Assembly (NCBI GenBank): GCA_030583725.1
Contig: CP129472.1
Span: forward strand, 755,096 to 819,095
Direction: 5' to 3'
DNA: 64,000 nucleotides
Source: a bacterium
GTDB taxonomy: Bacteria > Patescibacteriota > Microgenomatia > UBA8517
In this document: positions 1 to 64,000 of the stretch, piece by piece
Layout of the letters: every line of letters starts with the position of its first letter
How positions within the stretch are numbered: the first letter of the stretch is position 1
Program-made: the position numbers and the translations under genes
Notes under the pieces: generated by a model
What the model was told of the DNA's origin: nothing
Database searches by the model: none
The model's input: the letters and a program-made list of their open reading frames with translations, nothing else

Positions 1-127
1 ACTTCAGCCATTGATTCGCCTCTAAAAATCACGTTACCGTATGCATTTCTGGCAATGTGCATAATTTTATCTCCATTTTGTGATAGTGAGAATTCGTATT
101 TTTTATATATCATATTAATTTTTTAGA

Positions 128-2566
128 TTATGTAAAGATTGTATCACCTGATCTAATGACAGAAATGTTTGTTGGGTTTGCACCAACAACACTTGAGTCC
201 TGTTCAAAAGGTAAGATATTACCGGCATTTCTGACTCTGGCTCTAATAAAGATATCAGGGTCAGTTGTACTATGAGTAATGGTTACAGACTCGGTTCCTG
301 GTGTTCCTGATGAGCCTGTAGTTTCATAAACATCTATAAATGGAACATACCAAGTATCTTGTGGTGAAGTGGTTGTGGCAACTGGGAGTGTGTTTATTTC
401 ATAAGTGCTACCAGTTGTAAAACCTGCAATTGCTGGAAAAATAGTAACTTGGTTTGCACTTGTAACTTCCGTTATGTATGAAATTCCGGCAGGTGAAACA
501 CCCCTTATGAGGTCACCAACTTTGGCATTAGTGAATACACCAGAGTCAACAATCGTTGTGGTGTTTGATGTTGCATCTGCTGTTAAGCCTGTTGACGAAG
601 CTAGTGTAAACGTTGATCCTGTGTAGCTTGAATATCTCATTCTAAATTCAGTATTTGCTGAAGTATCAACAAGTCTAATTGTTCCACCAGTTGATTTACC
701 TGGAGTATCTGCCGTAATTGTTGCCCCCATTACTGCAGTTGTTGCCCCTGCTGACTGAACTGTTGCGTTGTATTCCGTTTTATCAATATCTCCACCCGAG
801 CCTGTTAATCTAAAGACTGCAATTTTATCTCCCTCTCTAGTGTTACTGACTGTAACAGTGGCTTTAGTAGGTGCGACACGCACAATACCATTGTCGTCAA
901 CAAGTTGAAAATTGTTAGCATCTGCCGTCAAATAATCTTCCAAAACTACTCCTGGTGCACAGAAGAACTTACCACCAGCGAATGTCCCAAATGGCGCTGA
1001 GGCAATAGGTGTAACTGCTGTTGCTGAACCATCTATTTCTACAGTTCCTGCTTGTGAACCTGTTAGGGTGTGGGTGGTTGCATGTGTTGCAAATGTTCCA
1101 CGACAGTTTCTAAGTGTAATGATTTTATCTGTGGTATTAATATTGACAATTGTACCTGTAGCACCTGATGTCTCTTGGGTAACAGTATCACCATCAACTA
1201 ATGTACCAGTTACAGAACCAGTGTAAACTAAACGATAGTCGGATCCGATATAGAACTGTCCCTGCACTCCGTCAGTTGTGGTAGTTCCTGTTTCTCCACG
1301 TCTGGTTGAATATTTACTAAATTGATAGACGTCTGCAAGTCCGTTTTGGTTACAGTCTATGACAATTGAGTAGTTTTCAGGTGTTCCATTTTCGTCAATA
1401 TCATATGATCCACCGGTTGCCAAGCCACCGTGGACAATTGTTGGTGGGCTAGCAAGGTCTGCAGGACCATAAACAGACGAGGAACCATCGATACTTCCAG
1501 TTTTTCCACCAGTTGCTGTAAAACCCTCATTGTTTGAAAGATCGGTGATAGGGTCACCAATTAAATAATATTCAAATGTTCCCGTCGCTGCAGCAGCACC
1601 CACTGATACTGAAGTGACAACGGCACGGGCAACACTGGAAATTGTCAACACATCACCAGCAGCTAGTGTTGATCCGTTTCCGCCATCAAAGTTAATTTGC
1701 TTATAACCTGTTTGGTTATCTAAATCATTACCTGTCTGAAGAGGAATAGGGTTACGACCTCCGTTAGTTAAGTCCACACTGTAATACGAGTATGACTTAC
1801 TATATTGTCTAGCAAAAACCAAGATATATCCCTCATCTGTTTCAACACCCAATTCTTTAACATTAATTAAAATATCAATGTGTCCATCGCCCCACCAGTC
1901 TGTTGAGCCCTTGTAGGCTACCAGATTTGCACTGTTCTGGTTAATATAAATATGGGTATTACTCTCGATTGTACCAAGTGTGTAAATATTACTCCAAAGC
2001 GATTCACCAGCAGAAACAGAGGCAGATGATTGAGTTGCAGTATGGGCATTACAAGTGATTGTTCCAGATGTTGAATCCCAGTCATTGGCGGATGCAAAAC
2101 TGTCAGGTCTAATCCAAAGAATACTTCCAGCTCCTGTTCCTTTAACATCTAAAAGTGTTCCGGCATCACCATCTGCGTGTGTTATATCAAGGCCAATGTC
2201 ACCCGCAACTATGTCAGTGTTATTGCATATAACTTTGACAATACCAACATTTGAACCCGTGACTCTATCCCAGTTTGCAGTTTTTAAAGCACCACCTGTT
2301 AAATGTTCAACTGTCGTGCGGTCTATAAACCATGGATCTTTGGCTCCAGAGTCAATAATTCCAATTGTGTACTCAGTAGGGGTCTGTGCCGACATTGGGA
2401 CACCATCGTCCATTTGGGTTAGTTCGTCAAAGAGATCTTGAAGGGCAGAATATAACTCGTTTACTGTACGAGTTCCTGTTGCTGAACCAGTCCATTCTAT
2501 GCGTTTTTGCCTGTTTTCTACGCCATAATAGACTGTAAAATCTCCACTTAAAATAGTATCTGCCAT
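128..2566 (-). CDS. Large (812 aa) Thr/Gly/Ser-rich protein, probable beta-helix/adhesin-like or fibre-like surface protein; no N-terminal signal peptide visible
   Basis: Uninterrupted 812-aa ORF; strongly T/G/S-biased composition with repetitive beta-strand-like segments; no recognisable catalytic motif. Confidence 0.5.
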   Translation of the reverse strand: MADTILSGDFTVYYGVENRQKRIEWTGSATGTRTVNELYSALQDLFDELTQMDDGVPMSAQTPTEYTIGIIDSGAKDPWFIDRTTVEHLTGGALKTANWDRVTGSNVGIVKVICNNTDIVAGDIGLDITHADGDAGTLLDVKGTGAGSILWIRPDSFASANDWDSTSGTITCNAHTATQSSASVSAGESLWSNIYTLGTIESNTHIYINQNSANLVAYKGSTDWWGDGHIDILINVKELGVETDEGYILVFARQYSKSYSYYSVDLTNGGRNPIPLQTGNDLDNQTGYKQINFDGGNGSTLAAGDVLTISSVARAVVTSVSVGAAAATGTFEYYLIGDPITDLSNNEGFTATGGKTGSIDGSSSVYGPADLASPPTIVHGGLATGGSYDIDENGTPENYSIVIDCNQNGLADVYQFSKYSTRRGETGTTTTDGVQGQFYIGSDYRLVYTGSVTGTLVDGDTVTQETSGATGTIVNINTTDKIITLRNCRGTFATHATTHTLTGSQAGTVEIDGSATAVTPIASAPFGTFAGGKFFCAPGVVLEDYLTADANNFQLVDDNGIVRVAPTKATVTVSNTREGDKIAVFRLTGSGGDIDKTEYNATVQSAGATTAVMGATITADTPGKSTGGTIRLVDTSANTEFRMRYSSYTGSTFTLASSTGLTADATSNTTTIVDSGVFTNAKVGDLIRGVSPAGISYITEVTSANQVTIFPAIAGFTTGSTYEINTLPVATTTSPQDTWYVPFIDVYETTGSSGTPGTESVTITHSTTDPDIFIRARVRNAGNILPFEQDSSVVGANPTNISVIRSGDTIFT

Positions 2567-2699
2567 ACGTTAATAACTAGTTTACTCTATTTAGTCTATG
2601 CCTTGTCAACTGACATTAACTGTATCAAATAAGTCGGAATTGATACATTTAGTCGCTAAAAGTTGTAGTTTAAAAAATTTACGTTCAAATAGAGCTGTT

Positions 2700-3173
2700 T
2701 TAGGGGTTTAAAACAGAAGACTTTGGAGAGTCAGTTTCAACCTTGAGTTCAGTCCCTGTTTGGGGTATTAAAAAGTTGTATATAGCAAGTAAAATGTAAA
2801 CAATGATGGGTATTAAAAGTAAAACTCCAGCATAGGAAATTGCCAAAGTCCAAAGTACTGGGGTAACAGTAGAACTGGTTGCCAAAATTTGAAATGCATA
2901 TATTTCTGCGACAAATCCTAAAACTAAAGAAATTAAAGCTTTTTTAAGATACTGACGTTCCATAATAGAAAGTATTAAGGTCACAGAGAGCATAATAGCA
3001 ACGGATCTGATAACAACTGCAACAAAAGTCATAGGATAAAGCTTGAAATAACTCTCTCTTAAAAAGAAAAGGGGACTGGTGACTACTAAATTTAAACTTC
3101 CTGCAAAGTAATCAAGCGCATATGCAACTATAAAAAGACCAAGTGTGATTACGAAAACTACTTCCTTTTTCAT
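2700..3173 (-). CDS. Small polytopic integral membrane protein (about 5 TM segments), function unknown
   Basis: 157-aa ORF, hydrophobic helices throughout. Confidence 0.45.
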   Translation of the reverse strand: MKKEVVFVITLGLFIVAYALDYFAGSLNLVVTSPLFFLRESYFKLYPMTFVAVVIRSVAIMLSVTLILSIMERQYLKKALISLVLGFVAEIYAFQILATSSTVTPVLWTLAISYAGVLLLIPIIVYILLAIYNFLIPQTGTELKVETDSPKSSVLNP

Positions 3174-3247
3174 ATTTACAATATAATCTATGAAGTCCCG
3201 TTTGTCTACTTGACAAATATTATATTAATAGTTATACTTTTAGTATA

Positions 3248-4489
3248 ATGCAGTTATATAAAAGAAAGGTTTTTGATAAAATTGAGCCCTACATAGGTGA
3301 TGAGACAGTAATTGTGCTTCATGGGGCAAGGCAGGTGGGTAAAACCCATATTTTGTATTATTTACGCGAATGGCTTAACATAAAAACTAAAAAGAATTTT
3401 TATTATGATCTGGAATACCCTGAATTATTAGAATTTTTTAATAAAGGTGCTGATTCTTTGATCTCTAAAATTACAGATGAAGGGTATAAAAAGGGTGAAG
3501 ATTGTTATGTGTTGATAGATGAAATACAGTATTTAGATAATCCAAGTTCGTTTTTAAAAATTATTGCTGATCATTATAAAAATATTCATCTTATTGTTTC
3601 AGGTTCATCTACATTTGAAATTAAATCAAAATTCAAAAACTCACTTGCGGGGAGAACTGTTTCTTTTGAAGTTTTTCCATTGGATTTTGAGGAATACTTA
3701 GAATTTTTAGGAGTTAATATAAAAATAACAGACCCATTATCTGAAATTACTACAGAAAAACTAAAAGAATTATATTTCAAATTTATAAAATATGGCGGTT
3801 ATCCAAAAGTTGTGCTTGAAAATGATGAAGAAAAGAAAAAACAGTTGTTATTACAGCTAATCGATACCTACATCAGAAAAGACATAAAAGACCTTGCAAA
3901 TATTAGTGATATTAAGAAATTTAACAATATGTTAAAAGTATTAGCTTCACAGTCTGGGCAACTATTGGATATGCAGTCACTTTCTCGAGAAATTGAGATA
4001 TCCTTAATTACGCTCAAGAAATATATCTCAATATTAGAAGAAACTTATGTTATTAAACTTGTTTCCCCATATAGTAAAAGTGCAAGTGTTGAAATAACTA
4101 AAACACCGAAGCTATTTTTCTATGATAGCGGTTTGCAGTCTATTTTATGGATGAACAATTTCCAAGATGTTGTTTTAGGTTCTGTTTTTGAAACAAACAT
4201 CTTTGGGGAACTATCTAAGGTATTTGATAGAAAAGATATTTCATTTTGGAGAACTAAAACTCACATGGAAATAGATTTTGTTATTGAAAAAAACATGGAT
4301 CCATACATACCAATCGAAGTAAAATTAAATTTTGGCAATTTCAACCAGAGAGCAATTAATACTTTTAATAAAAAATACAAACTTAATAGTTGGAAAATGA
4401 TTGGATTAAATGGTAAAAAAATAAATAGTAGCTTTATTTATCCGAAGGAAAATTTTATTTATCCTTGGGAGATTAAAACGCTAGTATAA
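3248..4489 (+). CDS. AAA+ superfamily ATPase of the DUF4143/archaeal-ATPase-like family
   Basis: Walker A GARQVGKT near N-terminus, Walker B-like VLIDEIQY, length about 410 aa typical of this family. Confidence 0.7.
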   Translation: MQLYKRKVFDKIEPYIGDETVIVLHGARQVGKTHILYYLREWLNIKTKKNFYYDLEYPELLEFFNKGADSLISKITDEGYKKGEDCYVLIDEIQYLDNPSSFLKIIADHYKNIHLIVSGSSTFEIKSKFKNSLAGRTVSFEVFPLDFEEYLEFLGVNIKITDPLSEITTEKLKELYFKFIKYGGYPKVVLENDEEKKKQLLLQLIDTYIRKDIKDLANISDIKKFNNMLKVLASQSGQLLDMQSLSREIEISLITLKKYISILEETYVIKLVSPYSKSASVEITKTPKLFFYDSGLQSILWMNNFQDVVLGSVFETNIFGELSKVFDRKDISFWRTKTHMEIDFVIEKNMDPYIPIEVKLNFGNFNQRAINTFNKKYKLNSWKMIGLNGKKINSSFIYPKENFIYPWEIKTLV

Positions 4490-4501
4490 TTAATTTTCAT
4501 T

Positions 4502-6826
4502 TTAAACTGTCGTGTCTTCAATCATTGAAATGGTTGTTGAGAAACCAGATGAAGTAATTGTTCCGACAGTTGAAGCGGGGTAATATCTTGTAGTATCACC
4601 ACCTGACGATTTTCTTACCCTAATATAAACGTCAGTATTGCCTGTGTAATTGTAGCTTTCTGTTGCAATTCCACTTGCGTTTGTATCTTCATTCATAAGC
4701 TGTAAGTCATCGCTGGTTCTATAAATTGCAGTTTGTGCGTTTTCAATTGGATTATTACTACCGTCAATAACTGTTATTGACAGAGTAACGGCATTTTGCA
4801 CTATTACTGTAGCTCCTGCCGTTCGGATTGAGGGTGTAGAACCCCCCCCAATAATACTGACCGTCATACTACCACTTGCAATATTTACATAAATAGCCTC
4901 GTTTCCAGTACTTCCATTTGTTTCTGCATAACCTGTAAATGTAACTCCAGTAAGTGTCATATCAGTTGCAGTTCCACTTATTTCAATGGCGTGTTGCGTC
5001 CCAGTGGTTTTTGTAAAGGTTGAATTTGAAACATTATCAGCATCTCCAGGCGAAGCAGAAGTAACTTTAGTATTGTAAAATTCACAATCGATTAAAGTTG
5101 CGCTGTTCTGCGTGAAGCTCGGACAATCTATAAAGACCATGCCGTTCAATGTGACAGTTGAGCGCAGGGTGACATTTGCGCCAATAACAGAAGTACCAGA
5201 GAAATCTATGTCCGCAGATGCGCTGTGACTCGCATTGAAGCGCCAGTAGTACGGAGTGTCCCGCGTGAATACGCAGTTAGTGAAGTGAATGTAATCGTCT
5301 GACCCTGTACCGTAGAACTCTATACCCAACTTGCTGTCATCTACATGACAATCCACATAACCGTTTGCTGGATCGGCTTGTCTAGACCATTGAAATGTTC
5401 GAAGGTTAATCTCTATTCCGATTTTTTCATTACCACCTATCTGGAGAGGTATCCAGACTGATACAGCAGAACCACTTTGGTTAAGTACGGGGATATATCC
5501 ACAACCACCGTTTACTGCAAAAATCAGATCATCGAATCTAAATGGGATGGTTGAAGAACCGCCCGCTAGAATTGCAGTACGCAACTCCCAGAGTTCATTC
5601 CACAGAATTGCTGGGGCTCCATAATAACCTGAGGAACCAAATTGCACGAGATCAAGTGACGCGAAGTTTGGTGTTCCTGCCGAACTATACTGACTTGTGG
5701 AATATGAGGGTTGTACAAGCCAGTTCACGCGAGCGTTTGGTGTGTCTGTTTTACTAAACTGGCCTCCTACGACCCATGCGCGCCAGTTGGATGTGTCCGA
5801 TCCAGCAAGAAAATATTTACCACCACGAGCCACTGTTCCCGAATCAAGATAATCACGCGGAGCGAGATGAAGGAATGTTCCAAAAATGAGATCACCTGTC
5901 GTTACATCTTGTGTCGCGGTCATATTAATTTCTATGGCATTGAGGGCAGTTGTGCTTGATGCTCCCGCATTTCTCGCTGAACCACGGAATGGGTTATATC
6001 CGGAGTCAGCCGTGGTAGTAATAGCTATCCCAGAAACTGTTTTGCCTGCAACGGAGGTGATGGTATTACTGCCCACCGCCGCATAAGTCCCACGGTCAAT
6101 AGCCCCTGTTGTACCTACAAGTGGAGAAATAAGAACAGACGGTACGACATCGAGCGGAATATAGGGTGGTATGCTTGTACCACTTGATCCATCTCTTACC
6201 TCCACCATACCCGCTTTACCATCATCCTGACCTCCACTCCACATACTTGGTGCTGACACTGTTGTTGATGTTGTAGGTTCAAATGAGTATGCTACACAAC
6301 TCCCGCCGTTTGCCGCATCACCGACAAATATGTTAACCCATGGTGGTAAATGTGAGGTGCCTATAGTAGTATCCGAAAAGCGGTGGGAAAATAAAAGCGC
6401 ATTTGCTTGTGATGTGGTTATATTAACACCGGTAAAGGGCAAGGTACTACTTGTGGCGCCATATGCTGTTGAGTTGGGAACAGCGTCGGCAACCGTTGTA
6501 CCATACACATCTCTGATAGAAATGACAGTGCCAACACACGTGTCAATAGCAAGTGGGAAAGTCACGTTTTCGGAAGAAGAAGTTGCCCGCAGCGCATAAA
6601 CTCCACCACCAGCACCGGTACTGGTAGATGACCGGATCAGTGTCCAGTTGCTTGAAGAAACAGGGGTGCCGACAGAGGTGCTTGGAGTTGTGAATGTAGC
6701 AGTACCGTCTTTCCCAACGAACGCTAGAAGTAAATCTCCCGCCTCATGCACGGGCATATCCATAACCATGTTCGCGGTAGTCGCCGCTGCGTAAATTGTT
6801 GTTGCGTAGTCACGAATTCTAGCCAT
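4502..6826 (-). CDS. Large (774 aa) Thr/Ser/Gly-rich beta-helix-like protein, paralog of the 9092-11413 gene
   Basis: C-terminal ~150 aa nearly identical to the 9092-11413 product (GSTGNEAIYVNIASG...PIENAQTA...LMNEDTNASGIATE...IRVRK), shared central parallel-beta-helix-like repeats (CPSFTQNSA..DCEF.N.K.TSA..GD.DN.SN.TF) and shared N-terminal motif M-x-x-IRD...DLL-A. Confidence 0.55.
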   Translation of the reverse strand: MARIRDYATTIYAAATTANMVMDMPVHEAGDLLLAFVGKDGTATFTTPSTSVGTPVSSSNWTLIRSSTSTGAGGGVYALRATSSSENVTFPLAIDTCVGTVISIRDVYGTTVADAVPNSTAYGATSSTLPFTGVNITTSQANALLFSHRFSDTTIGTSHLPPWVNIFVGDAANGGSCVAYSFEPTTSTTVSAPSMWSGGQDDGKAGMVEVRDGSSGTSIPPYIPLDVVPSVLISPLVGTTGAIDRGTYAAVGSNTITSVAGKTVSGIAITTTADSGYNPFRGSARNAGASSTTALNAIEINMTATQDVTTGDLIFGTFLHLAPRDYLDSGTVARGGKYFLAGSDTSNWRAWVVGGQFSKTDTPNARVNWLVQPSYSTSQYSSAGTPNFASLDLVQFGSSGYYGAPAILWNELWELRTAILAGGSSTIPFRFDDLIFAVNGGCGYIPVLNQSGSAVSVWIPLQIGGNEKIGIEINLRTFQWSRQADPANGYVDCHVDDSKLGIEFYGTGSDDYIHFTNCVFTRDTPYYWRFNASHSASADIDFSGTSVIGANVTLRSTVTLNGMVFIDCPSFTQNSATLIDCEFYNTKVTSASPGDADNVSNSTFTKTTGTQHAIEISGTATDMTLTGVTFTGYAETNGSTGNEAIYVNIASGSMTVSIIGGGSTPSIRTAGATVIVQNAVTLSITVIDGSNNPIENAQTAIYRTSDDLQLMNEDTNASGIATESYNYTGNTDVYIRVRKSSGGDTTRYYPASTVGTITSSGFSTTISMIEDTTV

Positions 6827-6949
6827 AGGTCCCCCCTAAGAGATTCTTAAAAATACTTTTGATACATTGGCTATTTACGTTTATGATAAATGTCAAAAAC
6901 GATTCTTCTGAAGGTGTTACAATAACTGATTTAATTTTTCTACCATTTA

Positions 6950-7315
6950 TCATTTTTTGATATTTTTAATTGCTCTTTTGACAAGTTGATCAAGATCTAG
7001 GTCACTTTTAACAATATAATCAGTTGCTCCTCTTGTTCCGTCTTCTGATTCAGTTAAATTTGAGGCAACAATAACGGGTATATTTGCAAGTTTGTTGTCA
7101 TCTTTGACCCTTCTTAAAAATTCGTAACCATCAATTCCTGGAAGTAAAATATCAAGAATAATAACATCAGGCAGCCACTCGTTAAGTATGACCAACCCCT
7201 CTTCTGCGGTTCTGACTGTTTTTACCAAGAAATTAGATTCTTCAAATTTATATTTCATTGCCTTGTTTATAAATTTGTCGTCTTCTATAATTAATACTCT
7301 TTTTTTCATATTCAA
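6950..7315 (-). CDS. Stand-alone response regulator receiver (CheY-like) domain protein
   Basis: 121 aa; acidic pocket (IIEDD), phospho-acceptor Asp in VIILDILLPG, conserved T and K positions. Confidence 0.85.
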   Translation of the reverse strand: MNMKKRVLIIEDDKFINKAMKYKFEESNFLVKTVRTAEEGLVILNEWLPDVIILDILLPGIDGYEFLRRVKDDNKLANIPVIVASNLTESEDGTRGATDYIVKSDLDLDQLVKRAIKNIKK

Positions 7316-7366
7316 ATAAATTAATTGGTTATTTTAATTAACACCTTTTTCTTTTTAACCATATAT

Positions 7367-8968
7367 TTATCTTAGTGGAATTGACACTAAAACTAAAGTT
7401 CCAGTTTTAGTGTTACCTAATTTAATATCGCCTCCGTGGGCTTTAATAATTAGTTTTGATAGGTAAAGCCCCAGTCCTGCACCTTCAGTATCAACCATTT
7501 TTGCATTTGTTGCTCTTGAAAACTTGGCAAAAATATTATCTCTTTCATTGACGGGTATTCCTATACCATCGTCTTTTATTTTAATTACTATACTATTATT
7601 TGATTTATTGATGTTAATCTTTGCAAGCCCTTCTTTGCTAGAATATTTAAAAGCGTTGTGAATTATGTTATATATTGCTTGAAAGAAAAGTTTTTCATCT
7701 ACTTCTAATTTATATATTTTAGCTTGACTTACTAAGTCATATTTTATGTTTTTACTATTAAACTCCTTACTGATTTGTTTTAACGTATCAGTTACTATTT
7801 GGTTAAGATTTACCTCTTTTTTATCAAGTTCTATCTTGTCATTTTCAAGCTTAGTGATATTTAAGACGTTTCCTATCAGTTCAATCATTCTTTTAACTGA
7901 TATGTGAGTATCTTTAAGTATTCTTCTTTGCCTTGAGTTTAGCTTGTTCTTAGAATCTTTAAGTAATATTTCTGTAAACCATTTTATAGAAGTTGCAGGG
8001 GTTCTTATTTGATGAGAAATTAAAGAAATAAAGTCTTTTCTTAAACTGTCAAGTTGATTTAGTTTATCTATAGTTTTTTCAATTAGTGAGTTTCCAATAA
8101 AAAGGCCGATTATGAGAGAAAATGCGGTAATTACAACTGAAATTAATATGTTTTTTATAAACTCTATCTGTATTTCTTTTGCGATGTCGCCTTTAGACTT
8201 ACTGGCCACAATGTATAGACCTTGATCATTTCCTCTAAATATCTCCTTATAAGCATATATTCTTGGTTTACTATCGATCCCTGTCGTTTCTATAAGACCT
8301 TCGTCTTCGTTAAGTAAGCTTAATAGGGGGTCGTTTGGAAATTCTTTTCCAATCAAATTTTCAGTTTCAGGTATTCTCGCTAGAACTACACCTTTTTTAT
8401 CAAGAACTGTAACAACTACGTTCTTATCTATTTCAAGATTTGAGATGAGCTCATCTAGCCAGTCGAGATTTAATGTGGCAAATACAACACCACCTCCACT
8501 GTTTAAAAGTGGATAGCCGAAATTAATACTGGCTTTGTTGGTTGACCTACTTATTACATATTCACCAATACTATAATCCTTGGTTTCAATTGCTTTTTTG
8601 AAAAAAACTCTATCGGAATGATTTATATCTCCATCTGTTTCTATAGCAGAACAGATAAGATTTCCTCTTATGTCAGTCACTCCAAAATTTCCGTATCTAC
8701 GGTATTTTGAAAGGAGCTCGGATAAGTAGGTTGCACACTTATAATCCTTACTCATTACTTCTGGTACTACTGAAAGTGATATTAACAACTGCCTTGCTGA
8801 CTCAACAATCTGAATATTTTCGGATGCCACTATTTGAGTGACATTACTGATATCTTTTTTTGCCTCACTTTCAGATTTTTTATAGCTAGTTACGTTTAAA
8901 TAGATGACAAATAAAAAGATTGGTATTAAGGTTAAGGTGTTTAATAAAAATATTTTTTTCCTAATCAT
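7367..8968 (-). CDS. Sensor histidine kinase with N-terminal TM, ~230-aa extracytoplasmic sensor domain, second TM, HisKA and HATPase_c
   Basis: H-box SHQIRTPATSI, N-box IIHNAFKYS, G-boxes DDGIGIP and GAGLGLYLSK; two hydrophobic helices bracket the sensor domain. Confidence 0.85.
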   Translation of the reverse strand: MIRKKIFLLNTLTLIPIFLFVIYLNVTSYKKSESEAKKDISNVTQIVASENIQIVESARQLLISLSVVPEVMSKDYKCATYLSELLSKYRRYGNFGVTDIRGNLICSAIETDGDINHSDRVFFKKAIETKDYSIGEYVISRSTNKASINFGYPLLNSGGGVVFATLNLDWLDELISNLEIDKNVVVTVLDKKGVVLARIPETENLIGKEFPNDPLLSLLNEDEGLIETTGIDSKPRIYAYKEIFRGNDQGLYIVASKSKGDIAKEIQIEFIKNILISVVITAFSLIIGLFIGNSLIEKTIDKLNQLDSLRKDFISLISHQIRTPATSIKWFTEILLKDSKNKLNSRQRRILKDTHISVKRMIELIGNVLNITKLENDKIELDKKEVNLNQIVTDTLKQISKEFNSKNIKYDLVSQAKIYKLEVDEKLFFQAIYNIIHNAFKYSSKEGLAKININKSNNSIVIKIKDDGIGIPVNERDNIFAKFSRATNAKMVDTEGAGLGLYLSKLIIKAHGGDIKLGNTKTGTLVLVSIPLR

Positions 8969-9091
8969 TTATATTTACTATAGTACTTTAAATAACACCA
9001 TTAGTCTGTAGAGTCGTCATGAGCGAATATTCATTTGATGGTTCAATTTAAGTTTATGCTAAATGATATTCCAAATACTTTGAGTTGTCTA

Positions 9092-11413
9092 TCAGGCGTT
9101 TGGATCTTCAGTTAGAATAATTGTAGTGCTAAAACCTTCATTAGTAATTGTACCAGTGCTTGAGGTTGGTATGTATTTTGGACCGCCCGATGAAGCTTTA
9201 CGGACCCTTATGTATATGGATGTGTTAGAAACATAATTAAAGTCTTCAGTTGCAATACCTGAGGCATTGGTATCTTCATTCATAAGTTGTGTGTCGTCAA
9301 TTGATTTAAAGACTGCTGTTTGAGCATTTTCAATTGGGTTGTTGTTTTTGTCCACTACGGTGATAGTTATATCAACAGTGTTATTGATATTGACTGTGGC
9401 ACCAGCAGTTCTTATGCTTGGCGTGCTACCACCACCCGAAATATTAAGTGTAACTATTCCACTGGCGATGTTGACATAAATAGCCTCATTGCCGGTTGAA
9501 CCATTTGAGGAAGCAAAGCCGGTGAAACTATTACCAACAAAAGAAATAGTTGAAGCTGCACCGCTTACTTCGATAGCATGACCTGTCCCTGATGAAATAA
9601 AAGTACAGTTAGAAATATTATCCAGGTCACCTAAGGTGGCAGAGGTAATTTTGGAGTTGGAAAAGGTGCAGTCGTCAATGACGGCGGAGTTTTGCGTGAT
9701 GGTGGGGCAAGTGGTAAAAGTCATACCGTTAAAAGTGGTGACTGCTCTAAGTTGGACATCTCCTGCACCAATAATGGTGAGTCCTGAAAAGTCGTAGATG
9801 GCGCTAGCTGATGAGGAGGAGTGAATACGCCAGTGATATTTACTTTGGCTGGAAATCACTGATGAGCGGTGAATAACGGTGTCGGTAGCGCCTGCGTAAT
9901 AGGTAAAACCCACTGTGTTGTCAATACCATTGTAGTTGACTATTTTTTTAGAGTAGTTTTTTTGACTGGGAAATTCGATGGCGGTTGAGTCAAGGCTAAG
10001 ATAGAGAGGATTAGTTCCGCCGTCACCAAACTGAATGGCCTGCAAACAAAGCATTTGTGATGAACCTTGTAAAATAGAGGAGTAGCGATTTTTGTTATTG
10101 GCGGCAGATTTGACAATAGCAGGAATATCAATTGGTTCTGTGGAGTTGCCTCCTACTAGGGCAAATGTATCCATTGCCCAAGTAGGTCCAAAGGCTACTT
10201 GTTGAGTTAAGACACCAAGTCCTCCTGTCCATATGCCGTAACGTCTAATATCGGAATTGGTGATTGTGCTATTACTGTCAACCGTATCTGTGTTAGATGC
10301 ATTAATTACAATTGGTACAACAGATCCAGGTGGAGTTGCAACGTCAGAGCCGTGTACTTGCCAGATTTTATAGTTTTGTCCTGCAGTGGTACCTGATTTC
10401 ATACCAAACCATACTCCTCGTCCAGATCCTAGGGTAGACAAGCGCTGATTTTGTACAGGGGTTGCGTGCCTAAAGTGAGTTAGGATGTTTCTTTCCCCCA
10501 CATTATAGCGTGAAGCTGCAACGACTCCCTCTGCACCACTAACTTGATTGGCGGTTGCTGCATTGGTTACTCCAGAGAAAGACATAAACGAACCCTTGTC
10601 GTTGCCGATATCGACTACGGCAGTTGCGACTGTTGCATCGTTGGCGGTTTTACCTGCTAAGGTTGTACCCCAGTTGGTATCGGCGGTTGCAGCAATAGCA
10701 CTGTTACCGTCATATGCAATACCGAATGAGGGGGTGATATAAATTGAGTCATCGCTAGATGGATATGGGGGAATTACGGTCGCACCTCCAGATGGCTGAC
10801 GAATTTCAATAACCGCCTTGGTTCCACTACCCGAGACCATGGCGCTGGCTGTGTAGGCAGTGGTTACACCAGTGCTACGTTTAAAAAACCAACCTAATCC
10901 TAGACCTTCGGCTGAGCCATCAACTTTATTTTCTTCTTGTAAAACAGAGTTGACAAAGTGAATGGATGGGGCTGCGGCAGTACTGGTGACGAGAGTTAAA
11001 ACCAAAGAGTTGGAGTCGGAAGTGGTGAGAGTTGGTAGAGCAATGGCTGTACCTGTTGAAGTTGTATTGGTTTGAAGCATTGGACTACCACCTGTATAGG
11101 ATTGGTAGGCGTCTCTAATTGCGACCACGATACCAGAGTATGTTTCGTTGACGGTTGAAGTAAAAGCTACATCACCTTCACCGGATGCGGCGGCATATTT
11201 CCAGTAAACTGTGGTAGAACACGAGTTGTTACGGTTGAATAAGTTGTTCCATGACCCCACACCATTGGAACAACCCCAAGTAGGGGTACCAGTATCGCCC
11301 ACACAGATAGCGATGAGCAAGTCATTTTCCTCGTAAGCGCAGATGGGAATAGTTAAACCTGCATCTGTTGTGACACTTTCGTAGGCAAATGATGAGTCGC
11401 GTATTGCAGGCAT
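9092..11413 (-). CDS. Large (773 aa) Thr/Ser/Gly-rich beta-helix-like protein, paralog of the 4502-6826 gene
   Basis: See the 4502-6826 feature; the conserved C-terminal module and beta-helix repeats are shared, N-terminal halves have diverged. Confidence 0.55.
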   Translation of the reverse strand: MPAIRDSSFAYESVTTDAGLTIPICAYEENDLLIAICVGDTGTPTWGCSNGVGSWNNLFNRNNSCSTTVYWKYAAASGEGDVAFTSTVNETYSGIVVAIRDAYQSYTGGSPMLQTNTTSTGTAIALPTLTTSDSNSLVLTLVTSTAAAPSIHFVNSVLQEENKVDGSAEGLGLGWFFKRSTGVTTAYTASAMVSGSGTKAVIEIRQPSGGATVIPPYPSSDDSIYITPSFGIAYDGNSAIAATADTNWGTTLAGKTANDATVATAVVDIGNDKGSFMSFSGVTNAATANQVSGAEGVVAASRYNVGERNILTHFRHATPVQNQRLSTLGSGRGVWFGMKSGTTAGQNYKIWQVHGSDVATPPGSVVPIVINASNTDTVDSNSTITNSDIRRYGIWTGGLGVLTQQVAFGPTWAMDTFALVGGNSTEPIDIPAIVKSAANNKNRYSSILQGSSQMLCLQAIQFGDGGTNPLYLSLDSTAIEFPSQKNYSKKIVNYNGIDNTVGFTYYAGATDTVIHRSSVISSQSKYHWRIHSSSSASAIYDFSGLTIIGAGDVQLRAVTTFNGMTFTTCPTITQNSAVIDDCTFSNSKITSATLGDLDNISNCTFISSGTGHAIEVSGAASTISFVGNSFTGFASSNGSTGNEAIYVNIASGIVTLNISGGGSTPSIRTAGATVNINNTVDITITVVDKNNNPIENAQTAVFKSIDDTQLMNEDTNASGIATEDFNYVSNTSIYIRVRKASSGGPKYIPTSSTGTITNEGFSTTIILTEDPNA

Positions 11414-11422
11414 AATTATAAT

Positions 11423-12037
11423 TTAGAATATCATATTGAAATAGTCATATATCAGGTTTGTTCTATTTGGCCAGCCAGTGGTTGCATTGGTAAAGTCTGA
11501 AGCTCCCTTGATATATCTATATGCTCCAGTCGATAATTCTTTTTGTATAAACCATGCACCGTCTTTATTAACAAATCCATAATAAGTATCTGTTCCTGTG
11601 TCATCAACCTCTGTGATGTTATATCCATCTGTTGGCTTTTTCTCAGATGGGTCAATTTTTACACCCGCTGAATCTTTAATAGATATGGTTCCTGGTCCCG
11701 GCATACTTCCAAAGAATGAGGCTTCTGCTTTTCTGGTAAAAACAGTTAAAAGAAAAAGGGAACCACCTGCAGCACCTATTAATTTTAAAAACTTTCTGCG
11801 TTCAGGGTCATAATCTGGGTTTTTAATCTTTTTTATTTGGTCGGGAATAATATCCAAAACTGGTTCAATTGATATAACCTTTTGCTTGACAGGTAGTATT
11901 GCCACCAAAAAATAAAACGCAAGTGGGGAAAACACTAAAGCAATAAAAAGTTCTATAAAATTTTGTGAAGACAGCATTCCTGTTACCAGCATAAAACTGG
12001 TGATTATAAAAGAGTAAAATACTATTAGTTTTCTCAT
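11423..12037 (-). CDS. Membrane protein with two N-terminal TM helices followed by an internal twin-arginine-like motif (ERRKFLKLIGAAGGSLFLL...AEA) and a soluble C-terminal domain
   Basis: 204-aa ORF immediately upstream (same strand) of the 773-aa protein gene; RRxFLK plus h-region plus AxA resembles a Tat signal but is at residues ~80-105. Confidence 0.4.
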   Translation of the reverse strand: MRKLIVFYSFIITSFMLVTGMLSSQNFIELFIALVFSPLAFYFLVAILPVKQKVISIEPVLDIIPDQIKKIKNPDYDPERRKFLKLIGAAGGSLFLLTVFTRKAEASFFGSMPGPGTISIKDSAGVKIDPSEKKPTDGYNITEVDDTGTDTYYGFVNKDGAWFIQKELSTGAYRYIKGASDFTNATTGWPNRTNLIYDYFNMIF

Positions 12038-12040
12038 ATG

Positions 12041-12274
12041 TTATATAAATCTATAGACCGAAATTAGGGACAATACAATTAGAAAAGAAATAAAAAAGAA
12101 AACACTTCTTTTATGCTTTGCTAAATGAAAGTCATTATTGTTTGTCAAAAAAGTTGTTAGAAAATAAACGGGAATGGGTAAAAATATTATTGATAGTGTG
12201 GAATTAGTAATTACAGAACCAACTAGTATAAAAATAGAAAGTATGCAAAGTAAAAATAAAAATAGCTTGTTCAT
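12041..12274 (-). CDS. Small two-TM membrane protein
   Basis: 77-aa hydrophobic ORF in the same minus-strand gene string. Confidence 0.3.
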   Translation of the reverse strand: MNKLFLFLLCILSIFILVGSVITNSTLSIIFLPIPVYFLTTFLTNNNDFHLAKHKRSVFFFISFLIVLSLISVYRFI

Positions 12275-12275
12275 A

Positions 12276-12587
12276 TTATTCTTGCTTTAAATTTTTTACA
12301 AGATTTGAAAACTCTTCAAAAGTAGTGGTTAGACCTAAAACTTCTCTTAAGGCTCTGATTTCTGCCTTAATCATGGTTAGGTCGGCGGTAATGTCGTTTT
12401 CATTTACTACAACGTTTGCGTTTTCAGTAGAAATAGGTTTGTCTGTTGCAATAACTTGCGGTGTTGTTTGTTGCAATGAAGTTACCTTCGCTGTGTCCTT
12501 TAATACCTTAATAGTATAAATGTTTAGCCCAATTGCAAATAGAACTAATATTAGAATTGCAAGCAAAACCCTTGTGTATTTATCCAT
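12276..12587 (-). CDS. Small N-terminally membrane-anchored coiled-coil protein
   Basis: 103-aa ORF, single N-terminal hydrophobic helix then charged helical region. Confidence 0.3.
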   Translation of the reverse strand: MDKYTRVLLAILILVLFAIGLNIYTIKVLKDTAKVTSLQQTTPQVIATDKPISTENANVVVNENDITADLTMIKAEIRALREVLGLTTTFEEFSNLVKNLKQE

Positions 12588-12620
12588 TTTTTTTGTTATT
12601 ATAAATATACCACTAATCCC

Positions 12621-13646
12621 ATGCTTAAGTACACAAAGAATCCATTTTTAATAAGTTTCGCCTTTTTACTATTTTCGATTCTTTTTCTTTCAATATTTTT
12701 TAATAAAATTTCAAGAGATAAGTTGGTTGAACAAATCCAACACAGGCAACAAATGTCAGTTAGGGCCGGTGCGAATTCAGTAGAAAGTTTTTTGACCTCT
12801 GTTGGTAGTATGACTACGCTTTTAGCAATTGATCCAAGAATTGAAGCTTTTGACGAGTTTATAAAAGCTTGGCAAGATGAAAGTATTTCTGGAGTTGTGG
12901 CAGCTGATAAAAATGGTCTTGTTTACTTACATTCTGAAAGGGGTAATGTAGAAAGCGAAGGTCAATCAGTAATAGAAAGGGACTATTTTGAATGGGCAAG
13001 AACAGCAAAAAAAGGTGAATATAAAGTTTTCCCTGCAATTGTCTCGAAGTTGGGCTCATCTAAGGGTAAATATATTTTACCAATTGCATCACCGGTTGTA
13101 AAAAGTGACAACTTTGATGGGGTGGTTGTTGTGGCAGTTGTTTTGTCAGACTTGGTAGAACACTATATTAATGGTTTGGAAATATTAGAGTCAAGCGATT
13201 ATTATCTAGTAACCAATAGGGGAGAAATTATATATTCAACAATACCTAGTTTAATTGGCTATAAATTGGAGGATTTGTTAGCTAATAAATTTTTAGGTTC
13301 ACAAATAATATATGACCTGATCAGAGAAGAAATGGCCAGTGAGGGTGACACTGTGCTAAATTTGGCAATTCCGAACTCGGATAGAAGTCATAAACTAGAA
13401 CCATATTTAGTTAATGCTTCTACAATAAAACTAGCAGACAGAAACTGGAAACTAGTTACAACAACACCTGAAAATGATTTAAAGGCTTTTACCTTTAACT
13501 TTTATAGTAATCAGATTTTGGTAATATTTATTACTGTGGCTATTTTTATAATGTTAACCTTAAGAGCTTCAAAACAAACGGGCTACGACCAAGCAGTAGA
13601 AGATGAACATCAAAGGCATAACTTAGGTAAACACTCCAAATCTTGA
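12621..13646 (+). CDS. Double-TM protein with a ~270-aa extracytoplasmic Cache-like sensor domain and no output domain
   Basis: TM helix at N-terminus and at C-terminus (ILVIFITVAIFIMLTL); architecture parallels the sensor part of the neighbouring histidine kinase. Confidence 0.4.
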   Translation: MLKYTKNPFLISFAFLLFSILFLSIFFNKISRDKLVEQIQHRQQMSVRAGANSVESFLTSVGSMTTLLAIDPRIEAFDEFIKAWQDESISGVVAADKNGLVYLHSERGNVESEGQSVIERDYFEWARTAKKGEYKVFPAIVSKLGSSKGKYILPIASPVVKSDNFDGVVVVAVVLSDLVEHYINGLEILESSDYYLVTNRGEIIYSTIPSLIGYKLEDLLANKFLGSQIIYDLIREEMASEGDTVLNLAIPNSDRSHKLEPYLVNASTIKLADRNWKLVTTTPENDLKAFTFNFYSNQILVIFITVAIFIMLTLRASKQTGYDQAVEDEHQRHNLGKHSKS

Positions 13647-13744
13647 AAAGTTCCACTGTTATTTTAAAAATCTTTTAATATTTTGCCAGTTGACAGTTAT
13701 GTACCAGTTAATTATATTGTGAATAGTTAAAGTAGGCAAAAGAT

Positions 13745-13963
13745 ATGGATGACAAACCAACAAAAATAAAAGTAAAACTAGAAAGTCTCCCTGATTTATT
13801 GACTGTTCGTGAAGTTAGTGACTTGCTTCGTGTTTCACCGCTTACAATTAAAAGATGGGGTAAAAGAGGTAAACTTCCTGCAATTAGAATTAATTCAAGA
13901 GGGGATAGACGTTATAAAAAAGAAGCAATACTTTGGCTTCTGGGTATGCAGGCCAAAGACTAA
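13745..13963 (+). CDS. Small helix-turn-helix DNA-binding protein (excisionase/MerR-like HTH_17 type)
   Basis: 72 aa; LTVREVSDLLRVSPLTIKRWGKRGKLPAIRI is a classic excisionase-family HTH. Confidence 0.65.
   Translation: MDDKPTKIKVKLESLPDLLTVREVSDLLRVSPLTIKRWGKRGKLPAIRINSRGDRRYKKEAILWLLGMQAKD
13915..13952. repeat. Left copy of a ~38-bp imperfect direct repeat (3' end of the HTH gene), repeated at 15288-15326
   Basis: aaaaagaagcaatactttggcttctgggtatgcagg versus aaaaagaagcaatattgtggctcctgggtatgcaaa; about 33/37 identical. Confidence 0.8.
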
Positions 13964-14017
13964 CCCTCTTTACTTCTTGATATGTTTCCACTTTTGGTAT
14001 ATAATTATACTGATTAT

Positions 14018-14564
14018 GGAAACGATAAAATTGTTAAATAACAAAAATGTTCCATTGTTTACTCTAAATGAACTTGGGGGTATTTTTGCTATTTCAAATA
14101 GGGGGACTCTTTATAAAAAAATTGAGCGCCTGATAAGTAAGGGTATATTAAAATCGCTTACAAAAGGTAAGTATGAATATTTACTTCAAAATACCAACGA
14201 TTTTACAAGAGCAAATTTTTTATATCAAAGTTCATATATTTCACTTGAGTCCGCACTTTCTTTTTATTCGATAATTACACAATTTCCATATGAAATAACA
14301 TCTATTGCAGTCAAAAAAACTAAAAATATTACATCCAATGACAAGATGTTTTCGTATGCTCAAATTAGTCCTAATTTCTTTTTTGGATATGAAAAAAAAG
14401 AAGATTTTTTGATTGCAACTCCAGAAAAAGCATTACTCGACTATCTATATTTTGGAAGTAAAGGCTTAAGAAAAATAGATTTAGATGAAATGGATCTATC
14501 TAAAATTAACAAAAAGATTTTTAATAAATGGGGAAGTATAATGGGTGTTAAATATAGATTATGA
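14018..14564 (+). CDS. AbiEi-like antitoxin (type IV TA, wHTH transcriptional regulator family)
   Basis: Start taken at internal ATG (METIKLL...); SYISLESALSFYSIITQFP motif typical of AbiEi; 4-nt overlap with downstream AbiEii gene. Confidence 0.6.
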
Positions 14565-15277
14565 TTACTAACATACAACTAAAAGATTTGTCAAAGTTTT
14601 ATAAAATTGATGAATTTACAATTTTTAGAGAATATTTACAAATTCTAATTTTAAGTTATATCTATCAAGAAAGAAAAAGTGAAAAAATTGTTTTTAAAGG
14701 TGGAACTGCATTGCGATTAATGTATGGATCGTCACGATTTTCTGAAGATTTGGACTTTTCGACCACTTTGACATTTAAAGAAATTAAAGACTTTGTTCTA
14801 AATTTAGGAAATAAGACAAAAAAAGAATTGCCCGAGCTAAAGTTTACAGAAATTTACCAAGGCAAGGAAGGCCTTAGATACAACATTAAATACGAATCAA
14901 AGATTTTCAAGTTTCCTTTAAATTTAAGACTAGATTTTCATATTGTTAAAAGTATTAAAAATATTGATAAGAGTGTTTTGACAACTAGATTCCCAGTCCT
15001 TATTTTCCCAACAATTTATCATTTGAATAAAAAAGAGATACTGTCAGAAAAACTTAGATGCCTTAAAACACGTTTTAAGGGTAGAGACATTTTTGATATC
15101 TGGTATTTATTTTCAACAGGAGAAGTTATAAGTAATAAAAAATATAGTGAAACTTATAAAAAGAATATTCAAGAATTTGATGACAACGACTTAGCTCGTG
15201 ATCTTGGTAAATTTTTACCACTATCTCAAAGAGCAATACTGCCAGAACTTAAAAAAACATTATTAAAGTATTTTTAA
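14561..15277 (+). CDS. AbiEii/AbiGii-family nucleotidyltransferase toxin (DUF1814)
   Basis: Hallmark motif FKGGTALRLMYGSSRFSEDLDFS; size 238 aa. Confidence 0.8.
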   Translation: MITNIQLKDLSKFYKIDEFTIFREYLQILILSYIYQERKSEKIVFKGGTALRLMYGSSRFSEDLDFSTTLTFKEIKDFVLNLGNKTKKELPELKFTEIYQGKEGLRYNIKYESKIFKFPLNLRLDFHIVKSIKNIDKSVLTTRFPVLIFPTIYHLNKKEILSEKLRCLKTRFKGRDIFDIWYLFSTGEVISNKKYSETYKKNIQEFDDNDLARDLGKFLPLSQRAILPELKKTLLKYF

Positions 15278-15287
15278 ATAGAATATG

Positions 15288-15326
15288 CAAAAAAGAAGCA
15301 ATATTGTGGCTCCTGGGTATGCAAAG
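15288..15326. repeat. Right copy of the direct repeat that brackets the AbiEi/AbiEii cassette
   Basis: Near-duplicate of the last ~12 codons plus stop region of the 13745-13963 gene. Confidence 0.8.
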
Positions 15327-15356
15327 TAAGGATTAAACAGATTGGGTTGTTATTTT

Positions 15357-17087
15357 TCAATCCTTTTGTATATTCCACAATTTTGAATAAACTCCATTTT
15401 GATTATTGAGAAGTTTGTTGTGTTTGCCAACTTCTACAATTTGACCTTTATCCATCACAATTATTCTATCTGCCTTTTTGATAGTTGAAAGTCTGTGGGC
15501 TATTATAATTGTTGTTTTGTTTTTGGCATAATTCCAAAAAGCATCTTGGATTAGTCTTTCACTTTCTGAGTCCAGATGGCTAGTTGCTTCATCAAAAATT
15601 ATTATGTCAGGATTACTCATAATCATTCTGGCAATTGCTAACCTTTGTTTTTGCCCTCCTGAAAGTTTGATACCTCTTTCTCCAACATTAGTTTTATATT
15701 TTTCTGGCATACTTTCTATAAAATCAGATAAGTGGGCCATTTTTGCTGCCCCTTTAAGTTTAGCTCCATATTTTTTGTGTGAGTTATCTCCATAACTGAT
15801 GTTGTATCCAATAGTGTTATTAAAAAGGACAGGTTCTTGGGGTACAACACCAAAAAAGCTACGCAAATCTGACTTGTTAAACTTTTTAATATCAATACCA
15901 TCAATTAAGATCTTTCCTCGTTCTGGGTCAAAGAATCGCATCAATAGCTTTGTAATTGTTGTTTTACCACTTCCACTTCTACCAACAAAGGCTACAGACT
16001 CACCTTGATTGATTTTTAAGTTAAATTTTTTAATTGCATTTTTAGTACCTCCAACATATGAGTGAGATACATTTTTAAACTCAATATTACCTGTTACAGA
16101 TTTAATATTAACAGGGTTTTTTGGTTCTTTAACTTCTGTTTCATAATCTAAGATACTAAAATATTTTTCAATATCAGCATAGTTCTTGGCTAAATCTCTA
16201 AAGCCCCAGATTAGATCCCAAAGTTTTGGGTAGAAGTTGCCTAAAAAGCCTGTAATTAAGACAAAGTCTCCAACAGTAAGTTTTAATGAAACAGTTTGTT
16301 TAATTGTTGCATAAAGGACAAAGAAAATACTGATGTTGATTATTGCACCCATTGTTCCGTCAATAACTCTAAATGAGTTACCAAAACCCCAGAGAGTTTT
16401 TAGCCAAGGAACGAAATTTCCTCTTAATCTGTTTTCTTCCCATGATTCTTTAGCAAACAATTTTACTGTTTCAAAATTAATCAAGTTGTCTGTAATAATT
16501 CCTGAGACGTCATCCTCCTCTTTGTTAAATGCCTTTCTTTTATTCATGTTATTTGTTATCAAAAACTTTGTAACAAGTAATGTAACAACAAGTGAAGCCA
16601 GAATCATTAAAACAATATAACTATCAATCCCAGAAAAGAAATAAATCATAACTGCAAAACTTATTGCAACGCCCAACATCTTGTGATGTATGTCGTGGAA
16701 GAAAGAGTAAAATGAACCATCACCCCTTTTAAATGCTGAAATTAACGACCCTGTTGATTTATTGGCGTGAAATGCAAAGTCAAGATCTTGTACCTTTTTA
16801 AATATTGTAGTTCTAGCATCAATTGCAGAACTAAATAATATTATATCTCCTACCCAAAAACTTGCCATGTCAGTAACTACCGCGGAGACTCTAACTGCTA
16901 TATAAATAAACAAAATGTTGAATAACAAACTTTCATTTAAAGAGGGGATAGCATCTACAAATAGTTTATAAAAGTAAGGATTTAGGGAAAATAATATGTT
17001 TGAGACAATAACAAGCAAAATAAAGCCGATAAAAATCAGCCACCTTTTAAGCAAGAAGCCATAGAACGTTTTTAGTATTTTAAACAT
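15357..17087 (-). CDS. ABC transporter, fused permease (6 TM) plus ATP-binding domain, exporter type (MsbA/MdlB-like)
   Basis: Walker A GRSGSGKTT, signature LSGGQKQRLAIARM, Walker B IIIFDEATSHLD, H-loop; N-terminal TM domain. Confidence 0.9.
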   Translation of the reverse strand: MFKILKTFYGFLLKRWLIFIGFILLVIVSNILFSLNPYFYKLFVDAIPSLNESLLFNILFIYIAVRVSAVVTDMASFWVGDIILFSSAIDARTTIFKKVQDLDFAFHANKSTGSLISAFKRGDGSFYSFFHDIHHKMLGVAISFAVMIYFFSGIDSYIVLMILASLVVTLLVTKFLITNNMNKRKAFNKEEDDVSGIITDNLINFETVKLFAKESWEENRLRGNFVPWLKTLWGFGNSFRVIDGTMGAIINISIFFVLYATIKQTVSLKLTVGDFVLITGFLGNFYPKLWDLIWGFRDLAKNYADIEKYFSILDYETEVKEPKNPVNIKSVTGNIEFKNVSHSYVGGTKNAIKKFNLKINQGESVAFVGRSGSGKTTITKLLMRFFDPERGKILIDGIDIKKFNKSDLRSFFGVVPQEPVLFNNTIGYNISYGDNSHKKYGAKLKGAAKMAHLSDFIESMPEKYKTNVGERGIKLSGGQKQRLAIARMIMSNPDIIIFDEATSHLDSESERLIQDAFWNYAKNKTTIIIAHRLSTIKKADRIIVMDKGQIVEVGKHNKLLNNQNGVYSKLWNIQKD

Positions 17088-17182
17088 ATTAAGCGAGGCT
17101 AAATTATAACATATTGGAATTAATCATATAACTTGACAAAACTGCTACTTTATTCTAGAATTAGTCATTAACTTAACTAATT

Positions 17183-17806
17183 ATGGAATATATTGACAAG
17201 TTACCATATTTTAACAAGGTTACTTTGGGGGTAGCCTTATCTAAGTCTGGCCAAAATTTGGATTATTGGATCAAAACAAGGCTAAAGAGTGGGGAAATAA
17301 TTGCCTTTAAAAAGGGGTTGTTTGTATCTAAAATGTATTTAGCTAGAATTGAAGAAAGTACGGGGATATACGAAAAATATATTCAGTTTGTTGCAAACAT
17401 TCTAAGATACCCTTCGTATATATCGCTTGAATATATGCTTAGTTTATATGGAATAATTCCTGAAGGTATTTATGTTATTACCTCAATTACAACAAAATCA
17501 TCAAGACTTTTTACTAATAAACTTGGAAATTTTAGATATCAAAGTATAAAGAAAAACTTATTTACAGGATATAAATCATTAGATTACAGAGATAATCCTG
17601 TAAGAATTGCAACAAAAGCTAAAGCGTTATTTGATACAATTTATTTAAGAAGTTTTGGCAATTCAAGTTTAGAATATGAACTATCTGAGGGTTTAAGGTT
17701 AAACTTTGGAGTTTTCTCAAAAGAAGACATAGATGAATTTAAAAACTATGTCAATTTAAGTAAATCTGTTAAGATGAGAAAGGCGATTAAGATATTAAAA
17801 TGGTAA
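17183..17806 (+). CDS. AbiEi-like antitoxin (second copy)
   Basis: PSYISLEYMLSLYGIIPE motif; 7-nt overlap with the following AbiEii gene. Confidence 0.6.
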   Translation: MEYIDKLPYFNKVTLGVALSKSGQNLDYWIKTRLKSGEIIAFKKGLFVSKMYLARIEESTGIYEKYIQFVANILRYPSYISLEYMLSLYGIIPEGIYVITSITTKSSRLFTNKLGNFRYQSIKKNLFTGYKSLDYRDNPVRIATKAKALFDTIYLRSFGNSSLEYELSEGLRLNFGVFSKEDIDEFKNYVNLSKSVKMRKAIKILKW

Positions 17807-18597
17807 TTATAGAAGAATTAAAAAAGGTAGTAGAAAACAATAAAAGTAATCCCAATCCTGAATATAGAAGGAATATTTTAAAAGAAAGTTTACAAGTTTA
17901 TATATTAAATTTTATATATACATCAAAATATAAAGATCTAATATTTACAGGAGGAACCTGTCTTAGGAAATTTTATGATCTACCCAGAATATCCGAAGAT
18001 CTTGATTTTAATTATGAAAATGCAGATTTTAACTTCGATGATTTTCAAAATGATTTAAACAAATATCTTATAAAACAAGTTGGATTTAGTAACTTTAGCC
18101 TAAAATTTAATGGAAGAACTGTTTTGATTAAATTACCAATACTTAGAGAAGTTGGATTTGCTGGGTCAAATGATTCAGAGGTGCTATATTTAAAAATCGA
18201 TTTTGCGCAGAGTAAAGGTGGAAACACAAATAGTAAGGCATACACCAAAAACGGATTTTCATTTATTGCAAAGTGTTATGATTTGGATACTCTTTTTGTT
18301 AATAAAGTCGATGCTTTTTTAAATAGGGTTTATAAGAGGGGCAATATCCAAAAAGTGAACTTCAAAGGAAGAGATGCGTTTGACATATATTGGATGTTCA
18401 ATGATGGTAGAAAATTGGGGCTTGATCCTAAACTTCTTACTAAGAATTTGGTATCTAAAATATTAGATAAATCAAAGCAGATAAAGCCTGATGAATTATA
18501 TTCTGATTTAAGTAATTTTTTTAGTGATCAAGCTTTTGCCAGACAATTTTGCGATAACTATTATGATCTACTGAAAAGTAGCATTAATAACCTTTGA
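17800..18597 (+). CDS. AbiEii/AbiGii-family nucleotidyltransferase toxin (second copy)
   Basis: IFTGGTCLRKFYDLPRISEDLDFNYE motif. Confidence 0.8.
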   Translation: MVIIEELKKVVENNKSNPNPEYRRNILKESLQVYILNFIYTSKYKDLIFTGGTCLRKFYDLPRISEDLDFNYENADFNFDDFQNDLNKYLIKQVGFSNFSLKFNGRTVLIKLPILREVGFAGSNDSEVLYLKIDFAQSKGGNTNSKAYTKNGFSFIAKCYDLDTLFVNKVDAFLNRVYKRGNIQKVNFKGRDAFDIYWMFNDGRKLGLDPKLLTKNLVSKILDKSKQIKPDELYSDLSNFFSDQAFARQFCDNYYDLLKSSINNL

Positions 18598-18643
18598 TTT
18601 GATATGAGATTCAGCACTTTGTGCTATAATATACCATCTCACT

Positions 18644-19525
18644 ATGAAATTTCTCACATCTCTGGTATTGGCTTTGACTATCCTTTCTTCCTCTAGTAGT
18701 GTTTTGGCCCAAGGAACAACAATTTCACCATCACCTGAGGCTACTGCAATTGTATCACCTGAAGCTACTGAAATACCAAGAGTTGACATAACTCAGAAAT
18801 CTGAAGAGGTAACAGGGCCATTAGAGACACTAATTAGGGATCAGAGAATAGGCAATGTTTGGCCATTTAATCCAATTAAGTATGCTATTAAAAATGCTGT
18901 AGAGTCGGGCGTACCTGCCAATACCATAGTTCTATTGTTATTACTACCAATTGTTGCAACGGTAATGGCCGCAACTCGCCAGATAATAGGTATCCGTGGT
19001 TTTGGTATATTTTTACCAGCTGCATTATCTATTGCCTTCGTGGCTATTGGTCCAATTTTAGGAATATTATTGTTTATGGCAATTGTTGTAATTTCTACAA
19101 GTGTTAGGCTAATTACCAGAAAATTGAAATTAAAACTTCAATATTTACCTAGAATGGCACTTATTTTATGGTTTGTGTCCTTTGGAATATTGGGAATCCT
19201 TTTTGCTTCTCCCTTGATTAATTATCCAGCCTTAAAAAATGTTTCTATTTTCCCCGTCCTTATCTTAACCCTCTTGACAGAGGACTTTACCAGAATTCAA
19301 CTTGGAAAATCATTTAAGACTGCTATTAGACTAACTACTCAAACATTGTTTTTAGCAATTATTTCATACGTCTTTTTGACATATCAGCCATTTAGATCGT
19401 ATGTATTATTAAATCCAGAAATTGTATTAATATCTACATTTTTGATAAATATCGTCTTGGGTAAATATGTTGGTTTGAGGTTTATGGAATACTTAAGATT
19501 TCAAAAACTTATTAGTTCAAAATGA
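18644..19525 (+). CDS. Secreted/7TM integral membrane protein (signal peptide, ~80-aa extracytoplasmic region, then about 7 TM helices); candidate partner of the adjacent ATP-grasp/peptidase
   Basis: N-terminal signal peptide ending ...SVLAQG, then multiple hydrophobic helices; directly upstream of the ATP-grasp-retropepsin fusion gene. Confidence 0.5.
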   Translation: MKFLTSLVLALTILSSSSSVLAQGTTISPSPEATAIVSPEATEIPRVDITQKSEEVTGPLETLIRDQRIGNVWPFNPIKYAIKNAVESGVPANTIVLLLLLPIVATVMAATRQIIGIRGFGIFLPAALSIAFVAIGPILGILLFMAIVVISTSVRLITRKLKLKLQYLPRMALILWFVSFGILGILFASPLINYPALKNVSIFPVLILTLLTEDFTRIQLGKSFKTAIRLTTQTLFLAIISYVFLTYQPFRSYVLLNPEIVLISTFLINIVLGKYVGLRFMEYLRFQKLISSK

Positions 19526-19541
19526 GATACAATCTACGATC

Positions 19542-20855
19542 ATGAAAGCATCTGCACTTCTTGGTTTAAATTCTAGGTCTGTACTTTTTACTGGCAGATA
19601 TAACAGTAGAAAAGCAAAGAGAATTGCTGACTCAAAACTTGCAACTAATAGGGTACTAAGGTTGGCTAAAGTTGCAAAACCGACTGTTTATGCAAAATTT
19701 AACAATCAAAATAGAGTATATGAATTTGACTGGAACAGTTTGCCTGATAAATTTGCACTAAAACCTTCACGAGGTTTGGGCGGTGACGGAATAATCGTTA
19801 TCAAGAGAAGATTAAAAAATGGTAATTTTCTGACAACTAGCAGGGAAGTCAAAACAATTGAAGATTTAAAACTCCATACCTTGGATATCTTAGAAGGAGC
19901 CTATTCAATGGGCAATGAGCCTGACACTGCCTTTGTTCAGGAGTTTGTGGGTAGGCATTCTGCATTTAAAAAAATAGCGTATAGAGGAACACCTGATATC
20001 AGGGTTATTGTTTTTAATATGATTCCTGTAATGGCGATGTTAAGGCTTCCCACTAAAGAGTCCGGAGGAAGGGCAAATTTGCATCAGGGGGCTCTGGGGG
20101 TCGGAGTTGACATCGCGTCAGGTATTACTACAAAAGCAATTGTTAATAATAGAGAAATAATTTACAAGCCAAACAGTAATAAAAAATTAAGAGGAATCAA
20201 GGTCCCATATTGGAATAAGATATTGGATACTGCAGTTAGGGCACAGGTTGCCTCAGGCTTGGGTTATGCTGGTGTTGATATTGTACTTCACCCAGAAAAA
20301 GGCCCAATGGTTATTGAATTAAATGCTCAGCCAGGGCTATCTATCCAGCTTGCTAATATGGAGGGGTTAAAAAAGCGTTTGGATAGAGTTGATGATATAA
20401 CTGTATTATCAGCAGAACACGGTGTAAAAATAGCAAAAGCATTGTTTGCTAGCAAGTTTGTTAAAAGAGTTAAAAATATTGATGATGTAGATACAATTAA
20501 GGCAGTCGAGGAAATAAAATTACTTGATGTAAATGGCAGGGGAATTAAAATCTTAGCAAAAATAGATACGGGTGCGTGGTCATCAGCAATTGACATAAGT
20601 TTGGCTAGACGTTTAGGATTACTTAAGAAAAACAGAATTATTGCAACAAGAAAGAAATTAAGTGCTTTAGGCGAAGATGAAAGGCCTGTTATAGCTTTGA
20701 CCTTTTACCTTGCTGGACGTAAAATAGCAACAAAAGTTACGGTAGCAGACAGAAAAATCTTAAGATATCAGGTTTTAATTGGTAGAACAGACCTGCAAGG
20801 CTTTTTAGTAAGCCCTGATATTGAACGTGATAAACTAGTAAAGGCAAAGTGGTAA
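19542..20855 (+). CDS. Fusion protein: RimK-related (alpha-L-glutamate-ligase-like) ATP-grasp domain plus C-terminal retropepsin-like aspartic peptidase domain (DTGA)
   Basis: ATP-grasp core motifs (KPSRGLGGDGI, ...GRANLHQGALGVGVD..., ELNAQPGLS); C-terminal ILAKIDTGAWSSAID with Asp-Thr-Gly-Ala catalytic signature. Confidence 0.65.
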   Translation: MKASALLGLNSRSVLFTGRYNSRKAKRIADSKLATNRVLRLAKVAKPTVYAKFNNQNRVYEFDWNSLPDKFALKPSRGLGGDGIIVIKRRLKNGNFLTTSREVKTIEDLKLHTLDILEGAYSMGNEPDTAFVQEFVGRHSAFKKIAYRGTPDIRVIVFNMIPVMAMLRLPTKESGGRANLHQGALGVGVDIASGITTKAIVNNREIIYKPNSNKKLRGIKVPYWNKILDTAVRAQVASGLGYAGVDIVLHPEKGPMVIELNAQPGLSIQLANMEGLKKRLDRVDDITVLSAEHGVKIAKALFASKFVKRVKNIDDVDTIKAVEEIKLLDVNGRGIKILAKIDTGAWSSAIDISLARRLGLLKKNRIIATRKKLSALGEDERPVIALTFYLAGRKIATKVTVADRKILRYQVLIGRTDLQGFLVSPDIERDKLVKAKW

Positions 20856-20871
20856 TCTATATAAAAATAAA

Positions 20872-21693
20872 ATGATAAATTTAAACGAAATACTAATCTT
20901 AACTTCAGGAAATATAACAAAGCTTGAGGGGTTTGGGGATAAGGGTGTTATGCTGGGAACTTTTAAGGAGATTAACTATGACAGTAACTCAAATGAGTTG
21001 AAATTAAACGACACAGACTTAAAAAATTATAAAGTAATTTATTTTAGAATGGTTGGAAAAAGTCTAGAGGTTGCAACATTAGTTAGTAATTATGCAAGTG
21101 AAAATGGTATAAAAGTTGTAGACGTTATGTATGAAAAAACCCGTCTTATGCCTATTTCTTTAGGTAAGTCCCTAGAAATGAGAAAACTGTATCAATCAGG
21201 GATTACTATTCCAAGAACTGTATTTGGTGATTTTTCTAAACTTAAATTTCCATATGTTGTTAAATCAACATCTGGTCAAAAAGCAAGAGAAGTATGGCTT
21301 GTTAATAATCAGGAGGAACTGGAATTGTTAAATCAAAAGTTAGATAAACAGAAACTATATTTTGCCCAAGAGTTGGTCCCAAATGCAGAAAGAATTAGGG
21401 TTTTGGTGATTGGGGATAGGGCAATAGGAGCTATAAAAAGACAGACTAAATGGAATAAAAGTCAGACAAAAGAAACCCTTGACCCTATACCAGATGAAAT
21501 AGCAAGGCTTGCAGTGGACTCAGCCAAAGCAGTGGAACTTGAGATATCAGGAATTGACATCCTAGTTAATAGTCAGACAAATGAAATGTGTGTAATTGAA
21601 GCAAACGCTGCCCCAGCTTGGAAACTAATTAATAAATACTGTAATGCGTCAGTTGAAGATGAAATCATTAAATATTTACAAACAAAAATTTAA
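20872..21693 (+). CDS. RimK-family ATP-grasp ligase
   Basis: FPYVVKSTSGQKAREVWLV, RVLVIGDRAIGAIKR, ...VIEANAAP motifs; 273 aa. Confidence 0.7.
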   Translation: MINLNEILILTSGNITKLEGFGDKGVMLGTFKEINYDSNSNELKLNDTDLKNYKVIYFRMVGKSLEVATLVSNYASENGIKVVDVMYEKTRLMPISLGKSLEMRKLYQSGITIPRTVFGDFSKLKFPYVVKSTSGQKAREVWLVNNQEELELLNQKLDKQKLYFAQELVPNAERIRVLVIGDRAIGAIKRQTKWNKSQTKETLDPIPDEIARLAVDSAKAVELEISGIDILVNSQTNEMCVIEANAAPAWKLINKYCNASVEDEIIKYLQTKI

Positions 21694-22285
21694 AGAGTTT
21701 GGTGTTAGCCCACAAGCCCTTCAATGGAAATCAAAAGGAGCTGCTCATCAACGCTTCAGACAGTTTTGGGCGGAGATAGATTTTGATAACAAAAATGTTC
21801 TTGATGTGGGTTGTGGTTTCGGAGAAATGGGCAATTTCTTAACAAAAAGGTACAAAAACGTTAAGTATAAAGGCATTGATATTATGCCAGAATTTATAGA
21901 AAACGGAAAGAAAATTTACCCTGAGCTAGACCTCGAAACGGTCGATTACTTTTCACGACCTTTACCCGTAAGTTATAGTGCCACAAGGTATGATACTGTA
22001 ATTTGTTCTGGTGCATTAAATTCTAATTTTGGAACAAAAGAAGAAAACTTAGAATTTAGAAAAAAGGCAATAAAGACAATGTTTGATCATACGTCAAATG
22101 TTTTAGCTTTTAATATGTTAGGTAGCCATCCAGCAACACAAAACAAAGACGTCAGTAATATTTGGTATACAGATAGCTTAGAAATATTGAAATATTGTAT
22201 GACATTAACTAGGCGAGTAATACTTCGCCATCACTATCATCCAACCGACTTTACAATATTTCTTTACAAAGTGAAAGAAAAGTAA
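21644..22285 (+). CDS. Class I SAM-dependent methyltransferase
   Basis: Motif I VLDVGCGFGEMG; 5' end overlaps the upstream ATP-grasp gene by ~35-50 nt (exact start uncertain). Confidence 0.65.
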   Translation: MRQLKMKSLNIYKQKFKEFGVSPQALQWKSKGAAHQRFRQFWAEIDFDNKNVLDVGCGFGEMGNFLTKRYKNVKYKGIDIMPEFIENGKKIYPELDLETVDYFSRPLPVSYSATRYDTVICSGALNSNFGTKEENLEFRKKAIKTMFDHTSNVLAFNMLGSHPATQNKDVSNIWYTDSLEILKYCMTLTRRVILRHHYHPTDFTIFLYKVKEK

Positions 22286-23098
22286 ATGTTAGATCTTTTA
22301 ATTTTTACACAATATCCAAAGACATATGGGCCAAAGAGACTTTACGAAGAAGCTTTAAAACTTGGACTAAATTGTAAAATAAAATCATATAGCAATACTG
22401 ATTTAAATGATTTGCCTGAGGCTAAATATGTAATTTTCAGAGAACCTACATCTTCTAAAAATATATACGATTTCAGAGACAAACTTTTAAATACCTATAT
22501 TTCTCATAATTCAAAAATATTAAATTGTAAGTCATATCTTGCTTGGTCAATACTTGACAAAAAAACGCAAGAGACTGAATTTAAGAAGGGAAATATACCT
22601 ACTATCTCTGAAGTTGATCCAACAATTGCCAAGTATCCATTCATTGCAAAAAGTAAGTTGGGTAGTCACGGTAGCCATGTTTTTAAAATTGAGAATAAAG
22701 ATGATTTAGACAAGGTATTATTAAAGCACAAAGCAGAAGACCTGCTTTGTCAAGAATTTCAAACTTCCGGTTTTGATTTGCGAGCCATTGTATTAGGTGA
22801 CAGGGTACTAGGGATTATGAAAAGAACACCCAAGAAGGGGGAGTTCTTGTCCAACTTTTCTCAAGGTGGGGAAGTCGAAAAGTTTAAAGTAAATGACATT
22901 GAGAGAATAAATATAGAACAAATAGCCATAAAAACTGCAAAACATTTTGAGCTTGAATTTGTTGGAGTAGATTTGATGATGGGGAACTCGGGAGAATGGA
23001 AAGTTTTAGAAGTAAATCGTGCCTGCCAATTTAAGGGTTTTGAGCGTGCATTAGGCACAAATGTTGCTTTGAGTATACTTAATTACCTCATCAATTAG
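22286..23098 (+). CDS. RimK-family ATP-grasp ligase (second paralog)
   Basis: FPFIAKSKLGSHGSHVF, RAIVLGDRVLGIMKR, VLEVNRACQFKGFE motifs. Confidence 0.7.
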   Translation: MLDLLIFTQYPKTYGPKRLYEEALKLGLNCKIKSYSNTDLNDLPEAKYVIFREPTSSKNIYDFRDKLLNTYISHNSKILNCKSYLAWSILDKKTQETEFKKGNIPTISEVDPTIAKYPFIAKSKLGSHGSHVFKIENKDDLDKVLLKHKAEDLLCQEFQTSGFDLRAIVLGDRVLGIMKRTPKKGEFLSNFSQGGEVEKFKVNDIERINIEQIAIKTAKHFELEFVGVDLMMGNSGEWKVLEVNRACQFKGFERALGTNVALSILNYLIN

Positions 23099-23124
23099 CA
23101 TTCAACCGTGATATACTACAGGGT

Positions 23125-24021
23125 ATGCTGAAGAAAGTATTGATTTTGGTTGATTCTATTGGGCCAAGTAAAAAAAAGCTTAACCGCTATTTAAATTCAA
23201 ATTCTAAAAATAAATATCGTTCATTTTTGTTTTCATTTAAAGATTTGTATTTTGATATAAATCCTAAAAAAGTTAAATTAAAGGTAAAGGATATTGATAT
23301 AACAAAATTTGATTTAGTATTTGTGAGGCGTGCAGGTAAATATGTCAGGTTTATGGGAGCCATATCAAAATACCTTGATTACAAGAAGATTGAGTTTGTA
23401 GATCCTGCATTTCGTGAAATTGGTATGAGTATGGATAAGGCCTCAAGTGCCCTCAGAATGGCGATTAGAAAGATACCTGTACCTCACACCGTTTTTTGTT
23501 TTAAAGAGAATGTCATAAATTGCAGAAAAAGAATAATTAAGTCGTTGGGATTTCCAATAATTGCAAAAGCAATATTGTCACAAAGAAACCAAAATATATA
23601 CATCTTGAGAGATGAGAAAGATTTTGAAAAATTACTGAGTAAGTCAAACAAAGAATTTATATTTCAAAAATATATAGATATAGAGAAAGAATACAGGTTT
23701 TTGATATTGGGTGAAAAAGTTTGCGTACTAGAGCAAAAGTTTAAAAGAAATTATGAAAACTTAAAAGTTGAGTACCAAGACCTGACAGGACCATCTGTTT
23801 TCCTAGAATTAGATTGTGCGACGCAGAATGCAAATAAGATAGCATTAAAGTCTGCAACTATTTTAGGGTTAGATATCGCAGGTGTTGATTTGGCAATTGA
23901 GAAAAGTACAAGGAAGATTTATATAATTGAGGTTAACAAAGGACCGGGAATTGAACCAAATGCAAAAACTTCACCAGAGCTTAAGGCATTTTCAGACTAT
24001 ATCCTCTCTCGCATATCTTAA
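23125..24021 (+). CDS. ATP-grasp ligase (third RimK-like paralog, more divergent)
   Basis: FPIIAKAILSQRNQNIYIL, YRFLILGEKVCVLEQKFKR, IIEVNKGPGIE motifs. Confidence 0.6.
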   Translation: MLKKVLILVDSIGPSKKKLNRYLNSNSKNKYRSFLFSFKDLYFDINPKKVKLKVKDIDITKFDLVFVRRAGKYVRFMGAISKYLDYKKIEFVDPAFREIGMSMDKASSALRMAIRKIPVPHTVFCFKENVINCRKRIIKSLGFPIIAKAILSQRNQNIYILRDEKDFEKLLSKSNKEFIFQKYIDIEKEYRFLILGEKVCVLEQKFKRNYENLKVEYQDLTGPSVFLELDCATQNANKIALKSATILGLDIAGVDLAIEKSTRKIYIIEVNKGPGIEPNAKTSPELKAFSDYILSRIS

Positions 24022-24040
24022 ACCACTAAAAAGAATACAC

Positions 24041-24074
24041 AAAAAACCGCCCTTTCGAGCGGAATTTGTTTTTT
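24041..24074. terminator. Possible bidirectional intrinsic terminator between convergent ATP-grasp gene and rplL
   Basis: aaaaaaccgccctttcgagcgg-aatttgtttttt: short GC stem flanked by A-run and T-run; stem is weak. Confidence 0.35.
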
Positions 24075-24135
24075 AAGTAATTTTGTTTACATTACTTTAA
24101 TGTGGAACTTAATTACTTACAGTGAAACCGAAATT

Positions 24136-24537
24136 TTATTTCAGCTCAACTGTTGCGCCAGCTGCTTTTAATTTCTCACTTGCTGACTTAACATCTTCTG
24201 CTTTTGCGTCTTTTAAGACTTCAAAAGGAAGAGTTTCAGTTGCTGCTTTGGCTTCTTGTAGTCCTAAAGCTTGATTGATTTCGCGTAGTGCTTTAATAAC
24301 TGCAATTTTATTGTCTCCTGTTGCAGCCAAAACTACTGTTTGGTTACCACCTTCTGCTGCTGCGGCTGGTGCATCACCTGCTGGTGCTGCGACTGGAGCT
24401 GCTGCTGCAACTGGCATAGCTGATACTCCAAGTTTGTCTTGGAGTGCTGTTACCAACTCTGAAAGTTCGAGTACTGAAAGTTTACTAATTTCCTCGACTA
24501 ATTTTTCTACCGTTTTATTTGCTTTTTCTTCTGTCAT
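24136..24537 (-). CDS. rplL: 50S ribosomal protein L7/L12
   Basis: Characteristic N-terminal dimerisation region, Ala/Pro hinge, C-terminal domain ending ...GATVELK. Confidence 0.9.
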   Translation of the reverse strand: MTEEKANKTVEKLVEEISKLSVLELSELVTALQDKLGVSAMPVAAAAPVAAPAGDAPAAAAEGGNQTVVLAATGDNKIAVIKALREINQALGLQEAKAATETLPFEVLKDAKAEDVKSASEKLKAAGATVELK

Positions 24538-24570
24538 TCGTACTCACCTCATTTCTTTAAAAATTTATTT

Positions 24571-25122
24571 TTATTTAGCCTTTTGGCTTAAAATATATAC
24601 TAACTTTTGTAAATTTCCTTGTAGTGTTCCTACCAATCCATACATTGGTGATGAAAGTGACCCAACAACTTGAGCGTATAATGTTTCTTTTGATGGTAGC
24701 GTCGAAATTTTTAATAGTGCTTCTTTGTCTTGATATTTACCTTCAACTATACCAACTTTAAAATTTGGAATTTGATTTTCTTTAACAAACTTACCCAAAG
24801 CTTGAATTGGGGCCACTGCATCGCCCTCCGTTAAAATTATGGCTGTTTGACCTGACAATATTTCATCGTTTAAAGCTTCTTCAGGAAGCCCAGCTTCTTT
24901 ACCTGCAATCTTAATTAAAGTATTTTTAACAACTGTCATATCTGAACCGACAGCTTTTAATTCAGCCTTTAATTTTTGTTGAAGAGTAACAGACAAACCT
25001 TGATAGTTAACAAACACAACAGAAGTTGCACTCTTTAATTTTGGAGATAAACTACCAACTAAATCTTTTTTAGCCTGTAAGGCCAAGCTTTGCTTATTTT
25101 GCTTATTCATATTCCTCGACAA
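24571..25122 (-). CDS. rplJ: 50S ribosomal protein L10
   Basis: Position between rplA and rplL, size 183 aa, L10-like sequence. Confidence 0.85.
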   Translation of the reverse strand: MSRNMNKQNKQSLALQAKKDLVGSLSPKLKSATSVVFVNYQGLSVTLQQKLKAELKAVGSDMTVVKNTLIKIAGKEAGLPEEALNDEILSGQTAIILTEGDAVAPIQALGKFVKENQIPNFKVGIVEGKYQDKEALLKISTLPSKETLYAQVVGSLSSPMYGLVGTLQGNLQKLVYILSQKAK

Positions 25123-25468
25123 GACTTGTATTTAAAAACTCTTTTAAAATGCTTGTTTTCTTGGGACAAATTGTATTATATGATAACGAATCGAAAGAAT
25201 CAAGCGGTATTGGACTTGTTTAGACGTCAATCAGAGTATGATTATTTTTTAGGAAACTTCACACTTGTTTCTTCAACGACCCTTTTTTGGTTTCCGAAAG
25301 ATTTTCCAGCGCTGGTTTGAGTGACAGTTTTAAACGGGGGTGTGTTTGCAAGCTTAAGTTTTTTTTGTGCTTCTATCCATTTTTCTCTGTCTTGTGGAGA
25401 TAGGCTTGGGTCTGGCGGTAATCCTTCCATGCATCTATTAGAACATTATAGTTTGTAGATGTCAATTA

Positions 25469-26200
25469 TTATATTTGAATCTTCACACTTGGACTCATTG
25501 TGGATTTAACAAATGCACGAATTATAGATTTTGATTCTCCTAGTGCTGTTATAATGCATTCTGCGTTTTTAACTAATTCCTCTTCCTTTTGAGAAACTTT
25601 TCCAAAAGATGTGTGAATTAATGGTTGTTCTCTTTCAGTTTTAACAGTAATTAAATTACCTTTAAATTTTTCAGCATCACTGTCCTTTTTAATGACTGTT
25701 CCATTTTTTGGATTTGGCATTAAGCCACGTGGCCCCAAAAGTCTTGCATAGATAGCTAGTTTTGGCATCATCTCTGCTGTGGCTAAAAGTAAATCAAAAT
25801 CAATTTTACCAGTCTTTAGTTTTTCTAAAGTTTTTTCAGTTGCTATTTCAACTTTCTTTTGTTTTCCTGTTGAAAAAGGTAGGGTAACTTGTGCTGAAGT
25901 TCCTTGTCTTTTAACAATTAAGTGTAGTTCCATTGTTCCATCAAACTTTGAGTAAGATGACTCTTTTACCATTTTAATTGCATCACTTAGTTTATAAAGA
26001 GTGGTGCTTGAAATGTTTTCTTTAGACTTCAAGTATTTTTTACCTCTGGTGTGAGTTACAACCTTTTTAAGAGTGGCTTCAGGGTGGCTTTCAGAATGCA
26101 CAGTAGATGCTTTTTTTGCTTTTTTCTCAGCATATTTTTCAGCAGAAGTTTTGGTTTCTTCAACCATTCCTTCTACTACTGTTGTTTTCATTTTCCCCAT
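25469..26200 (-). CDS. rplA: 50S ribosomal protein L1
   Basis: ...RLLGPRGLMPNPKNGTV... and overall L1 similarity; conserved operon position. Confidence 0.9.
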   Translation of the reverse strand: MGKMKTTVVEGMVEETKTSAEKYAEKKAKKASTVHSESHPEATLKKVVTHTRGKKYLKSKENISSTTLYKLSDAIKMVKESSYSKFDGTMELHLIVKRQGTSAQVTLPFSTGKQKKVEIATEKTLEKLKTGKIDFDLLLATAEMMPKLAIYARLLGPRGLMPNPKNGTVIKKDSDAEKFKGNLITVKTEREQPLIHTSFGKVSQKEEELVKNAECIITALGESKSIIRAFVKSTMSPSVKIQI

Positions 26201-26201
26201 T

Positions 26202-26633
26202 TTAATTGTCCACCCCTTCTACTTTGATTCCCATTGATCTTGCAGTTCCTGCAACAATCCTAACTCCCATATCAACGTTGTCTGTATTCAAGTCGTCCAT
26301 TTTATCTTTTGCAATTTCCTCAGCCTGTACCTTTGAAAGTGTGGCGTGTACCGCTCTTCCTGCAGTTCCAGATCCCTTTTCAAGACCTAGTTTCTTTTTA
26401 ATCATGTCTGCAACTGGTGCCTTTTTAATAATAAAGGTAAATGTTCTATCTTCAAAAATTGTGATGACTGCTGGAACTACTTCACCCTTCATGTCTTTAG
26501 TTTTGTCATTATATGCTTTGACAAAATCCATAATAGCTACACCGTGTTGACCTAGTGCTGTTCCAACTGGAGGTGCAGGAGTGGCTTCACCACCCTTTAA
26601 ATTAATTTTAACTATTGTTTTTACTTTTGCCAT
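26202..26633 (-). CDS. rplK: 50S ribosomal protein L11 (start placed at internal Met MAKVKT...; ORF extends to 26738)
   Basis: PPVGTALGQHGVAIMDFVKAYN motif; canonical L11 N-terminus MAK(V)K... Confidence 0.9.
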   Translation of the reverse strand: MAKVKTIVKINLKGGEATPAPPVGTALGQHGVAIMDFVKAYNDKTKDMKGEVVPAVITIFEDRTFTFIIKKAPVADMIKKKLGLEKGSGTAGRAVHATLSKVQAEEIAKDKMDDLNTDNVDMGVRIVAGTARSMGIKVEGVDN

Positions 26634-27000
26634 ATATTTATTAGATACTAGATTTAAAATTTTTTTAGATAAACAAGGGGAAACAGTTTTTAAAGAAGTT
26701 TCGACTTGTTTAGTCTCCCACAAATTAACGTGGTGCAATTATTGTATCATTGTAGTAATATTATTTCAATATGGCAGAAGGCGGTAACTCAAACAATGAA
26801 AATTCTGCAACTAAAAATGATTGGGTTATTCCTATTGCAAGAGGTCTTGATTTGAAAAAAGAAAAACATTGGGCAATAGTAGCTTTATACGACTTATTTG
26901 GCTGGAGAACTACTAAAAACAAAGAAGGTTTGTATGATATAGATCAAGAAGTGATTGGTCCAACAGACCCTGAATCAAATGAGCAGTAATTTTTTTTAGA

Positions 27001-27615
27001 TTAAATTTTTGCTATTTGTAAGAAGTCTAGTTCTACTGGAGTTTCTCTTCCAAAGATTGAGACCAAAACTTTTACTTTTCCTTTTTCCTCATCTATCTCG
27101 TGGATTGTGCCTAAAAAGTCAGAAAATGGACCGTCTGTAATTTTAACAGCCTCTCCACTTACAAACTTTGTTTTATATCTTGGAGCAGGGGAACTTACGA
27201 ACTTTTGAATATTTTTAACTTCAATTTCAGATAAAGGTGTTGGTTTGTTTCCAGCACCTACAAATCCTGTGATACCTGCAGTTGTCCTGACAGCCAACCA
27301 AGTTTCGTCATCTAAAATCATTTTAACTAATAGGTATCCTGGGAATATCTTTTCCTTTATTTGTGTTTTTTTACCACCCCTAATTATAATTTTATCTTGT
27401 GTTGGAACCAACATCTCAAAGATAGTAGTCTTTAGGTTCATTGTTTCCACCCTTTGTCTTAAGGTTTCCATAACACGGACTTCATGGCCTGAAGAAGTGT
27501 GAACCACATACCATTTAGCTTTTGGATCCTCTGTTTGATTAATAATCATATGACCTGGAATTTTTTTATTTCCAGTTCCTTTTTCTGAAATTTGTGCAGA
27601 TTGTGTATTATCCAT
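27001..27615 (-). CDS. nusG: Transcription termination/antitermination factor NusG
   Basis: [15 protein letters not shown] domain start, C-terminal KOW ([22 protein letters not shown]). Confidence 0.9.
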
Positions 27616-27636
27616 ATTTTTTTACTTTTTAATAGT

Positions 27637-27822
27637 TTAAAGTGACAATAAATAGTCCAAGGTCTTTGTAAGCGAAAAGTCAATTAAACCTACAAAAGAA
27701 GCTACTATTATTGATAGCACTATAACTAAACTTAGGTAGTTTATCACGACTTCGCGTTTTGGCCAAGTAACTTTTTCAAGTTCTTGTTTAACCTCGACAA
27801 GAAAGTTGGCGATTCTCTTCAT
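27637..27822 (-). CDS. secE: Preprotein translocase subunit SecE
   Basis: 61 aa, single C-terminal TM, canonical position immediately upstream of nusG. Confidence 0.7.
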   Translation of the reverse strand: MKRIANFLVEVKQELEKVTWPKREVVINYLSLVIVLSIIVASFVGLIDFSLTKTLDYLLSL

Positions 27823-28017
27823 TTAATAATTCCTTTTCTTTTCAAGCATACGATTAAATTCAATCTTGTACTTTTTCTCTTTTCTTTTTTCAGAAGGCTT
27901 TTTAAACCTTTCTCGGTCACGAAGTTCCAGCAAAAGACCCGACATTAAAGTCTTCTTTCGAAATCGTGCCAATAAGGCGTCGTCTGACTCTCCCTTTTTC
28001 TTTGTTACTACAAACAT
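27823..28017 (-). CDS. rpsU: 30S ribosomal protein S21
   Basis: ...ALLARFRKKTLMSGLLLELRDRERFKKPSEKRK... aligns with S21 (ALRRFKR...[21 protein letters not shown]). Confidence 0.7.
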   Translation of the reverse strand: MFVVTKKKGESDDALLARFRKKTLMSGLLLELRDRERFKKPSEKRKEKKYKIEFNRMLEKKRNY

Positions 28018-28061
28018 ATTTAAAAAAATCGCCTCCTTTCACCCTTAACATTAGAATGATT

Positions 28062-28183
28062 ATAACATAACAATGTTGAAGTTCATAACATAACAATGTT
28101 GAAGTTCATAACATAACAATGTTGAGGTTCATAACATAACAATGTTGAAGTTCATAACATAACAATGTTGAAGTTCATAACAT
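28062..28183. repeat. Tandem direct repeat, 23-bp unit ATAACATAACAATGTTGAAGTTC x5 plus partial sixth copy
   Basis: Copies start at 28062, 28085, 28108, 28131, 28154 (one G variant), partial at 28177; lies immediately upstream of rpsU. Confidence 0.9.
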
Positions 28184-28189
28184 TTAATT

Positions 28190-28762
28190 TTAGATATTCG
28201 TAGGTGGTACTATATTGGAGTGGTTGTTTTTGTGGTTACTCCCGACTGTTAGATATATAGACAAAATAACTATTAAAACAAAAAGTCCAAACAAATAAAG
28301 AGCATATTCTGCAAAAAACCGATTTTGGTATTCATCTTCTTGCTTCTCAGTTTGTGTTTCAGCAATTGGTTCGATGCTAGGTGTTGGATTTTTTGTTACT
28401 TGAGGAGTTGCACTTACAGTTGCAATGGGTGTTTGGCTGGGTTTTGTTGTTGATGATGGTGATATTGTTGCCTTTGCTGTAGTTGTTGGTGAGCTACAAA
28501 CACAATCTGTTTTTTCTGCACAAATTGGATTTCTACAAAAACCTTCATGACAAAAGAGGTTGGCCTGACAGTTATAGTTACTACCACAAGTACCACCACA
28601 AAAATTTGGTTCACCTTGGGCCCTTTTGTTTAGATTGAAGTTTACATTTAAGGCTGTCCAAACAAAAAGTGGGAGTGCAATTACTGTTGCAAAAAACAGC
28701 CCAGTCAAAAGAGAATTTTTTGCAGTAGGTGGGAGGTTTTTATAGTTAAATGAAGTGGACAT
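28190..28762 (-). CDS. Membrane-anchored protein with a compact Cys-rich module (10 Cys in ~45 aa), Thr/Pro-rich linker and a C-terminal TM helix
   Basis: NFCGGTCGSNYNCQANLFCHEGFCRNPICAEKTDCVC; N-terminal signal-anchor and C-terminal hydrophobic helix. Confidence 0.4.
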   Translation of the reverse strand: MSTSFNYKNLPPTAKNSLLTGLFFATVIALPLFVWTALNVNFNLNKRAQGEPNFCGGTCGSNYNCQANLFCHEGFCRNPICAEKTDCVCSSPTTTAKATISPSSTTKPSQTPIATVSATPQVTKNPTPSIEPIAETQTEKQEDEYQNRFFAEYALYLFGLFVLIVILSIYLTVGSNHKNNHSNIVPPTNI

Positions 28763-28834
28763 ATATACATATTAGAAATATGCCACCAGAATGTCAATTG
28801 TGAAACACAATTGTATTGTGATATTATATTGTCA

Positions 28835-29842
28835 ATGGCAAATCAAAAGGTGTTAATTACTGGAATTACAGGACAAGATGGCTCGTACTTAGCAGAATTT
28901 TTATTAAAAAAAGGATATGAAGTGTCAGGAATAGTTAGAAAAACTTCTCATGAAGACTATGCCAATATTGGTCATCTCCAAGACGACCTAAAGTTATACC
29001 AGGGAGACCTACTTGATCCAGTTTCTTTAAGAGAAATAATACAGAAAGTAGAGCCAGATGAAGTGTACAATTTAGCATCTCAAAGCCATCCATCAGAAAG
29101 CTTTAAACAGCCAATTCACACTGCAGAGATTACAGGAATTGGAGCACATAGGGTTTTGGATGCAACTTTGGATGTTAACCCAAAGACGAAGTTCTATCAG
29201 GCTTCAAGTTCTGAAATGTTTGGATGGGTAAGAGAGATTCCACAGACAGAGGAAACTCCATTTAATCCCGCTAATCCATATGCTGCGGCTAAGTTATATG
29301 CATTTGCAATGACAAAAATTTATAGGGAAAGTTATAAAATGTTTGCAACAAATGGAATTTTGTTTAATCACGAATCCCCTAGGCGTCATTTAGGCTTTGT
29401 AACCCAAAAAGTAACATATGCAGCAGCTTGTGCCAAGTTAGATATTAAAAATTCAATTCATTTAAATGAAGAAGGGGAACCAATTGTTAGAAATAGAAAA
29501 GTATTTTTGGGAAATTTAGAGGCTAAGAGAGATTGGGGATTTGCAGGTGACTATGTAGAAGGTATGTGGATGATTATGCAGGCTACTAAACCTGATGACT
29601 TTGTACTAGCAACAGGGGAAACTCATTCAATACAAGAGTTGTGTGAAGAAGCATATCAGTATGTAGGTTTAAACTGGAAAGATTTTGTAGAAGTTGATAA
29701 AAGATTTATAAGACCAACAGAAACAGGTCCATTAATAGGGAATCCAAGTAAAGCAAAAAAAATTTTAGGTTGGGAGCCAAAAACAAAATTTAAGGAGTTG
29801 GTCAAAATAATGGTAGATGCCCACCTTGCAAGGTTGAAATAA
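28835..29842 (+). CDS. gmd: GDP-mannose 4,6-dehydratase
   Basis: KVLITGITGQDGSYLAEFLL Rossmann start, YAAAKLYA catalytic YxxxK, strong overall GMD similarity. Confidence 0.9.
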   Translation: MANQKVLITGITGQDGSYLAEFLLKKGYEVSGIVRKTSHEDYANIGHLQDDLKLYQGDLLDPVSLREIIQKVEPDEVYNLASQSHPSESFKQPIHTAEITGIGAHRVLDATLDVNPKTKFYQASSSEMFGWVREIPQTEETPFNPANPYAAAKLYAFAMTKIYRESYKMFATNGILFNHESPRRHLGFVTQKVTYAAACAKLDIKNSIHLNEEGEPIVRNRKVFLGNLEAKRDWGFAGDYVEGMWMIMQATKPDDFVLATGETHSIQELCEEAYQYVGLNWKDFVEVDKRFIRPTETGPLIGNPSKAKKILGWEPKTKFKELVKIMVDAHLARLK

Positions 29843-30073
29843 TTTGAAGCTTCAAAAAAAGCGTAGTTCTGGATCAGGAATGTCTTTTAAAAAATTAAGT
29901 TATGCTTTTGCAATTACTGCATATTTAATTTTTTAAATCTAACTACATTCCTGACCCGTAGATCAATTACCGGATTTTCCTCTTTTTTTTCTTGTTTTTA
30001 TCTTTCCCCTTGTCTTTCTTGTTTTCAAAAGTGTTCATGGAATAAGTCTCCTTTCTATTTAGTTTTGGAGAAA

Positions 30074-30340
30074 TTAGTTCATGTCAGCCACAAGTTCTTG
30101 GATGACTTTGTGGTCGATGCCCATCCGGGTGAGCGCGTCTTTGAGATGACGCTGGAGTCTGGTTACATAATAACCTGCTACACCTTGTGGCGTGCATTTT
30201 GTAGCGGGTTCATTGTACAGATTCCATTGGCTCTGCAGGTCATTCCGAATGTAGGTACGGAATGTTGTGGTAGCACCATCTGTTGTTGCCTCGATCCTGA
30301 CTTCACCTGCACCAGACTGAACTATCACTTTGTCACTCAT
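30074..30340 (-). CDS. Hypothetical protein (88 aa) in a locally GC-enriched segment, good SD (aaggagacaac) upstream
   Basis: ORF with ~48% GC versus ~33% window background; no recognisable domain. Confidence 0.35.
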   Translation of the reverse strand: MSDKVIVQSGAGEVRIEATTDGATTTFRTYIRNDLQSQWNLYNEPATKCTPQGVAGYYVTRLQRHLKDALTRMGIDHKVIQELVADMN

Positions 30341-30408
30341 TTTGTTGTCTCCTTGTCAAAGAATTTTCTCATAGCTGAATGCTATGGGATGGTTGAGTAT
30401 AACAATTT

Positions 30409-30780
30409 TTAAGTAAATGTCAAAAGTTTTCCAGTTAGTTCCTCACCGTTTAATTCTTTCCATTTTTCAAGGAGTTTATCTTTTACAAATTTTTTATATT
30501 TTTCATCAGTCTTGCTATATTTTCTTTCCCAAGCTTTTTCTGATGCGTATAGAAAAGATTCAGACTCAGCTGTTTGAGGATTGTCTAAAATACTTTCAGT
30601 ACTTCCAAGGTATTTATCTGGGTCTTTTCCATCAAAAGTAAAAGAAATTACTACAGTTAGTTCCTCAAATATTTGATTACTCGAAGGGACAACGATATAT
30701 TGGAATGAAGCACTATCCAATATTTCAGAACGGGCAGTTGTAGCTCTCTCACCAATTGCCACAATTATATTGTAACACAT
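30409..30780 (-). CDS. Hypothetical protein (123 aa)
   Basis: ORF only; strong hairpin immediately 5' of its start. Confidence 0.3.
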   Translation of the reverse strand: MCYNIIVAIGERATTARSEILDSASFQYIVVPSSNQIFEELTVVISFTFDGKDPDKYLGSTESILDNPQTAESESFLYASEKAWERKYSKTDEKYKKFVKDKLLEKWKELNGEELTGKLLTFT

Positions 30781-30846
30781 GACAGAAGTCGGAGAAGGGG
30801 GATTTTTTGGAATCCTTTTTATTCTCTGACTTCTGTCAAGTTGCGG

Positions 30847-31029
30847 TTAGCAGCCGCGTTCTTGTGAACGGGCAATGTCGATTGCAACGAGGTATTCATC
30901 GTTGCTACCGTGCTCATTGCGCACTTTTGTTTCCAGTTCATCAAGGCTGATCGCTTCTGCAACTAATTTTTTCCCAACCTTAAGCCTGTAACAAGACTGG
31001 AACTTGTGAACTCTTATATCAGCGGACAT
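30847..31029 (-). CDS. Hypothetical small protein (60 aa), GC-enriched
   Basis: ORF only. Confidence 0.25.
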   Translation of the reverse strand: MSADIRVHKFQSCYRLKVGKKLVAEAISLDELETKVRNEHGSNDEYLVAIDIARSQERGC

Positions 31030-31146
31030 TTTAAACTCCTTTTGTTGGAATACTCAAAGCAATTTTGAGTTAGGGATATTATACTATAGGTAAATGACCA
31101 TTTGCAAGTTTAACTGGGATTTAGTAGTTGGGTGTTTTTCCTTCTT

Positions 31147-31342
31147 TGCACCAATCTATGATTTAGCTCGAAAATATTTTATATCAAATTTTTAAGCGAG
31201 CAACAAGGGAGGGGTTAAAGGGGAAGGAATTGTTGCGAAGCTTCGTGTTTCCTCGCTCAGCCACTTCGTGGCTTCGCTAACACACCTGCAAAGCTCGAAG
31301 CTTTGCGCTCACCCCACTTCGTGGGGTTCGCTAACCCAATTG
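31147..31342. repeat. IR-A left copy: 196-bp GC-rich sequence that recurs as a perfect inverted copy at 38571-38766; outer terminus TGCA
   Basis: Base-by-base reverse-complement match over all 196 bp; contains internal direct repeats (ccacttcgtgg..ttcgctaac x2) and palindromes (cgaagcttcg). Confidence 0.95.
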
Positions 31343-31800
31343 AAAGGAAAAGGGGTTTTGTAGTCAGTCGCTTGCGAGCGCCTGACGAAAGTGCCCTTGC
31401 GGTATACCGTAAGCACCTTTACAAAATCCGCAATCGTGTCGTATTATAGGGCATATTGCGGAGTTGCGGTACTGCGGTTGCCGTTGCGGTCACCGCAAGT
31501 CCACATATGAACACAAAAACTAATCCAAACCTATTTTTAAAAGATTTCTAATGTATCATTTCAGTCACAATCTGTCCAACAGGGACAGCTAAACCAAGTG
31601 CTGAAAACAGAACAAGGTGCTTGCGCACAGCACTTGGTTAGAAGACAGGACAACAGAACCATTGCTCCTGAAATATTCCCTTAACAGGGAATCCTGCCCA
31701 GCACAAAGCACCCCAAAGCTACAGGGGTGATGGCTTACGCCATGTGCTAGGCAGGAGAACAAAAACACACCAGCACATACTATTTTTGGTGTTATAATCT
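31343..31800. other. ORF-free, GC-enriched, hairpin-dense stretch with clustered TTGCGG/CCGCAA repeats; candidate structured ncRNA, iteron/centromere-like array or recombinase-binding region
   Basis: No ORF >=60 aa on either strand; TTGCGG repeats at ~31397-31490; perfect 10-bp stem ccaagtgctg...cagcacttgg at 31607-31650; several further 5-7 bp stems. Confidence 0.5.
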
Positions 31801-31807
31801 TAATGTT

Positions 31808-32689
31808 ATGTTTTTACAGAAATCAAAGGAGAATGCATTTATACTAGCAGTTATTGCTGCTTTTTGTGGTGGTTCAATAGTTGTTGCGGCTAAAATTGCA
31901 CTAGAAGTTTTTCAACCATTTACAATAGTTTTTATTAGATTTCTATCTGCTACATTATTTTTAATTCCATTAATTGTTAGGGCAAAAGAATTCAAAGTTT
32001 CTACAATCAAAAAGTTTATACCAATTGGAATAGTTGGAGCATTAAATCCAATACTTTTATTTATAGCTTTACAATACACCAAGGCTTCAGTTTCACCATT
32101 AATATATGCAAGTGTTCCTGCAATGACCGCTGTTTATGTTTATTTGGTTAGAAAAGAAAAAATAAGTAAACAAAGTATATTTGGAATAATTATTGGTTTC
32201 ATAGGAGTTGCACTTATTATTCTTCTCCCACTTATTGAAAAGGGTGTTCCACTAGTTGCATTGAAAGGAAATATCTTAATTTTTGGGGCAGCCATAGCCT
32301 TTATGTATTACGGAATAATGAGCAAGAAACATCAGAATGAGATGAACGCATCTCCAATTGTATTAACCTTTTATTTTGCTTTGGTAACTTTATTTTTGAG
32401 TATACCGTTTGCAATTAATGAAGTTAGAAACGGATTTCTTGGAACGGTTGAGTTAAAACATATATTGGCTGGGATTTATACAGGAGTTGTAGGAACAGGA
32501 ATATTTTATCTTGCTTACCAATATGCTTTAAAGCTTGGATCAGAAATTGCAGCAAATTTATTTACATATTTACAACCAATAGCAACAATTTTACTTGCCT
32601 CACTCTTTTTAGGAGAGAGAATAACGATACCTTTTGTTATCGGTGGTTTGTTGGCAGTAATTGGAGCCAAGATTGCTTCGAAAAAATAA
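31808..32689 (+). CDS. EamA/DMT-superfamily transporter (10 TM)
   Basis: Two ~140-aa repeated 5-TM halves, typical EamA organisation. Confidence 0.75.
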   Translation: MFLQKSKENAFILAVIAAFCGGSIVVAAKIALEVFQPFTIVFIRFLSATLFLIPLIVRAKEFKVSTIKKFIPIGIVGALNPILLFIALQYTKASVSPLIYASVPAMTAVYVYLVRKEKISKQSIFGIIIGFIGVALIILLPLIEKGVPLVALKGNILIFGAAIAFMYYGIMSKKHQNEMNASPIVLTFYFALVTLFLSIPFAINEVRNGFLGTVELKHILAGIYTGVVGTGIFYLAYQYALKLGSEIAANLFTYLQPIATILLASLFLGERITIPFVIGGLLAVIGAKIASKK

Positions 32690-33497
32690 TATATATTGCT
32701 TCTTAATTTCCACAGGTCTAATATTTAAATATACCCTCATGGAAGAAGATGTTTTAAGTCAGATTAAAAGTGAGAATGCAAAGAAACAAACAAGAAGTAG
32801 CAGTGGTAAGTTTGTTGCAAAAGATGATCCAACAAAACTTCCTCCAATCTCAGTATCAGTTAATAATCCAACTTCAGTAAATACAACAACTCCACCTGAT
32901 CTAGTTAATCTAAAAGTAACTAATCCACTTGTATATATTAAATACTGGTGGAAAAGAATAATGGCAAATGAAGGTATTGAAGTTAAGTTTAAAGCAAAAC
33001 CACTAACTGTGTTTGGTGTTGCCTTAATTGGATTTACACTTCTCTTTGGTATTGGTGGAGTTGTTCTACCTATTTTCTTTCCTTGGATGAAGTTTAATAA
33101 TTCTATAATCTCAACTCCAACAAATACCCCAACTCCAGAAATTTTAAAAGATACTGCACTTAAAGGAATACTAACAAAAACAAATACTAATCCTGTTAAA
33201 TTCTATTTAATCACTACCTCAACAGAAGCAGTAACTTTAGAAATACCAGTTGGTTTTAATTTAAATACTCTAGTTGGAAAAAGGATCTTAGCTGTAGGTA
33301 CATATGATTCAAAAAACAAAATACTTGAAGTTGAAGATATACAAGATTTAGAAGTACTTTCAACAACACCAGTACCAATACCAACAACAACTCCAACACC
33401 AAAACCAACTGAAACTCCTATTCCTACAATTGCTCCAACCATGGTTCCAACTGTAGAACCAACGATTGCACCAAGTGAAGATCCAATAAGTTTATAA
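32661..33497 (+). CDS. Membrane protein with a C-terminal Pro/Thr-rich repeat tail
   Basis: Central TM helix (PLTVFGVALIGFTLLFGIGGVVLPIFF), C-terminal TTPVPIPTTTPTPKPTETPIPTIAPT...; start uncertain (overlaps EamA end). Confidence 0.4.
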   Translation: MEPRLLRKNNIYCFLISTGLIFKYTLMEEDVLSQIKSENAKKQTRSSSGKFVAKDDPTKLPPISVSVNNPTSVNTTTPPDLVNLKVTNPLVYIKYWWKRIMANEGIEVKFKAKPLTVFGVALIGFTLLFGIGGVVLPIFFPWMKFNNSIISTPTNTPTPEILKDTALKGILTKTNTNPVKFYLITTSTEAVTLEIPVGFNLNTLVGKRILAVGTYDSKNKILEVEDIQDLEVLSTTPVPIPTTTPTPKPTETPIPTIAPTMVPTVEPTIAPSEDPISL

Positions 33498-33534
33498 ACT
33501 TGCGTTTTTAAAGTCTCTATCCTATAATATACGT

Positions 33535-34095
33535 ATGACAGATATTTTAACTTTCTCGCCTGGTCCAAAGGAGCTAATTGAAAAAGCTTCAAATAGACTG
33601 ACACAAGAAAATGCTGATAAATTTGCCGTAGACAAACCGTTAAATGATGATTTTTTGATATCTTTTACGGCAAGGACACTTCTTGAATTTGACGATGGTG
33701 ATCTTGAACTGAGGATATCCCTTACACAATACAAAAAAACTGGTGAATTAACACAAGAAATATTACTTCAGGAGCCACATGGTAAAAAGTTATATAGATT
33801 AGACATTAGCTCAAGTCCAAAAAAAGACGAAGAAAAATCAAGAATGACATCGTTAGCTAATGAAATGAGCGATAAAAAAGGGACTTCTGCTCTTTCAAAA
33901 ATGCTTTCAGATACTTTTGGCACATCTGGTAATACAACTGTTTCGAGGATGGACAATTGGGCAGAAACTAACATTACTACAGATAGTGCAAGACAATTAA
34001 TAGAAATTGGTACACCTAAGCTACCTGAAGATGCTCGAATAACATTGTTGGAATTTAGACAAAAAGTAGGCCAAAGTTTTCCACTTCTAAAGTGA
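33535..34095 (+). CDS. Hypothetical protein (186 aa)
   Basis: ORF only. Confidence 0.35.
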   Translation: MTDILTFSPGPKELIEKASNRLTQENADKFAVDKPLNDDFLISFTARTLLEFDDGDLELRISLTQYKKTGELTQEILLQEPHGKKLYRLDISSSPKKDEEKSRMTSLANEMSDKKGTSALSKMLSDTFGTSGNTTVSRMDNWAETNITTDSARQLIEIGTPKLPEDARITLLEFRQKVGQSFPLLK

Positions 34096-34098
34096 CAT

Positions 34099-34674
34099 TT
34101 ACACTGCAGAATTTAGAAGTTGATATACAGCCTGTCTTAATTCTTTATTTCCATACCCACTAACTGAATTTTCAGGTTTAGATTCTATTGCATCTGCAAA
34201 CTTCATCATCTCATCAAGCTTGTTGTGTTTTTGTGCAAGTCTTAATTGTCTAACCGTTGCAAATACATGATTCCACTTAACATTTGATGTATTGATTGAC
34301 TTTGTAATTCCAAGTTCTTTTGATTTTCCAAAAGCTATTGGATGATCTTTATCTGACGCTGTTAAATCAAGTGCTGATTCAACTGATTCATGTTCTAAAG
34401 CAAAATCAACTAAATCATCCGGGACTACATCAGTGCTTATCATTGGTAGCTTGTATTTGACAGCAATAATTGCTCCACAACCTTTAAGACCTTTACTGTA
34501 TGTTGTCCAACCTGAAACTATTGGAAGTCTATGGAATCTACCTTTTATGTGTTCGTATGAACCAACAAATGCATCTTTTCTTCTTTGTTCCACTCTTTGT
34601 TCTAAATCATCAGGAAGTCTTAAGATTTCATCTATTTTTTGAATATTCATTATTTCACGAGTAGTACTTTCCAT
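34099..34674 (-). CDS. Hypothetical protein (191 aa), translationally coupled downstream of the PfkB kinase
   Basis: ORF; 1-nt spacing to the upstream kinase gene. Confidence 0.35.
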   Translation of the reverse strand: MESTTREIMNIQKIDEILRLPDDLEQRVEQRRKDAFVGSYEHIKGRFHRLPIVSGWTTYSKGLKGCGAIIAVKYKLPMISTDVVPDDLVDFALEHESVESALDLTASDKDHPIAFGKSKELGITKSINTSNVKWNHVFATVRQLRLAQKHNKLDEMMKFADAIESKPENSVSGYGNKELRQAVYQLLNSAV

Positions 34675-34675
34675 G

Positions 34676-35560
34676 TTAAATTAGTTTTTTAATTTCTTCT
34701 ATCGAATTATCAACCCCTTGATATTTAACTGATTCAGTTGCAATTTGAAGTGCTTTTTTAATGCTTTGGTCAAGATCATTTGTTTTTATATATTCAGAAA
34801 GGAATACTCCTCTGAATATATCTCCTGATCCTGTAGCATCAACTGCGGTTATAGTTTCTGTTGGATAGTGCTTTGGTTCTTTATCAAAAACAACACAGCC
34901 ATCAGTATCAAGAGTAATTATTGCAATACCATCTGTGAAGCTTTTTAATTTAGTAACAGCTTCTAATGCTTCATAAATAGTTGTTATTTTTATATCTAAA
35001 AGTAATTCTGCTTCTTGTCTATTAGGAACTACAAAATCTACAGTTTTAAGTTTTTCTTTATCAAACTCTTTTTGTTGATTTGGAAAATCTAAAAATACTT
35101 TTACATTATCTTTGTTTGCTCTTTCTATCATTTTATATATTTGATCTAACTTCATACTTGTTGCCATATATAAATATTCATAGCCTGAAAGGTTTTGAAG
35201 TTTTGATTCATCAAAAAAGTTAATTGCGTTAAGATTAAGAACAATTGCAGACTGACCATCTTTATCAGTTAATACTAAAACTTCTGCAGTTGGAGATTCA
35301 GAAGTAGTGTATACAAGTTTGGTATCAATACCATATTTTTCTAAATCTGAAATTGCTTGTTTTCCATTGTTATCATTTCCAACAACACCAAACATTGAAA
35401 CAGAATTGCTAGAAGCCAAAACTCTACCTGCATTTATTATCTTGCTACTAGTTAATGTGTTTACAGAGTTAACAAAGCCAACCTCATTTGCGTGAGGTAC
35501 ACTATCCATTAAATATTGTTTCTCTGCACAAATTTCTCCTGCTAGTAATATCTTTGGCAT
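34676..35560 (-). CDS. PfkB-family carbohydrate/nucleoside kinase (ribokinase-like)
   Basis: C-terminal VDATGSGDIFRGVFL matches the PfkB DTxGAGD signature; N-terminal GG-containing substrate motif. Confidence 0.7.
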   Translation of the reverse strand: MPKILLAGEICAEKQYLMDSVPHANEVGFVNSVNTLTSSKIINAGRVLASSNSVSMFGVVGNDNNGKQAISDLEKYGIDTKLVYTTSESPTAEVLVLTDKDGQSAIVLNLNAINFFDESKLQNLSGYEYLYMATSMKLDQIYKMIERANKDNVKVFLDFPNQQKEFDKEKLKTVDFVVPNRQEAELLLDIKITTIYEALEAVTKLKSFTDGIAIITLDTDGCVVFDKEPKHYPTETITAVDATGSGDIFRGVFLSEYIKTNDLDQSIKKALQIATESVKYQGVDNSIEEIKKLI

Positions 35561-35637
35561 ATGATGTCTGAATTATAGCAAAACAAACCTTTATGAACTA
35601 TAATGGGTTCACTGCCCTTAACTAAGGCGGTTTTTTT

Positions 35638-38007
35638 ATGGAAACAATACTTAAATATAAAATCAAAACAGATTTCAGAAATCAAAAATCTGTAAAGACA
35701 GATAAAAGTAATTTTTTAGGTAGAGAAAAATTGATTAGAAGGTTTTCTAATATTGCTGAGAATAGAGTTTCTTCAACTGTATTGATTGGAGGTGCTAGAG
35801 GCATTGGTAAGACATCGTTTGTCAGAGAGGCTTTGTCTATGAACAACTCTTCAATTCCTAAAATTGTTATTCAAATTAGTTTGGCAGAAGTTGATCCAGA
35901 AGATAAAGATATTAGAAAAACAATTTTGAGCACATTAATTCGTGGATTATATTTTGAATTGAAAAATAAAAATAATGGAGATATTTTAAAGGATCCAGAG
36001 CTGTCAGATTCAATTGAGGATTTGTACGAAAAAACATATTATTCAGAGTTTGAGAAAAAAGACTTTGCTGAATTGGTTGCAAGTGTTAAGCAAAGTCAAG
36101 AACAAAAGAGTATTGATGAGAAGAAGTATCATTTTGAATTTGGTAGTGCGATAAAAACTTTGTTAAAGGCAACAATTGGAGCTTTGACAATAACTCCATT
36201 TCTTACAACAATATTAGTTTTGCAAATACCATTATGGGCGGCGATTACACTTTTCTTTTTAGGTCTTGCGTTCTTATTCTTAGTTTTATCAGTAGATGTG
36301 AACATTGTGCATTCAACAATATCAACTGAAGGAATAATGGAAAAGGTTGATTCAAAGTCACAAAAAACCGGTATTGCCAAGTTAGATATATCATCAAATA
36401 CTTTAGAGATTGGTCTAAGACAAATATTACTTAATTTAAGTGATAAAAAGCAGAAAGTTATATTTGTTATTGACGAGTTAGACAAGTTAGATGGCGGCGA
36501 TAGTCCAGATGTGAAACTTGAGGATCACTACATATATAAAGTAATCAAACCTCTAAAAAATCTATTTACCTTGTCAGGTGCTGTATTTGTGTTTATTGTA
36601 AGTAATAGCTTTTACTATGCGGTTACAAAAAAGAAAAAAATTGATCCGTATTCGACATTTCATACATTATTCACAGATCGAATATTTCTAGACCCGTTGT
36701 ATTACAAAGATATCGAACGAATATTGGATAGCTACGTTGATGGTGAAATTGATAAAAGTTATAAAGACGATTATTTCAAATTCAGATACTATGTTAGTTG
36801 GTTAGCTAAAAATCATATTTTTGATCTTCATAATATTGTTGAAAATTTTATTGAATATGAAAATAAAAACACAACAGTACATTTATATAAAGGTAATAGT
36901 GAGGCAAATGGAAGCATAGAAGAAAGATGGGAAGTTGCTTCAGCATTGCAAGTTTTCTTATCTGCTACATTTGATGAAAAATCGTATCCTGCCGATAGTG
37001 AGATGAACGAGCAGTTGTACTTAACTTTACGTCAAGTTGCTGAAAAATTATATTCCGATTTTTACATTGAAGTTAGAGACAATAAATTTATAGATATACT
37101 ATCTGAGAGCGAACAGAAGCAATTAAGACTTGATGTTCTTGATATCAAATCTAAAGAAGATATATCAGGTTCAATAGAAGATATGCTTTTGAGAATGGAA
37201 AGAGTGGATAAATATTGCTTGTTAGTATCAGGTCAGGAAGACGAAGATACTGTCGATGAGTCTAATCCAGAAGGTGAAAAGGAGAAGAAAAGCTATATTT
37301 ATTTTTCGCTGGTTGATAATGACAAATTTCCAGTTATTGATGAGGTTAGAAAAACTAACGCAGTCACGACATACGAGGAGGAATTTATTAAAAAATACAA
37401 TTTACTAGGTTCATCTAAATTAAATCTAGAAAATATTGATCTTCAGACATTTTCTGTTTACGATGGAGAATATAAAAAATTCAGCCAACTTGCGACTAAG
37501 ATTATCAATAATAAACCTAGAAATGAACGGAAAAGCCTAGTCCTAGAGTACTCAAAACGTATTGAGGAAATACAAAACGCTTTATACGGCAACTCTATTG
37601 ACGATTTATTGAGCAAACTAATGAAAGAGGACAGTGGGCTTACAAAATGGGATATCGGATCTGGCAAAACTGGAGTACCACTCTGGGATGCTGATGCTCC
37701 ATTGTCAAAGTTTTATCAAGAATTGCATAATAATACTGATCTGGAATATGAATCTGACTATGTTATCATTCATGACGAAAGTCAAAATAGATACACAGTT
37801 CTTGGGTTTGGTTTGGATACAAAAATTCAAGACATATACAGTTCAGTAAATCGTTTTTATAGATTCAGAAGAACAGAAACAAGAGTTATAAATTTAACTG
37901 GCGTAAATACAAATAATAAAAATATTTGGAAAGTCGTAAATTCTAAAGATGATCTATCGCATCTAAAGGAATATGACAGAGAACTCAGAAGCAGATTTAA
38001 TCTTTAA
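35638..38007 (+). CDS. KAP-family-like P-loop NTPase (PifA-like) with two TM helices inserted between Walker A and Walker B, long C-terminal region
   Basis: Walker A LIGGARGIGKTSFV, inserted hydrophobic hairpin (ITPFLTTILVLQIPLWAAITLFFLGLAFLFLVL), Walker B VIFVIDELDKLD; 789 aa. Confidence 0.6.
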   Translation: METILKYKIKTDFRNQKSVKTDKSNFLGREKLIRRFSNIAENRVSSTVLIGGARGIGKTSFVREALSMNNSSIPKIVIQISLAEVDPEDKDIRKTILSTLIRGLYFELKNKNNGDILKDPELSDSIEDLYEKTYYSEFEKKDFAELVASVKQSQEQKSIDEKKYHFEFGSAIKTLLKATIGALTITPFLTTILVLQIPLWAAITLFFLGLAFLFLVLSVDVNIVHSTISTEGIMEKVDSKSQKTGIAKLDISSNTLEIGLRQILLNLSDKKQKVIFVIDELDKLDGGDSPDVKLEDHYIYKVIKPLKNLFTLSGAVFVFIVSNSFYYAVTKKKKIDPYSTFHTLFTDRIFLDPLYYKDIERILDSYVDGEIDKSYKDDYFKFRYYVSWLAKNHIFDLHNIVENFIEYENKNTTVHLYKGNSEANGSIEERWEVASALQVFLSATFDEKSYPADSEMNEQLYLTLRQVAEKLYSDFYIEVRDNKFIDILSESEQKQLRLDVLDIKSKEDISGSIEDMLLRMERVDKYCLLVSGQEDEDTVDESNPEGEKEKKSYIYFSLVDNDKFPVIDEVRKTNAVTTYEEEFIKKYNLLGSSKLNLENIDLQTFSVYDGEYKKFSQLATKIINNKPRNERKSLVLEYSKRIEEIQNALYGNSIDDLLSKLMKEDSGLTKWDIGSGKTGVPLWDADAPLSKFYQELHNNTDLEYESDYVIIHDESQNRYTVLGFGLDTKIQDIYSSVNRFYRFRRTETRVINLTGVNTNNKNIWKVVNSKDDLSHLKEYDRELRSRFNL

Positions 38008-38048
38008 CCTTTATTGAAAATTAGATATATAAGGTGTAAAAATAATTA

Positions 38049-38567
38049 ATGTCGAATAACAAATTTGTTTTAGTCCCAGTTGATCTTCTTAAAAATTTAA
38101 GAGAATTATCCAAAGGCACAGAATATGAAGACGAAGTCAAAAAAGTTTTAGACTCAAGGGAAGCCATAGAAAATCATGATATTACAAAATTACCAAAGTC
38201 TGCAGTAGTTAAAAGAGTGATAGATGGAGACACTGTAGAGTTATTTAACGGTACTGTTCTTCGCTACACAGCAATTACAGCACCAGAAGATGGAGAATCA
38301 TTTGCAGAAGAAGCTACTAAGTTAAACCAAGAATTAGTTGAAGGCAAAGAAATTAAACTTGAATATGACAACTACACCTCTGACAAATTTGGAAGAATTC
38401 TTGCATATCCAATCATAGACAACAAAAATATTTGTATTGAACTTGTTTCAAAAGGTATGGCTGAATTAGTTATTTACCAAAAAAGAAAGCCATTTATTCA
38501 TCAAGTTCAATTATTAGAAGCACAAGAACAAGCAAAGAAAAACAAACAAGGAATTTGGAAGAACTGA
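38049..38567 (+). CDS. Staphylococcal-nuclease-like (thermonuclease/SNase) domain protein
   Basis: VIDGDTVEL...RYTAITAPE...GRILAY... matches SNase catalytic core (DGDT / R..IDaPE); 172 aa. Confidence 0.7.
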   Translation: MSNNKFVLVPVDLLKNLRELSKGTEYEDEVKKVLDSREAIENHDITKLPKSAVVKRVIDGDTVELFNGTVLRYTAITAPEDGESFAEEATKLNQELVEGKEIKLEYDNYTSDKFGRILAYPIIDNKNICIELVSKGMAELVIYQKRKPFIHQVQLLEAQEQAKKNKQGIWKN

Positions 38568-38570
38568 ACA

Positions 38571-38766
38571 CAATTGGGTTAGCGAACCCCACGAAGTGGG
38601 GTGAGCGCAAAGCTTCGAGCTTTGCAGGTGTGTTAGCGAAGCCACGAAGTGGCTGAGCGAGGAAACACGAAGCTTCGCAACAATTCCTTCCCCTTTAACC
38701 CCTCCCTTGTTGCTCGCTTAAAAATTTGATATAAAATATTTTCGAGCTAAATCATAGATTGGTGCA
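38571..38766. repeat. IR-A right copy (perfect reverse complement of 31147-31342); begins 3 nt after the SNase stop codon; outer terminus ...TGCA
   Basis: 196/196 identity to the left copy in inverted orientation. Confidence 0.95.
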
Positions 38767-38827
38767 TACCCCCGACCTGTCGGGGTCGAGCGAAGCGAAG
38801 ACCACGACTTTTGCCCATCCCCTCGGA
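38763..38827. repeat. IR-B left copy: 65-bp GC-rich sequence, perfect inverted partner at 40363-40427; shares the TGCA terminus with IR-A right copy (4-nt overlap)
   Basis: tgcatacccccgacctgtcggggtcgagcgaagcgaagaccacgacttttgcccatcccctcgga is the reverse complement of 40363-40427. Confidence 0.95.
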
Positions 38828-38912
38828 CAAAACAAAACATCAAAACAAACACAAATTGATATTATTTGATATCTTGATACGTATTATTTACGGGCGTATA
38901 AATAATATTGGT

Positions 38913-40526
38913 ATGACCAATATTGTAAATGATCCTTCTCAAGATAGATATTTTATATACGCTCGCAAGTCTACGGATGTGGAAGATAAACAGGTTCAAT
39001 CAATTGATGGACAACTTGAAGAGTTAAGGTTACTTGCCAAGAGAGAAAATCTGATTGTTGTAGATGAACTTATTGAAAAACAATCAGCTAAAATTCCCGG
39101 AAGACCTGTGTTCAATAAAATGCTTGATAGGATTGAGAAAGGTCAGGCTTCAGGGATTCTCTCTTGGCATCCAGATAGACTTGCTCGTAATTCTGTTGAT
39201 GGAGGAAAAATAATCTTTTTTGTAGATACAGGAAAGATATCTGCCCTCAAATTTAACACCTTTTGGTTTGAACCCACTCCTCAGGGTAAATTTATGTTGT
39301 CAATTTCGTTTGGACAATCGAAATATTATGTGGATTCTTTAAGTGAAAATACTCGTCGTGGGTTACACCAAAAAGCTAGAAATGGATATTTCCCAGGAGT
39401 AGCGCCTTACGGTTATTTAAATGATTCTCGCAATAAAACGATTGTTGTAAATAAAAAAGTTGCTCCTGTTATTGCTAAGGCTTTCGAAATGTATTCTGAG
39501 GGAAATATCCAATTAAGTGATGTTGGTAGCTTTTTGGAAACGCAAAAGGTGTTAAATACACAAGGAAGGAGAATTAGAGACGATCGTGTTAGAAAGATAC
39601 TAAAACAACCATTTTATTGTGGCTTGTTCGAGTATTGTGGAGAAGTGTATGAGGGCAGACATGATCCAATAATTTCAAAGAAACTTTTTGATAAAGTCCA
39701 AGATGTTCTAAAAATGAGAAATAAACAATGGAGCAAAGCTGTTGTTGAAAGAGTTCATAAACCTTATCTTGGACTTTTTAGGTGTGGTGAGTGTGGTATG
39801 GCTATAACAGGAGATATCAAAAATAAGTTTTATCCAATAAAAAATCGTCACGCTAGTTATTGTTATTATCGTTGTACTAAAAAGAATAAAAACATCTCCT
39901 GTAGCCAACCACACATCACTGAAAGTGATTTGGATAAATTACTCACCACACATATCAAAAAGTATTCTTTGAAAAAGATTTACGCAAATCAGATGCTTTC
40001 TAAACTAAAACAAGAGGAATCTGATATTGCTAAATCTTGCCTTGATGCTATTAGTATCAAGAGAAAGGATTCGGAACAAATAGACATTAAAATAAAATTA
40101 CTTCTTGAAAGCTATTTAGATCAGATCATTGATAAGCAGACTTTTCAAGAAAGTAAGCTGGATTTAATGTCTAAAAAGAAAACAATAGAGGAGCAAATCC
40201 TTTCTCTTAAAAGGAATCAAAATAATTGGATCGAACCTTTTAAAAACTGGATAATTGAAGCTAGTAGAGTAGATCAAATAATATCAACTAATGACAAAGA
40301 TGCCAAAAAGGTACTCGCCGAAAAAATTTTCGGCTCGAACTTGTTAATTGAAAACAAAAAACTCCGAGGGGATGGGCAAAAGTCGTGGTCTTCGCTTCGC
40401 TCGACCCCGACAGGTCGGGGGTATGCAAGGGTGGATAGAATCGAACTATCATTACCTGTTTTGGAGACAGGAGGCCTACCATTGACCGACACCCTTATAT
40501 ATTTGGAATTATATCAATTATGGTGA
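38913..40526 (+). CDS. Large serine recombinase (resolvase catalytic domain, recombinase domain, zinc-ribbon, coiled-coil tail)
   Basis: N-terminal YARKSTDVEDKQ (Y-x-R-x-S-T-x-x-Q nucleophile motif), zinc ribbon CGECG...YYRCTKK; ATG at 38913 preferred over the TTG at 38811 that lies inside IR-B; the 3' ~55 codons are encoded by IR-B' and the antisense of tRNA-Trp. Confidence 0.85.
   Translation: MTNIVNDPSQDRYFIYARKSTDVEDKQVQSIDGQLEELRLLAKRENLIVVDELIEKQSAKIPGRPVFNKMLDRIEKGQASGILSWHPDRLARNSVDGGKIIFFVDTGKISALKFNTFWFEPTPQGKFMLSISFGQSKYYVDSLSENTRRGLHQKARNGYFPGVAPYGYLNDSRNKTIVVNKKVAPVIAKAFEMYSEGNIQLSDVGSFLETQKVLNTQGRRIRDDRVRKILKQPFYCGLFEYCGEVYEGRHDPIISKKLFDKVQDVLKMRNKQWSKAVVERVHKPYLGLFRCGECGMAITGDIKNKFYPIKNRHASYCYYRCTKKNKNISCSQPHITESDLDKLLTTHIKKYSLKKIYANQMLSKLKQEESDIAKSCLDAISIKRKDSEQIDIKIKLLLESYLDQIIDKQTFQESKLDLMSKKKTIEEQILSLKRNQNNWIEPFKNWIIEASRVDQIISTNDKDAKKVLAEKIFGSNLLIENKKLRGDGQKSWSSLRSTPTGRGYARVDRIELSLPVLETGGLPLTDTLIYLELYQLW
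40363..40427. repeat. IR-B right copy, terminus ...TGCA overlapping the 3' end of tRNA-Trp
   Basis: 65/65 reverse-complement identity with 38763-38827. Confidence 0.95.
40426..40496 (-). tRNA. tRNA-Trp (anticodon CCA)
   Basis: Hand-folded cloverleaf: acceptor AAGGGTG/CACCCTT, anticodon stem CCTGT/ACAGG with loop CTCCAAA, T-arm GATAG-TTCGATT-CTATC, discriminator G; 71 nt. Confidence 0.75.
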
Positions 40527-40816
40527 TAGAATAGCTAGTTCATATGATAAAAGAAGGATTACTGGTTCCATGCCCTTTTTTTGCTGGTAAATATTGTAGC
40601 GAAGGTTGTTCAAATTTTTACAATGTTTTAGTTGCAACAGCAGAAGAGGCAAGTAATAGAGATGCAAGTTTTGTTCAGGTTGTTGAGGAGATTGTAAACG
40701 CAAGCAACGCAGAAGTGTCTTCGAGGCGAATGACCCTAAAGCATTTAGAAGCTTCTTCACAATGCGATAACAACATGAAGCATTGATTTGTCTAAAAGAC
40801 TATTATAACATCAGAT

Positions 40817-41119
40817 ATGGCTGATAAAAAGGTTGATACAGCAGATACACTTCGTTCAACTAGTGGTAAAGGCTCTTTCGTAAAAGCAACTAAACATGAG
40901 GGTGGGGATACGCGCGGTTCTTGGGAAGACAAAATTGATGCTAGGATGGAGAAAAGTGGGTATATTGCAGGACTAATTGCTAAGAAGTTCGCAGACGAAG
41001 GAATTATAACCATAAATGAGGACGGCAAGACGTTTCACATAGGTGGGGAATATGGCGGCGAAGTTTACAAAATTAAGATGCTTCCACTTGTTTGGGCCGC
41101 CTTGAAAAAGAAAAAATAA
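40817..41119 (+). CDS. Hypothetical small basic protein (100 aa)
   Basis: ORF only. Confidence 0.35.
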   Translation: MADKKVDTADTLRSTSGKGSFVKATKHEGGDTRGSWEDKIDARMEKSGYIAGLIAKKFADEGIITINEDGKTFHIGGEYGGEVYKIKMLPLVWAALKKKK

Positions 41120-41120
41120 C

Positions 41121-41306
41121 TTATTTTAATTTACTTGTTTCTTTGTGAAGTGTTTGTTTTTTGCAGGTTTGACACCATTTTTTAAGTTCAAGTTTACCTT
41201 TACCTTTTGTATCCATATTGACCTTGTTCCTGTCAGTCACATAATTTTGTGATTTACAGTCAGGACAAATCATTCCTACAATTTCTCTTGCTCCCTTTTT
41301 TGCCAT
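41121..41306 (-). CDS. rpmG: 50S ribosomal protein L33 (zinc-ribbon type)
   Basis: MAKKGARE..CPDC....Y.T.KNK.....L.LKK.C..C start/spacing typical of L33. Confidence 0.75.
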   Translation of the reverse strand: MAKKGAREIVGMICPDCKSQNYVTDRNKVNMDTKGKGKLELKKWCQTCKKQTLHKETSKLK

Positions 41307-41348
41307 ATGACAAGTATTCTAACATATAGTAATCTATGTTTGAAGATG

Positions 41349-42575
41349 CGAATTTGGTTTGTTTCAACAAGGATAGCTGGCAACGATGGAGTATCACTTG
41401 AAGCTGTTAGGTGGCGTACAATTTTAACTAGAATGGGCCACAAGGTTACTTTTGTTGCTGGGGAGTTAGATAGGGCAGGAATTTTAATACCAGAGCTTCA
41501 TTTTAGTAACGAATCTGTCATAGATCTTCATGATAAAGTTGTTTTTAGTAAAAATCATTTTAAAGAAATTGAGGCAGAAGTTTTTGAGTTTGCTGGGAAA
41601 ATAGAAGGAAAGCTTCGAGAAGCCTTTAATGGCCATAGGCCTGATATGATAATAATTGCAAATTGTTTATCACTTCCGATGCATTTTCCATTGGCAGTTG
41701 CACTAACTCGTATTATTGAAGAATTTAAAATTCCAACTATAGCAAGACATCATGACTTTTGGTGGGAAAGAAAAAGATTTTTAAAATCCTCTTGTTTTCC
41801 ATTTTTTAAACGTTGGTTTCCTCCGAATAGCTCATTCGTAAAACATGTAACTATAAATACAATTACCCAAAAACAGTTAAAAGAAAAACTGGGGATTAAC
41901 TCATCTGTGATACCTGACACATTTGATTTTGTGGGGACAACAAACAAAGGAGATAAATTTAACAGTACATTTAGAAAAGACTTTGGAATTGCTAAAGATG
42001 ATATTGTGTTTTTGCAAGCTACTAGAATAGTTCCCAGAAAGAGAATTGAAATATCTATTGAACTTGTTAAAAAATTAAATAACCCAAAGATTGTTTTGGT
42101 TGTTGCAGGTAGAGTTGGGGATGAAGGTAGAGATTACTTTGAAAAACTTGAGTCTTTGGTTGCAAAATTGAAGGTAAGAGTCGTCTTTGTGGGTGATTAT
42201 ATTGATTTTAATAGAAAATTAACAGGCAACAGAAAGAAAATTTATACTCTTTGGGATGCATTTATCTCAGCTGATTTTGTTACTTATCCTTCTGAAGTTG
42301 AGGGGTTTGGAAATCAATACATAGAAAGTATTTATTTTAAAAAGCCAGTAATAATTACACCTTACCCGGTATATAAATCTGACATTAAACCATTAGGGTT
42401 TAAATCAATTGAAATAAGTGAAAATTTAAGTGTCAAAGACATAGAACGGGTGAGAACCTTCTTGGAAGACAAAGAAAAAGTTAAAATTATGGTTGAAGAT
42501 AACTTCAGTCTTGGGAAGGCACATTTTTCATACGAAGCTACTGGAAAAAAGATAGGGGATCTTCTCGCAAGATAA
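41349..42575 (+). CDS. Glycosyltransferase, GT4-like (glycosyl transferase group 1 fold)
   Basis: MRIWFVS... N-terminal Rossmann start; C-terminal ...YPSEVEGFGNQYIESIYFKKPVII motif typical of GT-B retaining transferases. Confidence 0.55.
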   Translation, partial: RIWFVSTRIAGNDGVSLEAVRWRTILTRMGHKVTFVAGELDRAGILIPELHFSNESVIDLHDKVVFSKNHFKEIEAEVFEFAGKIEGKLREAFNGHRPDMIIIANCLSLPMHFPLAVALTRIIEEFKIPTIARHHDFWWERKRFLKSSCFPFFKRWFPPNSSFVKHVTINTITQKQLKEKLGINSSVIPDTFDFVGTTNKGDKFNSTFRKDFGIAKDDIVFLQATRIVPRKRIEISIELVKKLNNPKIVLVVAGRVGDEGRDYFEKLESLVAKLKVRVVFVGDYIDFNRKLTGNRKKIYTLWDAFISADFVTYPSEVEGFGNQYIESIYFKKPVIITPYPVYKSDIKPLGFKSIEISENLSVKDIERVRTFLEDKEKVKIMVEDNFSLGKAHFSYEATGKKIGDLLAR

Positions 42576-42585
42576 ATATAATTTG

Positions 42586-42657
42586 AGCCTGAGAGAGGAA
42601 TTGGACCTCCGACCCCCAACTTACCAAGTTGGTGCTCTACCACTGAGCTACCCAGGC
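42586..42657 (-). tRNA. tRNA-Thr (anticodon GGU)
   Basis: Acceptor GCCTGGG/CTCAGGC, D-arm GCTC-AGTGGTA-GAGC, anticodon stem CCAAC/GTTGG with loop TTGGTAA, T-loop present; 72 nt. Confidence 0.8.
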
Positions 42658-42682
42658 TTATGTTACACTAGGATTATACATT

Positions 42683-43561
42683 ATGAATGATATTATTTCT
42701 GCCATAGTTATTTTCTTCTTATCACTTATACCTAGTAATTCAAATATTGATAATATGTTAAAAAATCCACAAACGACCATTCTTTTTGTGGGGGATATAA
42801 TGCTTGGGAGGTCTGTAATGGGTGAGGCTATTGATAAAAATGATTATTTATATCCATTTAGAAACGTCCAAGGTTTTTTGGCAGATGCAGATATCACTTT
42901 TGGCAATCTTGAAAATGCAGTTATTAAAGACTGCCCCAGACAGTACAAGGGAAGCTTTTCATTTTGTACTACTCCAGAAATTGCAAAAGGTTTACAGGAA
43001 TCAGGTGTTGATATTGTAACGCTTGCTAATAATCACAGTTATAATTTTGGTGTTGATGGCTTTGAAGAAACAAAACAGAATTTGAATAATTTAGGAATAA
43101 AGTCAGTTGGATGGGGAAACCTAGAGATAATTGAAAAAAATGGAATAAAATTTGGATTTTTAGGATTTGATTATGTAACTTCAATTAAAAACATTGAATC
43201 TGACTTAAGCTTGATTAAAGAGTCAAACCAAAAAGTTGATCTATTAATTGTTAGTCCCCATTGGGGAGAGGAGTACAAAGCAGTAGCAAATAAGTTTCAA
43301 GTTGAGACAGCCAGAAATATGGTTGAGAGCGGTGCAGATTTAATAATTGGCCATCATCCTCATTGGGTGCAAAATTATGAAGAAATAAATGGGGTGCCAG
43401 TATATTATTCTTTAGGCAATTTTATATTTGATCAGATGTGGAGTGAGGAAACTAAAAAAGGTCTTCTTGTCAAATTTACTTTTGAAGATGGCAAGATAGT
43501 AAATAGGCAAGAGTATAAAACATATATTTCAAAAATTGGCCAACCAGAAATTTTAAAATAG
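42683..43561 (+). CDS. CapA/PgsA-family metallophosphoesterase (poly-gamma-glutamate synthesis/capsule protein CapA-like)
   Basis: FGNLENAV, LANNHSYNFG, GHHPHWVQ, SLGNFIFDQ motifs of the CapA calcineurin-like fold. Confidence 0.7.
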   Translation: MNDIISAIVIFFLSLIPSNSNIDNMLKNPQTTILFVGDIMLGRSVMGEAIDKNDYLYPFRNVQGFLADADITFGNLENAVIKDCPRQYKGSFSFCTTPEIAKGLQESGVDIVTLANNHSYNFGVDGFEETKQNLNNLGIKSVGWGNLEIIEKNGIKFGFLGFDYVTSIKNIESDLSLIKESNQKVDLLIVSPHWGEEYKAVANKFQVETARNMVESGADLIIGHHPHWVQNYEEINGVPVYYSLGNFIFDQMWSEETKKGLLVKFTFEDGKIVNRQEYKTYISKIGQPEILK

Positions 43562-43582
43562 TTTATTAACTATCCGAGTCTG

Positions 43583-43665
43583 TGCCAAGTCTAGGATTCG
43601 AACCTAGGTAGCCTTACGGCGCGAGTTCTACAGACTCGTGTATTTGACCACTCTACCAACTTGGC
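43583..43665 (-). tRNA. tRNA-Tyr (anticodon GUA), long variable arm
   Basis: Acceptor GCCAAGT/ACTTGGC, anticodon stem CGAGT/ACTCG loop CTGTAGA, 14-nt variable arm, T-arm CTAGG-TTCGAAT-CCTAG; 83 nt. Confidence 0.8.
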
Positions 43666-43689
43666 AAAAAACTGACAGATTGTATTATA

Positions 43690-44478
43690 TCAATTCTCCC
43701 AGTCTTCTACTAGGTCTTTATAATTTGACTTGATTTCTAGATATTCTTTTTTAGTTATTAAATCTAGTTGTATCTTTGGAAATCGTTCTCTAAACGTTTT
43801 ATCTCTCATTAACGAGTATTCATTCATAAAGTTTTTGACTTCGACATATGTTTTAAATTCTGAAAGGTAAAAATCAGGTCTATAGGTATGTTTTCCTAAA
43901 TCAAACAGACTTGGAGCATATTCCCATTTTAAACCAATTAAATTGTATATTCTTGCCACATTTGCCTCCCAAGTGCTATAGAAATTTATTGTTGGACTAA
44001 TGTCGATTCTGATACCATTTTTGCCTTTTGAAGCTTTTGGAGAAGTAGTTTTTCTTCCAAGTCTGACTATATTGCAATGGATGCTACAATATTTTTGAGT
44101 TTTGGCTAGGTATGGGACTAATTCAAAGGATTTATGACAATTAAGACAAACAATTTTAATTTTGGGTTTAGAAAAATGTTTTCCTCTCAGTCGGTTTGGT
44201 AGTGCCTTCAATGTTTTAGATATTTTCATTTTGGTAGATTCGGACATTTTTCTACCCGTATTGTTTATGAGTGCAGAGCAACGCTGAGAACAATACGTCT
44301 TGTGGTCATATGGTTTTACTAAAAATTTATTGTTACAGTTGGTTCTTTTGCAAGATCTAGTGACTAAAGCTTTAATTTTGTAGTTATAGATACCTGCTGC
44401 CCAATTCCTTTTTGAGATTTCCGATTGTTTTTTCTTATATTCAGGATCGGTGTAAAAGTCATCGGCAGAGGATGTCAT
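43690..44478 (-). CDS. Zinc-finger (2x CxxC...CxxxC) protein with C-terminal PD-(D/E)xK nuclease-like motif; homing-endonuclease-like
   Basis: CKRTNCNN...CSQRCS and CLNCHKS...CSIHCN ribbons; C-terminal YRPDFYL....YVEVK resembles the PD..(D/E)xK core of Vsr/DUF559-type nucleases. Confidence 0.45.
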   Translation of the reverse strand: MTSSADDFYTDPEYKKKQSEISKRNWAAGIYNYKIKALVTRSCKRTNCNNKFLVKPYDHKTYCSQRCSALINNTGRKMSESTKMKISKTLKALPNRLRGKHFSKPKIKIVCLNCHKSFELVPYLAKTQKYCSIHCNIVRLGRKTTSPKASKGKNGIRIDISPTINFYSTWEANVARIYNLIGLKWEYAPSLFDLGKHTYRPDFYLSEFKTYVEVKNFMNEYSLMRDKTFRERFPKIQLDLITKKEYLEIKSNYKDLVEDWEN

Positions 44479-44537
44479 AAATAAAATATATGCCGAAATT
44501 TATACGAAGTCAATACCGAATTGTAACCAAAAATTTG

Positions 44538-44609
44538 AGCCTCCTAGCCGAAATCGAACGGCTGTCGACGGTTTACAAAACCGTTGCTCTACCATTGAGC
44601 TAAGGAGGC
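44538..44609 (-). tRNA. tRNA-Thr (anticodon UGU)
   Basis: Acceptor GCCTCCT/AGGAGGC, D-arm GCTC-AATGGTA-GAGC, anticodon stem ACGGT/ACCGT loop TTTGTAA, T-arm AGCCG-TTCGATT-TCGGCT; 72 nt. Confidence 0.8.
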
Positions 44610-44822
44610 GTAAAGCGAAGTATACCAAAAAATGGTCCCATCTGAAAAGTGCCTCAGTGAATTTCCTGAATTGCTCAGGTGGGTAGACTGTCAATAATCA
44701 CAAGTGACTACCAAACGCATCCTCCCAATTCATAGATTTAGTCAGGAAAATCTGACCTCGACTCTAAACAAACAGGACCATATATAGTATAGCAGACATA
44801 TCAAACACCTGGTATGTTTAGG

Positions 44823-45437
44823 TTAGGGTATGAGAAGGGCCAAAAATAAATTAAGAACAGGGGAAATAATATTACCTATAAAAGAGGATCCTCCAAAGGT
44901 TGGAAGTATTAAAAAAAGCAAAATAATCATACCAAATCTGTGTAAAAAACTGTCTACTTCGTAGGCGTACCTGCGAGGTAGTAACCCAACTAGTATTTTT
45001 CCTCCATCTAGTGGGTGAATTGGGATTAGGTTAAAAATAGCAAGGGCTACATTTAAAATTATGAAAGGAACCGCAAATATACTAAAGGATGGGCTAAAAT
45101 AGGCGATCAAGGAAATTATTAGGGCAAGAATTAAATTTGACGCTGGTCCTGCAAAAGAAATTAGGGCAGAATCACGCCTTGGGTTTTTTAAGTTATATGG
45201 ATCAAACTCGACTGGCTTTGCCCAGCCAAAAGGAATAACAGGTAAACCCATATACCTCATTATGACTAATACCAATAACAGTGTTGTTCCAATTGGGTCG
45301 TAGTGGACTATTGGATTTAATGAAAGTCTCCCCATTAGTCTTGCTGTTGGGTCCCCAAGTCTATCTGCCATCCAGGCATGAGAAGCCTCATGAATTGTAA
45401 TAGCGACAACGAATGCAAGAATCCAAATTATAATCAT
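44823..45437 (-). CDS. Peptidase M50 (site-2 protease/SpoIVFB-like) family membrane metalloprotease
   Basis: HEASHAWMADRLGD (HExxH in first TM region), polytopic, ...NLIPIHPLDGG second metal-binding region. Confidence 0.75.
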   Translation of the reverse strand: MIIIWILAFVVAITIHEASHAWMADRLGDPTARLMGRLSLNPIVHYDPIGTTLLLVLVIMRYMGLPVIPFGWAKPVEFDPYNLKNPRRDSALISFAGPASNLILALIISLIAYFSPSFSIFAVPFIILNVALAIFNLIPIHPLDGGKILVGLLPRRYAYEVDSFLHRFGMIILLFLILPTFGGSSFIGNIISPVLNLFLALLIP

Positions 45438-45515
45438 ATGTTATCAATAATATTGTCCACCTGATGCGGTCATTGATGAATTTAACTTTTACTAGTATAA
45501 TGCATCATTAACGCT

Positions 45516-45710
45516 ATGTCATTTATTTGTGAAAGTTGTTCAAAGAAAACAGTATTTGGGTCAAGTCAAACCCATGGACGTGGTATTGCTGGAAAAAGAT
45601 GGAAGAAAAGAGCTCAAGAAACAAAAAGGACTTTTACTCCAAACATTCAAAAGTGGTATGGGATGAAACTTTGTACTTCATGTATTAAAAAACTCCGTAC
45701 AAAGGTTTGA
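45516..45710 (+). CDS. rpmB: 50S ribosomal protein L28
   Basis: CxxC...GSSQTHGRG...R.F.PNIQK pattern of L28; 64 aa. Confidence 0.65.
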   Translation: MSFICESCSKKTVFGSSQTHGRGIAGKRWKKRAQETKRTFTPNIQKWYGMKLCTSCIKKLRTKV

Positions 45711-45718
45711 AAAACTAA

Positions 45719-46522
45719 TTAGCTGAATTTGTAGGAATTTTTAAAAGTTTTCCAATCAACAGGATTTTTGCCTTCTAATTGTACAATCACTGGTTCATCT
45801 TTAAATTCTAATATCTTTAGTCTCTTTTCTACACCATTAATAGATATGGTTGTCCAAATTCCAGGCCATGGAGAGTAGGCTCTTAATTTTCTGTCAATTA
45901 ACTCTGGGCTGTCTGTTAAGTTAACAAAACCATCTGCTTTACTAACTAATTTAGTAAAAGTTGCTTTTTCATGAGCTTGTTCTTTTAGATTAACTTTGCC
46001 TTGAATATATGGCTCAATTAAGTTTAGAAGTACATCTGCAGACTTCTCGAACAACCTTTCTCTTAAACTTTGAAAAGTATCATCTAAATTTACTTCTTCT
46101 TTAAATTGAGTAACTATCTTTCCGTGATCCATCTGTTCATCCATTTTAATTATAGTGACACCTGTTATAGTGTCACCATTTGCAATAGTTGTTTGGATTG
46201 GAGATGCTCCACGATATTTAGGTAATAAGGATGGATGAATATTCAAAATTCCATACTTGAAGTTATTGATTACATTTTTTGGTATGATCATACCAAAAGA
46301 GGCACAAACACCCATATCTGCTTTTGGTAAATTATCAAAATCAAAGTGTTTTTCTATTTTTCTTTTGTGTGCCCAACCATCTACCGCTGAAAATTCAAGT
46401 TTTTTCTCCCTTCCAAAAGGTTTAGGTGGCTGGGTAACAACAGCTGTAATCTCGTAGTATTTGTGTAATTTCTCCAAAACTGGGATTACATAATCTGGGG
46501 TTCCAAAAAAAATTACTTTCAT
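45719..46522 (-). CDS. fmt: Methionyl-tRNA formyltransferase (start at MKVIFFGTPDY; ORF extends to 46561)
   Basis: FGTP N-terminus, HPSLLPKYRGASPIQ catalytic region. Confidence 0.85.
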   Translation of the reverse strand: MKVIFFGTPDYVIPVLEKLHKYYEITAVVTQPPKPFGREKKLEFSAVDGWAHKRKIEKHFDFDNLPKADMGVCASFGMIIPKNVINNFKYGILNIHPSLLPKYRGASPIQTTIANGDTITGVTIIKMDEQMDHGKIVTQFKEEVNLDDTFQSLRERLFEKSADVLLNLIEPYIQGKVNLKEQAHEKATFTKLVSKADGFVNLTDSPELIDRKLRAYSPWPGIWTTISINGVEKRLKILEFKDEPVIVQLEGKNPVDWKTFKNSYKFS

Positions 46523-46526
46523 ATAA

Positions 46527-47084
46527 TTAAATTTCCACTTCTTCCCATTCGTCACTTTCATCTAACTTGTATAGTTTTTTCTTTTGCTCTAATAACCTGT
46601 CTATAAAAAGAAATCCATTTAGGTGGTCGATTTCATGCAAAATTATTTGTGCGTTAAAATCCTTAAATTCTTCAATTATTTCTTCTCCATTCTCATCAAG
46701 ATACTTTAACTTAACATAACCATCTCTTTTTAGTGGGCCATAATAGTGGGGAAGTGACAAACAGCCTTCCAAAATTTCATTTTTCTTTTGTTTTTCTTTG
46801 ATAGGTAATTTGACTTTTTTGATTTCAAGCCCAGAGGGCCAAGCTCTGCTTATTATTTCAGGATTAATAACAATCCTTTTTAAGTTTTTAAAACTAACAG
46901 CAAAAACTCTTAAGTTTACGCCAATCTGAGGGGCAGCCAACCCAACACCCTCTGGGTCTTTTTGAACAGAAAGTGTATCTTTTAAATCTTGAATTAATTT
47001 TTGCACCTTTTTGTCAATTTTTTCAACAGGTTTACTCAACCTTCTTAAAGTTGGGTTACCCGACTGGACTATCTTTTGAACCAT
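46527..47084 (-). CDS. def: Peptide deformylase
   Basis: GVGLAAPQIG, EGCLSLP, HEIDHLNG motifs. Confidence 0.9.
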   Translation of the reverse strand: MVQKIVQSGNPTLRRLSKPVEKIDKKVQKLIQDLKDTLSVQKDPEGVGLAAPQIGVNLRVFAVSFKNLKRIVINPEIISRAWPSGLEIKKVKLPIKEKQKKNEILEGCLSLPHYYGPLKRDGYVKLKYLDENGEEIIEEFKDFNAQIILHEIDHLNGFLFIDRLLEQKKKLYKLDESDEWEEVEI

Positions 47085-47124
47085 AATATCTATGATTATA
47101 ACATCTTAATGTTATAATCTCATA

Positions 47125-49029
47125 TCATTTTGAGGCTGATATAGATTGGTCTAAATATTTTTTGATCAATTCGTCATTTGGATCAATATTATTAAGTATG
47201 TATTCCAAGTGTTCTTTTGCATTTTCATAATCTTGAATATCAATGTATGTAAGTCCTAATGCAAACCTACCTTCTTTGTAGTTAGGTTTTAATATAACTG
47301 CTCTTTCTAAATTTTCTAACCCCTCATCCAATTTGCCATTCTTAAGATTCAAAATACCAAGTTGGTAGAAAGACTTTGGATTTGTTGGAGCTATTTGGCT
47401 ACCTGTTAGAGCTATTTCTTCTGCTACTAGTAAATACTCTTTATTCTGGCTTGCGAGCAAGTTTAAGTTGCTTATCAAAATATTTCTGACATTCTGGTTG
47501 TATGGATTTGCATCAAGGGCAACCACTGCATCGTTAATACTTAAGTTTGCTAGAGCTTTTTCAGCCATATAAAGTGGCTCGTTGGGTGTGTATTTTAAGG
47601 CCTTTGTGATTTCTACTAATGCAAGCTCTCTATTTTTTTCGCGATTATAGTTTCTTGCACTATTATAGTGAACGTCTGATCGCCAATAACCTAAGATAAA
47701 ATATAAAGAGAAAGTTATAGCAATAACTACAAAAGCTGTTAATATCATTTGGCTTGTATTTAGTTTTTGTTTTTTTCTTTGTACCGCTTCAGGCGAGGAA
47801 GTTACAATTGCCATTGCAGGAAAAATAAAGAAGAGGAGTGAAACTGCAACAACTGAAAAACCAAAAAAGTTAGTAACTAGAATTGAAAAGTATCCAGCCA
47901 AAAGCGCAATATTTTTTGACTTATAAATAACAACAGTTGAAACAATAATTAAGACAAGGTATGAAATTAAACCTAAAATACCAGTATTTGCCAAGTAATT
48001 TAAGTATTCATTATGTGCTTTGTTGTAAATAAAGTCCCACTCAGACGTCAAGTTGTGTTCGATTGGTTTATGTTTTGGAAACGTATAAGCAAAGGTCTCT
48101 GGGCCGGATCCAAGTAAGGGATAGTTTTTAAATATATTAATTGCTCCAGTCCAAACATATTTACGTATTGTTCCAGATTCTGTCCCTCCCACTTCAAGAG
48201 CGGGACCAACTGAGGTGGTTTCAAGTGGGTTATTTGTGATGTGTGGTGGGTTAATAGCAAAATAAATAACAATAAAAGTAAATAGTAAAATTAAAAACTC
48301 CTTTACAATTTTTGATTTTTCTTTCCAAAACATAAGAGTAAAGAAAATTACAAATTCAATTCCAAAAGCAAGTAATCCTGAACGAGATTTAGTAAACAGA
48401 AGGGTAACAAAAAATAATACTGAAAGTAGGATGTACCACTTGTTTTTAAAACTATAAAGCCAAGAAATGGGTAGTAGTATTACCACTAATGCTGCAAGCC
48501 AATTTGGTTGACCAAGTGTTGAAAAAACCCTAGATTGAACATCCTGGACCCAGCAAGATTCAAAGTATCCCAAACCCATTAGTCCGCACGTTGCAAATAT
48601 TTTGAAATGTTCTAACACGGCTAAGGTAGAAGTGATAGCCGTTGAAATTAGTAGATAGTATAAAGCACTAAGTGATTGTTTTACTGTCATATTTGAGACA
48701 AACGCCCAATAGAGAAGACTAAGGCAGATTTGGGTCAGAAGACCGCCATTAAACCTGGAATAATATCCTAACCACGAAGTTCTTGGGTCAATAGATAGTA
48801 GTGTGCTGGCCAATTGAATGAACAGATAAATAACAATTGGCCAATCCAGTATTGTGCGACGGAAAGTGATACTTTTTTGTGATATGCTGTTTATTGCCCA
48901 AACGGATATTGTTAAAATAGTAAAGACATATAAAACTATGACTTTATTAAACTCAAAAAGCTCAGACGTGTTTTTGAAAAAAATAAGTGGAATTAAAAAA
49001 AATAATGTGTTAAAAAGTAAGGCAATCAT
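47125..49029 (-). CDS. Polytopic membrane protein of the O-antigen-ligase/Wzy_C (PglL-like) family with C-terminal TPR repeats (ORF extends to 49119, overlapping mreB start)
   Basis: >=10 TM helices then ~250-aa TPR-like C-terminus (YNQNVRNILISNLNLLASQNKEYLL..., LGILNLKNGKLDEGLENLERAVILKPNYKEGRFALGLTYIDIQDYENA). Confidence 0.55.
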   Translation of the reverse strand: MIALLFNTLFFLIPLIFFKNTSELFEFNKVIVLYVFTILTISVWAINSISQKSITFRRTILDWPIVIYLFIQLASTLLSIDPRTSWLGYYSRFNGGLLTQICLSLLYWAFVSNMTVKQSLSALYYLLISTAITSTLAVLEHFKIFATCGLMGLGYFESCWVQDVQSRVFSTLGQPNWLAALVVILLPISWLYSFKNKWYILLSVLFFVTLLFTKSRSGLLAFGIEFVIFFTLMFWKEKSKIVKEFLILLFTFIVIYFAINPPHITNNPLETTSVGPALEVGGTESGTIRKYVWTGAINIFKNYPLLGSGPETFAYTFPKHKPIEHNLTSEWDFIYNKAHNEYLNYLANTGILGLISYLVLIIVSTVVIYKSKNIALLAGYFSILVTNFFGFSVVAVSLLFFIFPAMAIVTSSPEAVQRKKQKLNTSQMILTAFVVIAITFSLYFILGYWRSDVHYNSARNYNREKNRELALVEITKALKYTPNEPLYMAEKALANLSINDAVVALDANPYNQNVRNILISNLNLLASQNKEYLLVAEEIALTGSQIAPTNPKSFYQLGILNLKNGKLDEGLENLERAVILKPNYKEGRFALGLTYIDIQDYENAKEHLEYILNNIDPNDELIKKYLDQSISASK

Positions 49030-49063
49030 GTTTTCATTAAAAAGTATACCAAATCCTATTAAT

Positions 49064-50101
49064 ATGATCTTAGGTTTTTTTTCAAATGACCTAGGTATTG
49101 ATCTAGGTACTGCTAACACCTTAGTCTATATTAAAGGTAAGGGGGTTGCTACTCGTGAGCCCTCAGCTGTTGCGAGGCACAAAAAGACCAAAGAGGTTAT
49201 AGCTATCGGTTCACCTGCAAAGAAGATGATGGGTCGTGCCCCATCAACAATCGAAGTAATTAGACCTTTAAGGGATGGTGTGATTGCTGACTTTGATGCA
49301 GCGTCTTCTATCCTCACATATTATATAAAAAAAGTTCATGAAACAGGTGGAAATATGCCAAAAATTCCAAGACCCCATGTAGTTATTGGCATACCTTCTG
49401 GAGTAACTGAAGTAGAACGTAGGGCTGTTGCTGATGCTGCAATAGACGCAGGTGCCAGAAGGGCGGATTTGATTGAAGAGCCAATGGCTGCAGCGATTGG
49501 AGCAGGTCTTGATGTTGAGTCGCCTGAGGGAACATTCATTGTTGATATTGGCGGTGGAACTTCTGAAATTGCAATTATTTCCATGGGTGGAATAGTAATT
49601 GGAAGGTCATTAAGGGTTGCTGGAGATGAAATGGATGAAGCAATTATTAATTACGTTAAACTAAAGTATTCAGTACTTTTGGGTCAACCATCAGCTGAAA
49701 CAGTTAAAATATCTATTGGTTCTGCAGTAAATTTTGACAAACCTAGATCTCAAATAGTTAGAGGAAGAGATTTAGAAACTGGTTTACCTAGGTCAGTTAA
49801 ATTAACAGATGGAGAAATTAGAGAAGCCTTGGGACCAATAATCCACGTGATAATTACTGGAATATCTGACACACTGGAAGAAACTCCACCAGAATTAGTA
49901 TCTGACATTATGGAAAAAGGAATATATTTAGCAGGGGGAGGTTCACTAATTCATGGGATGGATAAAGCAATTGCAGATGCAACTAAAATGCCAGTTTTTA
50001 TAGCTGATGATCCATTAACTTGTGTTGTAAGGGGTTGTGGAAAACTATTAGAAAACCCTCTAATGTTAAGTAGAATCAGAGTTACAAAAGGTATGAAGTA
50101 A
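49064..50101 (+). CDS. mreB: Rod shape-determining protein MreB (start at MILGFFSNDLGIDLGTANT)
   Basis: DLGIDLGTANTLVY phosphate-1 motif, actin-fold motifs throughout. Confidence 0.9.
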   Translation: MILGFFSNDLGIDLGTANTLVYIKGKGVATREPSAVARHKKTKEVIAIGSPAKKMMGRAPSTIEVIRPLRDGVIADFDAASSILTYYIKKVHETGGNMPKIPRPHVVIGIPSGVTEVERRAVADAAIDAGARRADLIEEPMAAAIGAGLDVESPEGTFIVDIGGGTSEIAIISMGGIVIGRSLRVAGDEMDEAIINYVKLKYSVLLGQPSAETVKISIGSAVNFDKPRSQIVRGRDLETGLPRSVKLTDGEIREALGPIIHVIITGISDTLEETPPELVSDIMEKGIYLAGGGSLIHGMDKAIADATKMPVFIADDPLTCVVRGCGKLLENPLMLSRIRVTKGMK

Positions 50102-50143
50102 TAACTCGTTAACCTTCAATATTTGTGATAATCTACTTTATAT

Positions 50144-51643
50144 ATGCAGACTTTGGCTTCATCAAAACAACAACAATCTTGGCTCTCTTGGTTTTTGAGA
50201 GGCGTTTTAATTTTGGGGTTGTTTATTCTAATTGCAAGGTTGGTAGACTTACAGTTGATAAAGGGGGGTTATTATAGAAAACTTGCAGAAGGAAATAGGA
50301 TTGAAAGGGTTAGAATCGTCGCTTCGAGGGGTAGAATTTTGGCACGTGGTGGAGAAGTATTAAGTGGACCCAATTTTGCCCACATTACAGGCTATACTGC
50401 AGAGACCAATGAACAAGAGGTTGGAATAGTTGACCCCAGGTGTATTGAAAAAGGTCCAATGAAGTTAGGCCAAATTATAGGTAGAAGTGGTTTACAAGAA
50501 TATTATAACTGTCATTTATCTGGTGTGGATGGTGAAGAACTTATAGAAGTTGATAGTCTTGGTAATAAACTACGAACGATAGGTACAAAATATCCAATCA
50601 CTGGGCAAGATTTAAAGACTAACATTAACTATGATTTGCAGGTTGAGCTAGCAAATAATTTTGAGGGTCTTACTGGTTCTGCTGTTGCAACAGACAAAAA
50701 CGGTGAAGTGTTGGCTCTTTTTTCATCTCCCACATTTGATCCTAGTGATATTGTAAAAAGTTTAGATGATCCCGAGCTGCCTTTGTTTAATAGGGCAATT
50801 GGTGGTATATATCATCCCGGATCAATTTTTAAACCCCTTGTATCAATTGCAGCTTTGGAAGAGGGAAAAATTGACAGAAACTTTAGATATATTGATACAG
50901 GTGTGGTGACAGTTGAAAGCCCGTATGGCAACTATTCATACACCAATTGGTATTTGACTCAGTACGGTGGCCAAGAGGGTGAGATTGACTTAACAAGGGC
51001 AATGGCCAGATCAACTGATACTTTTTTTTACAAAATTGGTGAATATGTGGGAATTGATAGCCTTGTTGAATGGATGAAAAGATTTGGATTATCTAAACTT
51101 ACGGATATTGACCTTAGAGGTGAAGTCTATTCTTTAGTTCCTTATCCTGAGTGGAAACAAAGAATTAAAGGGGAGAGATGGTTTCTGGGTAACACCTACC
51201 ACTTTTCAATTGGTCAAGGAGATTTGGCACTAACTACTGTGGGTATACATAGAGCTAATTTGGTAGTTTCAAATATGGGTAAACTATGTGATTTAAAAAT
51301 TGTAGGTGACACAAACTGCACTGTTTTAAAAATTAAACCTGATAATTTAAGCTATGTTCAGGAGGGTATGGAAATGACCTGTCAAACTGGCGGAACGGCC
51401 TTTACTTTTTTTGACTTTAGTGAAAAGCATTATGGTTTAGATGTTGCTTGTAAAACAGGTACTGCTGAAACAAATGAGGATGGGAAAAATCACGCTTGGT
51501 TTACTGTTTTTGCACCAGTTGAAAATCCTGAAATACAGTTAACAGTTATGGTTGAAAAGTCTGGTGAAGGAAGTAAAGTTGCGGGACCGATTGCACGAAA
51601 AGTGATGGATAAGTATTTTGAAGGTTATATCAAATATGAATAA
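50144..51643 (+). CDS. mrdA: Penicillin-binding protein 2 (class B transpeptidase)
   Basis: N-terminal TM anchor, SIFKP (SxxK), SxN, KTGT motifs. Confidence 0.85.
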   Translation: MQTLASSKQQQSWLSWFLRGVLILGLFILIARLVDLQLIKGGYYRKLAEGNRIERVRIVASRGRILARGGEVLSGPNFAHITGYTAETNEQEVGIVDPRCIEKGPMKLGQIIGRSGLQEYYNCHLSGVDGEELIEVDSLGNKLRTIGTKYPITGQDLKTNINYDLQVELANNFEGLTGSAVATDKNGEVLALFSSPTFDPSDIVKSLDDPELPLFNRAIGGIYHPGSIFKPLVSIAALEEGKIDRNFRYIDTGVVTVESPYGNYSYTNWYLTQYGGQEGEIDLTRAMARSTDTFFYKIGEYVGIDSLVEWMKRFGLSKLTDIDLRGEVYSLVPYPEWKQRIKGERWFLGNTYHFSIGQGDLALTTVGIHRANLVVSNMGKLCDLKIVGDTNCTVLKIKPDNLSYVQEGMEMTCQTGGTAFTFFDFSEKHYGLDVACKTGTAETNEDGKNHAWFTVFAPVENPEIQLTVMVEKSGEGSKVAGPIARKVMDKYFEGYIKYE

Positions 51644-52220
51644 ACAATTACATTTTGGTCAAGAGTTATACGTTTTAGGAAAGTTGTTAAGAAAAGATAC
51701 AAGGGCGGTTGCCGTTGTGGGGTCCAGAGATATAACTGAAAGGGGAAGGAAGTTAACAGAGCAATTTGTAAAAGAATTAGTTAAAGAGAAAATCACAATT
51801 GTTTCAGGACTTGCAAGAGGTATTGATACAGTAGCTCACGAAACGGCTTTAAATAACGGAGGAAGGACAATTGCAGTAATAGGTTCAGGGCTTGATATTA
51901 TTTATCCAACTGAAAATAAAAAGTTAGCAACACAGGTGTCAAAAAGTGGCGCAATTGTTTCTGGTTTTGATTATGGTACAAAACCATTACCCCAAAATTT
52001 TTTAGCAAGAAATCAACTAATTGTTAAATTGTCCCAGGCAGTTTTGGTTATTGAAGGAAAAAGAAGGTCTGGTACAATCTCCACCGCCAACCATGCAGCA
52101 AATGATGGAGTAGAGGTGTTTGCAATTAAAGGTAGTGAAGCAACTGACTATTTGATTGAAAATGGAGCTACCAGTGTACAAAGTCCTAAAGAGATAGTAG
52201 ATTATTTAAATAACCAATGA
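51618..52220 (+). CDS. dprA: DNA-processing protein DprA/Smf (Rossmann-fold core only)
   Basis: AVVGSRDITERG...VSGLARGIDTVAHETAL...TIAVIGSGLDIIYP motifs. Confidence 0.7.
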   Translation: MKVISNMNKQLHFGQELYVLGKLLRKDTRAVAVVGSRDITERGRKLTEQFVKELVKEKITIVSGLARGIDTVAHETALNNGGRTIAVIGSGLDIIYPTENKKLATQVSKSGAIVSGFDYGTKPLPQNFLARNQLIVKLSQAVLVIEGKRRSGTISTANHAANDGVEVFAIKGSEATDYLIENGATSVQSPKEIVDYLNNQ

Positions 52221-52263
52221 ACAAATTCACATCGAAGATGGAATAATAATATATAAAATACCT

Positions 52264-54225
52264 ATGAAATTCATTATAGTAGAGTCACCAACAAAAGCTA
52301 AAACTTTAACTAAATTTTTAGGAAGTGATTATACAGTTGATTCAACAAAGGGTCATATTTTTGATTTACCAAAAAGTAAGTTATCGATTGACCTTGAAAA
52401 TGACTTTAAGCCAGATTACCAACCAATAGACAAAAAGAAATTAACGATTTCAGACTTAAAGAAAAAGGCAAAATTAGCAACCGCAATATATATAGCAACT
52501 GATCCAGATCGTGAGGGGGAGGCAATTGCAGGTCATGTTCAAGAGGTTGTTGAAAAGGCAAAGAAGAAAACTACAAAGTTAAGTAGAATTTCCTTCCACG
52601 AAATTACACAAAAAGCAGTAGAAGAAGCAATTAGTCATCCAACAGTAGTTAATCAAAATCTTGTGGATGCCCAGATTGCCAGAAGAGTTTTGGATAGGCT
52701 TGTGGGTTATAAACTTTCCCCACTTCTTTGGAAGAAGGTTAGAAGAGGGTTATCTGCTGGTCGTGTTCAGTCTGTTGCTGTTCGCCTAATAGTAGAGAGA
52801 GAAAATGAAATAAAGGCATTTAAACCAGAAGAATATTGGGAAATATACGCAGACTTAAAATGCAAAAATCATAATGCAAAATTCACAGCACAGCTCATCA
52901 AACAGCAAATCACAAACAAGGAACAGGCAGATAAAATTTTAAAAGATTTAGAAAAAGCAGATTATAAAGTTTTAGATATCAAGAAAAGGGAAGTCAAAAA
53001 AAATGCTTACCCTCCGTTTACAACTTCTACTATGACTCAAACTGCAGCTAGAATGTTTGGGTGGACAGCAAAAAAAACGATGTCTGCAGCTCAGAAGTTA
53101 TATGAGGAAGGTCTAATTACTTATCACCGTACTGATTCCTTGAATTTATCAGTTGATGCAGTTAATAATGCACGTAAATTTATTGAAAAAGAATATGGAA
53201 AAGACTACTTGCCCAATACACCCTTGGTGTACAAGACAAATAGTAAATCTGCACAGGAAGCTCACGAAGCAATCAGGCCGACTGATATAAATTCTCAAAC
53301 CGTGACGGGTAGTCAATATGGCGAGGATAAACTATATGATTTAATTAGAAGAAGGTTCATCGCTTGTCAAATGAGCCAAGCCGTTTACAACGAGACTACG
53401 ATCGACGTTGCAGCACAAAGAGCTGATGAAGAAACTGCTTATCTACTTCGTGCAAGTGGTCAGATTATGAAGTTTGACGGTTGGAGAAAGTTGTTTGTGA
53501 TCGGAGGTCATTCATACATAGACCGAGAAGTAATAATTTTGCCAGAAGTTAAAAAGGACGAAGAGTTGATGAAAGAAAAAGTTTGGGGTGACCAAAAGTT
53601 TACACTTCCACCTGCAAGGTATAACGAGGCGTCCTTAATTAAGACTTTGGAAAAATTAGGTATTGGTAGACCTTCAACATATGCTCCAATTATTTCTACA
53701 ATTCAAATTAGAAGTTATGTAGAGAAGACAGAGGGTAAGTTCATACCCACATCAATCGGCTTTGCTGTAACTGAGTTTTTAGTTAAAAATTTTCCTGACG
53801 AGCTTGAATATAGTTTTACTGCAGAGATGGAAGAAGACTTGGATAGAATTGCAGAGGGGAAGATTAAGTGGGAGGTTGAGATGGCAAAATTTTGGAAACC
53901 CTTTTCAAAAAAGTTAGAAAGTGTAGAAAAACTTGCAGAAAGAGTAAAAATAGAAACTGAAAAAATTGGTAGGAAGTGTCCGGATTGTAAAGAAGGGGAA
54001 TTGGTCATTAGAGTTGGAAGATTTGGTAAGTTTATAAGTTGTGATAAATTTCCAGATTGTAAACATATAGAAAAGTATGTTGAAAAAACTGGTTTTAAAT
54101 GTGAAGAATGCAAAGATGGTGAATTAATTGTTAAAAGATCAAAAAGAGGGAAGTTCTTTGGTTGTAGTAACTACCCAAATTGTAAATACGCCACTTGGAA
54201 ACTTCCAAAGAAGGAAGAAGAGTAA
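52264..54225 (+). CDS. topA: DNA topoisomerase I with C-terminal zinc ribbons
   Basis: TOPRIM start MKFIIVESPTKAKTL, catalytic region with active-site Tyr context, three C4 zinc ribbons at C-terminus. Confidence 0.9.
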   Translation: MKFIIVESPTKAKTLTKFLGSDYTVDSTKGHIFDLPKSKLSIDLENDFKPDYQPIDKKKLTISDLKKKAKLATAIYIATDPDREGEAIAGHVQEVVEKAKKKTTKLSRISFHEITQKAVEEAISHPTVVNQNLVDAQIARRVLDRLVGYKLSPLLWKKVRRGLSAGRVQSVAVRLIVERENEIKAFKPEEYWEIYADLKCKNHNAKFTAQLIKQQITNKEQADKILKDLEKADYKVLDIKKREVKKNAYPPFTTSTMTQTAARMFGWTAKKTMSAAQKLYEEGLITYHRTDSLNLSVDAVNNARKFIEKEYGKDYLPNTPLVYKTNSKSAQEAHEAIRPTDINSQTVTGSQYGEDKLYDLIRRRFIACQMSQAVYNETTIDVAAQRADEETAYLLRASGQIMKFDGWRKLFVIGGHSYIDREVIILPEVKKDEELMKEKVWGDQKFTLPPARYNEASLIKTLEKLGIGRPSTYAPIISTIQIRSYVEKTEGKFIPTSIGFAVTEFLVKNFPDELEYSFTAEMEEDLDRIAEGKIKWEVEMAKFWKPFSKKLESVEKLAERVKIETEKIGRKCPDCKEGELVIRVGRFGKFISCDKFPDCKHIEKYVEKTGFKCEECKDGELIVKRSKRGKFFGCSNYPNCKYATWKLPKKEEE

Positions 54226-54266
54226 TGTAACTTGACAAAAGTAATGTAGACTGCTATTATTAATGT

Positions 54267-54512
54267 ATGTACACAGTTTCCATTACATCTCAAGGTCAGA
54301 TAAGTATTCCAACCTCACTTCGTAGGTTGTTTAATCTAAAAACTACGAATAAAGCTAATATCATACCCACTGAAGGGGGACTTTTAATAAAGCCCGTTGT
54401 AGACTTCTTGGAATTGTATGGAAGTTTATCTACAAAGAAGAAACCTCTGTCTAATTCTGCAATCCACAAACTCTTTTCAAAGAGTGTAGCAAATCGTAAG
54501 AATAGAAATTAA
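54267..54512 (+). CDS. AbrB/MazE/SpoVT-fold antitoxin (VapB-like)
   Basis: N-terminal swapped-hairpin motif VSITSQGQISIPTSLRR; immediately upstream of a PIN gene. Confidence 0.45.
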   Translation: MYTVSITSQGQISIPTSLRRLFNLKTTNKANIIPTEGGLLIKPVVDFLELYGSLSTKKKPLSNSAIHKLFSKSVANRKNRN

Positions 54513-54518
54513 CTAAAA

Positions 54519-54911
54519 ATGGTTGAGATGATAATTGACACAAATACAATTTTGAGGTTTGTGCTTAAAGATGTTAGTTCTCAAAATGTTGAGGTTTATG
54601 AATTAATCAAAAAAGCTAAAGACAAAAAAATAAAGTTAATTATTCCTGAAATCGTAGTCTTTGAAACTTACTTCACACTTAAAAGTTACTATGAGTATAA
54701 AAAAGAAACTTTATTAATAGTTTTAGAATCATTATTAAGTGCGGATTACTTCAAAGTAGAAAATAGCCATCTTTTTATGGAGGCTGTTAAGATACTTGGA
54801 AACAGCAATCTTGAATTTGTTGACTGTTTTTTGGCCGCGAAATCAAAATTTTTAGAAACCAAATTGTTTACCTTTGACAATAATCTCAATAAATATTTAT
54901 ATAAAAAATAA
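54519..54911 (+). CDS. PIN-domain ribonuclease toxin (VapC-like)
   Basis: MIIDTNTIL N-terminal acidic Asp, further conserved acidic positions, 130 aa. Confidence 0.55.
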   Translation: MVEMIIDTNTILRFVLKDVSSQNVEVYELIKKAKDKKIKLIIPEIVVFETYFTLKSYYEYKKETLLIVLESLLSADYFKVENSHLFMEAVKILGNSNLEFVDCFLAAKSKFLETKLFTFDNNLNKYLYKK

Positions 54912-55946
54912 CTATTTATTATATTTAACAATATATCCGAAGTTTTTAATTGTTTTAATTGTGTACTTGCTAGCAACCTTATTTTTTAATCTAGACATAA
55001 TTTTGTATATAGCCCAAAGTGAGAAATTGTCGTCTGTCATCTTCATTAAACTGGATATTTTATCAACACTGATCGATGATTTGTTGATTACTAAATAAGT
55101 TAATATCTTTGACTCGTTCACCGATAAGTATGGAAAGTTAATCAACACTTCTTTGTGTCGATATTTATTAAAGTAGTGTCTTAATAATCTTGACTTAATC
55201 AATCCAGATTTGTTTGTTAGTCCAATAATATTCAGTTTGTTCGTATCAGTATTTATGATTAACTCTTTTAAATAATTTAATTCAAAGTTGATCTGGATAT
55301 TATTTATATAATAAGAGTAGTCGTCAAAATTACTTTTTCCGTCAGAAATTTCTTTACAAACATATTTAACTATTCTAGCAATACCTCCAGATAAGTTATA
55401 AATACTTTTGTAACATCTTTCTGGTATTTTCCATTTGTAATATTTTTTCAAAGTCTCAATCATTACTTTTGTTTGCTTAAAGGAAAAAGGTGCGACGTAA
55501 ATAAAGTTTAAAAAGAATGACGTTGTGTAACCTGAGTAAGATTCGGGATCTATTAATGGAGAATGATCAGTGAGGGTAATAAACATAATTTTGTTAGGAT
55601 TTTGATCCTGGATTGATCTTAGTTTTTCCAAAGCATCTCTCCTTTCTTTTATATTCTCCAAGAATCTGATGATAAATATTATTTTTTTGTTATGTGCACT
55701 CTCACATTTTTTGCGAACAAATTCTACAATTTCTGTGCTGTCAACTTCTTGGTTATAAGTAATAATGTTATTGATATATTTTTCTTTTTGTAGTCGAAAA
55801 ATTAAAAATTTATATATTGTTTTGTTGCTTTGTCCATACATTACTGAGATGCATGTATTTTCTTCGTAATTAATAGCATTTTTCACTTTTTGATATATGT
55901 TATCAAAGTAATCAATAGGTAGTGATTCTACATAGTTTTTTTGCAT
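54912..55946 (-). CDS. Hypothetical protein, possible transcriptional regulator with C-terminal OmpR/PhoB-type winged-helix
   Basis: C-terminal ...IYKIMSRLKNKV....IKTIKNFGYIVKY resembles trans_reg_C; weak. Confidence 0.3.
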   Translation of the reverse strand: MQKNYVESLPIDYFDNIYQKVKNAINYEENTCISVMYGQSNKTIYKFLIFRLQKEKYINNIITYNQEVDSTEIVEFVRKKCESAHNKKIIFIIRFLENIKERRDALEKLRSIQDQNPNKIMFITLTDHSPLIDPESYSGYTTSFFLNFIYVAPFSFKQTKVMIETLKKYYKWKIPERCYKSIYNLSGGIARIVKYVCKEISDGKSNFDDYSYYINNIQINFELNYLKELIINTDTNKLNIIGLTNKSGLIKSRLLRHYFNKYRHKEVLINFPYLSVNESKILTYLVINKSSISVDKISSLMKMTDDNFSLWAIYKIMSRLKNKVASKYTIKTIKNFGYIVKYNK

Positions 55947-56041
55947 ATTAAATTGATAATACCATTGTTTGTCAAGTTTTCGTCCAAAATAGGTCAGGTA
56001 CTTGTCAAGCTGTCTAATAGGTTAAGAAGGTATAAATCAAA

Positions 56042-56423
56042 CATGTTAAAAGAAGCGGTTCGAGCAATTATAGCTACGGATCAAAATGAAGTTTTGTTAG
56101 TGAAAAGGGCAGATGGTATTGAAAAAGATAAATATTGCTTACCTGGAGGAAAGGTGGACGTTGGCGAGACAAATGAACAAGCAGTAACAAGAGAAATAAA
56201 AGAGGAATTAGGTCTAGATTTTGATCCAAAAGATTCTTTCATGATATCAAACGATAGTTGGAAGACAACTTATTTTACAGGTAATACTTCAGGGCAAATA
56301 AAAATAGATACCAACGAGGTCAGTGGTGTTGTCTATCTTAGTGGTAAAAAGTTGGATACGGTTGATATCGCTTTTGATCATAAATCCATTTTAGAGGATT
56401 ACTTTTATTTATCGATGTTGTAA
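56042..56423 (+). CDS. NUDIX hydrolase
   Basis: Nudix box GGKVDVGETNEQAVTREIKEELGL (Gx5Ex7REUxEExGU). Confidence 0.75.
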
Positions 56424-56425
56424 GT

Positions 56426-57004
56426 ATGGAAAAGCAACACTTATCTGAACATGAAGCTGAGTGGAATCATTTAGTTTTATATTTGAGAAACAAAGTGTAT
56501 GTTGGTGATCCTTTAGATGGAGAAAAACCGTATCAGTTTTCAAGCATCAAGTTGATAAAGCTTGTGGATCCTTTGACAATAGTGCCTACAGCAAAATACG
56601 TTTTGAGTGACCACCTAAGTAAGATAGAACAGATAAGAAAAAATGAAGTTGATATCTTTAAATTGGATAGGATATTTAGATTAGCAAATGGTTATTTTAT
56701 TTGTCCGCCAATACTTGAGATATGGGACGAAACACCTTATTGTGGTAGACCAGTTATAGTTGATGGGGGACATAGAATATTTCTAGCAAAAAAACATAAA
56801 CTTCCAATAAATTGCATAGTTATATCAGAGCCGATTTTGTGTCCACTACCTGTTTTACCACTAGATGGTTGGCATCAAGTTAACATATTTGATCAGATAC
56901 CTGTAGATAAGCGAAATTATAATCCTAATATTCCAGAACCAGAAAATCCATATAAATATTACAGATTAGATTTGCCAGGGTCTACTGGTCCTAGAAGTAA
57001 ATAA
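56426..57004 (+). CDS. Hypothetical protein, possibly ParB/sulfiredoxin-like nuclease fold
   Basis: PVIVDGGHRIFLAKK resembles the DGxHR motif of ParB/Srx-fold proteins; weak. Confidence 0.3.
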   Translation: MEKQHLSEHEAEWNHLVLYLRNKVYVGDPLDGEKPYQFSSIKLIKLVDPLTIVPTAKYVLSDHLSKIEQIRKNEVDIFKLDRIFRLANGYFICPPILEIWDETPYCGRPVIVDGGHRIFLAKKHKLPINCIVISEPILCPLPVLPLDGWHQVNIFDQIPVDKRNYNPNIPEPENPYKYYRLDLPGSTGPRSK

Positions 57005-57007
57005 AAG

Positions 57008-58045
57008 TTACCTGTATTTAACCACTTCAGTATTTATAAATTCCAATTTAATTTTAGCTTTTTTAAACATTTTTTCTGATTCTTCCCCTGCATGATATTT
57101 GTTAGCTGCAACAACTCTTTTAATCCCAGAGTTAATGAGTAACATTGTACAAGTTCTACAAGGTGTCATATTTACATAACAAGTTGCACCGTCTAGTGAA
57201 ACACCTCTTTTTGCAGCTTGGCAGATTGCGTTTTGTTCTGCATGGACTGTTCTTACACAGTGTTCTGTTACTGTTTCATCTTCGTGGATAACTTTTTTGA
57301 GTTGGTGACCAACATCATCACAGTGGGGCATACCAACAGGAGAACCAACATATCCTGTAACTAATATCTGTCTATCTTTTACAAAAACAGATGAGGCACG
57401 ACCTCTGTCGCAAGTTGCTCTTTTGGCAACAGACCTCATTATTTCTAAAAAGTATTCATCCCAAGATGGGCGAATGTATTTTTCCTCTTTTGTTTCAATT
57501 ATTTTATCGATTTGTTTATACAATTTTTTAAAAGTTGTATTGTTTTTTATTTTAAAGTCAGATAATTTAATGCATTCAAGTATGTTTTGTGCGCTTTTGT
57601 CGCTATTTTGAAATTCTCTTTGTTCTTGAATCTTGAACACTTTAAATGTTACAAAATCTTTGTCCGATGCTCTCTTTTTGATTCTTTTGTAACGAATTTT
57701 GATATCTGAATCAACTGCAATTATTATTCCACCCTTTTTCTTTATAAATCTAACCTCTTCTGGATTTCTAATACTTTCTATTACAGTGTTTGATTTTTGT
57801 TGTTTGGCTAAAGCATATAGCTTTTTAATAACATAATTTGATCCATATTTTTTACGTAGTAAGTTGCCAATATCTTGCAAGCTTGTTCTGTTTATTTCTG
57901 TTTTACCTTTTGTTAATTCACCCCTTAAGTAGTCGCTAACTGAATAATGCTTAAAACCATTTTGCTTCAAGTAATCAACAACAGTACCTTTTCCAGATCC
58001 AGAAGTACCAGTTATACCAATAATTTGCATTCTTACTTTTACCAA
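57008..58045 (-). CDS. Fusion of an N-terminal P-loop nucleoside/nucleotide kinase domain with a C-terminal dCMP/CMP deaminase (ComEB-like) domain
   Basis: Walker A GITGTSGSGKGT; C-terminal zinc-binding HAEQNAICQAAKRG...PCRTCTMLL (H-A-E / PCxxC). Confidence 0.7.
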   Translation of the reverse strand: MVKVRMQIIGITGTSGSGKGTVVDYLKQNGFKHYSVSDYLRGELTKGKTEINRTSLQDIGNLLRKKYGSNYVIKKLYALAKQQKSNTVIESIRNPEEVRFIKKKGGIIIAVDSDIKIRYKRIKKRASDKDFVTFKVFKIQEQREFQNSDKSAQNILECIKLSDFKIKNNTTFKKLYKQIDKIIETKEEKYIRPSWDEYFLEIMRSVAKRATCDRGRASSVFVKDRQILVTGYVGSPVGMPHCDDVGHQLKKVIHEDETVTEHCVRTVHAEQNAICQAAKRGVSLDGATCYVNMTPCRTCTMLLINSGIKRVVAANKYHAGEESEKMFKKAKIKLEFINTEVVKYR

Positions 58046-58099
58046 AAAAATATATTAAACACAATAGACTTCATAGTTTGCTAGATGTAATATTAAACT

Positions 58100-58459
58100 A
58101 TGTATATTGTTGACTTATATACACCTCCAAATAGTAAAGATTTGATAAAGAAAATACTTGATGATTCATCAAATGAACAAAGATCAAAGATATTAAAAGC
58201 AATAGCAACTTTGGAAGAGTTCGGTATAAGTAGAGATATACCAAATTTAAGAAAGCTAAGTGGCACAAAGTTATGGGAGTATCGGATTTTAGGAAAAGAT
58301 AATATCAGATTGATTTTAGTATCAATCATAAATGGGAGAATTGTAGTTCTAAATATATTTGTTAAGAAGAGCCAAAAAACTTCAATCAAAGAACTAAAAA
58401 CATCAAATGAAAGATATAAAATAATGCTTGACAGACTGACATCCAATAAGATATCATAG
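58100..58459 (+). CDS. RelE/ParE-superfamily toxin (HigB/Gp49-like)
   Basis: ...LRKLSGTKLWEYRILGKDNIRLI... characteristic of HigB/Gp49 family; followed by an XRE HTH gene (toxin-first order as in higBA). Confidence 0.6.
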   Translation: MYIVDLYTPPNSKDLIKKILDDSSNEQRSKILKAIATLEEFGISRDIPNLRKLSGTKLWEYRILGKDNIRLILVSIINGRIVVLNIFVKKSQKTSIKELKTSNERYKIMLDRLTSNKIS

Positions 58460-58465
58460 GTATAT

Positions 58466-58762
58466 ATGAAAAATACCAAAATAGTTAAAAATACAGATTT
58501 TAGAGAATACCTTGAAGAACAGTTAAAAGATCCTGAATTCAAAAAAGAATGGGATAGATTGGAACCTGCATATCAAGCACAAAGAGCTTTAATTAGAGCT
58601 AGAATTGATGCAAAAATGTCACAAAGACAACTTGCAAAAAAAGCAAAAACTACACAAGCTGTAATTTCAAGAATAGAAAATATGACAGTAAGCCCTTCTA
58701 TTGGTTTACTCCAAAAAATTGCAGAGGCATTTGGAAAAAATTTAGAAATTAGATTCACATAA
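58466..58762 (+). CDS. XRE-family helix-turn-helix antitoxin (HigA-like)
   Basis: MSQRQLAKKAKTTQAVISRIENMTVSPSIGLLQKIAEAFG HTH_3. Confidence 0.7.
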   Translation: MKNTKIVKNTDFREYLEEQLKDPEFKKEWDRLEPAYQAQRALIRARIDAKMSQRQLAKKAKTTQAVISRIENMTVSPSIGLLQKIAEAFGKNLEIRFT

Positions 58763-58808
58763 CTTCCTTATTGATTTTCAAGTTTTTAATTGCTAAATTG
58801 ACAACGAG

Positions 58809-59162
58809 ATGAAAGCAACTTCTAGTAATTTTAAAGACTTTGATGAGTATCAAAAGTTTTGTAAGAGTACTGCAGTTTACCCAAAGATAGGTAAAAGTTT
58901 TGTTTATCCTTTAATTGGACTTCAGGGTGAAGTTGGCGAAGTTTCAGAAAAAATTAAAAAGTTATTTAGAGATGATAAGGGTATATTGACTAAAGAAAAA
59001 AAAGTTGAAATAACAAAGGAGTTGGGTGATGTATTATGGTATGTATCTCAATTGTCTACAGAGTTTAATTTGAGATTATCAGATATTGTAAAAGGAAATA
59101 TTGAAAAACTGTCATCAAGGAAAGAAAGAGGTAAAATTCATGGAAGTGGAGATAATAGATAA
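58809..59162 (+). CDS. MazG-like nucleotide pyrophosphohydrolase (all-alpha NTP-PPase)
   Basis: GLQGEVGEVSEKIKK ... ELGDVLWYVSQL EExxE/D motif pair. Confidence 0.65.
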   Translation: MKATSSNFKDFDEYQKFCKSTAVYPKIGKSFVYPLIGLQGEVGEVSEKIKKLFRDDKGILTKEKKVEITKELGDVLWYVSQLSTEFNLRLSDIVKGNIEKLSSRKERGKIHGSGDNR

Positions 59163-59166
59163 TAAA

Positions 59167-59649
59167 CTATAACCTCTCAAGTATTTTATATTCATAAGAT
59201 GGATTATTTTCTAGGTGTTGCTCACTAAAGGTTTCTTTCCATTCATCTTCATTAATTTCTGGAAAATAAGTATCCCCGTCATAACTTTTATGAACCTTAG
59301 TCAAATAAATCTTGTTTGCTTGAGGTAGTAATTCTTTATAAATCATCCCACCTCCGATGACAAATAATTCTTCTTCATTTCTTTTTTTAATGAATTCCAA
59401 TGCTTCATTGATGTTAGTGAACACAAAGGCACCGTCTGCTTTGTAGTTCTTTTCAAAAGACAAAATAACATTAGTTCTGTTAGGTAAAACCCTACCTATA
59501 GACTCAAATGTTTTTTGACCCATCAAAATATGATGGCTTGTCGTTAGTTTTTTAAATCTTTTTAAATCATCCGGAATACTCCAAAGAAGTTTGTTTTTTG
59601 CTCCAATTACATTATTTTCAGAAACAGCAACTATTATTGATATATTCAT
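59167..59649 (-). CDS. folA: Dihydrofolate reductase
   Basis: ISIIVAVSENNVIG...LLW..P.DLKRFK..T....ILMGQKTFESIG..LPNRTNVILS aligns with DHFR. Confidence 0.85.
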   Translation of the reverse strand: MNISIIVAVSENNVIGAKNKLLWSIPDDLKRFKKLTTSHHILMGQKTFESIGRVLPNRTNVILSFEKNYKADGAFVFTNINEALEFIKKRNEEELFVIGGGMIYKELLPQANKIYLTKVHKSYDGDTYFPEINEDEWKETFSEQHLENNPSYEYKILERL

Positions 59650-59651
59650 TT

Positions 59652-60590
59652 TTAAACAGATATTGGCGCCTTTATAGACCCATGTGGATTATAGTCTATA
59701 ATTTCAATCCAATCTGACTCAATTTTGTCTATGTTTTTTAATTTTGAATTCAATTTAATTGTAGGTAGGGGACGTGGTATTCTTTTTATCTGTTCTTTTG
59801 CTTGCTTAATATGATTTAAATATAGATGTGTGTCAGCAAGGGTCATTGTCAACTCTCCTGCAATTTTACCTGTAATTTTTGCAACTATCTCAGTTAGTAG
59901 GGCGTAGGAAGCGATATTAAAAGGAAGTCCTAAAAAAGAATCGACAGATCTTTGGACCATGAAACAATTTAATTTTTTACCAACAACCTGAAATTGAAAA
60001 TATAAGTGACATGGTGGAAGTGCCACATCTGATAAAACAGATGGGTCCCAAGCAGTCACAATTATTCTTCTCGAGTCTGAATTATTTCTAATATCGTCAA
60101 TTGCGTTTTGTAGTTGATCTATTGTATCTTTTCCTCTTCCTTTCCATTTTCTCCATTGAAATCCGTATACTGGTCCTAGGTTACCGTGTTTTTTAGCAAA
60201 GCTTTTGTTTGTTTTAATTTTCTCAATAAACATAGTCATTTGATTTTGCCATTCAGGTGTATATTTTGGATATTTTTTATCTAACTTATTAGATACTAAG
60301 TATCTTTGAAATGGCCACTCGTTCCAAATATTTACATTCTTCAAAACTAGTGATCTCAAATTATTTTCTCCTCGAATAAACCATAACAGTTCCTCTTTTA
60401 CCCCATGAAACCAAACCTTTTTAGTAGTAAGAAGAGGAAAACCTTTTGAAAGATCAAATTTTAACATTCTACCAAAAACTTTTTTTGTTCCAGTTCCTGT
60501 TCTATCCTTACTTGCTGTCCCATTTTTAATAATGTCTTTAAGAAGATCTATGTAAATTTTATCTGCTAAGTTTTTTTTGGCGGTTGACAT
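59652..60590 (-). CDS. thyA: Thymidylate synthase (ThyA type)
   Basis: TGTGT, ALPPCH (catalytic Cys), overall length 312 aa. Confidence 0.9.
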   Translation of the reverse strand: MSTAKKNLADKIYIDLLKDIIKNGTASKDRTGTGTKKVFGRMLKFDLSKGFPLLTTKKVWFHGVKEELLWFIRGENNLRSLVLKNVNIWNEWPFQRYLVSNKLDKKYPKYTPEWQNQMTMFIEKIKTNKSFAKKHGNLGPVYGFQWRKWKGRGKDTIDQLQNAIDDIRNNSDSRRIIVTAWDPSVLSDVALPPCHLYFQFQVVGKKLNCFMVQRSVDSFLGLPFNIASYALLTEIVAKITGKIAGELTMTLADTHLYLNHIKQAKEQIKRIPRPLPTIKLNSKLKNIDKIESDWIEIIDYNPHGSIKAPISV

Positions 60591-60620
60591 TGCAACACAT
60601 CATAAAATATAAAGATACTA

Positions 60621-61235
60621 ATGAAAAGGGGAAAATTTGTAGTATTTGAAGGTGGAATGGGATGTGGAAAAACAACTCAAATTAATCTGCTTAAAAAAAT
60701 ATTAAAAAAGAATTGGGATTTCTATCGAGAACCTGGTGGAACTCCGTATGGAGAGAAAGTCAGGGACGCTGTTCAGGGTTTGAATGGATATAGTGTTGAA
60801 GAATATGCTGCAATGTTTGGTTATACTGCAGCTCGGGCGAATTTGATTCGGGGTTTGATTATTCCCCAGCTGGAGAAAGGTAAGAACATAATTTTAGATA
60901 GATACTGGTATTCGACTTACGCATATCAAAGTATCGAAAATGTTGCTAAGAAAGATATTCTAGAGATAAGTAAGATTTCAACCAAAGATTTAAGGCCAGA
61001 TATTATTGTTCATTTTGATTTAGATCCAAAAGATGCAACTCAAAGAAAAAGCGGTAAAGATGATGCCGATAGGTATGATCTCAAAGAAATAGGTTTTCAT
61101 AAAAAAGTAAGGAGAAATTATAAAGAACTTGCGAAAATTGTTGGTACAAAATGGCACACAATAGATGCCTCTGGGACAATAGAAGATATACATAATGATA
61201 CAATTAAGTTGTTGAGAAAGAATAAAATAATTTGA
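60621..61235 (+). CDS. tmk: Thymidylate kinase
   Basis: FVVFEGGMGCGKTTQ P-loop, DRY motif (DRYWYS). Confidence 0.85.
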   Translation: MKRGKFVVFEGGMGCGKTTQINLLKKILKKNWDFYREPGGTPYGEKVRDAVQGLNGYSVEEYAAMFGYTAARANLIRGLIIPQLEKGKNIILDRYWYSTYAYQSIENVAKKDILEISKISTKDLRPDIIVHFDLDPKDATQRKSGKDDADRYDLKEIGFHKKVRRNYKELAKIVGTKWHTIDASGTIEDIHNDTIKLLRKNKII

Positions 61236-62467
61236 AAAATAAAATATCCGAACTTATAAAACTTGAAGAGATTAGACAAGAGGACACGCTTATGCTTATT
61301 CCTTCTGAAAATTATGCTTCTAAAAATGTTAGAGATGCAGTTGGTTCAGTTTTAATGAATAAATATGCAGAAGGATACTCGGGCAAAAGATATTATCAAG
61401 GTAATGAGTTTGTAGATGAAATTGAAACCATTGCAATTGAAAAGGCAAAAAAACTGTTTAAGGTAGAACATGTAAATGTACAACCTTATTCAGGTTCTCC
61501 TGCAAATTCAGCGGTCCTGTTCGGACTTCTGAATTCTAGTGACAAAATAATGGGTTTAAAATTATCTTCTGGTGGACATTTAACCCACGGTCATCCAGAC
61601 ATTACTTTTTCTGGTAAATTTTTTACGTCCGTCCAATTTGGAACGGGCGACGATGGAATCATAGATTACGAAGCCGTCGAACAGTTAGCTAAAAAAGAAA
61701 AACCAAAACTAATGTTCATTGGAACAACTGCATATCCATTAATTTTAGATTGGAAAAGATTTGGTCAAATTGCAGATTCTATTGGTGCGTGGTTAGTTGC
61801 TGACATATCTCATATTGCTGGCCTTGTTGTTGCCGGTGTTTATCCATCACCAGTAAAGTATGCAGATATAGTTACTACAACAACCCACAAGACATTAAGA
61901 GGACCCAGAGGAGCAATGATAATGGTGACGAAGATTGGTATTAAAAAAGATGCAGAGTTACCTAAAAAGATTGATAGAGCAGTTTTCCCAGGCCTTCAGG
62001 GTGGACCTCATAACAACACAACCGCAGGAATAGCAGTTGCCTTAACTGAAGCAGAAAAAAGTAGTTTCAAAAAATATGGACAGCAGGTTGTAAAAAATGC
62101 CATTTGTCTTGCAGAAGAACTTAAAAAAGGAGGATTAACAATTGTTACAAATAAAACAGAGTGTCATCTAATTGTTATAGATTTAAGACCTAATGGCTTA
62201 ACAGGTAAAGTTGTAGCAGAGGCTTTGGAAACAGCGGGTATTGTAGTGAATAAAAATTCAGTACCCAATGATACAGCTGGACCATTTAACCCATCTGGTA
62301 TTAGAATTGGAACCCCTGCAGTTACAACAAGAGGAATGAAAGAAAAAGAAATGAAAATAATTGCTAAGTATATTCTTGATGTTGTTCAGAATTTAAATAA
62401 TCAAAAATACTTAAACAAAATTGCTAAGGAAATCAAAAAATTAAATGAGAAGTTTTCTCTTCCATAG
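61232..62467 (+). CDS. glyA: Serine hydroxymethyltransferase
   Basis: PLP-lysine region TTTTHKTLRGPRG, overall SHMT similarity. Confidence 0.9.
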   Translation: MKNKISELIKLEEIRQEDTLMLIPSENYASKNVRDAVGSVLMNKYAEGYSGKRYYQGNEFVDEIETIAIEKAKKLFKVEHVNVQPYSGSPANSAVLFGLLNSSDKIMGLKLSSGGHLTHGHPDITFSGKFFTSVQFGTGDDGIIDYEAVEQLAKKEKPKLMFIGTTAYPLILDWKRFGQIADSIGAWLVADISHIAGLVVAGVYPSPVKYADIVTTTTHKTLRGPRGAMIMVTKIGIKKDAELPKKIDRAVFPGLQGGPHNNTTAGIAVALTEAEKSSFKKYGQQVVKNAICLAEELKKGGLTIVTNKTECHLIVIDLRPNGLTGKVVAEALETAGIVVNKNSVPNDTAGPFNPSGIRIGTPAVTTRGMKEKEMKIIAKYILDVVQNLNNQKYLNKIAKEIKKLNEKFSLP

Positions 62468-62527
62468 TTTGATACAATATGCCTCATATAACGAAATCTG
62501 ATTTCGATATATCGTATAATATACGCT

Positions 62528-63325
62528 ATGGCAATTATTTTTGATGGAAAAACATATGCATTGAAGAAGAAAGAACTTCTAAAGATAGGAGTAAACGTTT
62601 TAAAAGAAAAGGGGATAATTCCCCAGATTGCAACAATTATAATAGGTAACGATCCTGCAAGTGTCTTGTATGTCAATTTGAAAAAGAAGTTTATGGAGGA
62701 AATTGGTTGCCAACTTGATATATACAGATTGAATAAAAACACATCTTTTAAAGCTATTAAGTTGTTAATTGATTCTTTAAATGAGGACAAGAATCTACAC
62801 GGTATTATGATTCAATTACCACTTCCGTTAGAAGTTGAAGATTTTAAAGAGGAACTTATAAATTTAATTAATGAAGATAAAGATGTTGATGGACTAAAGG
62901 AAAATTCTAAATATTTACATCCAACATCAAAGGCTGTAGTAGAGATTCTTTCGCTTGCAGAAAATGAGTTGAAAACTAAAGTTAAAACTGTTTGTGTTGT
63001 TGGAAGCAATGGAATGGTTGGAAAACCACTTGTTAAAGAACTAAAGAGGTTGGGTATAACTGTGGCTGAGGTTGGCAGAAATACCAAGAATTTTGAGTCT
63101 CTAGTTTCAAATGTAGATTGTGTTGTATCTTCAACTGGTGTAATTAACATAATAGGTCCCGAAATAGTAAAGGAGAACCAGATTATTATTGACGTCGGCG
63201 CTCCGTTTGGTGACGTTAGCCATTTGGTTTCTGAAAAGGTAAGTTTCATAACTCCAGTTCCAGGAGGTGTAGGACCAGTAACTATTACATGCCTTGCTGA
63301 GAACTTGTTGTTATCTGCAAGTTAA
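62528..63325 (+). CDS. folD: Bifunctional methylene-THF dehydrogenase / methenyl-THF cyclohydrolase
   Basis: YVNLKKK lysine motif, GSNGMVGKPL NAD(P) motif, PVPGGVGPVT C-terminal motif. Confidence 0.85.
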   Translation: MAIIFDGKTYALKKKELLKIGVNVLKEKGIIPQIATIIIGNDPASVLYVNLKKKFMEEIGCQLDIYRLNKNTSFKAIKLLIDSLNEDKNLHGIMIQLPLPLEVEDFKEELINLINEDKDVDGLKENSKYLHPTSKAVVEILSLAENELKTKVKTVCVVGSNGMVGKPLVKELKRLGITVAEVGRNTKNFESLVSNVDCVVSSTGVINIIGPEIVKENQIIIDVGAPFGDVSHLVSEKVSFITPVPGGVGPVTITCLAENLLLSAS

Positions 63326-63370
63326 CAAAACATATCTTTACAGAAGTAAGATCTGATATATAATAGGCTC

Positions 63371-63850
63371 ATGGGAAATTCACAAGCACTTCAAATGTCA
63401 GTCCACGCAGCAGTCTCTGCAACAAGTTTAATCGCTCTAATCTGTGATAACACACTAAGTAACGAAAAATACAAAAAAGTTAAAAAAACTGTTTTCAAAC
63501 TCCACAAAGATGTATTGGAATATAACAAAAAACTTCTAATTTTAGAAACAGACTATCAAAAGAATGAAGCGGATAAAATTAAAAAAGAAAGTTTAAAAAA
63601 AGCAATTAAAATATCACTTGAAGTTAGAAAAATAGCTCAGGCAATTGAAAAAGTTGGTTTCAGATTAACTAAAATCGGTGACAAAAATATGCATGCAGAT
63701 GCAAGAACTGCAATTCATCTTGCCCATGCGTCCTCAAAATCAGCACTTGAAAATATAAAAGTTAATAAGCAAAGCTTGACCAAATTGGGAATTGGTAAGC
63801 AAAGCTTGACCAAATTGGGAATTGGTAAGCAAAGCTTGGCAAAATTATAA
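63371..63850 (+). CDS. Hypothetical alpha-helical protein with three C-terminal 10-aa tandem repeats (KQSLTKLGIG); possibly cyclodeaminase/FTCD_C-like (weak)
   Basis: ORF; 30-bp in-frame DNA tandem repeat at 63769-63850. Confidence 0.3.
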   Translation: MGNSQALQMSVHAAVSATSLIALICDNTLSNEKYKKVKKTVFKLHKDVLEYNKKLLILETDYQKNEADKIKKESLKKAIKISLEVRKIAQAIEKVGFRLTKIGDKNMHADARTAIHLAHASSKSALENIKVNKQSLTKLGIGKQSLTKLGIGKQSLAKL

Positions 63851-64000
63851 ATTTTGTAAAAAAGGGTTAATTAAAATTTAACAATTGTAAAAAAGTGATC
63901 ACTGGTTTATAATTGCACCAAGCACACAGATTTAAGCTTCCTGAAACTTACTAAATCTGTGGGAGGATAAGGAAGCAAATTATCAAATTATGGTAAAAAT

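Follow-up and report, generated by a model that had tools for sequence, protein, structure and literature searches.

A putative phage-derived appendage module, related to genes 53–55 of phage Syn5, in the core chromosome of a Microgenomates (CPR) bacterium

Two proteins of 774 and 773 aa, here called A and B, are encoded on either side of a two-component system in a metagenome-assembled genome of the Microgenomates (CPR), which raises the question of what kind of proteins they are and what such a chromosome retains them for. The window, i.e., the complete stretch of 64,000 nucleotides that was analysed, is core chromosome and carries rplJ, rplA, rplK, nusG, topA, PBP, and SHMT genes. The features of the locus are compiled in Table 1.

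Table 1. Features of the locus, with positions counted from the first nucleotide of the window unless a contig is named
Feature	Position	Strand	Basis or remark
812-aa protein, Syn5 gp53-like partner, c3/c2 superfamily	128–2566	-	hhalign
157-aa polytopic membrane protein, four TM-like segments	2700–3173	-	directly upstream of the 812-aa gene
AAA_14/DUF4143 ATPase, candidate defence gene PDC-S01	3248–4489	+	Pfam; PADLOC E 4e-73
Paralog A, 774 aa, A-type member of the gp54-like (c0) family	4502–6826	-	ORF and translation
C-terminal module of A, residues 511–774	4505–5296	-	55–74% identity to B
Receiver-only response regulator, 121 aa	6950–7315	-	PF00072 at residues 7–114
Sensor histidine kinase, dCache_1 + HisKA + HATPase_c	7367–8968	-	Pfam; between B and A
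Paralog B, 773 aa, B-type N-half and C-terminal module of the type in A	9092–11413	-	
C-terminal module of B, residues 511–773	9095–9883	-	
204-aa membrane protein, two N-terminal TM helices and ~100-aa C-terminal domain	11423–12037	-	
77-aa small membrane protein	12041–12274	-	head of the same-strand gene string
103-aa small membrane protein	12276–12587	-	head of the same-strand gene string
dCache_1-only protein, 341 aa	12621–13646	+	divergent; Pfam E 3.5e-18
~433-aa Beta_helix protein, gp55-like	L001:18455–19756		just outside the window, beyond its left edge

A and B are homologous over their full length (BLASTP, 36% identity, E 3e-111) and were rightly called paralogs in the original prediction, which had been made from the sequence of this locus alone. 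Their Thr/Ser/Gly-rich composition was recovered as well (T, S, G, and A make up 43–44% of the residues); at about 775 aa each, "giant" somewhat overstates their size. In windows of 50 amino acids, identity between the two was 14–41% over residues 1–510 of A and 55–74% over residues 525–773, and the proposed partition into a conserved and a variable part is real. The C-terminus, described as almost identical, is conserved and falls well short of near-identity, with about 60–74% identity in protein and only ~60% in DNA; recent gene conversion between A and B was rejected on account of the latter value. The N-terminal motif M-x-x-IRD...DLL-A holds throughout the family, M1, I4, R5, D6, G30, D31, L32, L33, and A35 being nearly invariant in 41 members, and residues 1–90 are the most conserved stretch family-wide and are not linked to the class of the partner protein (see below). 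Neither a signal peptide, as had been predicted, nor a TM segment was found in A and B (19-residue Kyte-Doolittle maximum below 1.6), and confident beta-strand begins at residue 3 of the AF2 model. When Tat signal peptides were sought, no RR motif and no hydrophobic N-terminus were found in A, B, or the 812-aa protein.

The AF2 model of A (pLDDT 91.1, pTM 0.87) is all-beta and consists of an N-terminal beta-sandwich (residues ~1–220), a second beta region (~230–500), a beta-helix-like region (~500–675), and a C-terminal beta-sandwich of transthyretin/CnaB-like type (~680–774). Of the beta-helix fold expected from sequence, the all-beta character was borne out, while residues ~500–675 are modelled as a run of short regular strands with a weak Foldseek match to beta-helix glucanases (E 1e-4). 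A protein of an uncultured member of the Caudovirales matched the structure of A over its full length (Foldseek against BFVD, E 1e-38, TM 0.72), in agreement with the earlier suggestion of phage-type structural proteins without signal peptide; A4ZRD5 of phage Syn5 (622 aa) matched at E 3.5e-4, and mycobacteriophage minor tail proteins and one tailspike matched weakly. The 812-aa protein (AF2 pLDDT 83) gave no fold match in a Foldseek search against the PDB, only meaningless matches of low TM. Both as single sequences and as profiles, A, B, and the 812-aa protein were unmatched in Pfam, PHROGs, PADLOC, and the PDB sequences.

Searches with A turned up at least 80 homologs, and the A-like family extends to 4320 cluster representatives when matches at E ≤ 1e-3 are counted. 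The N-half of A (510 residues) is 79% identical (dN 0.20) to a low-GC phage protein (L011, IMGVR_UViG_3300002138_000051; GC 33.9%, compared to 34.3% in the window), which is closer than its positional orthologs (56–61% identity, dN 0.32–0.41). Recent phage-host transfer of this half was rejected, as nucleotide identity is 68% and third-position identity 41%. The N-half of B is 52% identical to a protein of phage L060 and 48% to a protein of the Levybacteria (L062_1251), and the C-terminal module of B shares 63% identity with L009_767 and 60% with that of A. Judged by sequence, the N-halves fall into two old subfamilies, an A-type and a B-type, and either has relatives of its own in other Microgenomates and in phages; the proteins of the A/B family are mosaics. 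The scan of genome contigs for loci gave at least two loci; the number of A-like genes per locus varies from one to three, and since two Microgenomates loci (L007, L008) contain the gene cluster of the 812-aa protein with no A-like gene nearby, the A-like genes are accessory.

Synonymous divergence (dS) was saturated in every pair compared, hence dN/dS along the alignment was not computable. The positional orthologs have kept 57–68% amino acid identity despite this saturation, which taken together argues for long-term purifying selection. The organism occurs in the samples SRR24881069, SRR22388160, and DRR859381. The sequence of A is identical in three independent samples, and SNPs between two samples are concentrated at the 3′ end of B. 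This bears on the reading originally put forward, i.e., cellular paralogs that act as variable surface or receptor-binding proteins, with diversifying selection having driven apart their middle and N-terminal parts, and possibly with transcriptional control by the two-component system. Such a reading is quite improbable: the partition is there and SNPs do cluster in B in one other sample, but the divergence of the N-halves, which had been ascribed to diversifying selection, is that of old lineages with separate relatives in genomes and phages, dN/dS could not be calculated, A did not vary among samples, and the regulator has no DNA-binding domain.

The 812-aa protein had been regarded as a third paralog of similar composition. 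The likeness is one of composition alone (BLASTP against A, E 5.6), and it is no paralog of A and B. It is strongly conserved across Microgenomates, with more than 1063 homologs at 50–84% identity in Woese-, Beckwith-, Levy-, Roizman-, and Blackburnbacteria and in WWE3. The HMM of its family matched the neighbour of an A-like gene in 13 viral loci (E down to 3e-23), and hhalign connected the phage family c2 to the 812-aa family plus c3 (94.8%) and the 812-aa protein to Syn5 gp53 (95.8%, E 7.7e-9, 232 columns). The link to gp53 is seen only by profile-profile comparison and missed by a direct search with the 812-family HMM, and the phage c3 partners are just ~25–28% identical to the host protein. 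For the Beta_helix protein, the HMM of the small phage family c1 matched the N-terminal ~200 residues of the ~435-aa Beta_helix proteins of CPR (E 1e-9 to 4e-5); searches between phage c1 and the CPR protein were positive in both directions (E 1e-9 to 1e-10).

A triad, made up of an A-like gene, its 812-like neighbour, and a third, small gene, was found in 47 viral contigs and in the isolated phages Syn5 and Maribacter phage Panino. Of 56 loci, 49 have the 812-like gene adjacent to the A-like gene, and in 35 the small c1 gene comes next. The GC content of the viral loci spans 28% to 69%; among them are myoviruses and phage-like contigs of very large size. TerL, tail sheath, T4-type portal, and a collagen-like fibre are encoded beside the triad in L023, and portal/MuF is present in L060; in Panino, the triad adjoins an endolysin, and its two A-like genes have only the C-terminal domain in common. 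The isolated phages were reached only via the 812-like partner, as tblastn against INPHARED returned Virus Rctr197k only with A and nothing with the A-like protein of L023.

The Syn5 counterparts of the A-like, the 812-like, and the small third gene are gp54, gp53, and gp55, respectively (NC_009531.1, 37982–41677). Syn5 gp53 falls into the c2 family (E 4.5e-149), gp55 into c1 (E 3.4e-34), and gp54 matches the A family (hmmsearch E 1.3e-14; hhalign 97.9%, E 6e-13). The horn of Syn5, located at the vertex opposite the tail, is reportedly composed of the two proteins gp53 and gp54; we know of no function of this horn and of no relatives recognised so far, and antibodies reportedly fail to neutralise infection. 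Genes 53 and 54 carry the annotation "structural protein," and the true tail fibre is gp46, encoded elsewhere in the Syn5 genome. The closest characterised relatives are the structural proteins gp53 and gp54 and not tail fibres, to which the original prediction had likened A and B. Syn5 gp55 was assigned to the knob-like capsid decoration by bioinformatics only (Gipson et al. 2014, PMC4102127), and the title of Raytcheva et al. 2014 (J Virol 88:2047), as given in the reference list of that article, concerns "two novel proteins." Going by these sequence relationships, A and B belong to a large family, as yet unnamed, of virion proteins of tailed phages, which they represent in the chromosome.

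Only HMM positions 640–750 of the A-like proteins co-vary with the class of the 812-like partner (0.395 within a partner class vs 0.266 between classes, reached in 0 of 2000 permutations), the ratios for the other regions being 0.98–1.0. A role as putative docking surface for the 812-like partner accounts better for the conserved C-terminal module. The preferred reading of the locus, to which we assign a probability of about 0.55, is that a phage appendage module was domesticated here and that A and B serve in it as alternative subunits, docking on the 812-aa protein. In such a module, the proteins of the triad would assemble into a phage-derived fibre or appendage with the strongly conserved 812-aa protein as the common core. 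A and B would dock on this core via their common C-terminal beta-helix/beta-sandwich module and would present two different N-terminal beta-sandwich halves, which most plausibly bind different surfaces, be it a partner cell, a substrate, or a phage.

In this Microgenomates (CPR) bacterium, the triad is retained outside any prophage and near tatA/tatC. The gene order B-type, dCache kinase, receiver, A-type, 812-aa protein, ~435-aa beta-helix protein, TatA/TatC recurs in Levybacteria and others, and its part from the B-type gene to the 812-aa gene is kept in the Levybacteria locus L062 and in L009. The cluster of 812-aa gene, small genes, Beta_helix gene, and TatA/TatC extends to Roizmanbacteria, Levybacteria, WWE3, and others, adjoining hrcA, nusA, infB, rpsO, and pnp in WWE3, and in the locus L058 the chromosomal pair is followed immediately downstream by an extra phage-type 812-like gene and a c1 gene. 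Scans with Pfam and PHROGs detected no head, tail, lysis, or integrase genes among the ORFs near the locus and no terminase, portal, or capsid among the scanned window ORFs. With core-chromosome genes around and no virion gene set in the scanned ORFs, a prophage at the locus was ruled out. Many of the small neighbouring ORFs have no Pfam or PHROG match.

These unmatched ORFs, together with the notorious divergence of CPR phage proteins (PMC6509639), would fit a complete mobile element, viral or satellite, that goes unrecognised because the rest of its genes have diverged too far. This is very improbable, however, as core genes such as hrcA, nusA, and infB flank the cluster in several phyla and terminase, portal, and capsid, which are readily detected in viral loci, gave no signal. 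An inert remnant of an old prophage, with tail-fibre or appendage genes left over from its decay and the two-component system and further genes landing among them by chance, is improbable, too, considering the intact ORFs of 774, 773, and 812 aa, the purifying selection indicated by saturated dS at 57–68% identity, the gene order kept across candidate phyla, and the more than 1000 CPR homologs of the 812-aa protein; it would account for the phage-type nature of the proteins, for the extra genes in L058, and for the serine recombinase and defence genes elsewhere in the window.

The presence of a kinase and a receiver-only regulator between the paralogs was confirmed by Pfam, with PF00512 (E 1.2e-12) and PF02518 (E 3.4e-23) found in the kinase in addition to dCache_1. 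In L062 and L009, the kinase gene likewise lies between the B-type and the A-type gene, in L058 it is beside an A-type gene, and the receiver is kept together with it in all three. Neither a DNA-binding output domain nor any other domain was detected in the receiver protein by Pfam, and direct transcriptional control is therefore unlikely; what stands of the proposed control of expression is the linkage, which is conserved in four genomes. In the appendage module favoured here, the sensor kinase would couple deployment to an external signal via protein-protein signalling instead of direct DNA binding. A gene comparable to the dCache_1-only gene is present in L058 (361 aa). Promoter and terminator scans at the locus gave background level only, and two upstream motifs common to A, the kinase, and the 812-aa gene were discarded as chance level (AAACKTAAAT, matched in 27 of 100 shuffles; AATGTATCAA, matched in 10 of 100).

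Three small membrane proteins (11423–12587) had been placed ahead of the 812-aa gene. They adjoin the start of the B gene instead, the stop codon of the 204-aa gene lying 9 nt upstream of the B start codon, and it is the single 157-aa membrane protein that precedes the 812-aa gene, a position kept in another Microgenomates genome (L007, c7 HMM E 1.6e-82). The 77-aa and 103-aa proteins had no homologs identified in other loci. For the 204-aa protein, homologs built alike are encoded in L007 and L058, and its predicted internal Tat-like motif is real and kept in these two other genomes: a twin-arginine motif (RRKFLKLIGAAGG...AEA; RRxFLK) follows the TM helices. The Streptomyces Rieske protein is said to be a Sec/Tat dual-targeted membrane protein (reportedly described by Keller and colleagues in 2012), and the 204-aa protein resembles it in having N-terminal TM helices and then an internal twin-arginine motif with a hydrophobic stretch, as does the setting with tatA/tatC in the conserved cluster; unlike the Rieske protein, it has no cofactor-binding domain. 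No signal peptide, TM segment, or anchor was found in the proteins of the triad, which tells against the appendage reading; Tat co-export or the neighbouring membrane proteins would be candidate routes to the surface. A link of the 204-aa protein to the export of A and B is speculative, and the adjacency of tatA/tatC may be mere conserved synteny of small genomes.

The locus and Syn5 gp53-gp54-gp55 share the three families, the neighbourhood, the beta-rich nature, and the lack of signal peptides. In contrast to Syn5, the genes of the locus are chromosomal in a CPR bacterium and not in a virion gene set, the two A-like paralogs are split by a two-component system, and there is linkage to tatA/tatC. 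The likeness of gp54 is limited to the C-terminus of A (residues 607–774, ~136 residues aligned), the N-terminal ~480 residues of A and B being unrelated, and the gp55-like protein has an inserted beta-helix. A more specific form of the appendage reading, advanced only tentatively, is that the horn module was domesticated as a CPR cell appendage or adhesin, with a gp53-like core, a gp55-like beta-helix component, and exchangeable gp54-like tips A and B that share N-halves with phages, switched by the dCache kinase and exported by an unconventional, possibly Tat-linked route. If true, this would be the first cellular role of such a module and would give a handle on the function of the Syn5 horn, whose genes form part of a very large phage family, mostly as a three-gene set.

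Phage tail fibres, tailspikes, and actinophage minor tail proteins are likewise beta proteins rich in Thr, Ser, and Gly that contain a beta-helix-like segment and evolve as modular mosaics, and in some phages the A-like genes adjoin a collagen-like fibre gene. The family differs from them in having no Pfam or PHROGs match and in its partner-specific module, which is C-terminal and not N-terminal. Tailocins, eCIS/PVC, and gene transfer agents are also phage structural genes kept in the chromosome under host regulation; unlike these, the locus has the appendage triad only, with no sheath, tube, baseplate, capsid, or lysis genes and no release mechanism evident.

The AAA_14/DUF4143 ATPase gene separates A from the 157-aa and 812-aa genes, is oriented on the opposite strand, and is absent from the corresponding position in L062 and L009; it probably does not belong to the module. 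Among the locus proteins, it alone matched in PADLOC (PDC-S01), PADLOC-DB 2.0 giving no match for A, B, the 812-aa, 204-aa, and 157-aa proteins, or the beta-helix protein. Defence-type genes thus interrupt the locus and, as AbiE (two AbiEii pairs), flank it, which fits a role in phage interaction and equally one in adhesion. In an anti-phage or interference role, the chromosomal gp54-like proteins would mimic phage appendage subunits and spoil virions or occupy a structure or receptor, with the two-component system sensing infection or envelope stress. Besides the defence-type genes, such a role would suit the N-half of A being closer to the phage protein than to positional orthologs (79% vs 56–61%), the accessory A-like genes in one to three copies, and the SNPs at the 3′ end of B. 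We consider it rather unlikely, as A, B, and the 812-aa protein have no PADLOC match, the 812-aa and beta-helix genes are conserved like housekeeping genes and lie next to core genes, a combination untypical of defence, and mixed assembly is uncertain when phage c3 proteins are so distant from the host protein.

CPR bacteria are ultra-small and probably episymbiotic, and across them the triad is kept as conserved chromosomal genes with a sensor kinase. To our knowledge, few of their surface and host-attachment determinants are known besides type IV pili, and a conserved phage-derived appendage would for this reason be a strong candidate for attachment. The locus also lends itself, as a natural experiment, to asking which end of these proteins contacts the partner and which the target. 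In the remainder of the window, a serine recombinase is encoded at 38811–40526, 27 kb from the locus.

The genes under study form a string on the minus strand of window positions 1–12.6 kb, one ATPase gene on the opposite strand excepted, and include two Thr/Ser/Gly-rich paralogs (A and B), an 812-aa protein, a two-component system and small membrane proteins. Hydrophobic segments were present in the small proteins and absent from A, B, and the 812-aa protein. The 204-aa protein consists of two N-terminal transmembrane helices, an internal twin-arginine motif (RRKFLKLIGAAGG...AEA) and a C-terminal domain of ~100 aa, an architecture kept in two other genomes (loci L007 and L058). It is reminiscent of membrane proteins with dual Sec+Tat targeting, and the conserved cluster also contains tatA/tatC. 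Upstream regions (window 6827–6949, 8969–9091, and 2567–2699) were compared for shared motifs, and the short motifs AAACKTAAAT and AATGTATCAA upstream of A, the kinase, and the 812-aa gene were no commoner than in shuffled sequence.

Features of the gene string and of the remaining window (window positions)
Feature	Position	Strand	Remark
103-aa small membrane protein	12276–12587	-	head of gene string
77-aa small membrane protein	12041–12274	-	
204-aa small membrane protein	11423–12037	-	
B, 773 aa	9092–11413	-	
Histidine kinase	7367–8968	-	
Receiver-only regulator	6950–7315	-	
A, 774 aa	4502–6826	-	
AAA_14/DUF4143 ATPase	3248–4489	+	opposite strand to gene string
157-aa membrane protein	2700–3173	-	
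812-aa protein	128–2566	-	
AbiEii toxin gene	13809–15277	+	upstream partner ORF
AbiEii toxin gene	17183–18597	+	upstream partner ORF
ATP-grasp cluster	18644–24021	+	
rplJ, rplA, rplK, nusG	24.5–27.6 kb		core genes
KAP NTPase, serine recombinase	35638–40526		
tRNA-Trp	40425–40496		opposite strand to recombinase

A and B can be aligned from end to end at 36% identity (E 3e-111), with sliding-window identities of 14–41% across A residues 1–510 and 55–74% across 525–773; the originally noted partition into variable and conserved parts is thus real, but the C-terminus is not "almost identical". At the DNA level, the conserved part is only ~60% identical, which rules out recent gene conversion between A and B. 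The 812-aa protein, first described as a third protein of similar composition, is not detectably similar to A (E 5.6). Residues 1–510 of A share 79% amino acid identity with a protein of phage L011 and 56–61% with positional orthologs, and residues 511–774 share 66–68% with positional orthologs and 52% with the L011 protein. For B, the N-half shares 52% with a protein of phage L060 and 48% with a Levybacteria B-type protein, and the C-part 60–63% with A-type proteins. As dS was saturated across all pairs compared, these mosaic events are old and dN/dS is unusable. Conservation across the A-like family is flat, with its peak at residues 1–90 and its minimum at 690–774.

Searches of Pfam, PHROGs, PADLOC, and PDB sequences returned no matches for A, B, or the 812-aa protein; among 1.84 billion representatives searched by profile, 4320 were relatives of A (E ≤ 1e-3). 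The AlphaFold2 (AF2) model of A, built on a 41-sequence alignment (pLDDT 91, pTM 0.87), is nearly all-beta, with a beta-sandwich followed by a middle beta region on the N-terminal side, a series of short regular strands at ~500–675, and a transthyretin/CnaB-like sandwich at the C-terminus. For the short regular strands, Foldseek matches to GH87 beta-helix domains reached E 1e-4 but had low TM scores. Among predicted viral structures, an uncultured Caudovirales protein matched A over its full length (E 1e-38, TM 0.72), and many weaker matches included mycobacteriophage minor tail proteins and a structural protein of the Synechococcus phage Syn5. The AF2 model of the 812-aa protein (pLDDT 83) gave no meaningful match to PDB structures.

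Relatives of A were found on 47 IMG/VR viral contigs as well as on very large phage-like contigs. Clustering of all ORFs of 58 loci defined an A-like family (c0), two 812-like families (c2 and c3), and a small third gene (c1); the A-like gene is adjoined by a c2 or c3 gene (450–900 aa) in 49 of 56 loci, and c1 (130–470 aa) comes next in 35. The viral contigs are genuine tailed phages: L023 encodes a T4-type terminase and portal, a tail sheath, and a collagen-like fibre directly ahead of the triad, L060 a portal/MuF, and L011 an amidase and RecA. Their GC contents range from 28% to 69%, and hence the A-like family spans phages of many hosts. In five loci (L016, L017, L024, L028, L029), a giant ORF (2300–3050 aa) follows the triad after one or two small genes.

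The three chromosomal genes are homologous to the phage triad. In 13 viral loci, the c3 neighbour is matched colinearly from end to end by the 812-family HMM (E down to 3e-23), and c2 aligns with the combined 812 and c3 profile (hhalign, 94.8%, E 5e-8). The c1 HMM matches the first ~200 residues of a Pfam Beta_helix protein of ~435 aa, with a reciprocal match to c1; this protein is encoded a few genes downstream of the 812-like gene in every Microgenomates locus examined and, in the window genome, just beyond the window's left edge (L001:18455–19756). The chromosome thus carries all three members of the triad.

The isolated phages Syn5 and Panino carry the same set. Tblastn with a c2 protein matched gene 53 ("structural protein") of Syn5 (45% identity, E 6e-105) as well as S-TIP28, Maribacter phage Panino, Virus Rctr197k, and a Paraglaciecola virus. 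Syn5 genes 53, 54, and 55 are consecutive: gp53 falls into c2 (E 4.5e-149) and is matched directly by the 812 profile (95.8%, E 7.7e-9), the C-terminal part of gp54 matches the A family (E 1.3e-14; hhalign of A 607–774 against gp54 486–621, 97.9%), and gp55 falls into c1 (E 3.4e-34). Raytcheva et al. reportedly identified gp53 and gp54 as the two horn proteins, and antibodies to them are said not to block infection. Bioinformatically, gp55 and gp58 have been assigned to knob-like capsid decorations by Gipson et al. 2014 (PMC4102127), who cite Raytcheva et al. In Panino, a c2 gene is followed by two A-like genes, which have only their C-terminal domain in common, a c1 gene, and an endolysin gene.

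The C-terminus of A-like proteins co-varies with the partner class. When 42 A-like proteins were grouped by neighbour type (c2 vs c3), similarity at HMM positions 640–750 was 0.395 within and 0.266 between classes, a difference reached in 0 of 2000 permutations. The other four regions, serving as internal control for relatedness, had within/between ratios of 0.98–1.00; the C-terminal module thus co-evolves with the 812-like partner. This accounts for A and B, with one partner in common, having kept the module despite different N-halves. Weak cross-matches were also seen among the N-terminal ~60–90 residues of 812-like, c2, and c1/Beta_helix proteins, suggesting a common N-terminal attachment domain; in Roizmanbacteria, the domain also occurs on its own, as a 91-aa ORF ahead of the 812-like gene (L008:9578–9853).

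The chromosomal genes lie outside any recognisable prophage: phage head, tail, lysis, and integration genes were not found among the ORFs scanned near the locus, and the remainder of the window is core chromosome, with topA, PBP, SHMT, gmd, glycosyltransferases, and four tRNAs besides rplJ, rplA, rplK, and nusG. The 812-aa protein has >1000 homologs at 50–84% identity, named ones coming from Woese-, Beckwith-, Levy-, Roizman-, and Blackburnbacteria, WWE3, and Microgenomates, which places the source organism in the Microgenomates (CPR/Patescibacteria). Downstream of the 812 gene, small coiled-coil proteins are encoded first, then a protein of ~280 aa and the Beta_helix protein, and finally two or three copies of tatA, tatC, and a PrsW-like protein; this order is conserved in L001 (the window genome), GCA_041643075.1 (L007), Roizmanbacteria (L008), L009, WWE3 (L061; adjoining hrcA, nusA, infB, rpsO, and pnp), and Levybacteria (L062). 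The two-component system shares in this synteny: the Levybacteria locus L062 has a B-type gene (1251 aa; N-terminal motif MPAVRDYTFAYE...NDLLIA, as in the window protein), dCache kinase, receiver, A-like (855 aa), and 812-like genes ordered as in the window, L009 has three A-like genes interspersed with two kinase/receiver pairs, and in L058 such a pair adjoins the A-type gene. As L007 and L008 lack an A-like gene near the cluster, A-like genes are accessory, and the 812-like and beta-helix genes core.

The preferred reading is a domesticated phage appendage module, in which the three triad proteins would form a single assembly, with A and B as alternative subunits docked via the C-terminal module and their N-halves exposed so as to bind the target. 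The dCache kinase and single-domain receiver may tune the system through protein–protein signalling; candidate export factors are the neighbouring 157-aa and 204-aa membrane proteins and tatA/tatC. Rival explanations, held to be less likely, are a role in phage interference, an inert remnant, and a mobile element that escaped recognition.

L009 (CAZRGC010000002.1, 225 kb) is labelled an uncultured Gammaproteobacteria MAG, yet its cluster, which also holds 812-like, Beta_helix, and TatA/TatC genes, is of Microgenomates type; the contig is probably mis-binned. In the related genome L058 (12338–17895), downstream of the A-type gene lie, in order, a CPR-type 812-like gene (659 aa), a second 812-like gene of phage type (576 aa), and a phage-type c1 gene, after which the contig ends; this may be a phage or prophage junction. 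In another sample (L002, SRR22388160), a contig is identical to the window over 1–8689 and differs by 21 SNPs, all in 8690–9626, which covers the kinase 5′ end, the stretch between B and the kinase, and ~180 codons at the 3′ end of B, and the contig stops within B; this single observation suggests a recombination or diversity hotspot.

Defence-type genes flank or break up the module, namely the ATPase, which matches PADLOC candidate PDC-S01 (E 4e-73), and the two AbiEii toxin genes. The ATP-grasp cluster, comprising a 7TM_transglut membrane protein, an ATPgrasp_ST/Zn_protease fusion, and three to four RimK-like ligases, may serve in peptide ligation or modification. Further along, a KAP-family P-loop NTPase (789 aa) precedes a large serine recombinase (571 aa) whose ORF overlaps tRNA-Trp at its 3′ end; an integrated element may have its edge here.

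Follow-up and report, generated by a model that had tools for sequence, protein, structure and literature searches.

At one locus in the window (the whole 64-kb stretch of DNA analysed here), a large serine recombinase (LSR) gene lies between the arms of a perfect 65-nt inverted repeat that abuts a tRNA-Trp gene, and the adjoining segment lies between the arms of a perfect 196-nt inverted repeat, raising the question of whether this arrangement is one mobile element, two elements side by side, or a resident switch. The repeats, the recombinase gene and its abutment on the tRNA had been described in an earlier note, and all of them were confirmed by arm complementarity, Pfam domains and the position of the tRNA (Table 1). 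Perfect repeats of these lengths are too long to have arisen by chance in 64 kb and are thus real. The window contains no other long inverted repeat, and neither the 196-nt sequence (A) nor the 65-nt sequence (B) has any further copy in it. With c denoting N72-N73-C74 of the tRNA, the layout is flank-c'-A'-cargo-A-c-B-LSR-B'-c'-tRNA. We consider it probable, by a modest degree, that positions 31147-40427 form a single integrated element that its own LSR mobilises.

Table 1. Features of the locus, with positions counted in the window.
Feature	Position	Strand	Basis and remarks
Distal core c' (TGCA), boundary of element and native flank	31147..31150	.	Sequence
A' arm, distal copy of the 196-nt repeat, including core	31147..31342	-	100% complementary to 38571-38766
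Segment next to A'	31343..31807	.	Sequence
EamA-family transporter	31808..32689	+	Pfam PF00892, E = 4.5e-42
Three ORFs without family	32661..34674		32661-33497 (+), 33535-34095 (+), 34099-34674 (-)
PfkB-family sugar kinase	34676..35560	-	Pfam PF00294, E = 7.8e-40
P-loop NTPase, KAP / AAA_16 type, 789 aa	35638..38007	+	AAA_16, E = 6e-08; KAP_NTPase, E = 3.8e-06
Staphylococcal-nuclease-like (SNase-like) gene	38049..38567	+	Pfam SNase, E = 4.2e-18; ends 3 nt before A
A arm, proximal copy	38571..38766	+	Putative T-loop mimic TTCGAGC at 38741-38747; several hairpins; conserved C/T-rich loop
Internal core c (TGCA), common to the A and B repeats	38763..38766	.	Sequence
B arm, left copy: core and hairpins	38763..38827	+	100% complementary to 40363-40427
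Predicted LSR promoter	38874..38902	+	TTGATA, 17 nt, TATAAA; ends 10 nt before ATG; inside repeat-bounded segment
LSR gene, 537 aa	38913..40526	+	Pfam domains
B' arm, right copy, inside 3' end of LSR ORF, abutting the tRNA	40363..40427	-	Sequence
tRNA-Trp(cca)	40426..40496	-	N72-N73 = 40427-40426; T-loop TTCGATT, reverse complement of 40439-40445

Judged by its predicted N-terminal catalytic, Recombinase and zinc-ribbon domains, the 537-aa protein fits a large serine recombinase (Resolvase PF00239, E = 8.6e-21; Recombinase PF07508, E = 1.6e-13; Zn_ribbon_recom PF13408, E = 4.9e-10). Its catalytic motifs with the serine nucleophile and conserved arginines (Y16-A-R18-K-S20-T and D88-R-L-A-R92) and four cysteines (C291, C294, C321, and C330) were invariant in 21 homologues, and residues 209-435 aligned to the C-terminal domain of the A118 integrase (PDB 4kis). 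The predicted promoter block was kept in two related loci (L001 and L002). Within the cargo, the segment next to A' had no hit in Rfam up to E = 1, and part of it showed 78% identity to DNA adjoining another A'-type junction, in L007. The three familyless ORFs had no Pfam, PHROGs, or PADLOC match; one of them, of 278 aa, is common to the related element L105. L001, L007, L095, L096, and L105 also have the SNase-like gene a short way upstream of A, and its place next to A is thereby conserved in this subfamily. No transposase was found among the cargo within the window by Pfam, no replication gene was observed, and no candidate recombination directionality factor (RDF) was common to the cargos of related loci. 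Transposons and insertion sequences with terminal inverted repeats have a transposase (DDE, HUH etc.) and direct target-site duplications. With no transposase found, and with cores that are inverted around each repeat pair and correspond to a tRNA end, the locus is not such an element.

The sequence TGCA stands at all three junctions (31147-31150, 38763-38766, and 40424-40427), as had been reported, but its interpretation as a special palindromic core did not hold: it equals N72-N73-C74-A of tRNA-Trp, and the cores of relatives (CACCA, CTCCA, or TACCA) follow the adjoining tRNA. The right 65-nt arm ends in two bases that read as N73 and N72 of tRNA-Trp, and the same 3-5 nt core was found at all three junctions in at least 19 related loci. 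Because the outer cores are direct repeats, the whole composite (31147-40427) is best taken as a single insertion. The same junction logic sets the boundary at 31147 rather than near 30060, to which, it had been suggested, the element might extend; the ORFs at 30074-31029 lack any repeat, match no family, and are without homologues in related loci. The distal flank starts with C(C)A and, in at least five loci, continues with a hairpin and a T-run; it often carries the displaced terminator of the tRNA itself.

Of 50 evaluable homologous loci, most of them labelled CPR/Patescibacteria, 45 had an exact inverted repeat of 49-219 nt around the LSR gene, and three lacked the left B copy (L005 and L036 by inspection, L064 by repeat scan). 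The right arm ended 2-5 nt inside a minus-strand tRNA gene in 40 loci, comprising 15 tRNA identities, and the LSR converged on the directly abutting tRNA in 40; the outer edge of the repeat lies at base N72 of the tRNA, and identity breaks off between N71 and N72. A 38-nt core of B was identical beside six different tRNAs in other loci, and the only neighbours of B among the matches were a tRNA or A. The second pair, A/A', surrounded variable cargo of 1.1-9 kb in at least 20 loci, with 12 pairs 100% identical and one 99.6% identical. At least 10 further contigs ended k-1 bases into A, as expected if the A repeat exceeds the assembler k-mer. Across the family, arm lengths ranged from 49 to 317 nt, where B repeats were exact and A arms were 91-100% identical and mostly perfect. 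Loci of this LSR clade have this layout as a rule, beside tRNAs of whatever identity. The locus belongs to a large family of small elements in ultra-small (CPR) bacteria that is apparently undescribed; in agreement with the earlier note, we found no description of an element family of such architecture in the literature.

This recurrence also bears on whether the repeats are collapsed or chimeric products of assembly, or belong to a generic dispersed family unrelated to the recombinase, both of which had been named as possible objections. Short-read assemblies do break near LSR genes where an inverted repeat exceeds the k-mer. Against this, the same architecture and tRNA register recur in dozens of independent assemblies produced by different assemblers, which excludes an artefact, and A and B, found nowhere else in the window, always flank an LSR in other loci. 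The chance that either objection applies is negligible.

How such an element might recognise a tRNA gene is suggested by the A end, whose consensus contains GTTCgAgC. In an alignment of 38 loci, 23 occurrences of TCGA were scored in A, 19 of them at 21 nt from N72, and the TCGA of the tRNA lay 17 nt from N72 in 24 T-loops. The A end thus appears to mimic the tRNA T-loop (GTTCGAGC), with the mimic 4 bp more distant from the crossover than the T-loop itself. In serine integrase sites, the ZD motif is 5 bp nearer the centre in attB than in attP (PMC3783163), and the 4-bp offset, near but not equal to that published value, may correspond to this attP/attB difference. Read in this way from sequence, the A arm would be the P-type half of attP, the tRNA-Trp gene the B-type half of attB, and the junction at 31147-31150 an attR-type site that combines an A half-site with the trailer side of the tRNA. 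The A and B half-sites have no mutual resemblance, which is unusual for a dimer-bound site.

According to the proposed mechanism, the LSR would recombine attP (A-c-B) with attB (the tRNA 3' end and its trailer) by a 2-bp crossover, as serine integrases do, at N72-N73 or N73-C74, so that the element would come to separate the tRNA from its native terminator. The T-loop mimic in A would supply the P-type versus B-type geometry by which attP is told from attB, and if it mimics the universal T-loop, the LSR could use any tRNA gene. The left B arm has the sequence of the DNA found 3' of the tRNA on the tRNA strand, and B, with its conserved hairpin, would take the place of the tRNA trailer; compensatory changes at a fixed codon position are seen in the hairpin, and Saccharibacteria-type B arms carry canonical terminators. 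The attP would be carried twice in inverted orientation, one copy being divided upon integration, so that A' stands at the far end and B' beside the tRNA, and the other staying intact between cargo and LSR. The internal A-c-B equals the reverse complement of the predicted excision junction, and we read it as a second, inverted attP. Doubling would yield the two inverted-repeat pairs, one enclosing an LSR compartment and the other a cargo compartment. Gene conversion within the element would keep the arms identical, rare exchange between B arms would flip the LSR compartment, and cargo would turn over between the A arms. The integrated layout implies a circle with two identical inverted repeats carrying the recombinase target; for this genome, neither an empty site nor an excised circle nor a read-level isomer was observed. 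To our knowledge, attP x attP, attP x attL, and attP x attR reactions are not carried out by canonical serine integrases. Since a canonical attP has no such partners, the intact internal copy has no known enzymatic role, and our leading guess is that it provides symmetric transcriptional insulation of each compartment and isomerisation of the free form. Integration through either copy would be expected to give a 50:50 ratio of orientations, which is counted against by the observed ratio of about 40:2.

The identity of the arms is maintained within loci. The A segment was 91% identical to that of its closest relative over the aligned part, while the arms within the locus were 100% identical; among relatives, A differed by 5-16% with arms matching within each locus, and two elements in a single metagenome-assembled genome (MAG) were only ~71% alike. 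Arms that are identical within a locus and diverged between loci indicate concerted evolution, which upholds the earlier suggestion of ongoing recombination or gene conversion. A accompanied B in all cases seen and diverged in step with the LSR, with unrelated cargo, and is therefore part of the recombinase platform. Platforms that are otherwise homologous and occupy the same tRNA-Gly site had different cargo; this apparent exchange could merely reflect old divergence.

These observations separate the single element from two mobile modules in tandem at the same core, namely a mini-element (B-LSR-B') and a non-autonomous cassette (A'-cargo-A). In such a pair, B'-c-B would be the palindromic attP of the mini-element circle, A-c-A' would be the palindromic site of the cassette, which the LSR would move in trans, and template switching at adjacent palindrome arms in circles would perfect the arms. 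The tandem arrangement accounts for several features: each module is bounded exactly by its own perfect repeat with only the core in common, cargo varies at the tRNA-Gly site, symmetric sites fit a dimeric recombinase, and a palindrome would explain perfect arms with sharp edges. However, the cores around each module are inverted, where conservative insertion of a circle would give direct ones, and the P-type spacing of A would be wrong for a target half-site. Moreover, the A-end consensus stood beside B in 38 of 38 aligned loci, with no LSR module next to a plain flank there; no B'-c-B junction occurred among all matches to the B core; and A divergence follows the LSR, not the cargo. Tandem modules are unlikely in our judgement. 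The original interpretation therefore stands as far as an inverted-repeat-bounded composite with an LSR at a tRNA is concerned, and fails for the cargo module as a separate element bounded by the 196-nt pair, given the linkage of A to B and the LSR and the direct repetition of the outer cores.

Frequent inversion is not indicated. The LSR faces the tRNA in 40 loci and is flipped in two relatives (L093 and L021), and contigs continue without a break across arms that are shorter than the assembler k-mer, showing that the populations are not mixed for orientation. The existence of both orientations, the location of the recombinase gene inside an inverted-repeat-bounded segment as in hin, and the capacity of recombination between arms to keep them alike would also suit a resident switch, in which the LSR acts as an invertase that flips its own segment, the cargo segment, or both and varies expression in the manner of Hin/Gin. 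Near-identical B arms beside six tRNAs, in a family with at least 15 tRNA identities, and the displaced terminator in the far flank instead point to insertion. The promoter-like site of the LSR lies within the segment, so that flipping alters no obvious promoter-gene link. Furthermore, Hin, Gin, Cin, and Pin, although likewise serine recombinases encoded within or beside an inverted-repeat-bounded segment, are small invertases (~190 aa, C-terminal HTH) with ~26-bp sites, an enhancer, a fixed location, and mixed orientations, whereas this locus has a 537-aa LSR, perfect arms of 49-219 nt, and one strongly prevailing orientation. It is not a Hin/Gin-type switch by these features, and we regard a resident switch as very unlikely.

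The inner copies could alternatively be terminator or insulator blocks left by an ancestral inverted duplication that set one such block on either side of both the LSR and the cargo, and retained by selection for insulation and by gene conversion, with only A' and B' serving as att arms. The covarying B hairpin agrees with this, as does the Saccharibacteria-type canonical terminator that faces into the LSR segment from both sides, and an internal attP lacks a partner under LSR rules. The inner arm edges also shift among close relatives (116, 136, and 147 nt) at constant total length, resembling chloroplast inverted-repeat boundaries. On the other hand, the inner copy in nearly all loci retains the core and both conserved half-site motifs unchanged as far as N72, which insulation alone would not need. 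Insulation without a recombination function is very unlikely in our judgement, and it overlaps the single-element explanation without excluding it.

As a single element, the locus resembles the LSR elements and prophages phiC31, Bxb1, A118/LI, and SPbeta in its enzyme class, domain set, and short attL/attR core, has its integrase gene adjoining the putative attP as they do, and may share with them the outward displacement of the attP motif relative to attB (PMC3783163). Elements of the phiC31 type target one protein-coding gene and have ~25-bp imperfect half-sites, whereas this family uses the 3' end of any tRNA gene, has arms of 49-317 nt, and retains what reads as an intact inverted attP copy inside. 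Like tRNA-integrating islands, among them the tycheposons of Prochlorococcus, it is small, with variable adaptive cargo and an integrase adjoining a tRNA; LSRs occur in a minority of tycheposons (10.1101/2020.12.28.424599). Classical islands carry tyrosine integrases and duplicate a 3' portion of the tRNA as a direct repeat (PMC4383910). In this locus the far end repeats no more than N72-N73-C74(-C-A), the shared stretch amounts to just 3-5 nt, and the long repeats have inverted orientation; it is not a classical island with a tyrosine integrase and a 3'-fragment repeat of roughly 15 nt or more. Integrons likewise combine a recombinase platform and hairpin-rich sites with a slot for exchangeable, promoter-less-looking cargo, but use the tyrosine recombinase IntI, attI, and one attC per cassette in direct-order arrays. 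This locus has an LSR and a single slot with platform-specific inverted A arms that follow the recombinase lineage, not the cargo, and is not an integron. The yeast 2-micron plasmid (Flp/FRT) and chloroplast genomes have two long identical inverted repeats, two unique segments, identity kept by recombination, and orientation isomers. As in the plasmid, two long inverted repeats, each with a putative recombinase target, would divide the molecule here. Flp is a tyrosine recombinase that serves copy-number amplification on a replicating plasmid, in contrast to an integrated element with an LSR, one dominant orientation, and no replication gene seen.

The earlier note had overlooked that the LSR ORF reads through the right arm into the antisense strand of the tRNA gene: it extends from the ATG at 38913 to the stop at 40526, and its final ~55 codons traverse B' and the antisense tRNA. 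The SSV-type archaeal integrases are tyrosine recombinases with attP inside the int gene, which is split in two upon integration. As in SSV, the predicted crossover lies inside the recombinase ORF and integration would alter the encoded protein; in contrast to SSV, only the C-terminal tail would change, being encoded by antisense tRNA in the integrated state and by A' in L093, and the catalytic and DNA-binding domains stay intact.

Exactly two long inverted repeats were found in the window, one of 196 nt (arms A' and A) around a cargo segment and one of 65 nt (arms B and B') around the gene for a large serine recombinase (LSR), with fully complementary arms in both cases and with the LSR gene abutting tRNA-Trp, as the earlier note had claimed. 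The enzyme is a bona fide LSR, and its ORF continues across the right 65-nt arm and the antisense tRNA before reaching its stop codon. The last bases of this arm are N73 and N72 of the tRNA acceptor end, as read from the sequence, and TGCA is present at 31147, 38763 and 40424. This tetranucleotide had been proposed as a palindromic core that a serine recombinase could use; it is instead T72-G73-C74-A of this tRNA-Trp, with CACCA, CTCCA and TACCA in relatives, and its palindromy is therefore incidental. The 7.2-kb cargo segment encodes an EamA transporter, a PfkB kinase, a KAP-type NTPase, a staphylococcal-nuclease-like protein, whose gene stops 3 nt short of the 196-nt repeat, and three further ORFs without a family match. 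The idea that the element reaches to ~30060 was abandoned, because 30060-31146 contains no repeats, family matches or homology to related loci. Across the window, Rfam gathering scores were reached by tRNAs only, and around A' and the GC-rich spacer there was no Rfam match at E = 1; A and B are not known RNA families.

Coordinates of features in the window and of the nuclease-like gene in related loci (L numbers)
Feature	Sequence	Position	Strand	Remarks
196-nt inverted repeat (A'/A)	window	31147-31342 / 38571-38766		100% complementary
65-nt inverted repeat (B/B')	window	38763-38827 / 40363-40427		100% complementary
tRNA-Trp(cca)	window	40426-40496	minus	
LSR ORF	window	ATG 38913, stop 40526		537 aa; Resolvase, Recombinase, Zn_ribbon_recom domains
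TTCGAGC in A	window	38741-38747		
T-loop of tRNA-Trp	window	40439-40445		
Staphylococcal-nuclease-like gene	window	38049-38567		172 aa; close upstream of A
Same gene	L001	3515-4039		
Same gene	L007	8986-9537		
Same gene	L095	544-1062		
Same gene	L105	735-1247		
Large ORF	window	128-2566	minus	812 aa
Large ORF	window	4502-6826	minus	774 aa
Large ORF	window	9092-11413	minus	773 aa

The element family is abundant, with 7875 LSR relatives among 8000 candidates scored in the protein search (those named being from Daviesbacteria and Curtissbacteria) and at least 588 loci in species-representative genomes. We surveyed 80 of these loci among the matches listed, most of which are labelled as Patescibacteria, while some bins stand under other labels, as given. 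In the two closest contigs fetched, the LSR gene is enclosed by perfect repeats of 66 nt (L001, protein 89% identical, abutting tRNA-Trp) and 69 nt (L002, protein 71% identical, abutting tRNA-Tyr), both with a 1532-nt spacer. The same layout recurs elsewhere: in 45 of the 50 evaluable loci among the matches listed, the LSR gene is surrounded by inverted repeats that match exactly over 49-219 nt (median 88), the remainder comprising two loci with imperfect repeats and three without a detectable left copy. At 40 loci among the matches listed, the right arm reaches 2-5 nt, most frequently 4 nt, into a tRNA on the minus strand (Trp, Tyr, Thr, Val, Cys, Gly, Glu, Leu, Arg, Lys, Phe, Asn, Ser, Ile or Met), and the left arm therefore starts with a copy of the neighbouring tRNA's N72-N73-CCA (e.g., CACCA, CTCCA or TACCA), arm identity breaking off between N71 and N72. 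Several relatives from the protein search (P0002, P0026, P0046, P0048, P0051, P0055 and P0057) are ~900 aa long, almost double the usual length.

Directly upstream of the left B arm lies A, of 100-317 nt; in at least 20 loci it recurs in inverted form as A' at a distance of 1.1-9 kb, and 12 of the pairs are identical at 100% and one at 99.6%. At least 10 more loci have a contig end 125-127 or 139-141 nt upstream of the core, distances corresponding to k-1 at the assembly k-mer sizes (k = 127 or 141), which is what a de Bruijn assembler produces when the A repeat exceeds k. These repeats account for many contig breaks in CPR assemblies. The A-end consensus adjoins B in 38 of 38 aligned loci, and the divergence of A between relatives is about equal to that of the LSR gene (91 and 89% identity, respectively, for the window versus L001; 84 and 78% for L043 versus L049). 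By this comparison, A is part of the recombinase platform rather than of the cargo.

All-against-all BLAST of 83 cargo ORFs revealed no gene common to the cargos across loci, and no common accessory gene (directionality factor or replication gene), the nuclease gene of the Microgenomates subfamily excepted. L043 and L049 share the same tRNA-Gly and partly syntenic flanks and carry unrelated cargo. Across loci, the cargo includes alanine racemase, GMP synthase, prolyl-tRNA synthetase with an amino-acid kinase, a GNAT acetyltransferase, a radical-SAM (viperin-like) protein and a helicase-nuclease that hits profiles of defence systems. The nuclease-like gene is found near A throughout the Microgenomates subfamily (window, L001, L007, L095/96 and L105) and diverges in step with the recombinase; it may thus be an accessory factor of the element and not free cargo. 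In the window, a 465-nt GC-rich non-coding stretch with many GCGGT-like motifs lies in the cargo beside A' (31343-31807), a portion of which is 78% identical to DNA adjoining a second A'-type junction in L007 (20597-20712).

On the recombinase strand, the loci read flank-c'-A'-cargo-A-c-B-LSR-B'-c'-tRNA (reverse complement), where c is a core of 3-5 nt common to all three junctions (CACC in L043, CTC in L016, CAC in L045, TAC in L059 and TGCA in the window). The outer cores repeat each other in direct orientation, and their rejoining would give back tRNA...N72-N73-C(C)A and, after it, an A-rich trailer; the hairpin and T-run that this trailer contains in at least five loci are what we read as the tRNA's own terminator. 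A rival two-module model would treat the two repeat-bounded segments as separate units; the direct outer cores, and the tRNA and trailer that their rejoining would restore, make the whole composite a single insertion between tRNA and terminator. For such a single insertion, the predicted excision junction B'-c'-A' is the exact reverse complement of the internal A-c-B, which suggests that the element holds two oppositely oriented copies of its attachment site (attP), an intact one and one that integration has split. Gain of cargo through an inversion involving the internal attP and another tRNA was rejected on paper, since it predicts a tRNA to the left of B, which was never seen.

Alignment of 38 loci at the core gave the consensus ...TTtttnt.aAAAta.GTTCgAgC...gTtGTAaAa... 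up to c for the end of A and ...GGTTCGAnTCC... up to c for the tRNA side. For 19 of the 23 TCGA occurrences scored in A, the distance to N72 is 21 nt; in tRNAs (24 occurrences) it is 17 nt. The ZD motif recognised by serine integrases occupies positions 16-24 of attP half-sites, and in attB this motif sits 5 bp nearer the centre than in attP (Rutherford et al., PMC3783163). The 4-bp offset seen here would approximately fit this 5-bp rule, making A a putative P-type half and the tRNA T-arm a B-type half, which would explain why any tRNA can be used as a target; crossover would then take place at the N72-N73 or N73-C74 dinucleotide. The A and B half-sites showed no convincing mutual inverted-repeat similarity. 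The conserved GTAnA before the core was ruled out as a -10 promoter box because its sixth position is not conserved, and a generic promoter scan gave no excess over shuffled sequence.

Regarding target range, a 38-nt core of B is identical beside six different tRNAs, namely tRNA-Trp (window and L001), tRNA-Val (L093) and, in metagenome contigs, tRNA-Gln, tRNA-Cys and tRNA-Thr (exact match) and tRNA-Tyr (one mismatch beyond the 38-mer), and the recombinases at loci with this identical core are only ~70% identical. The only neighbours observed for B were a tRNA or A, and no palindromic B'-c-B junction was found among the B-core matches. The predicted empty site, 31146 joined to 40428, is GGTGTTTTTCCTTCTT-TGCA-AGGGTGGATAG; an exact 30-mer of the tRNA-Trp end and the 31146 flank had no match in the metagenome collection, which may not include the source strain, so this null result is uninformative. 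A 29-mer of the 196-nt repeat had no match among viral contigs, where the LSR family is rare (2 close matches), and the enzyme is thus not a typical phage integrase.

In a rival inversion-switch model, the LSR and/or cargo segment would flip between its arms. The LSR segment stands in opposite orientation at two loci, L093, with the order tRNA-Val(+)-c-B-LSR(+)-B'-c'-A' and an ORF ending in an A'-encoded tail, and L021, with tRNA-Arg(+)-B-LSR(+); at 40 loci among the matches listed, the LSR converges on the directly abutting tRNA. Contigs pass through arms shorter than k, and populations are therefore not visibly mixed. At ~20150-20460 in L007, 8.7 kb past the first element's tRNA, a second element variant has an A-c-flank junction, so elements can sit close together. 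Two genomes with recombinase genes 95% identical in DNA have a syntenic block that is inverted and placed on opposite sides of the element (L072 1-1621 versus L074 14632-16252), which may point to a larger rearrangement that broke near the element.

Within a locus the arms are identical, and between relatives they differ by 5-16%. Two elements in one metagenome-assembled genome (L066 and L079) are only ~71% alike, which indicates that homogenisation acts within an element. Inner arm boundaries vary among close relatives (116, 136 and 147 nt), with a combined length of arm and spacer that holds at ~1700 nt, a pattern like that of gene conversion at the ends of repeats. A GC-rich hairpin of 9 bp occupies a fixed codon position in B, with the invariant W492 as its anchor; of 39 distinct sequences aligned on this TGG codon, 22 pair at 9/9 and 7 at 8/9. 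Many changes in the hairpin are compensatory and alter the peptide (WAALRAA, WSALRAD, WDALRAS and WVLLRKT), so that here the constraint on the nucleic acid outweighs that on the protein. In B arms of the Saccharibacteria type, a canonical stem and T6 terminator directly follow the tRNA. Such structures bear on an insulator-only model, the rival in which the inner arm copies would serve insulation alone; we infer that B combines an att half-site with a substitute terminator or insulator. In A there are several GAA-loop hairpins, and a covarying stem encloses a conserved C/T-rich loop; A-c-B folds somewhat better than shuffled sequence on either strand (z about -2.5). Pairing of mRNA 5' and 3' ends through the B arms as a panhandle was ruled out by a conserved promoter-like site that follows the left arm and precedes the ATG. 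Ahead of the predicted LSR promoter, TTGATAT/C occurs in three direct copies (38860-38881), conserved in L001 and L002, and could be a candidate operator. In the alignment of recombinase homologues, database proteins have C-terminal tails such as G[IF]EP, which are translated from the antisense strand of the tRNA T-arm; the repeats account for such spurious-looking annotated tails, which may be genuine or may be a systematic artefact of annotation.

For the second attP, we favour a role in which it would serve insulation and isomerisation. The retained internal copy may also help control direction, for example as a built-in partner for excision without a separate directionality factor; alternatively, a transformed single strand may fold into a duplex attP. 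Tentatively, and with doubt prevailing, the observations might be joined into a CPR-wide, undescribed class of serine-integrase elements, whose attP would carry a universal T-loop mimic, so that one enzyme family uses nearly any tRNA gene, and would be doubled as long inverted repeats, giving a recombinase and a cargo compartment, the latter an exchangeable cassette slot. The nearest concepts are classical tRNA islands and tycheposons. In its workings, the element resembles a tRNA-borne serine-integrase island but differs from the described kinds that were found in its proposed targeting of any tRNA through a T-loop mimic, in its long and mostly perfect inverted arms, in the putative second attP, intact and inverted, and in a predicted crossover inside the recombinase ORF. 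Full-text searches of the literature gave no description of such an element, in agreement with the earlier note, which knew of no described family with this architecture.

CPR/Patescibacteria make up a large share of bacterial diversity, and to our knowledge few mobile elements have been described for them. As the elements carry defence-like and core-like genes, they could be a main route of gene flux in reduced CPR genomes. A serine integrase reading the T-loop and acceptor end would lend itself naturally to use at a universal landing site, of clear interest for genome engineering, and the intact inverted attP raises the question of how serine-integrase directionality is controlled without a known directionality factor.

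Further features were observed elsewhere in the window. Just outside the element, and not counted in it, GC-enriched DNA at 30074-31029 holds three small ORFs on the minus strand (88, 123 and 60 aa), with no Pfam or PHROGs match and no homology to related loci, beside a strong promoter-like site (31107-31078) and a 20-nt hairpin (30777-30841). The three large minus-strand ORFs coincide with GC-rich patches (~43-48% versus ~32% background); none has a Pfam match, and they may encode foreign or paralogous large proteins. A tandem array of ~7 copies of the 23-nt unit ATAACATAACAATGTTGAAGTTC at 28039-28222 overlaps the start of a 190-aa minus-strand ORF (28190-28762), and at 63766-63855 the 30-nt unit TAAGCAAAGCTTGACCAAATTGGGAATTGG is repeated three times in tandem, two copies being identical.

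Follow-up and report, generated by a model that had tools for sequence, protein, structure and literature searches.

The window analysed here, a 64,000-nt stretch of DNA, carries at 31343-31765, together with the preceding 31147-31342, what is probably a new large structured RNA borne by a mobile element. We refer to the two segments as F and b, respectively. The conserved noncoding unit b+F spans about 620 nt (ca 31147-31765), with a core of about 350-390 nt. Some 55 conserved loci, compensatory base changes, UNCG tetraloops and a noncoding pattern of insertions and deletions bear out one of the options raised by the sequence-only reading for 31343-31800, namely a structured noncoding RNA. 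As part of this reading, the unit belongs to a family of Woesebacteria/Microgenomates mobile elements with the following arrangement: b - F - variable cargo - b* - alpha - large serine recombinase - alpha* - tRNA 3' end.

Bacterial RNAs of large size and intricate fold are uncommon, and most known classes are ribozymes, ribonucleoprotein cores or self-assembling cages. The candidate described here (350-620 nt, more than 50 representatives) is element-borne and has so far been found only in ultra-small groundwater Woesebacteria/Microgenomates, whose RNA biology is, to our knowledge, almost unexplored. If the reading is right, it would constitute a new RNA class for these organisms. The element itself is notable for its two adjoining, near-perfect inverted-repeat pairs and for the many different tRNA 3' ends at which it is found. 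It is thus of interest with respect to target choice by recombinases and to genome engineering.

The region 31343-31800 had been singled out as GC-rich and free of open reading frames, and both statements hold. In 200-nt windows covering 31200-31500 and 31600-31800, the GC fraction is between 0.47 and 0.54, compared with 0.343 for the entire window, and no ORF located within the region attains 60 aa. The only short ORFs overlapping it are a 48-aa TTG ORF (31303-31449, + strand) and a 59-aa GTG ORF (31589-31768, - strand). A fivefold TTGCGG repeat had also been described. Four copies are exact (31397, 31456, 31464 and 31484) and the fifth is the near-copy CTGCGG at 31472; the reported spacing of 7-12 bp applies to the last four, the first being located 59 nt upstream. 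The inverted CCGCAA partners are present, at 31428 and 31493. Four of the nine TTGCGG copies of the whole 64 kb are packed within 93 nt of this region. The stem reported as a perfect 10-bp one is indeed perfect and is in fact a 12-nt inverted repeat, AACCAAGTGCTG/CAGCACTTGGTT (31592-31603 / 31628-31639). An additional 14-nt stem, 31692-31705 / 31743-31756, is 93% complementary. Folding of 31195-31800 gives a minimum free energy of -216.9 kcal/mol, compared with -171.2±7.9 kcal/mol for shuffled sequences (z = -5.8), and the reverse strand gives a near-identical fold score. The GC-rich structured stretch begins about 150 nt before 31343, near 31200. Position 31343 itself coincides with the inner edge of an inverted repeat whose two 196-nt arms, 31147-31342 and 38571-38766, match perfectly.

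The unit recurs at 55 further loci, in groundwater metagenomes and in genomes of Woesebacteria/Microgenomates. Metagenomes were queried with two invariant blocks, CACAGCACTTGG N18-30 ATTGCTCCTG, and this pattern was found at 51 groundwater metagenome loci. The sampling sites behind the homologues are the Hainich wells H41, H43 and H51 and those of JGI groundwater samples. Genome copies near the recombinase comprise three full ones, with F at 78-81% identity, and a partial one; three full copies of the unit occur within one Woesebacteria genome. Viral contigs contained no match to the b motif or to the invariant-block pattern. Another pattern, TTGCGGNNTTGCGGNNCTGCGG, gave 8 matches in viral contigs, all in phage contigs of 50-70% GC that show no other similarity, and these were set aside as chance matches. 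A blastn search of 31100-31810 against phage and plasmid collections returned zero matches. Conservation runs unbroken from about 31150 to about 31775, with a median pairwise identity of 65% in the core, which argues that b and F form a single unit. One subfamily has a different 5' domain, yet the same GCTCA-hairpin-TCGCTTAAC modules are found there, and the core common to both subfamilies extends over ca 31385-31765. The AT-rich stretch of about 40 nt is present in the window and about a dozen relatives and is missing elsewhere. In some relatives, domain 3 is swapped for a short covarying hairpin with a UGCG loop. The features of the unit and of its surroundings are collected in Table 1.

Table 1. 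Features of the conserved unit and of the element that carries it (positions in the window)
Feature	Position	Strand	Remarks
Arm b of the perfect inverted repeat (196 nt), which doubles as 5' domain of the conserved unit	31147-31342	+	left arm
Contents of b: purine-rich loop closed by CAACAA/TTGTTG; module GCTCA-hairpin-TTCGCTAAC, twice	within 31147-31342	+	
Outer 45 nt of b: outward-facing extended -10 promoter-like site; terminal TGCA	31158-31187 (promoter-like site)	-	
Core of the conserved structured unit (F)	31343-31765	+	conservation stops near 31765-31775
Domain 1	31363-31512	+	P0, PA, PB, NNCGG-rich region
Hairpin P0	31363-31386	+	domain 1
Long-range helix PA, TTGCGG/CCGCAA	31397-31402 / 31428-31433	+	domain 1
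Hairpin PB around GTATTAT	31437-31453	+	domain 1
NNCGG-rich region with the iteron-like TTGCGG copies	31456-31498	+	domain 1
AT-rich insertion separating domains 1 and 2, about 40 nt	31513-31555	+	single subfamily only (about 12 sequences)
Domain 2, multi-helix junction	31556-31691	+	
Invariant closing helix, ATTTCAG..GCAAT / ATTGC..CTGAAAT	31559-31571 / 31661-31673	+	domain 2
Covarying hairpin H1	31572-31588	+	domain 2
Invariant hairpin H2, CCAAGTGCT/AGCACTTGG, with inner UNCG-type hairpin	31594-31637	+	domain 2
Covarying hairpin H3	31676-31691	+	domain 2
Domain 3, branched 3' hairpin: CCTGCC/GGCAGG, GCAC/GTGC, CACCCC/GGGGTG, TGGC/GCCA	31692-31756	+	
Extended -10 promoter-like site TGTTATAAT (31791-31799), 8 nt upstream of the EamA ATG (31808)	31791-31810	+	outside the conserved unit
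Arm b*, 100% identical inverted copy of 31147-31342	38571-38766	-	starts 3 nt past the stop codon of the SNase-family gene
alpha, left arm of the 65-nt perfect inverted repeat flanking the recombinase gene	38763-38827	+	4-nt overlap with b* (TGCA)
Large serine recombinase gene (Resolvase, Recombinase and zinc-ribbon/Zn_ribbon_recom domains)	38913-40526	+	
alpha*, right arm of the 65-nt inverted repeat	40363-40427	-	overlaps the last three bases of tRNA-Trp
tRNA-Trp	40425-40496	-	

The predicted structure was tested as 103 pairs in 21 helices, drawn from the window sequence and scored on an alignment of 34 sequences. Paired cells amount to 81.7% in the 34 sequences; sliding the 3' partners by 1-3 columns lowers this share to 30-42%. 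Pairs that change on both sides number 47 of 103, against 31.0±2.8 in shuffles, none of 500 reaching 47, and 21-28 in the slid versions. The covariation score is 0.144 versus 0.092 (shuffled) and 0.035-0.056 (slid). Helix PA illustrates these changes, with the variants TTGCGG/CCGCAA, TGACGG/CCGTCA and TAACGG/CCGTTA, as does H1, where CTGTCC/GGACAG alternates with TTGCCC/GGGCAA. Compensatory changes are also clear in P0, in H3 and in four helices of domain 3 (31693-31755). Comparison with homologous regions, proposed by the sequence-only reading as a check, therefore shows stems conserved with compensatory changes across diverged homologues. RNAalifold applied to a MAFFT alignment of the whole unit recovered 32 pairs only, the variable hairpins being misaligned, and the noise of a naive all-against-all covariation scan was too high.

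The two nested helices of domain 2 show no variation in 34-45 sequences, which share about 65% identity elsewhere. Because these helices never vary, they bring no evidence of pairing. Their invariance suggests a contact with a protein partner or a tertiary contact, and they could equally be sites read as double-stranded DNA. More generally, the whole region might act as DNA, through single-stranded hairpins or protein sites, and serve as an origin of replication or transfer, or provide sites with an accessory or regulatory role to the recombinase or to another element protein. We consider this a serious but rather unlikely alternative. F does adjoin, on the inner side, the terminal inverted repeat of an element that carries a recombinase, and the invariant inverted repeats of domain 2 fit sequence-specific recognition. 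The fold z-score is also equal on both strands. On the other hand, the hairpins located beside the invariant ones covary, and covariation is not needed in double-stranded sites. The invariant repeats could be accessory sites of the recombinase, although many recombinase loci have no F within 10 kb.

The TTGCGG copies bear on the same question. An iteron array or a replication origin had been proposed for them, and this proposal is not supported: the hexamer is not kept as a repeat, and its copies change together with their complements. Domain 1 of every homologue contains 5-9 NNCGG words and 3-6 CCGNN words. TGCGG is the only NNCGG form in the subfamily of the window; the others mix GACGG, AACGG and TACGG, matched by CCGTC, CCGTT and CCGTA. 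Since the flavours of NNCGG track the complementary CCGNN, the TTGCGG copies are best described as strands of helices and would then not be binding sites for one protein. The remaining copies of domain 1 possibly form a tangle of alternative, pseudoknot-like pairings. A local hairpin pointed out in the sequence-only reading, CTTGCGG-TATA-CCGTAAG, is weaker than PA. It shows 17 mismatches in 43 sequences at one position and cannot form in one subfamily.

As in an iteron origin, short direct repeats are clustered here within a mobile element, and an AT-rich stretch adjoins the TTGCGG cluster in the window, which would also suit a region acting as DNA; this stretch is, however, absent in most relatives. 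Iteron units of plasmid origins measure 17-22 nt. The units found here differ from them, being 6 nt long, irregularly spaced, not conserved in relatives and covarying with their complements, and no initiator gene was identified. Protein-domain searches of the window detected no Rep family near 31343-31800, and no relaxase gene was recognised either. The only hint comes from a 789-aa KAP-type NTPase with a weak P-loop match to Orc1/Cdc6 (30 bits, the cut-off being 181).

Several features bear on the strand from which the candidate RNA would be produced. C-G-closed UNCG tetraloops (UUCG, UGCG), a feature of RNA, are found on the + strand in P0, in the inner hairpin of H2 and in the domain 3 hairpins. 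The linkers are A-rich on the same strand (AT skew +0.23 to +0.26), and the orientation of the unit is constant relative to the neighbouring genes. For these three reasons the + strand is favoured, and the candidate RNA is most likely made from it. Counts of G-U versus A-C pairs are 160 versus 158 overall, a balance that favours neither strand, as would be expected of DNA, and that is distorted by one-column shifts of the alignment and by non-homologous 3' domains. In PA and PB, G-U pairs are common and the count becomes 24 versus 5, in favour of the + strand and against a role as DNA; H3 and poorly aligned parts show the reverse. No convincing + strand promoter or intrinsic terminator of the unit was found in the sequence.

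A decayed coding sequence, or an unrecognised gene for a small protein, is scarcely credible as an explanation of the region. The short ORFs mentioned above overlap it, and some relatives have ORFs of 70-250 aa over the region, but in differing frames and on differing strands. Any given reading frame over the unit is open in at most 11 of 53 homologous copies. The lengths of the spacers between the invariant blocks are evenly spread modulo 3, insertions and deletions not being multiples of three. The even spread and the lack of a shared open frame show that the region is noncoding. In addition, substitutions are compensatory across stems. The check for degraded coding sequence in 31343-31800, by indels modulo 3, frames and compensatory substitutions, thus revealed no coding signature.

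The genes that follow the unit in the window are, rightward, EamA, o278 (32661-33497), which encodes a Pro/Thr-rich membrane protein, two genes of unknown function, a PfkB kinase gene, the KAP-type NTPase gene and a gene for a staphylococcal-nuclease (SNase) homologue ending at 38567. After the latter come b*, alpha and the recombinase gene, whose final ca 55 codons traverse alpha* and the antisense strand of tRNA-Trp. On the left, the ribosomal protein-nusG-secE cluster (24136-27822, - strand) is separated from tRNA-Trp by about 12 kb. This cluster and tRNA-Trp are normally neighbours, so that the intervening 12 kb look inserted. An exact look-up of the EamA protein retrieved one 1.4-kb contig only, identical to the window.

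The position of the unit ahead of a gene raises the possibility that it acts in cis, as a long 5' leader (riboswitch, attenuator or antiterminator) that regulates whichever gene follows, EamA in the window. We regard this as clearly unlikely. In its favour, unit and downstream gene are on the same strand at every locus. The downstream gene starts 164-193 nt past the anchor CACAGCACTTGG, that is 15-45 nt past the 3' hairpin, whichever gene it is. No terminator-like site is observed on the + strand between the unit and the EamA start codon, and the alternative pairings of domain 1, such as the local hairpin versus the long-range PA, are of a kind that a leader might use. However, the downstream gene is not conserved. 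EamA, for which a riboswitch-like leader had been suggested, follows the unit in the window only, and the 77 related loci contain no EamA homologue. Elsewhere, the genes after F encode a Pro/Thr-rich membrane protein homologous to o278 (several loci, at least five), a 543-aa protein (five loci), a 619-aa protein, and others. Because of this variation, a ligand-specific riboswitch is unlikely. Promoter-like sites also intervene. In the window, TGTTATAAT (31791-31799) is a perfect extended -10 located between the unit and the EamA ATG, beyond the conserved part, and a conserved ATTGCAG box is found upstream of the o278 homologues. Finally, a length of 350-620 nt would exceed by far that of the leaders known to us.

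The organization of the element was deduced from comparison of loci. Homologues of the recombinase were found at 26 loci of species-representative genomes, mostly of Candidatus Woesebacteria/Microgenomates, with up to five per genome. In these loci, the alpha inverted repeat flanks the recombinase gene and b* is located directly upstream of alpha; in 8 of them an SNase gene precedes b*. In both subfamilies, a long inverted repeat (99-223 nt) encloses the cargo and a second one (55-108 nt) encloses the recombinase gene. The two repeats abut or overlap slightly, by 3-4 bases in most loci (TGCA in the window). Arm identity within one element is mostly 97-100% (about 91% in L021), and the arms differ between elements. 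F always adjoins one arm of the long inverted repeat, on the inner side. This is the far arm in the window and in L021, L066, L058 and L070, and the recombinase-proximal arm in L047, L056 and L038. Since F occurs at either arm, the cargo segment has been inverted during evolution. In nearly every locus, a tRNA gene meets the outer alpha arm with its 3' end, and the identity of the tRNA varies. In L060, the element splits tRNA-Phe from tRNA-Gly, a pair located about 90 nt apart in L028.

The recombinase gene is on the same contig in 20 F-carrying loci. It lies downstream of F, always on the same strand, in 8 of the 15 loci with at least 8 kb of downstream sequence. Conversely, 22 of the 26 genome recombinase loci lack F within 10 kb despite the presence of b*-alpha-recombinase. 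F is therefore unlikely to be required for recombination as such. An attP or attB role for F was also discarded, because F is intact inside elements bounded by the outer ends of b and alpha*. This intactness in integrated elements excludes F as a crossover site and argues against the DNA reading as well.

Under the structured-RNA reading that we favour, b and F would be transcribed as an RNA of their own, not as the leader of an mRNA, and this RNA would serve the element rather than the cargo gene. The arm b is kept identical to b*, which sits just upstream of the recombinase gene. As a weakly supported guess, the b+F RNA might therefore pair with any transcript that reads through b* from the nuclease gene and in this way make recombinase expression depend on the element's state. 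The identity of b and b* may also simply result from gene conversion acting on the inverted repeats. An RNA similar to ROOL/GOLLD, serving as a scaffold or assembling with itself, is as possible as antisense pairing. A more specific proposal, in which the b+F RNA would be a dedicated partner of the large serine recombinase that regulates recombination, sets its direction or helps in target choice, seems to us very unlikely. If true, it would be the first RNA-assisted serine recombinase system.

Searches for known RNA families agree with the novelty of the candidate. As the sequence-only reading had proposed, the window was scanned with Rfam 15, together with 10 homologous loci, and only tRNAs reach the gathering score. 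The families covered include ROOL, GOLLD, OLE, HEARO, RNase P, tmRNA, 6S, group I/II introns and riboswitches. A permissive scan of 30900-31900, with E up to 10, gave nothing better than E = 1.7, for a sub-threshold match to c-di-GMP-I that is located in b on the - strand and scores 16.8 bits, the cut-off being 35. A tRNA-like reading of the GGGGTTCGCTAACCC motifs in b was rejected, as zero tRNA matches were obtained even at E up to 10. Literature searches yielded no account of the b+F RNA or of its element.

Some known systems nevertheless offer points of comparison. ROOL and GOLLD are large "ornate" noncoding RNAs of bacteria and phages, carried by prophages and mobile elements and often located beside tRNA genes. 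The b+F unit resembles them in its length of several hundred nucleotides, its many helices, its standing out as a structured island, its location in an element and its proximity to tRNA genes. However, neither covariance model matches b+F at E up to 10. The host is also different (Woesebacteria/Microgenomates), the element is a serine-recombinase one abutting tRNA 3' ends, and the 5' domain is duplicated as an inverted repeat of the element. OLE RNA, of about 600 nt, occurs in Firmicutes and works with membrane proteins. It is similar to b+F in size, and a gene for a membrane protein is often found directly downstream of it, as the o278 homologue is downstream of b+F in at least five loci. In contrast to OLE, b+F has no Rfam match, its partner gene is inconstant, and it is element-borne and multi-copy.

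The bridge RNA of IS110 and the omega RNA of IscB/TnpB are structured RNAs that originate from the noncoding end of an element and guide a recombinase or a nuclease. Here too, a structured unit is found at the end of an element whose recombinase has flexible targets, in this case many tRNA genes. The recombinase is, however, a large serine recombinase and not of the DEDD type found in IS110, and we know of no large serine recombinase that uses an RNA. In addition, a distance of 2-10 kb usually separates F from the recombinase gene, and many recombinase loci are devoid of F. Guide-like complementarity was searched for, in a crude test, between the 420 nt upstream of the recombinase gene and the 3' end of the cognate tRNA. 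The mean longest match was 7.0 versus 7.07. The idea of a guide RNA thus finds no support in this recombinase-proximal noncoding region, which shows no excess complementarity to the cognate tRNA.

With respect to the element, a comparison can be made with tycheposons. Tycheposons reportedly integrate at tRNA genes and form tandem arrays. They are cargo-carrying elements (bioRxiv 10.1101/2020.12.28.424599). The Woesebacteria element is similar in adjoining tRNA genes, in its variable cargo and in occurring in tandem, and it differs by its host and by the clade of its recombinase. Two further features to be set beside tycheposons are the double inverted-repeat plan of the Woesebacteria element and its large structured noncoding unit.

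The large serine recombinase gene is flanked by near-perfect inverted repeats of 55-108 nt, the outer arm of which adjoins the 3' end of a tRNA gene (window 38763-40527; loci L010-L032). The identity of this tRNA changes between loci: it is tRNA-Trp in the window and Arg, Tyr, Ser, Val, Leu, Gln, Pro, Thr, Cys, Gly, Ile or Ala elsewhere. Genomes contain several copies of the cassette, which appears to be a serine-recombinase element, so far undescribed, with general targeting of tRNA 3' ends. At 40363-40526, the recombinase reading frame runs on across alpha*, the outer repeat arm, and across tRNA-Trp in antisense; its last ~55 residues therefore depend on the insertion site. In L016 (5447-10270) and L052, cassettes are nested in each other, with several concentric inverted-repeat pairs, and elements also occur in tandem, with a recombinase gene between two F units, the conserved structured noncoding cores.

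All repeat arms in the window terminate with the palindrome TGCA (31147-31150, 38763-38766, 40424-40427), at the same position as the discriminator-plus-CA of the tRNA; other loci have overlaps of the GTG/CAC type instead. A TCGA(A) or GCTCGAA motif lies 18-27 nt in from the TGCA end of each arm, a placement resembling that of the tRNA T-loop on the target side. Arm ends with these two motifs may be recombinase half-sites, and the internal junction between b* and alpha, the inner arms of the two repeats, resembles an uncut attachment site.

Each b arm bears a conserved, outward-facing promoter-like site of the extended -10 type, at 31158-31187 (-) and 38726-38755 (+). Its sequence is TGnTAAAAT in most relatives and TGATATAAA in the window. 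The b* copy points at the recombinase gene; the left-arm copy points at the chromosome and, in other loci, at the next tRNA gene. The b arm also contains a purine-rich loop, GGGAGGGGTTAAAGGGGAAGGAA (31209-31229), with several Shine-Dalgarno-like or G-tract motifs. The loop hardly varies within one subfamily, and the stem that closes it covaries (CAACAA/TTGTTG versus TCTCCAA/TTGGAGA).

Just outside the left arm lie two small ORFs of ~47-50% GC that have no family match and were found in none of the related loci. The shorter one is preceded by TTGCAA-18-TATAAT (31107-31078), which resembles a strong promoter. Farther left, a 23-nt unit, ATAACATAACAATGTTGAAGTTC, is repeated in ~6 tandem copies that are 97-100% identical. 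This array is flanked by an unannotated gene and by a short ORF that, by eye, looks like ribosomal protein S21.

Features to the left of the element
Feature	Position	Strand	Size
Short ORF (S21-like)	27823-28017	-	
ATAACATAACAATGTTGAAGTTC tandem array	28039-28200		
Unannotated gene		-	190 aa
Small ORF	30074-30340	-	88 aa
Small ORF	30847-31029	-	60 aa
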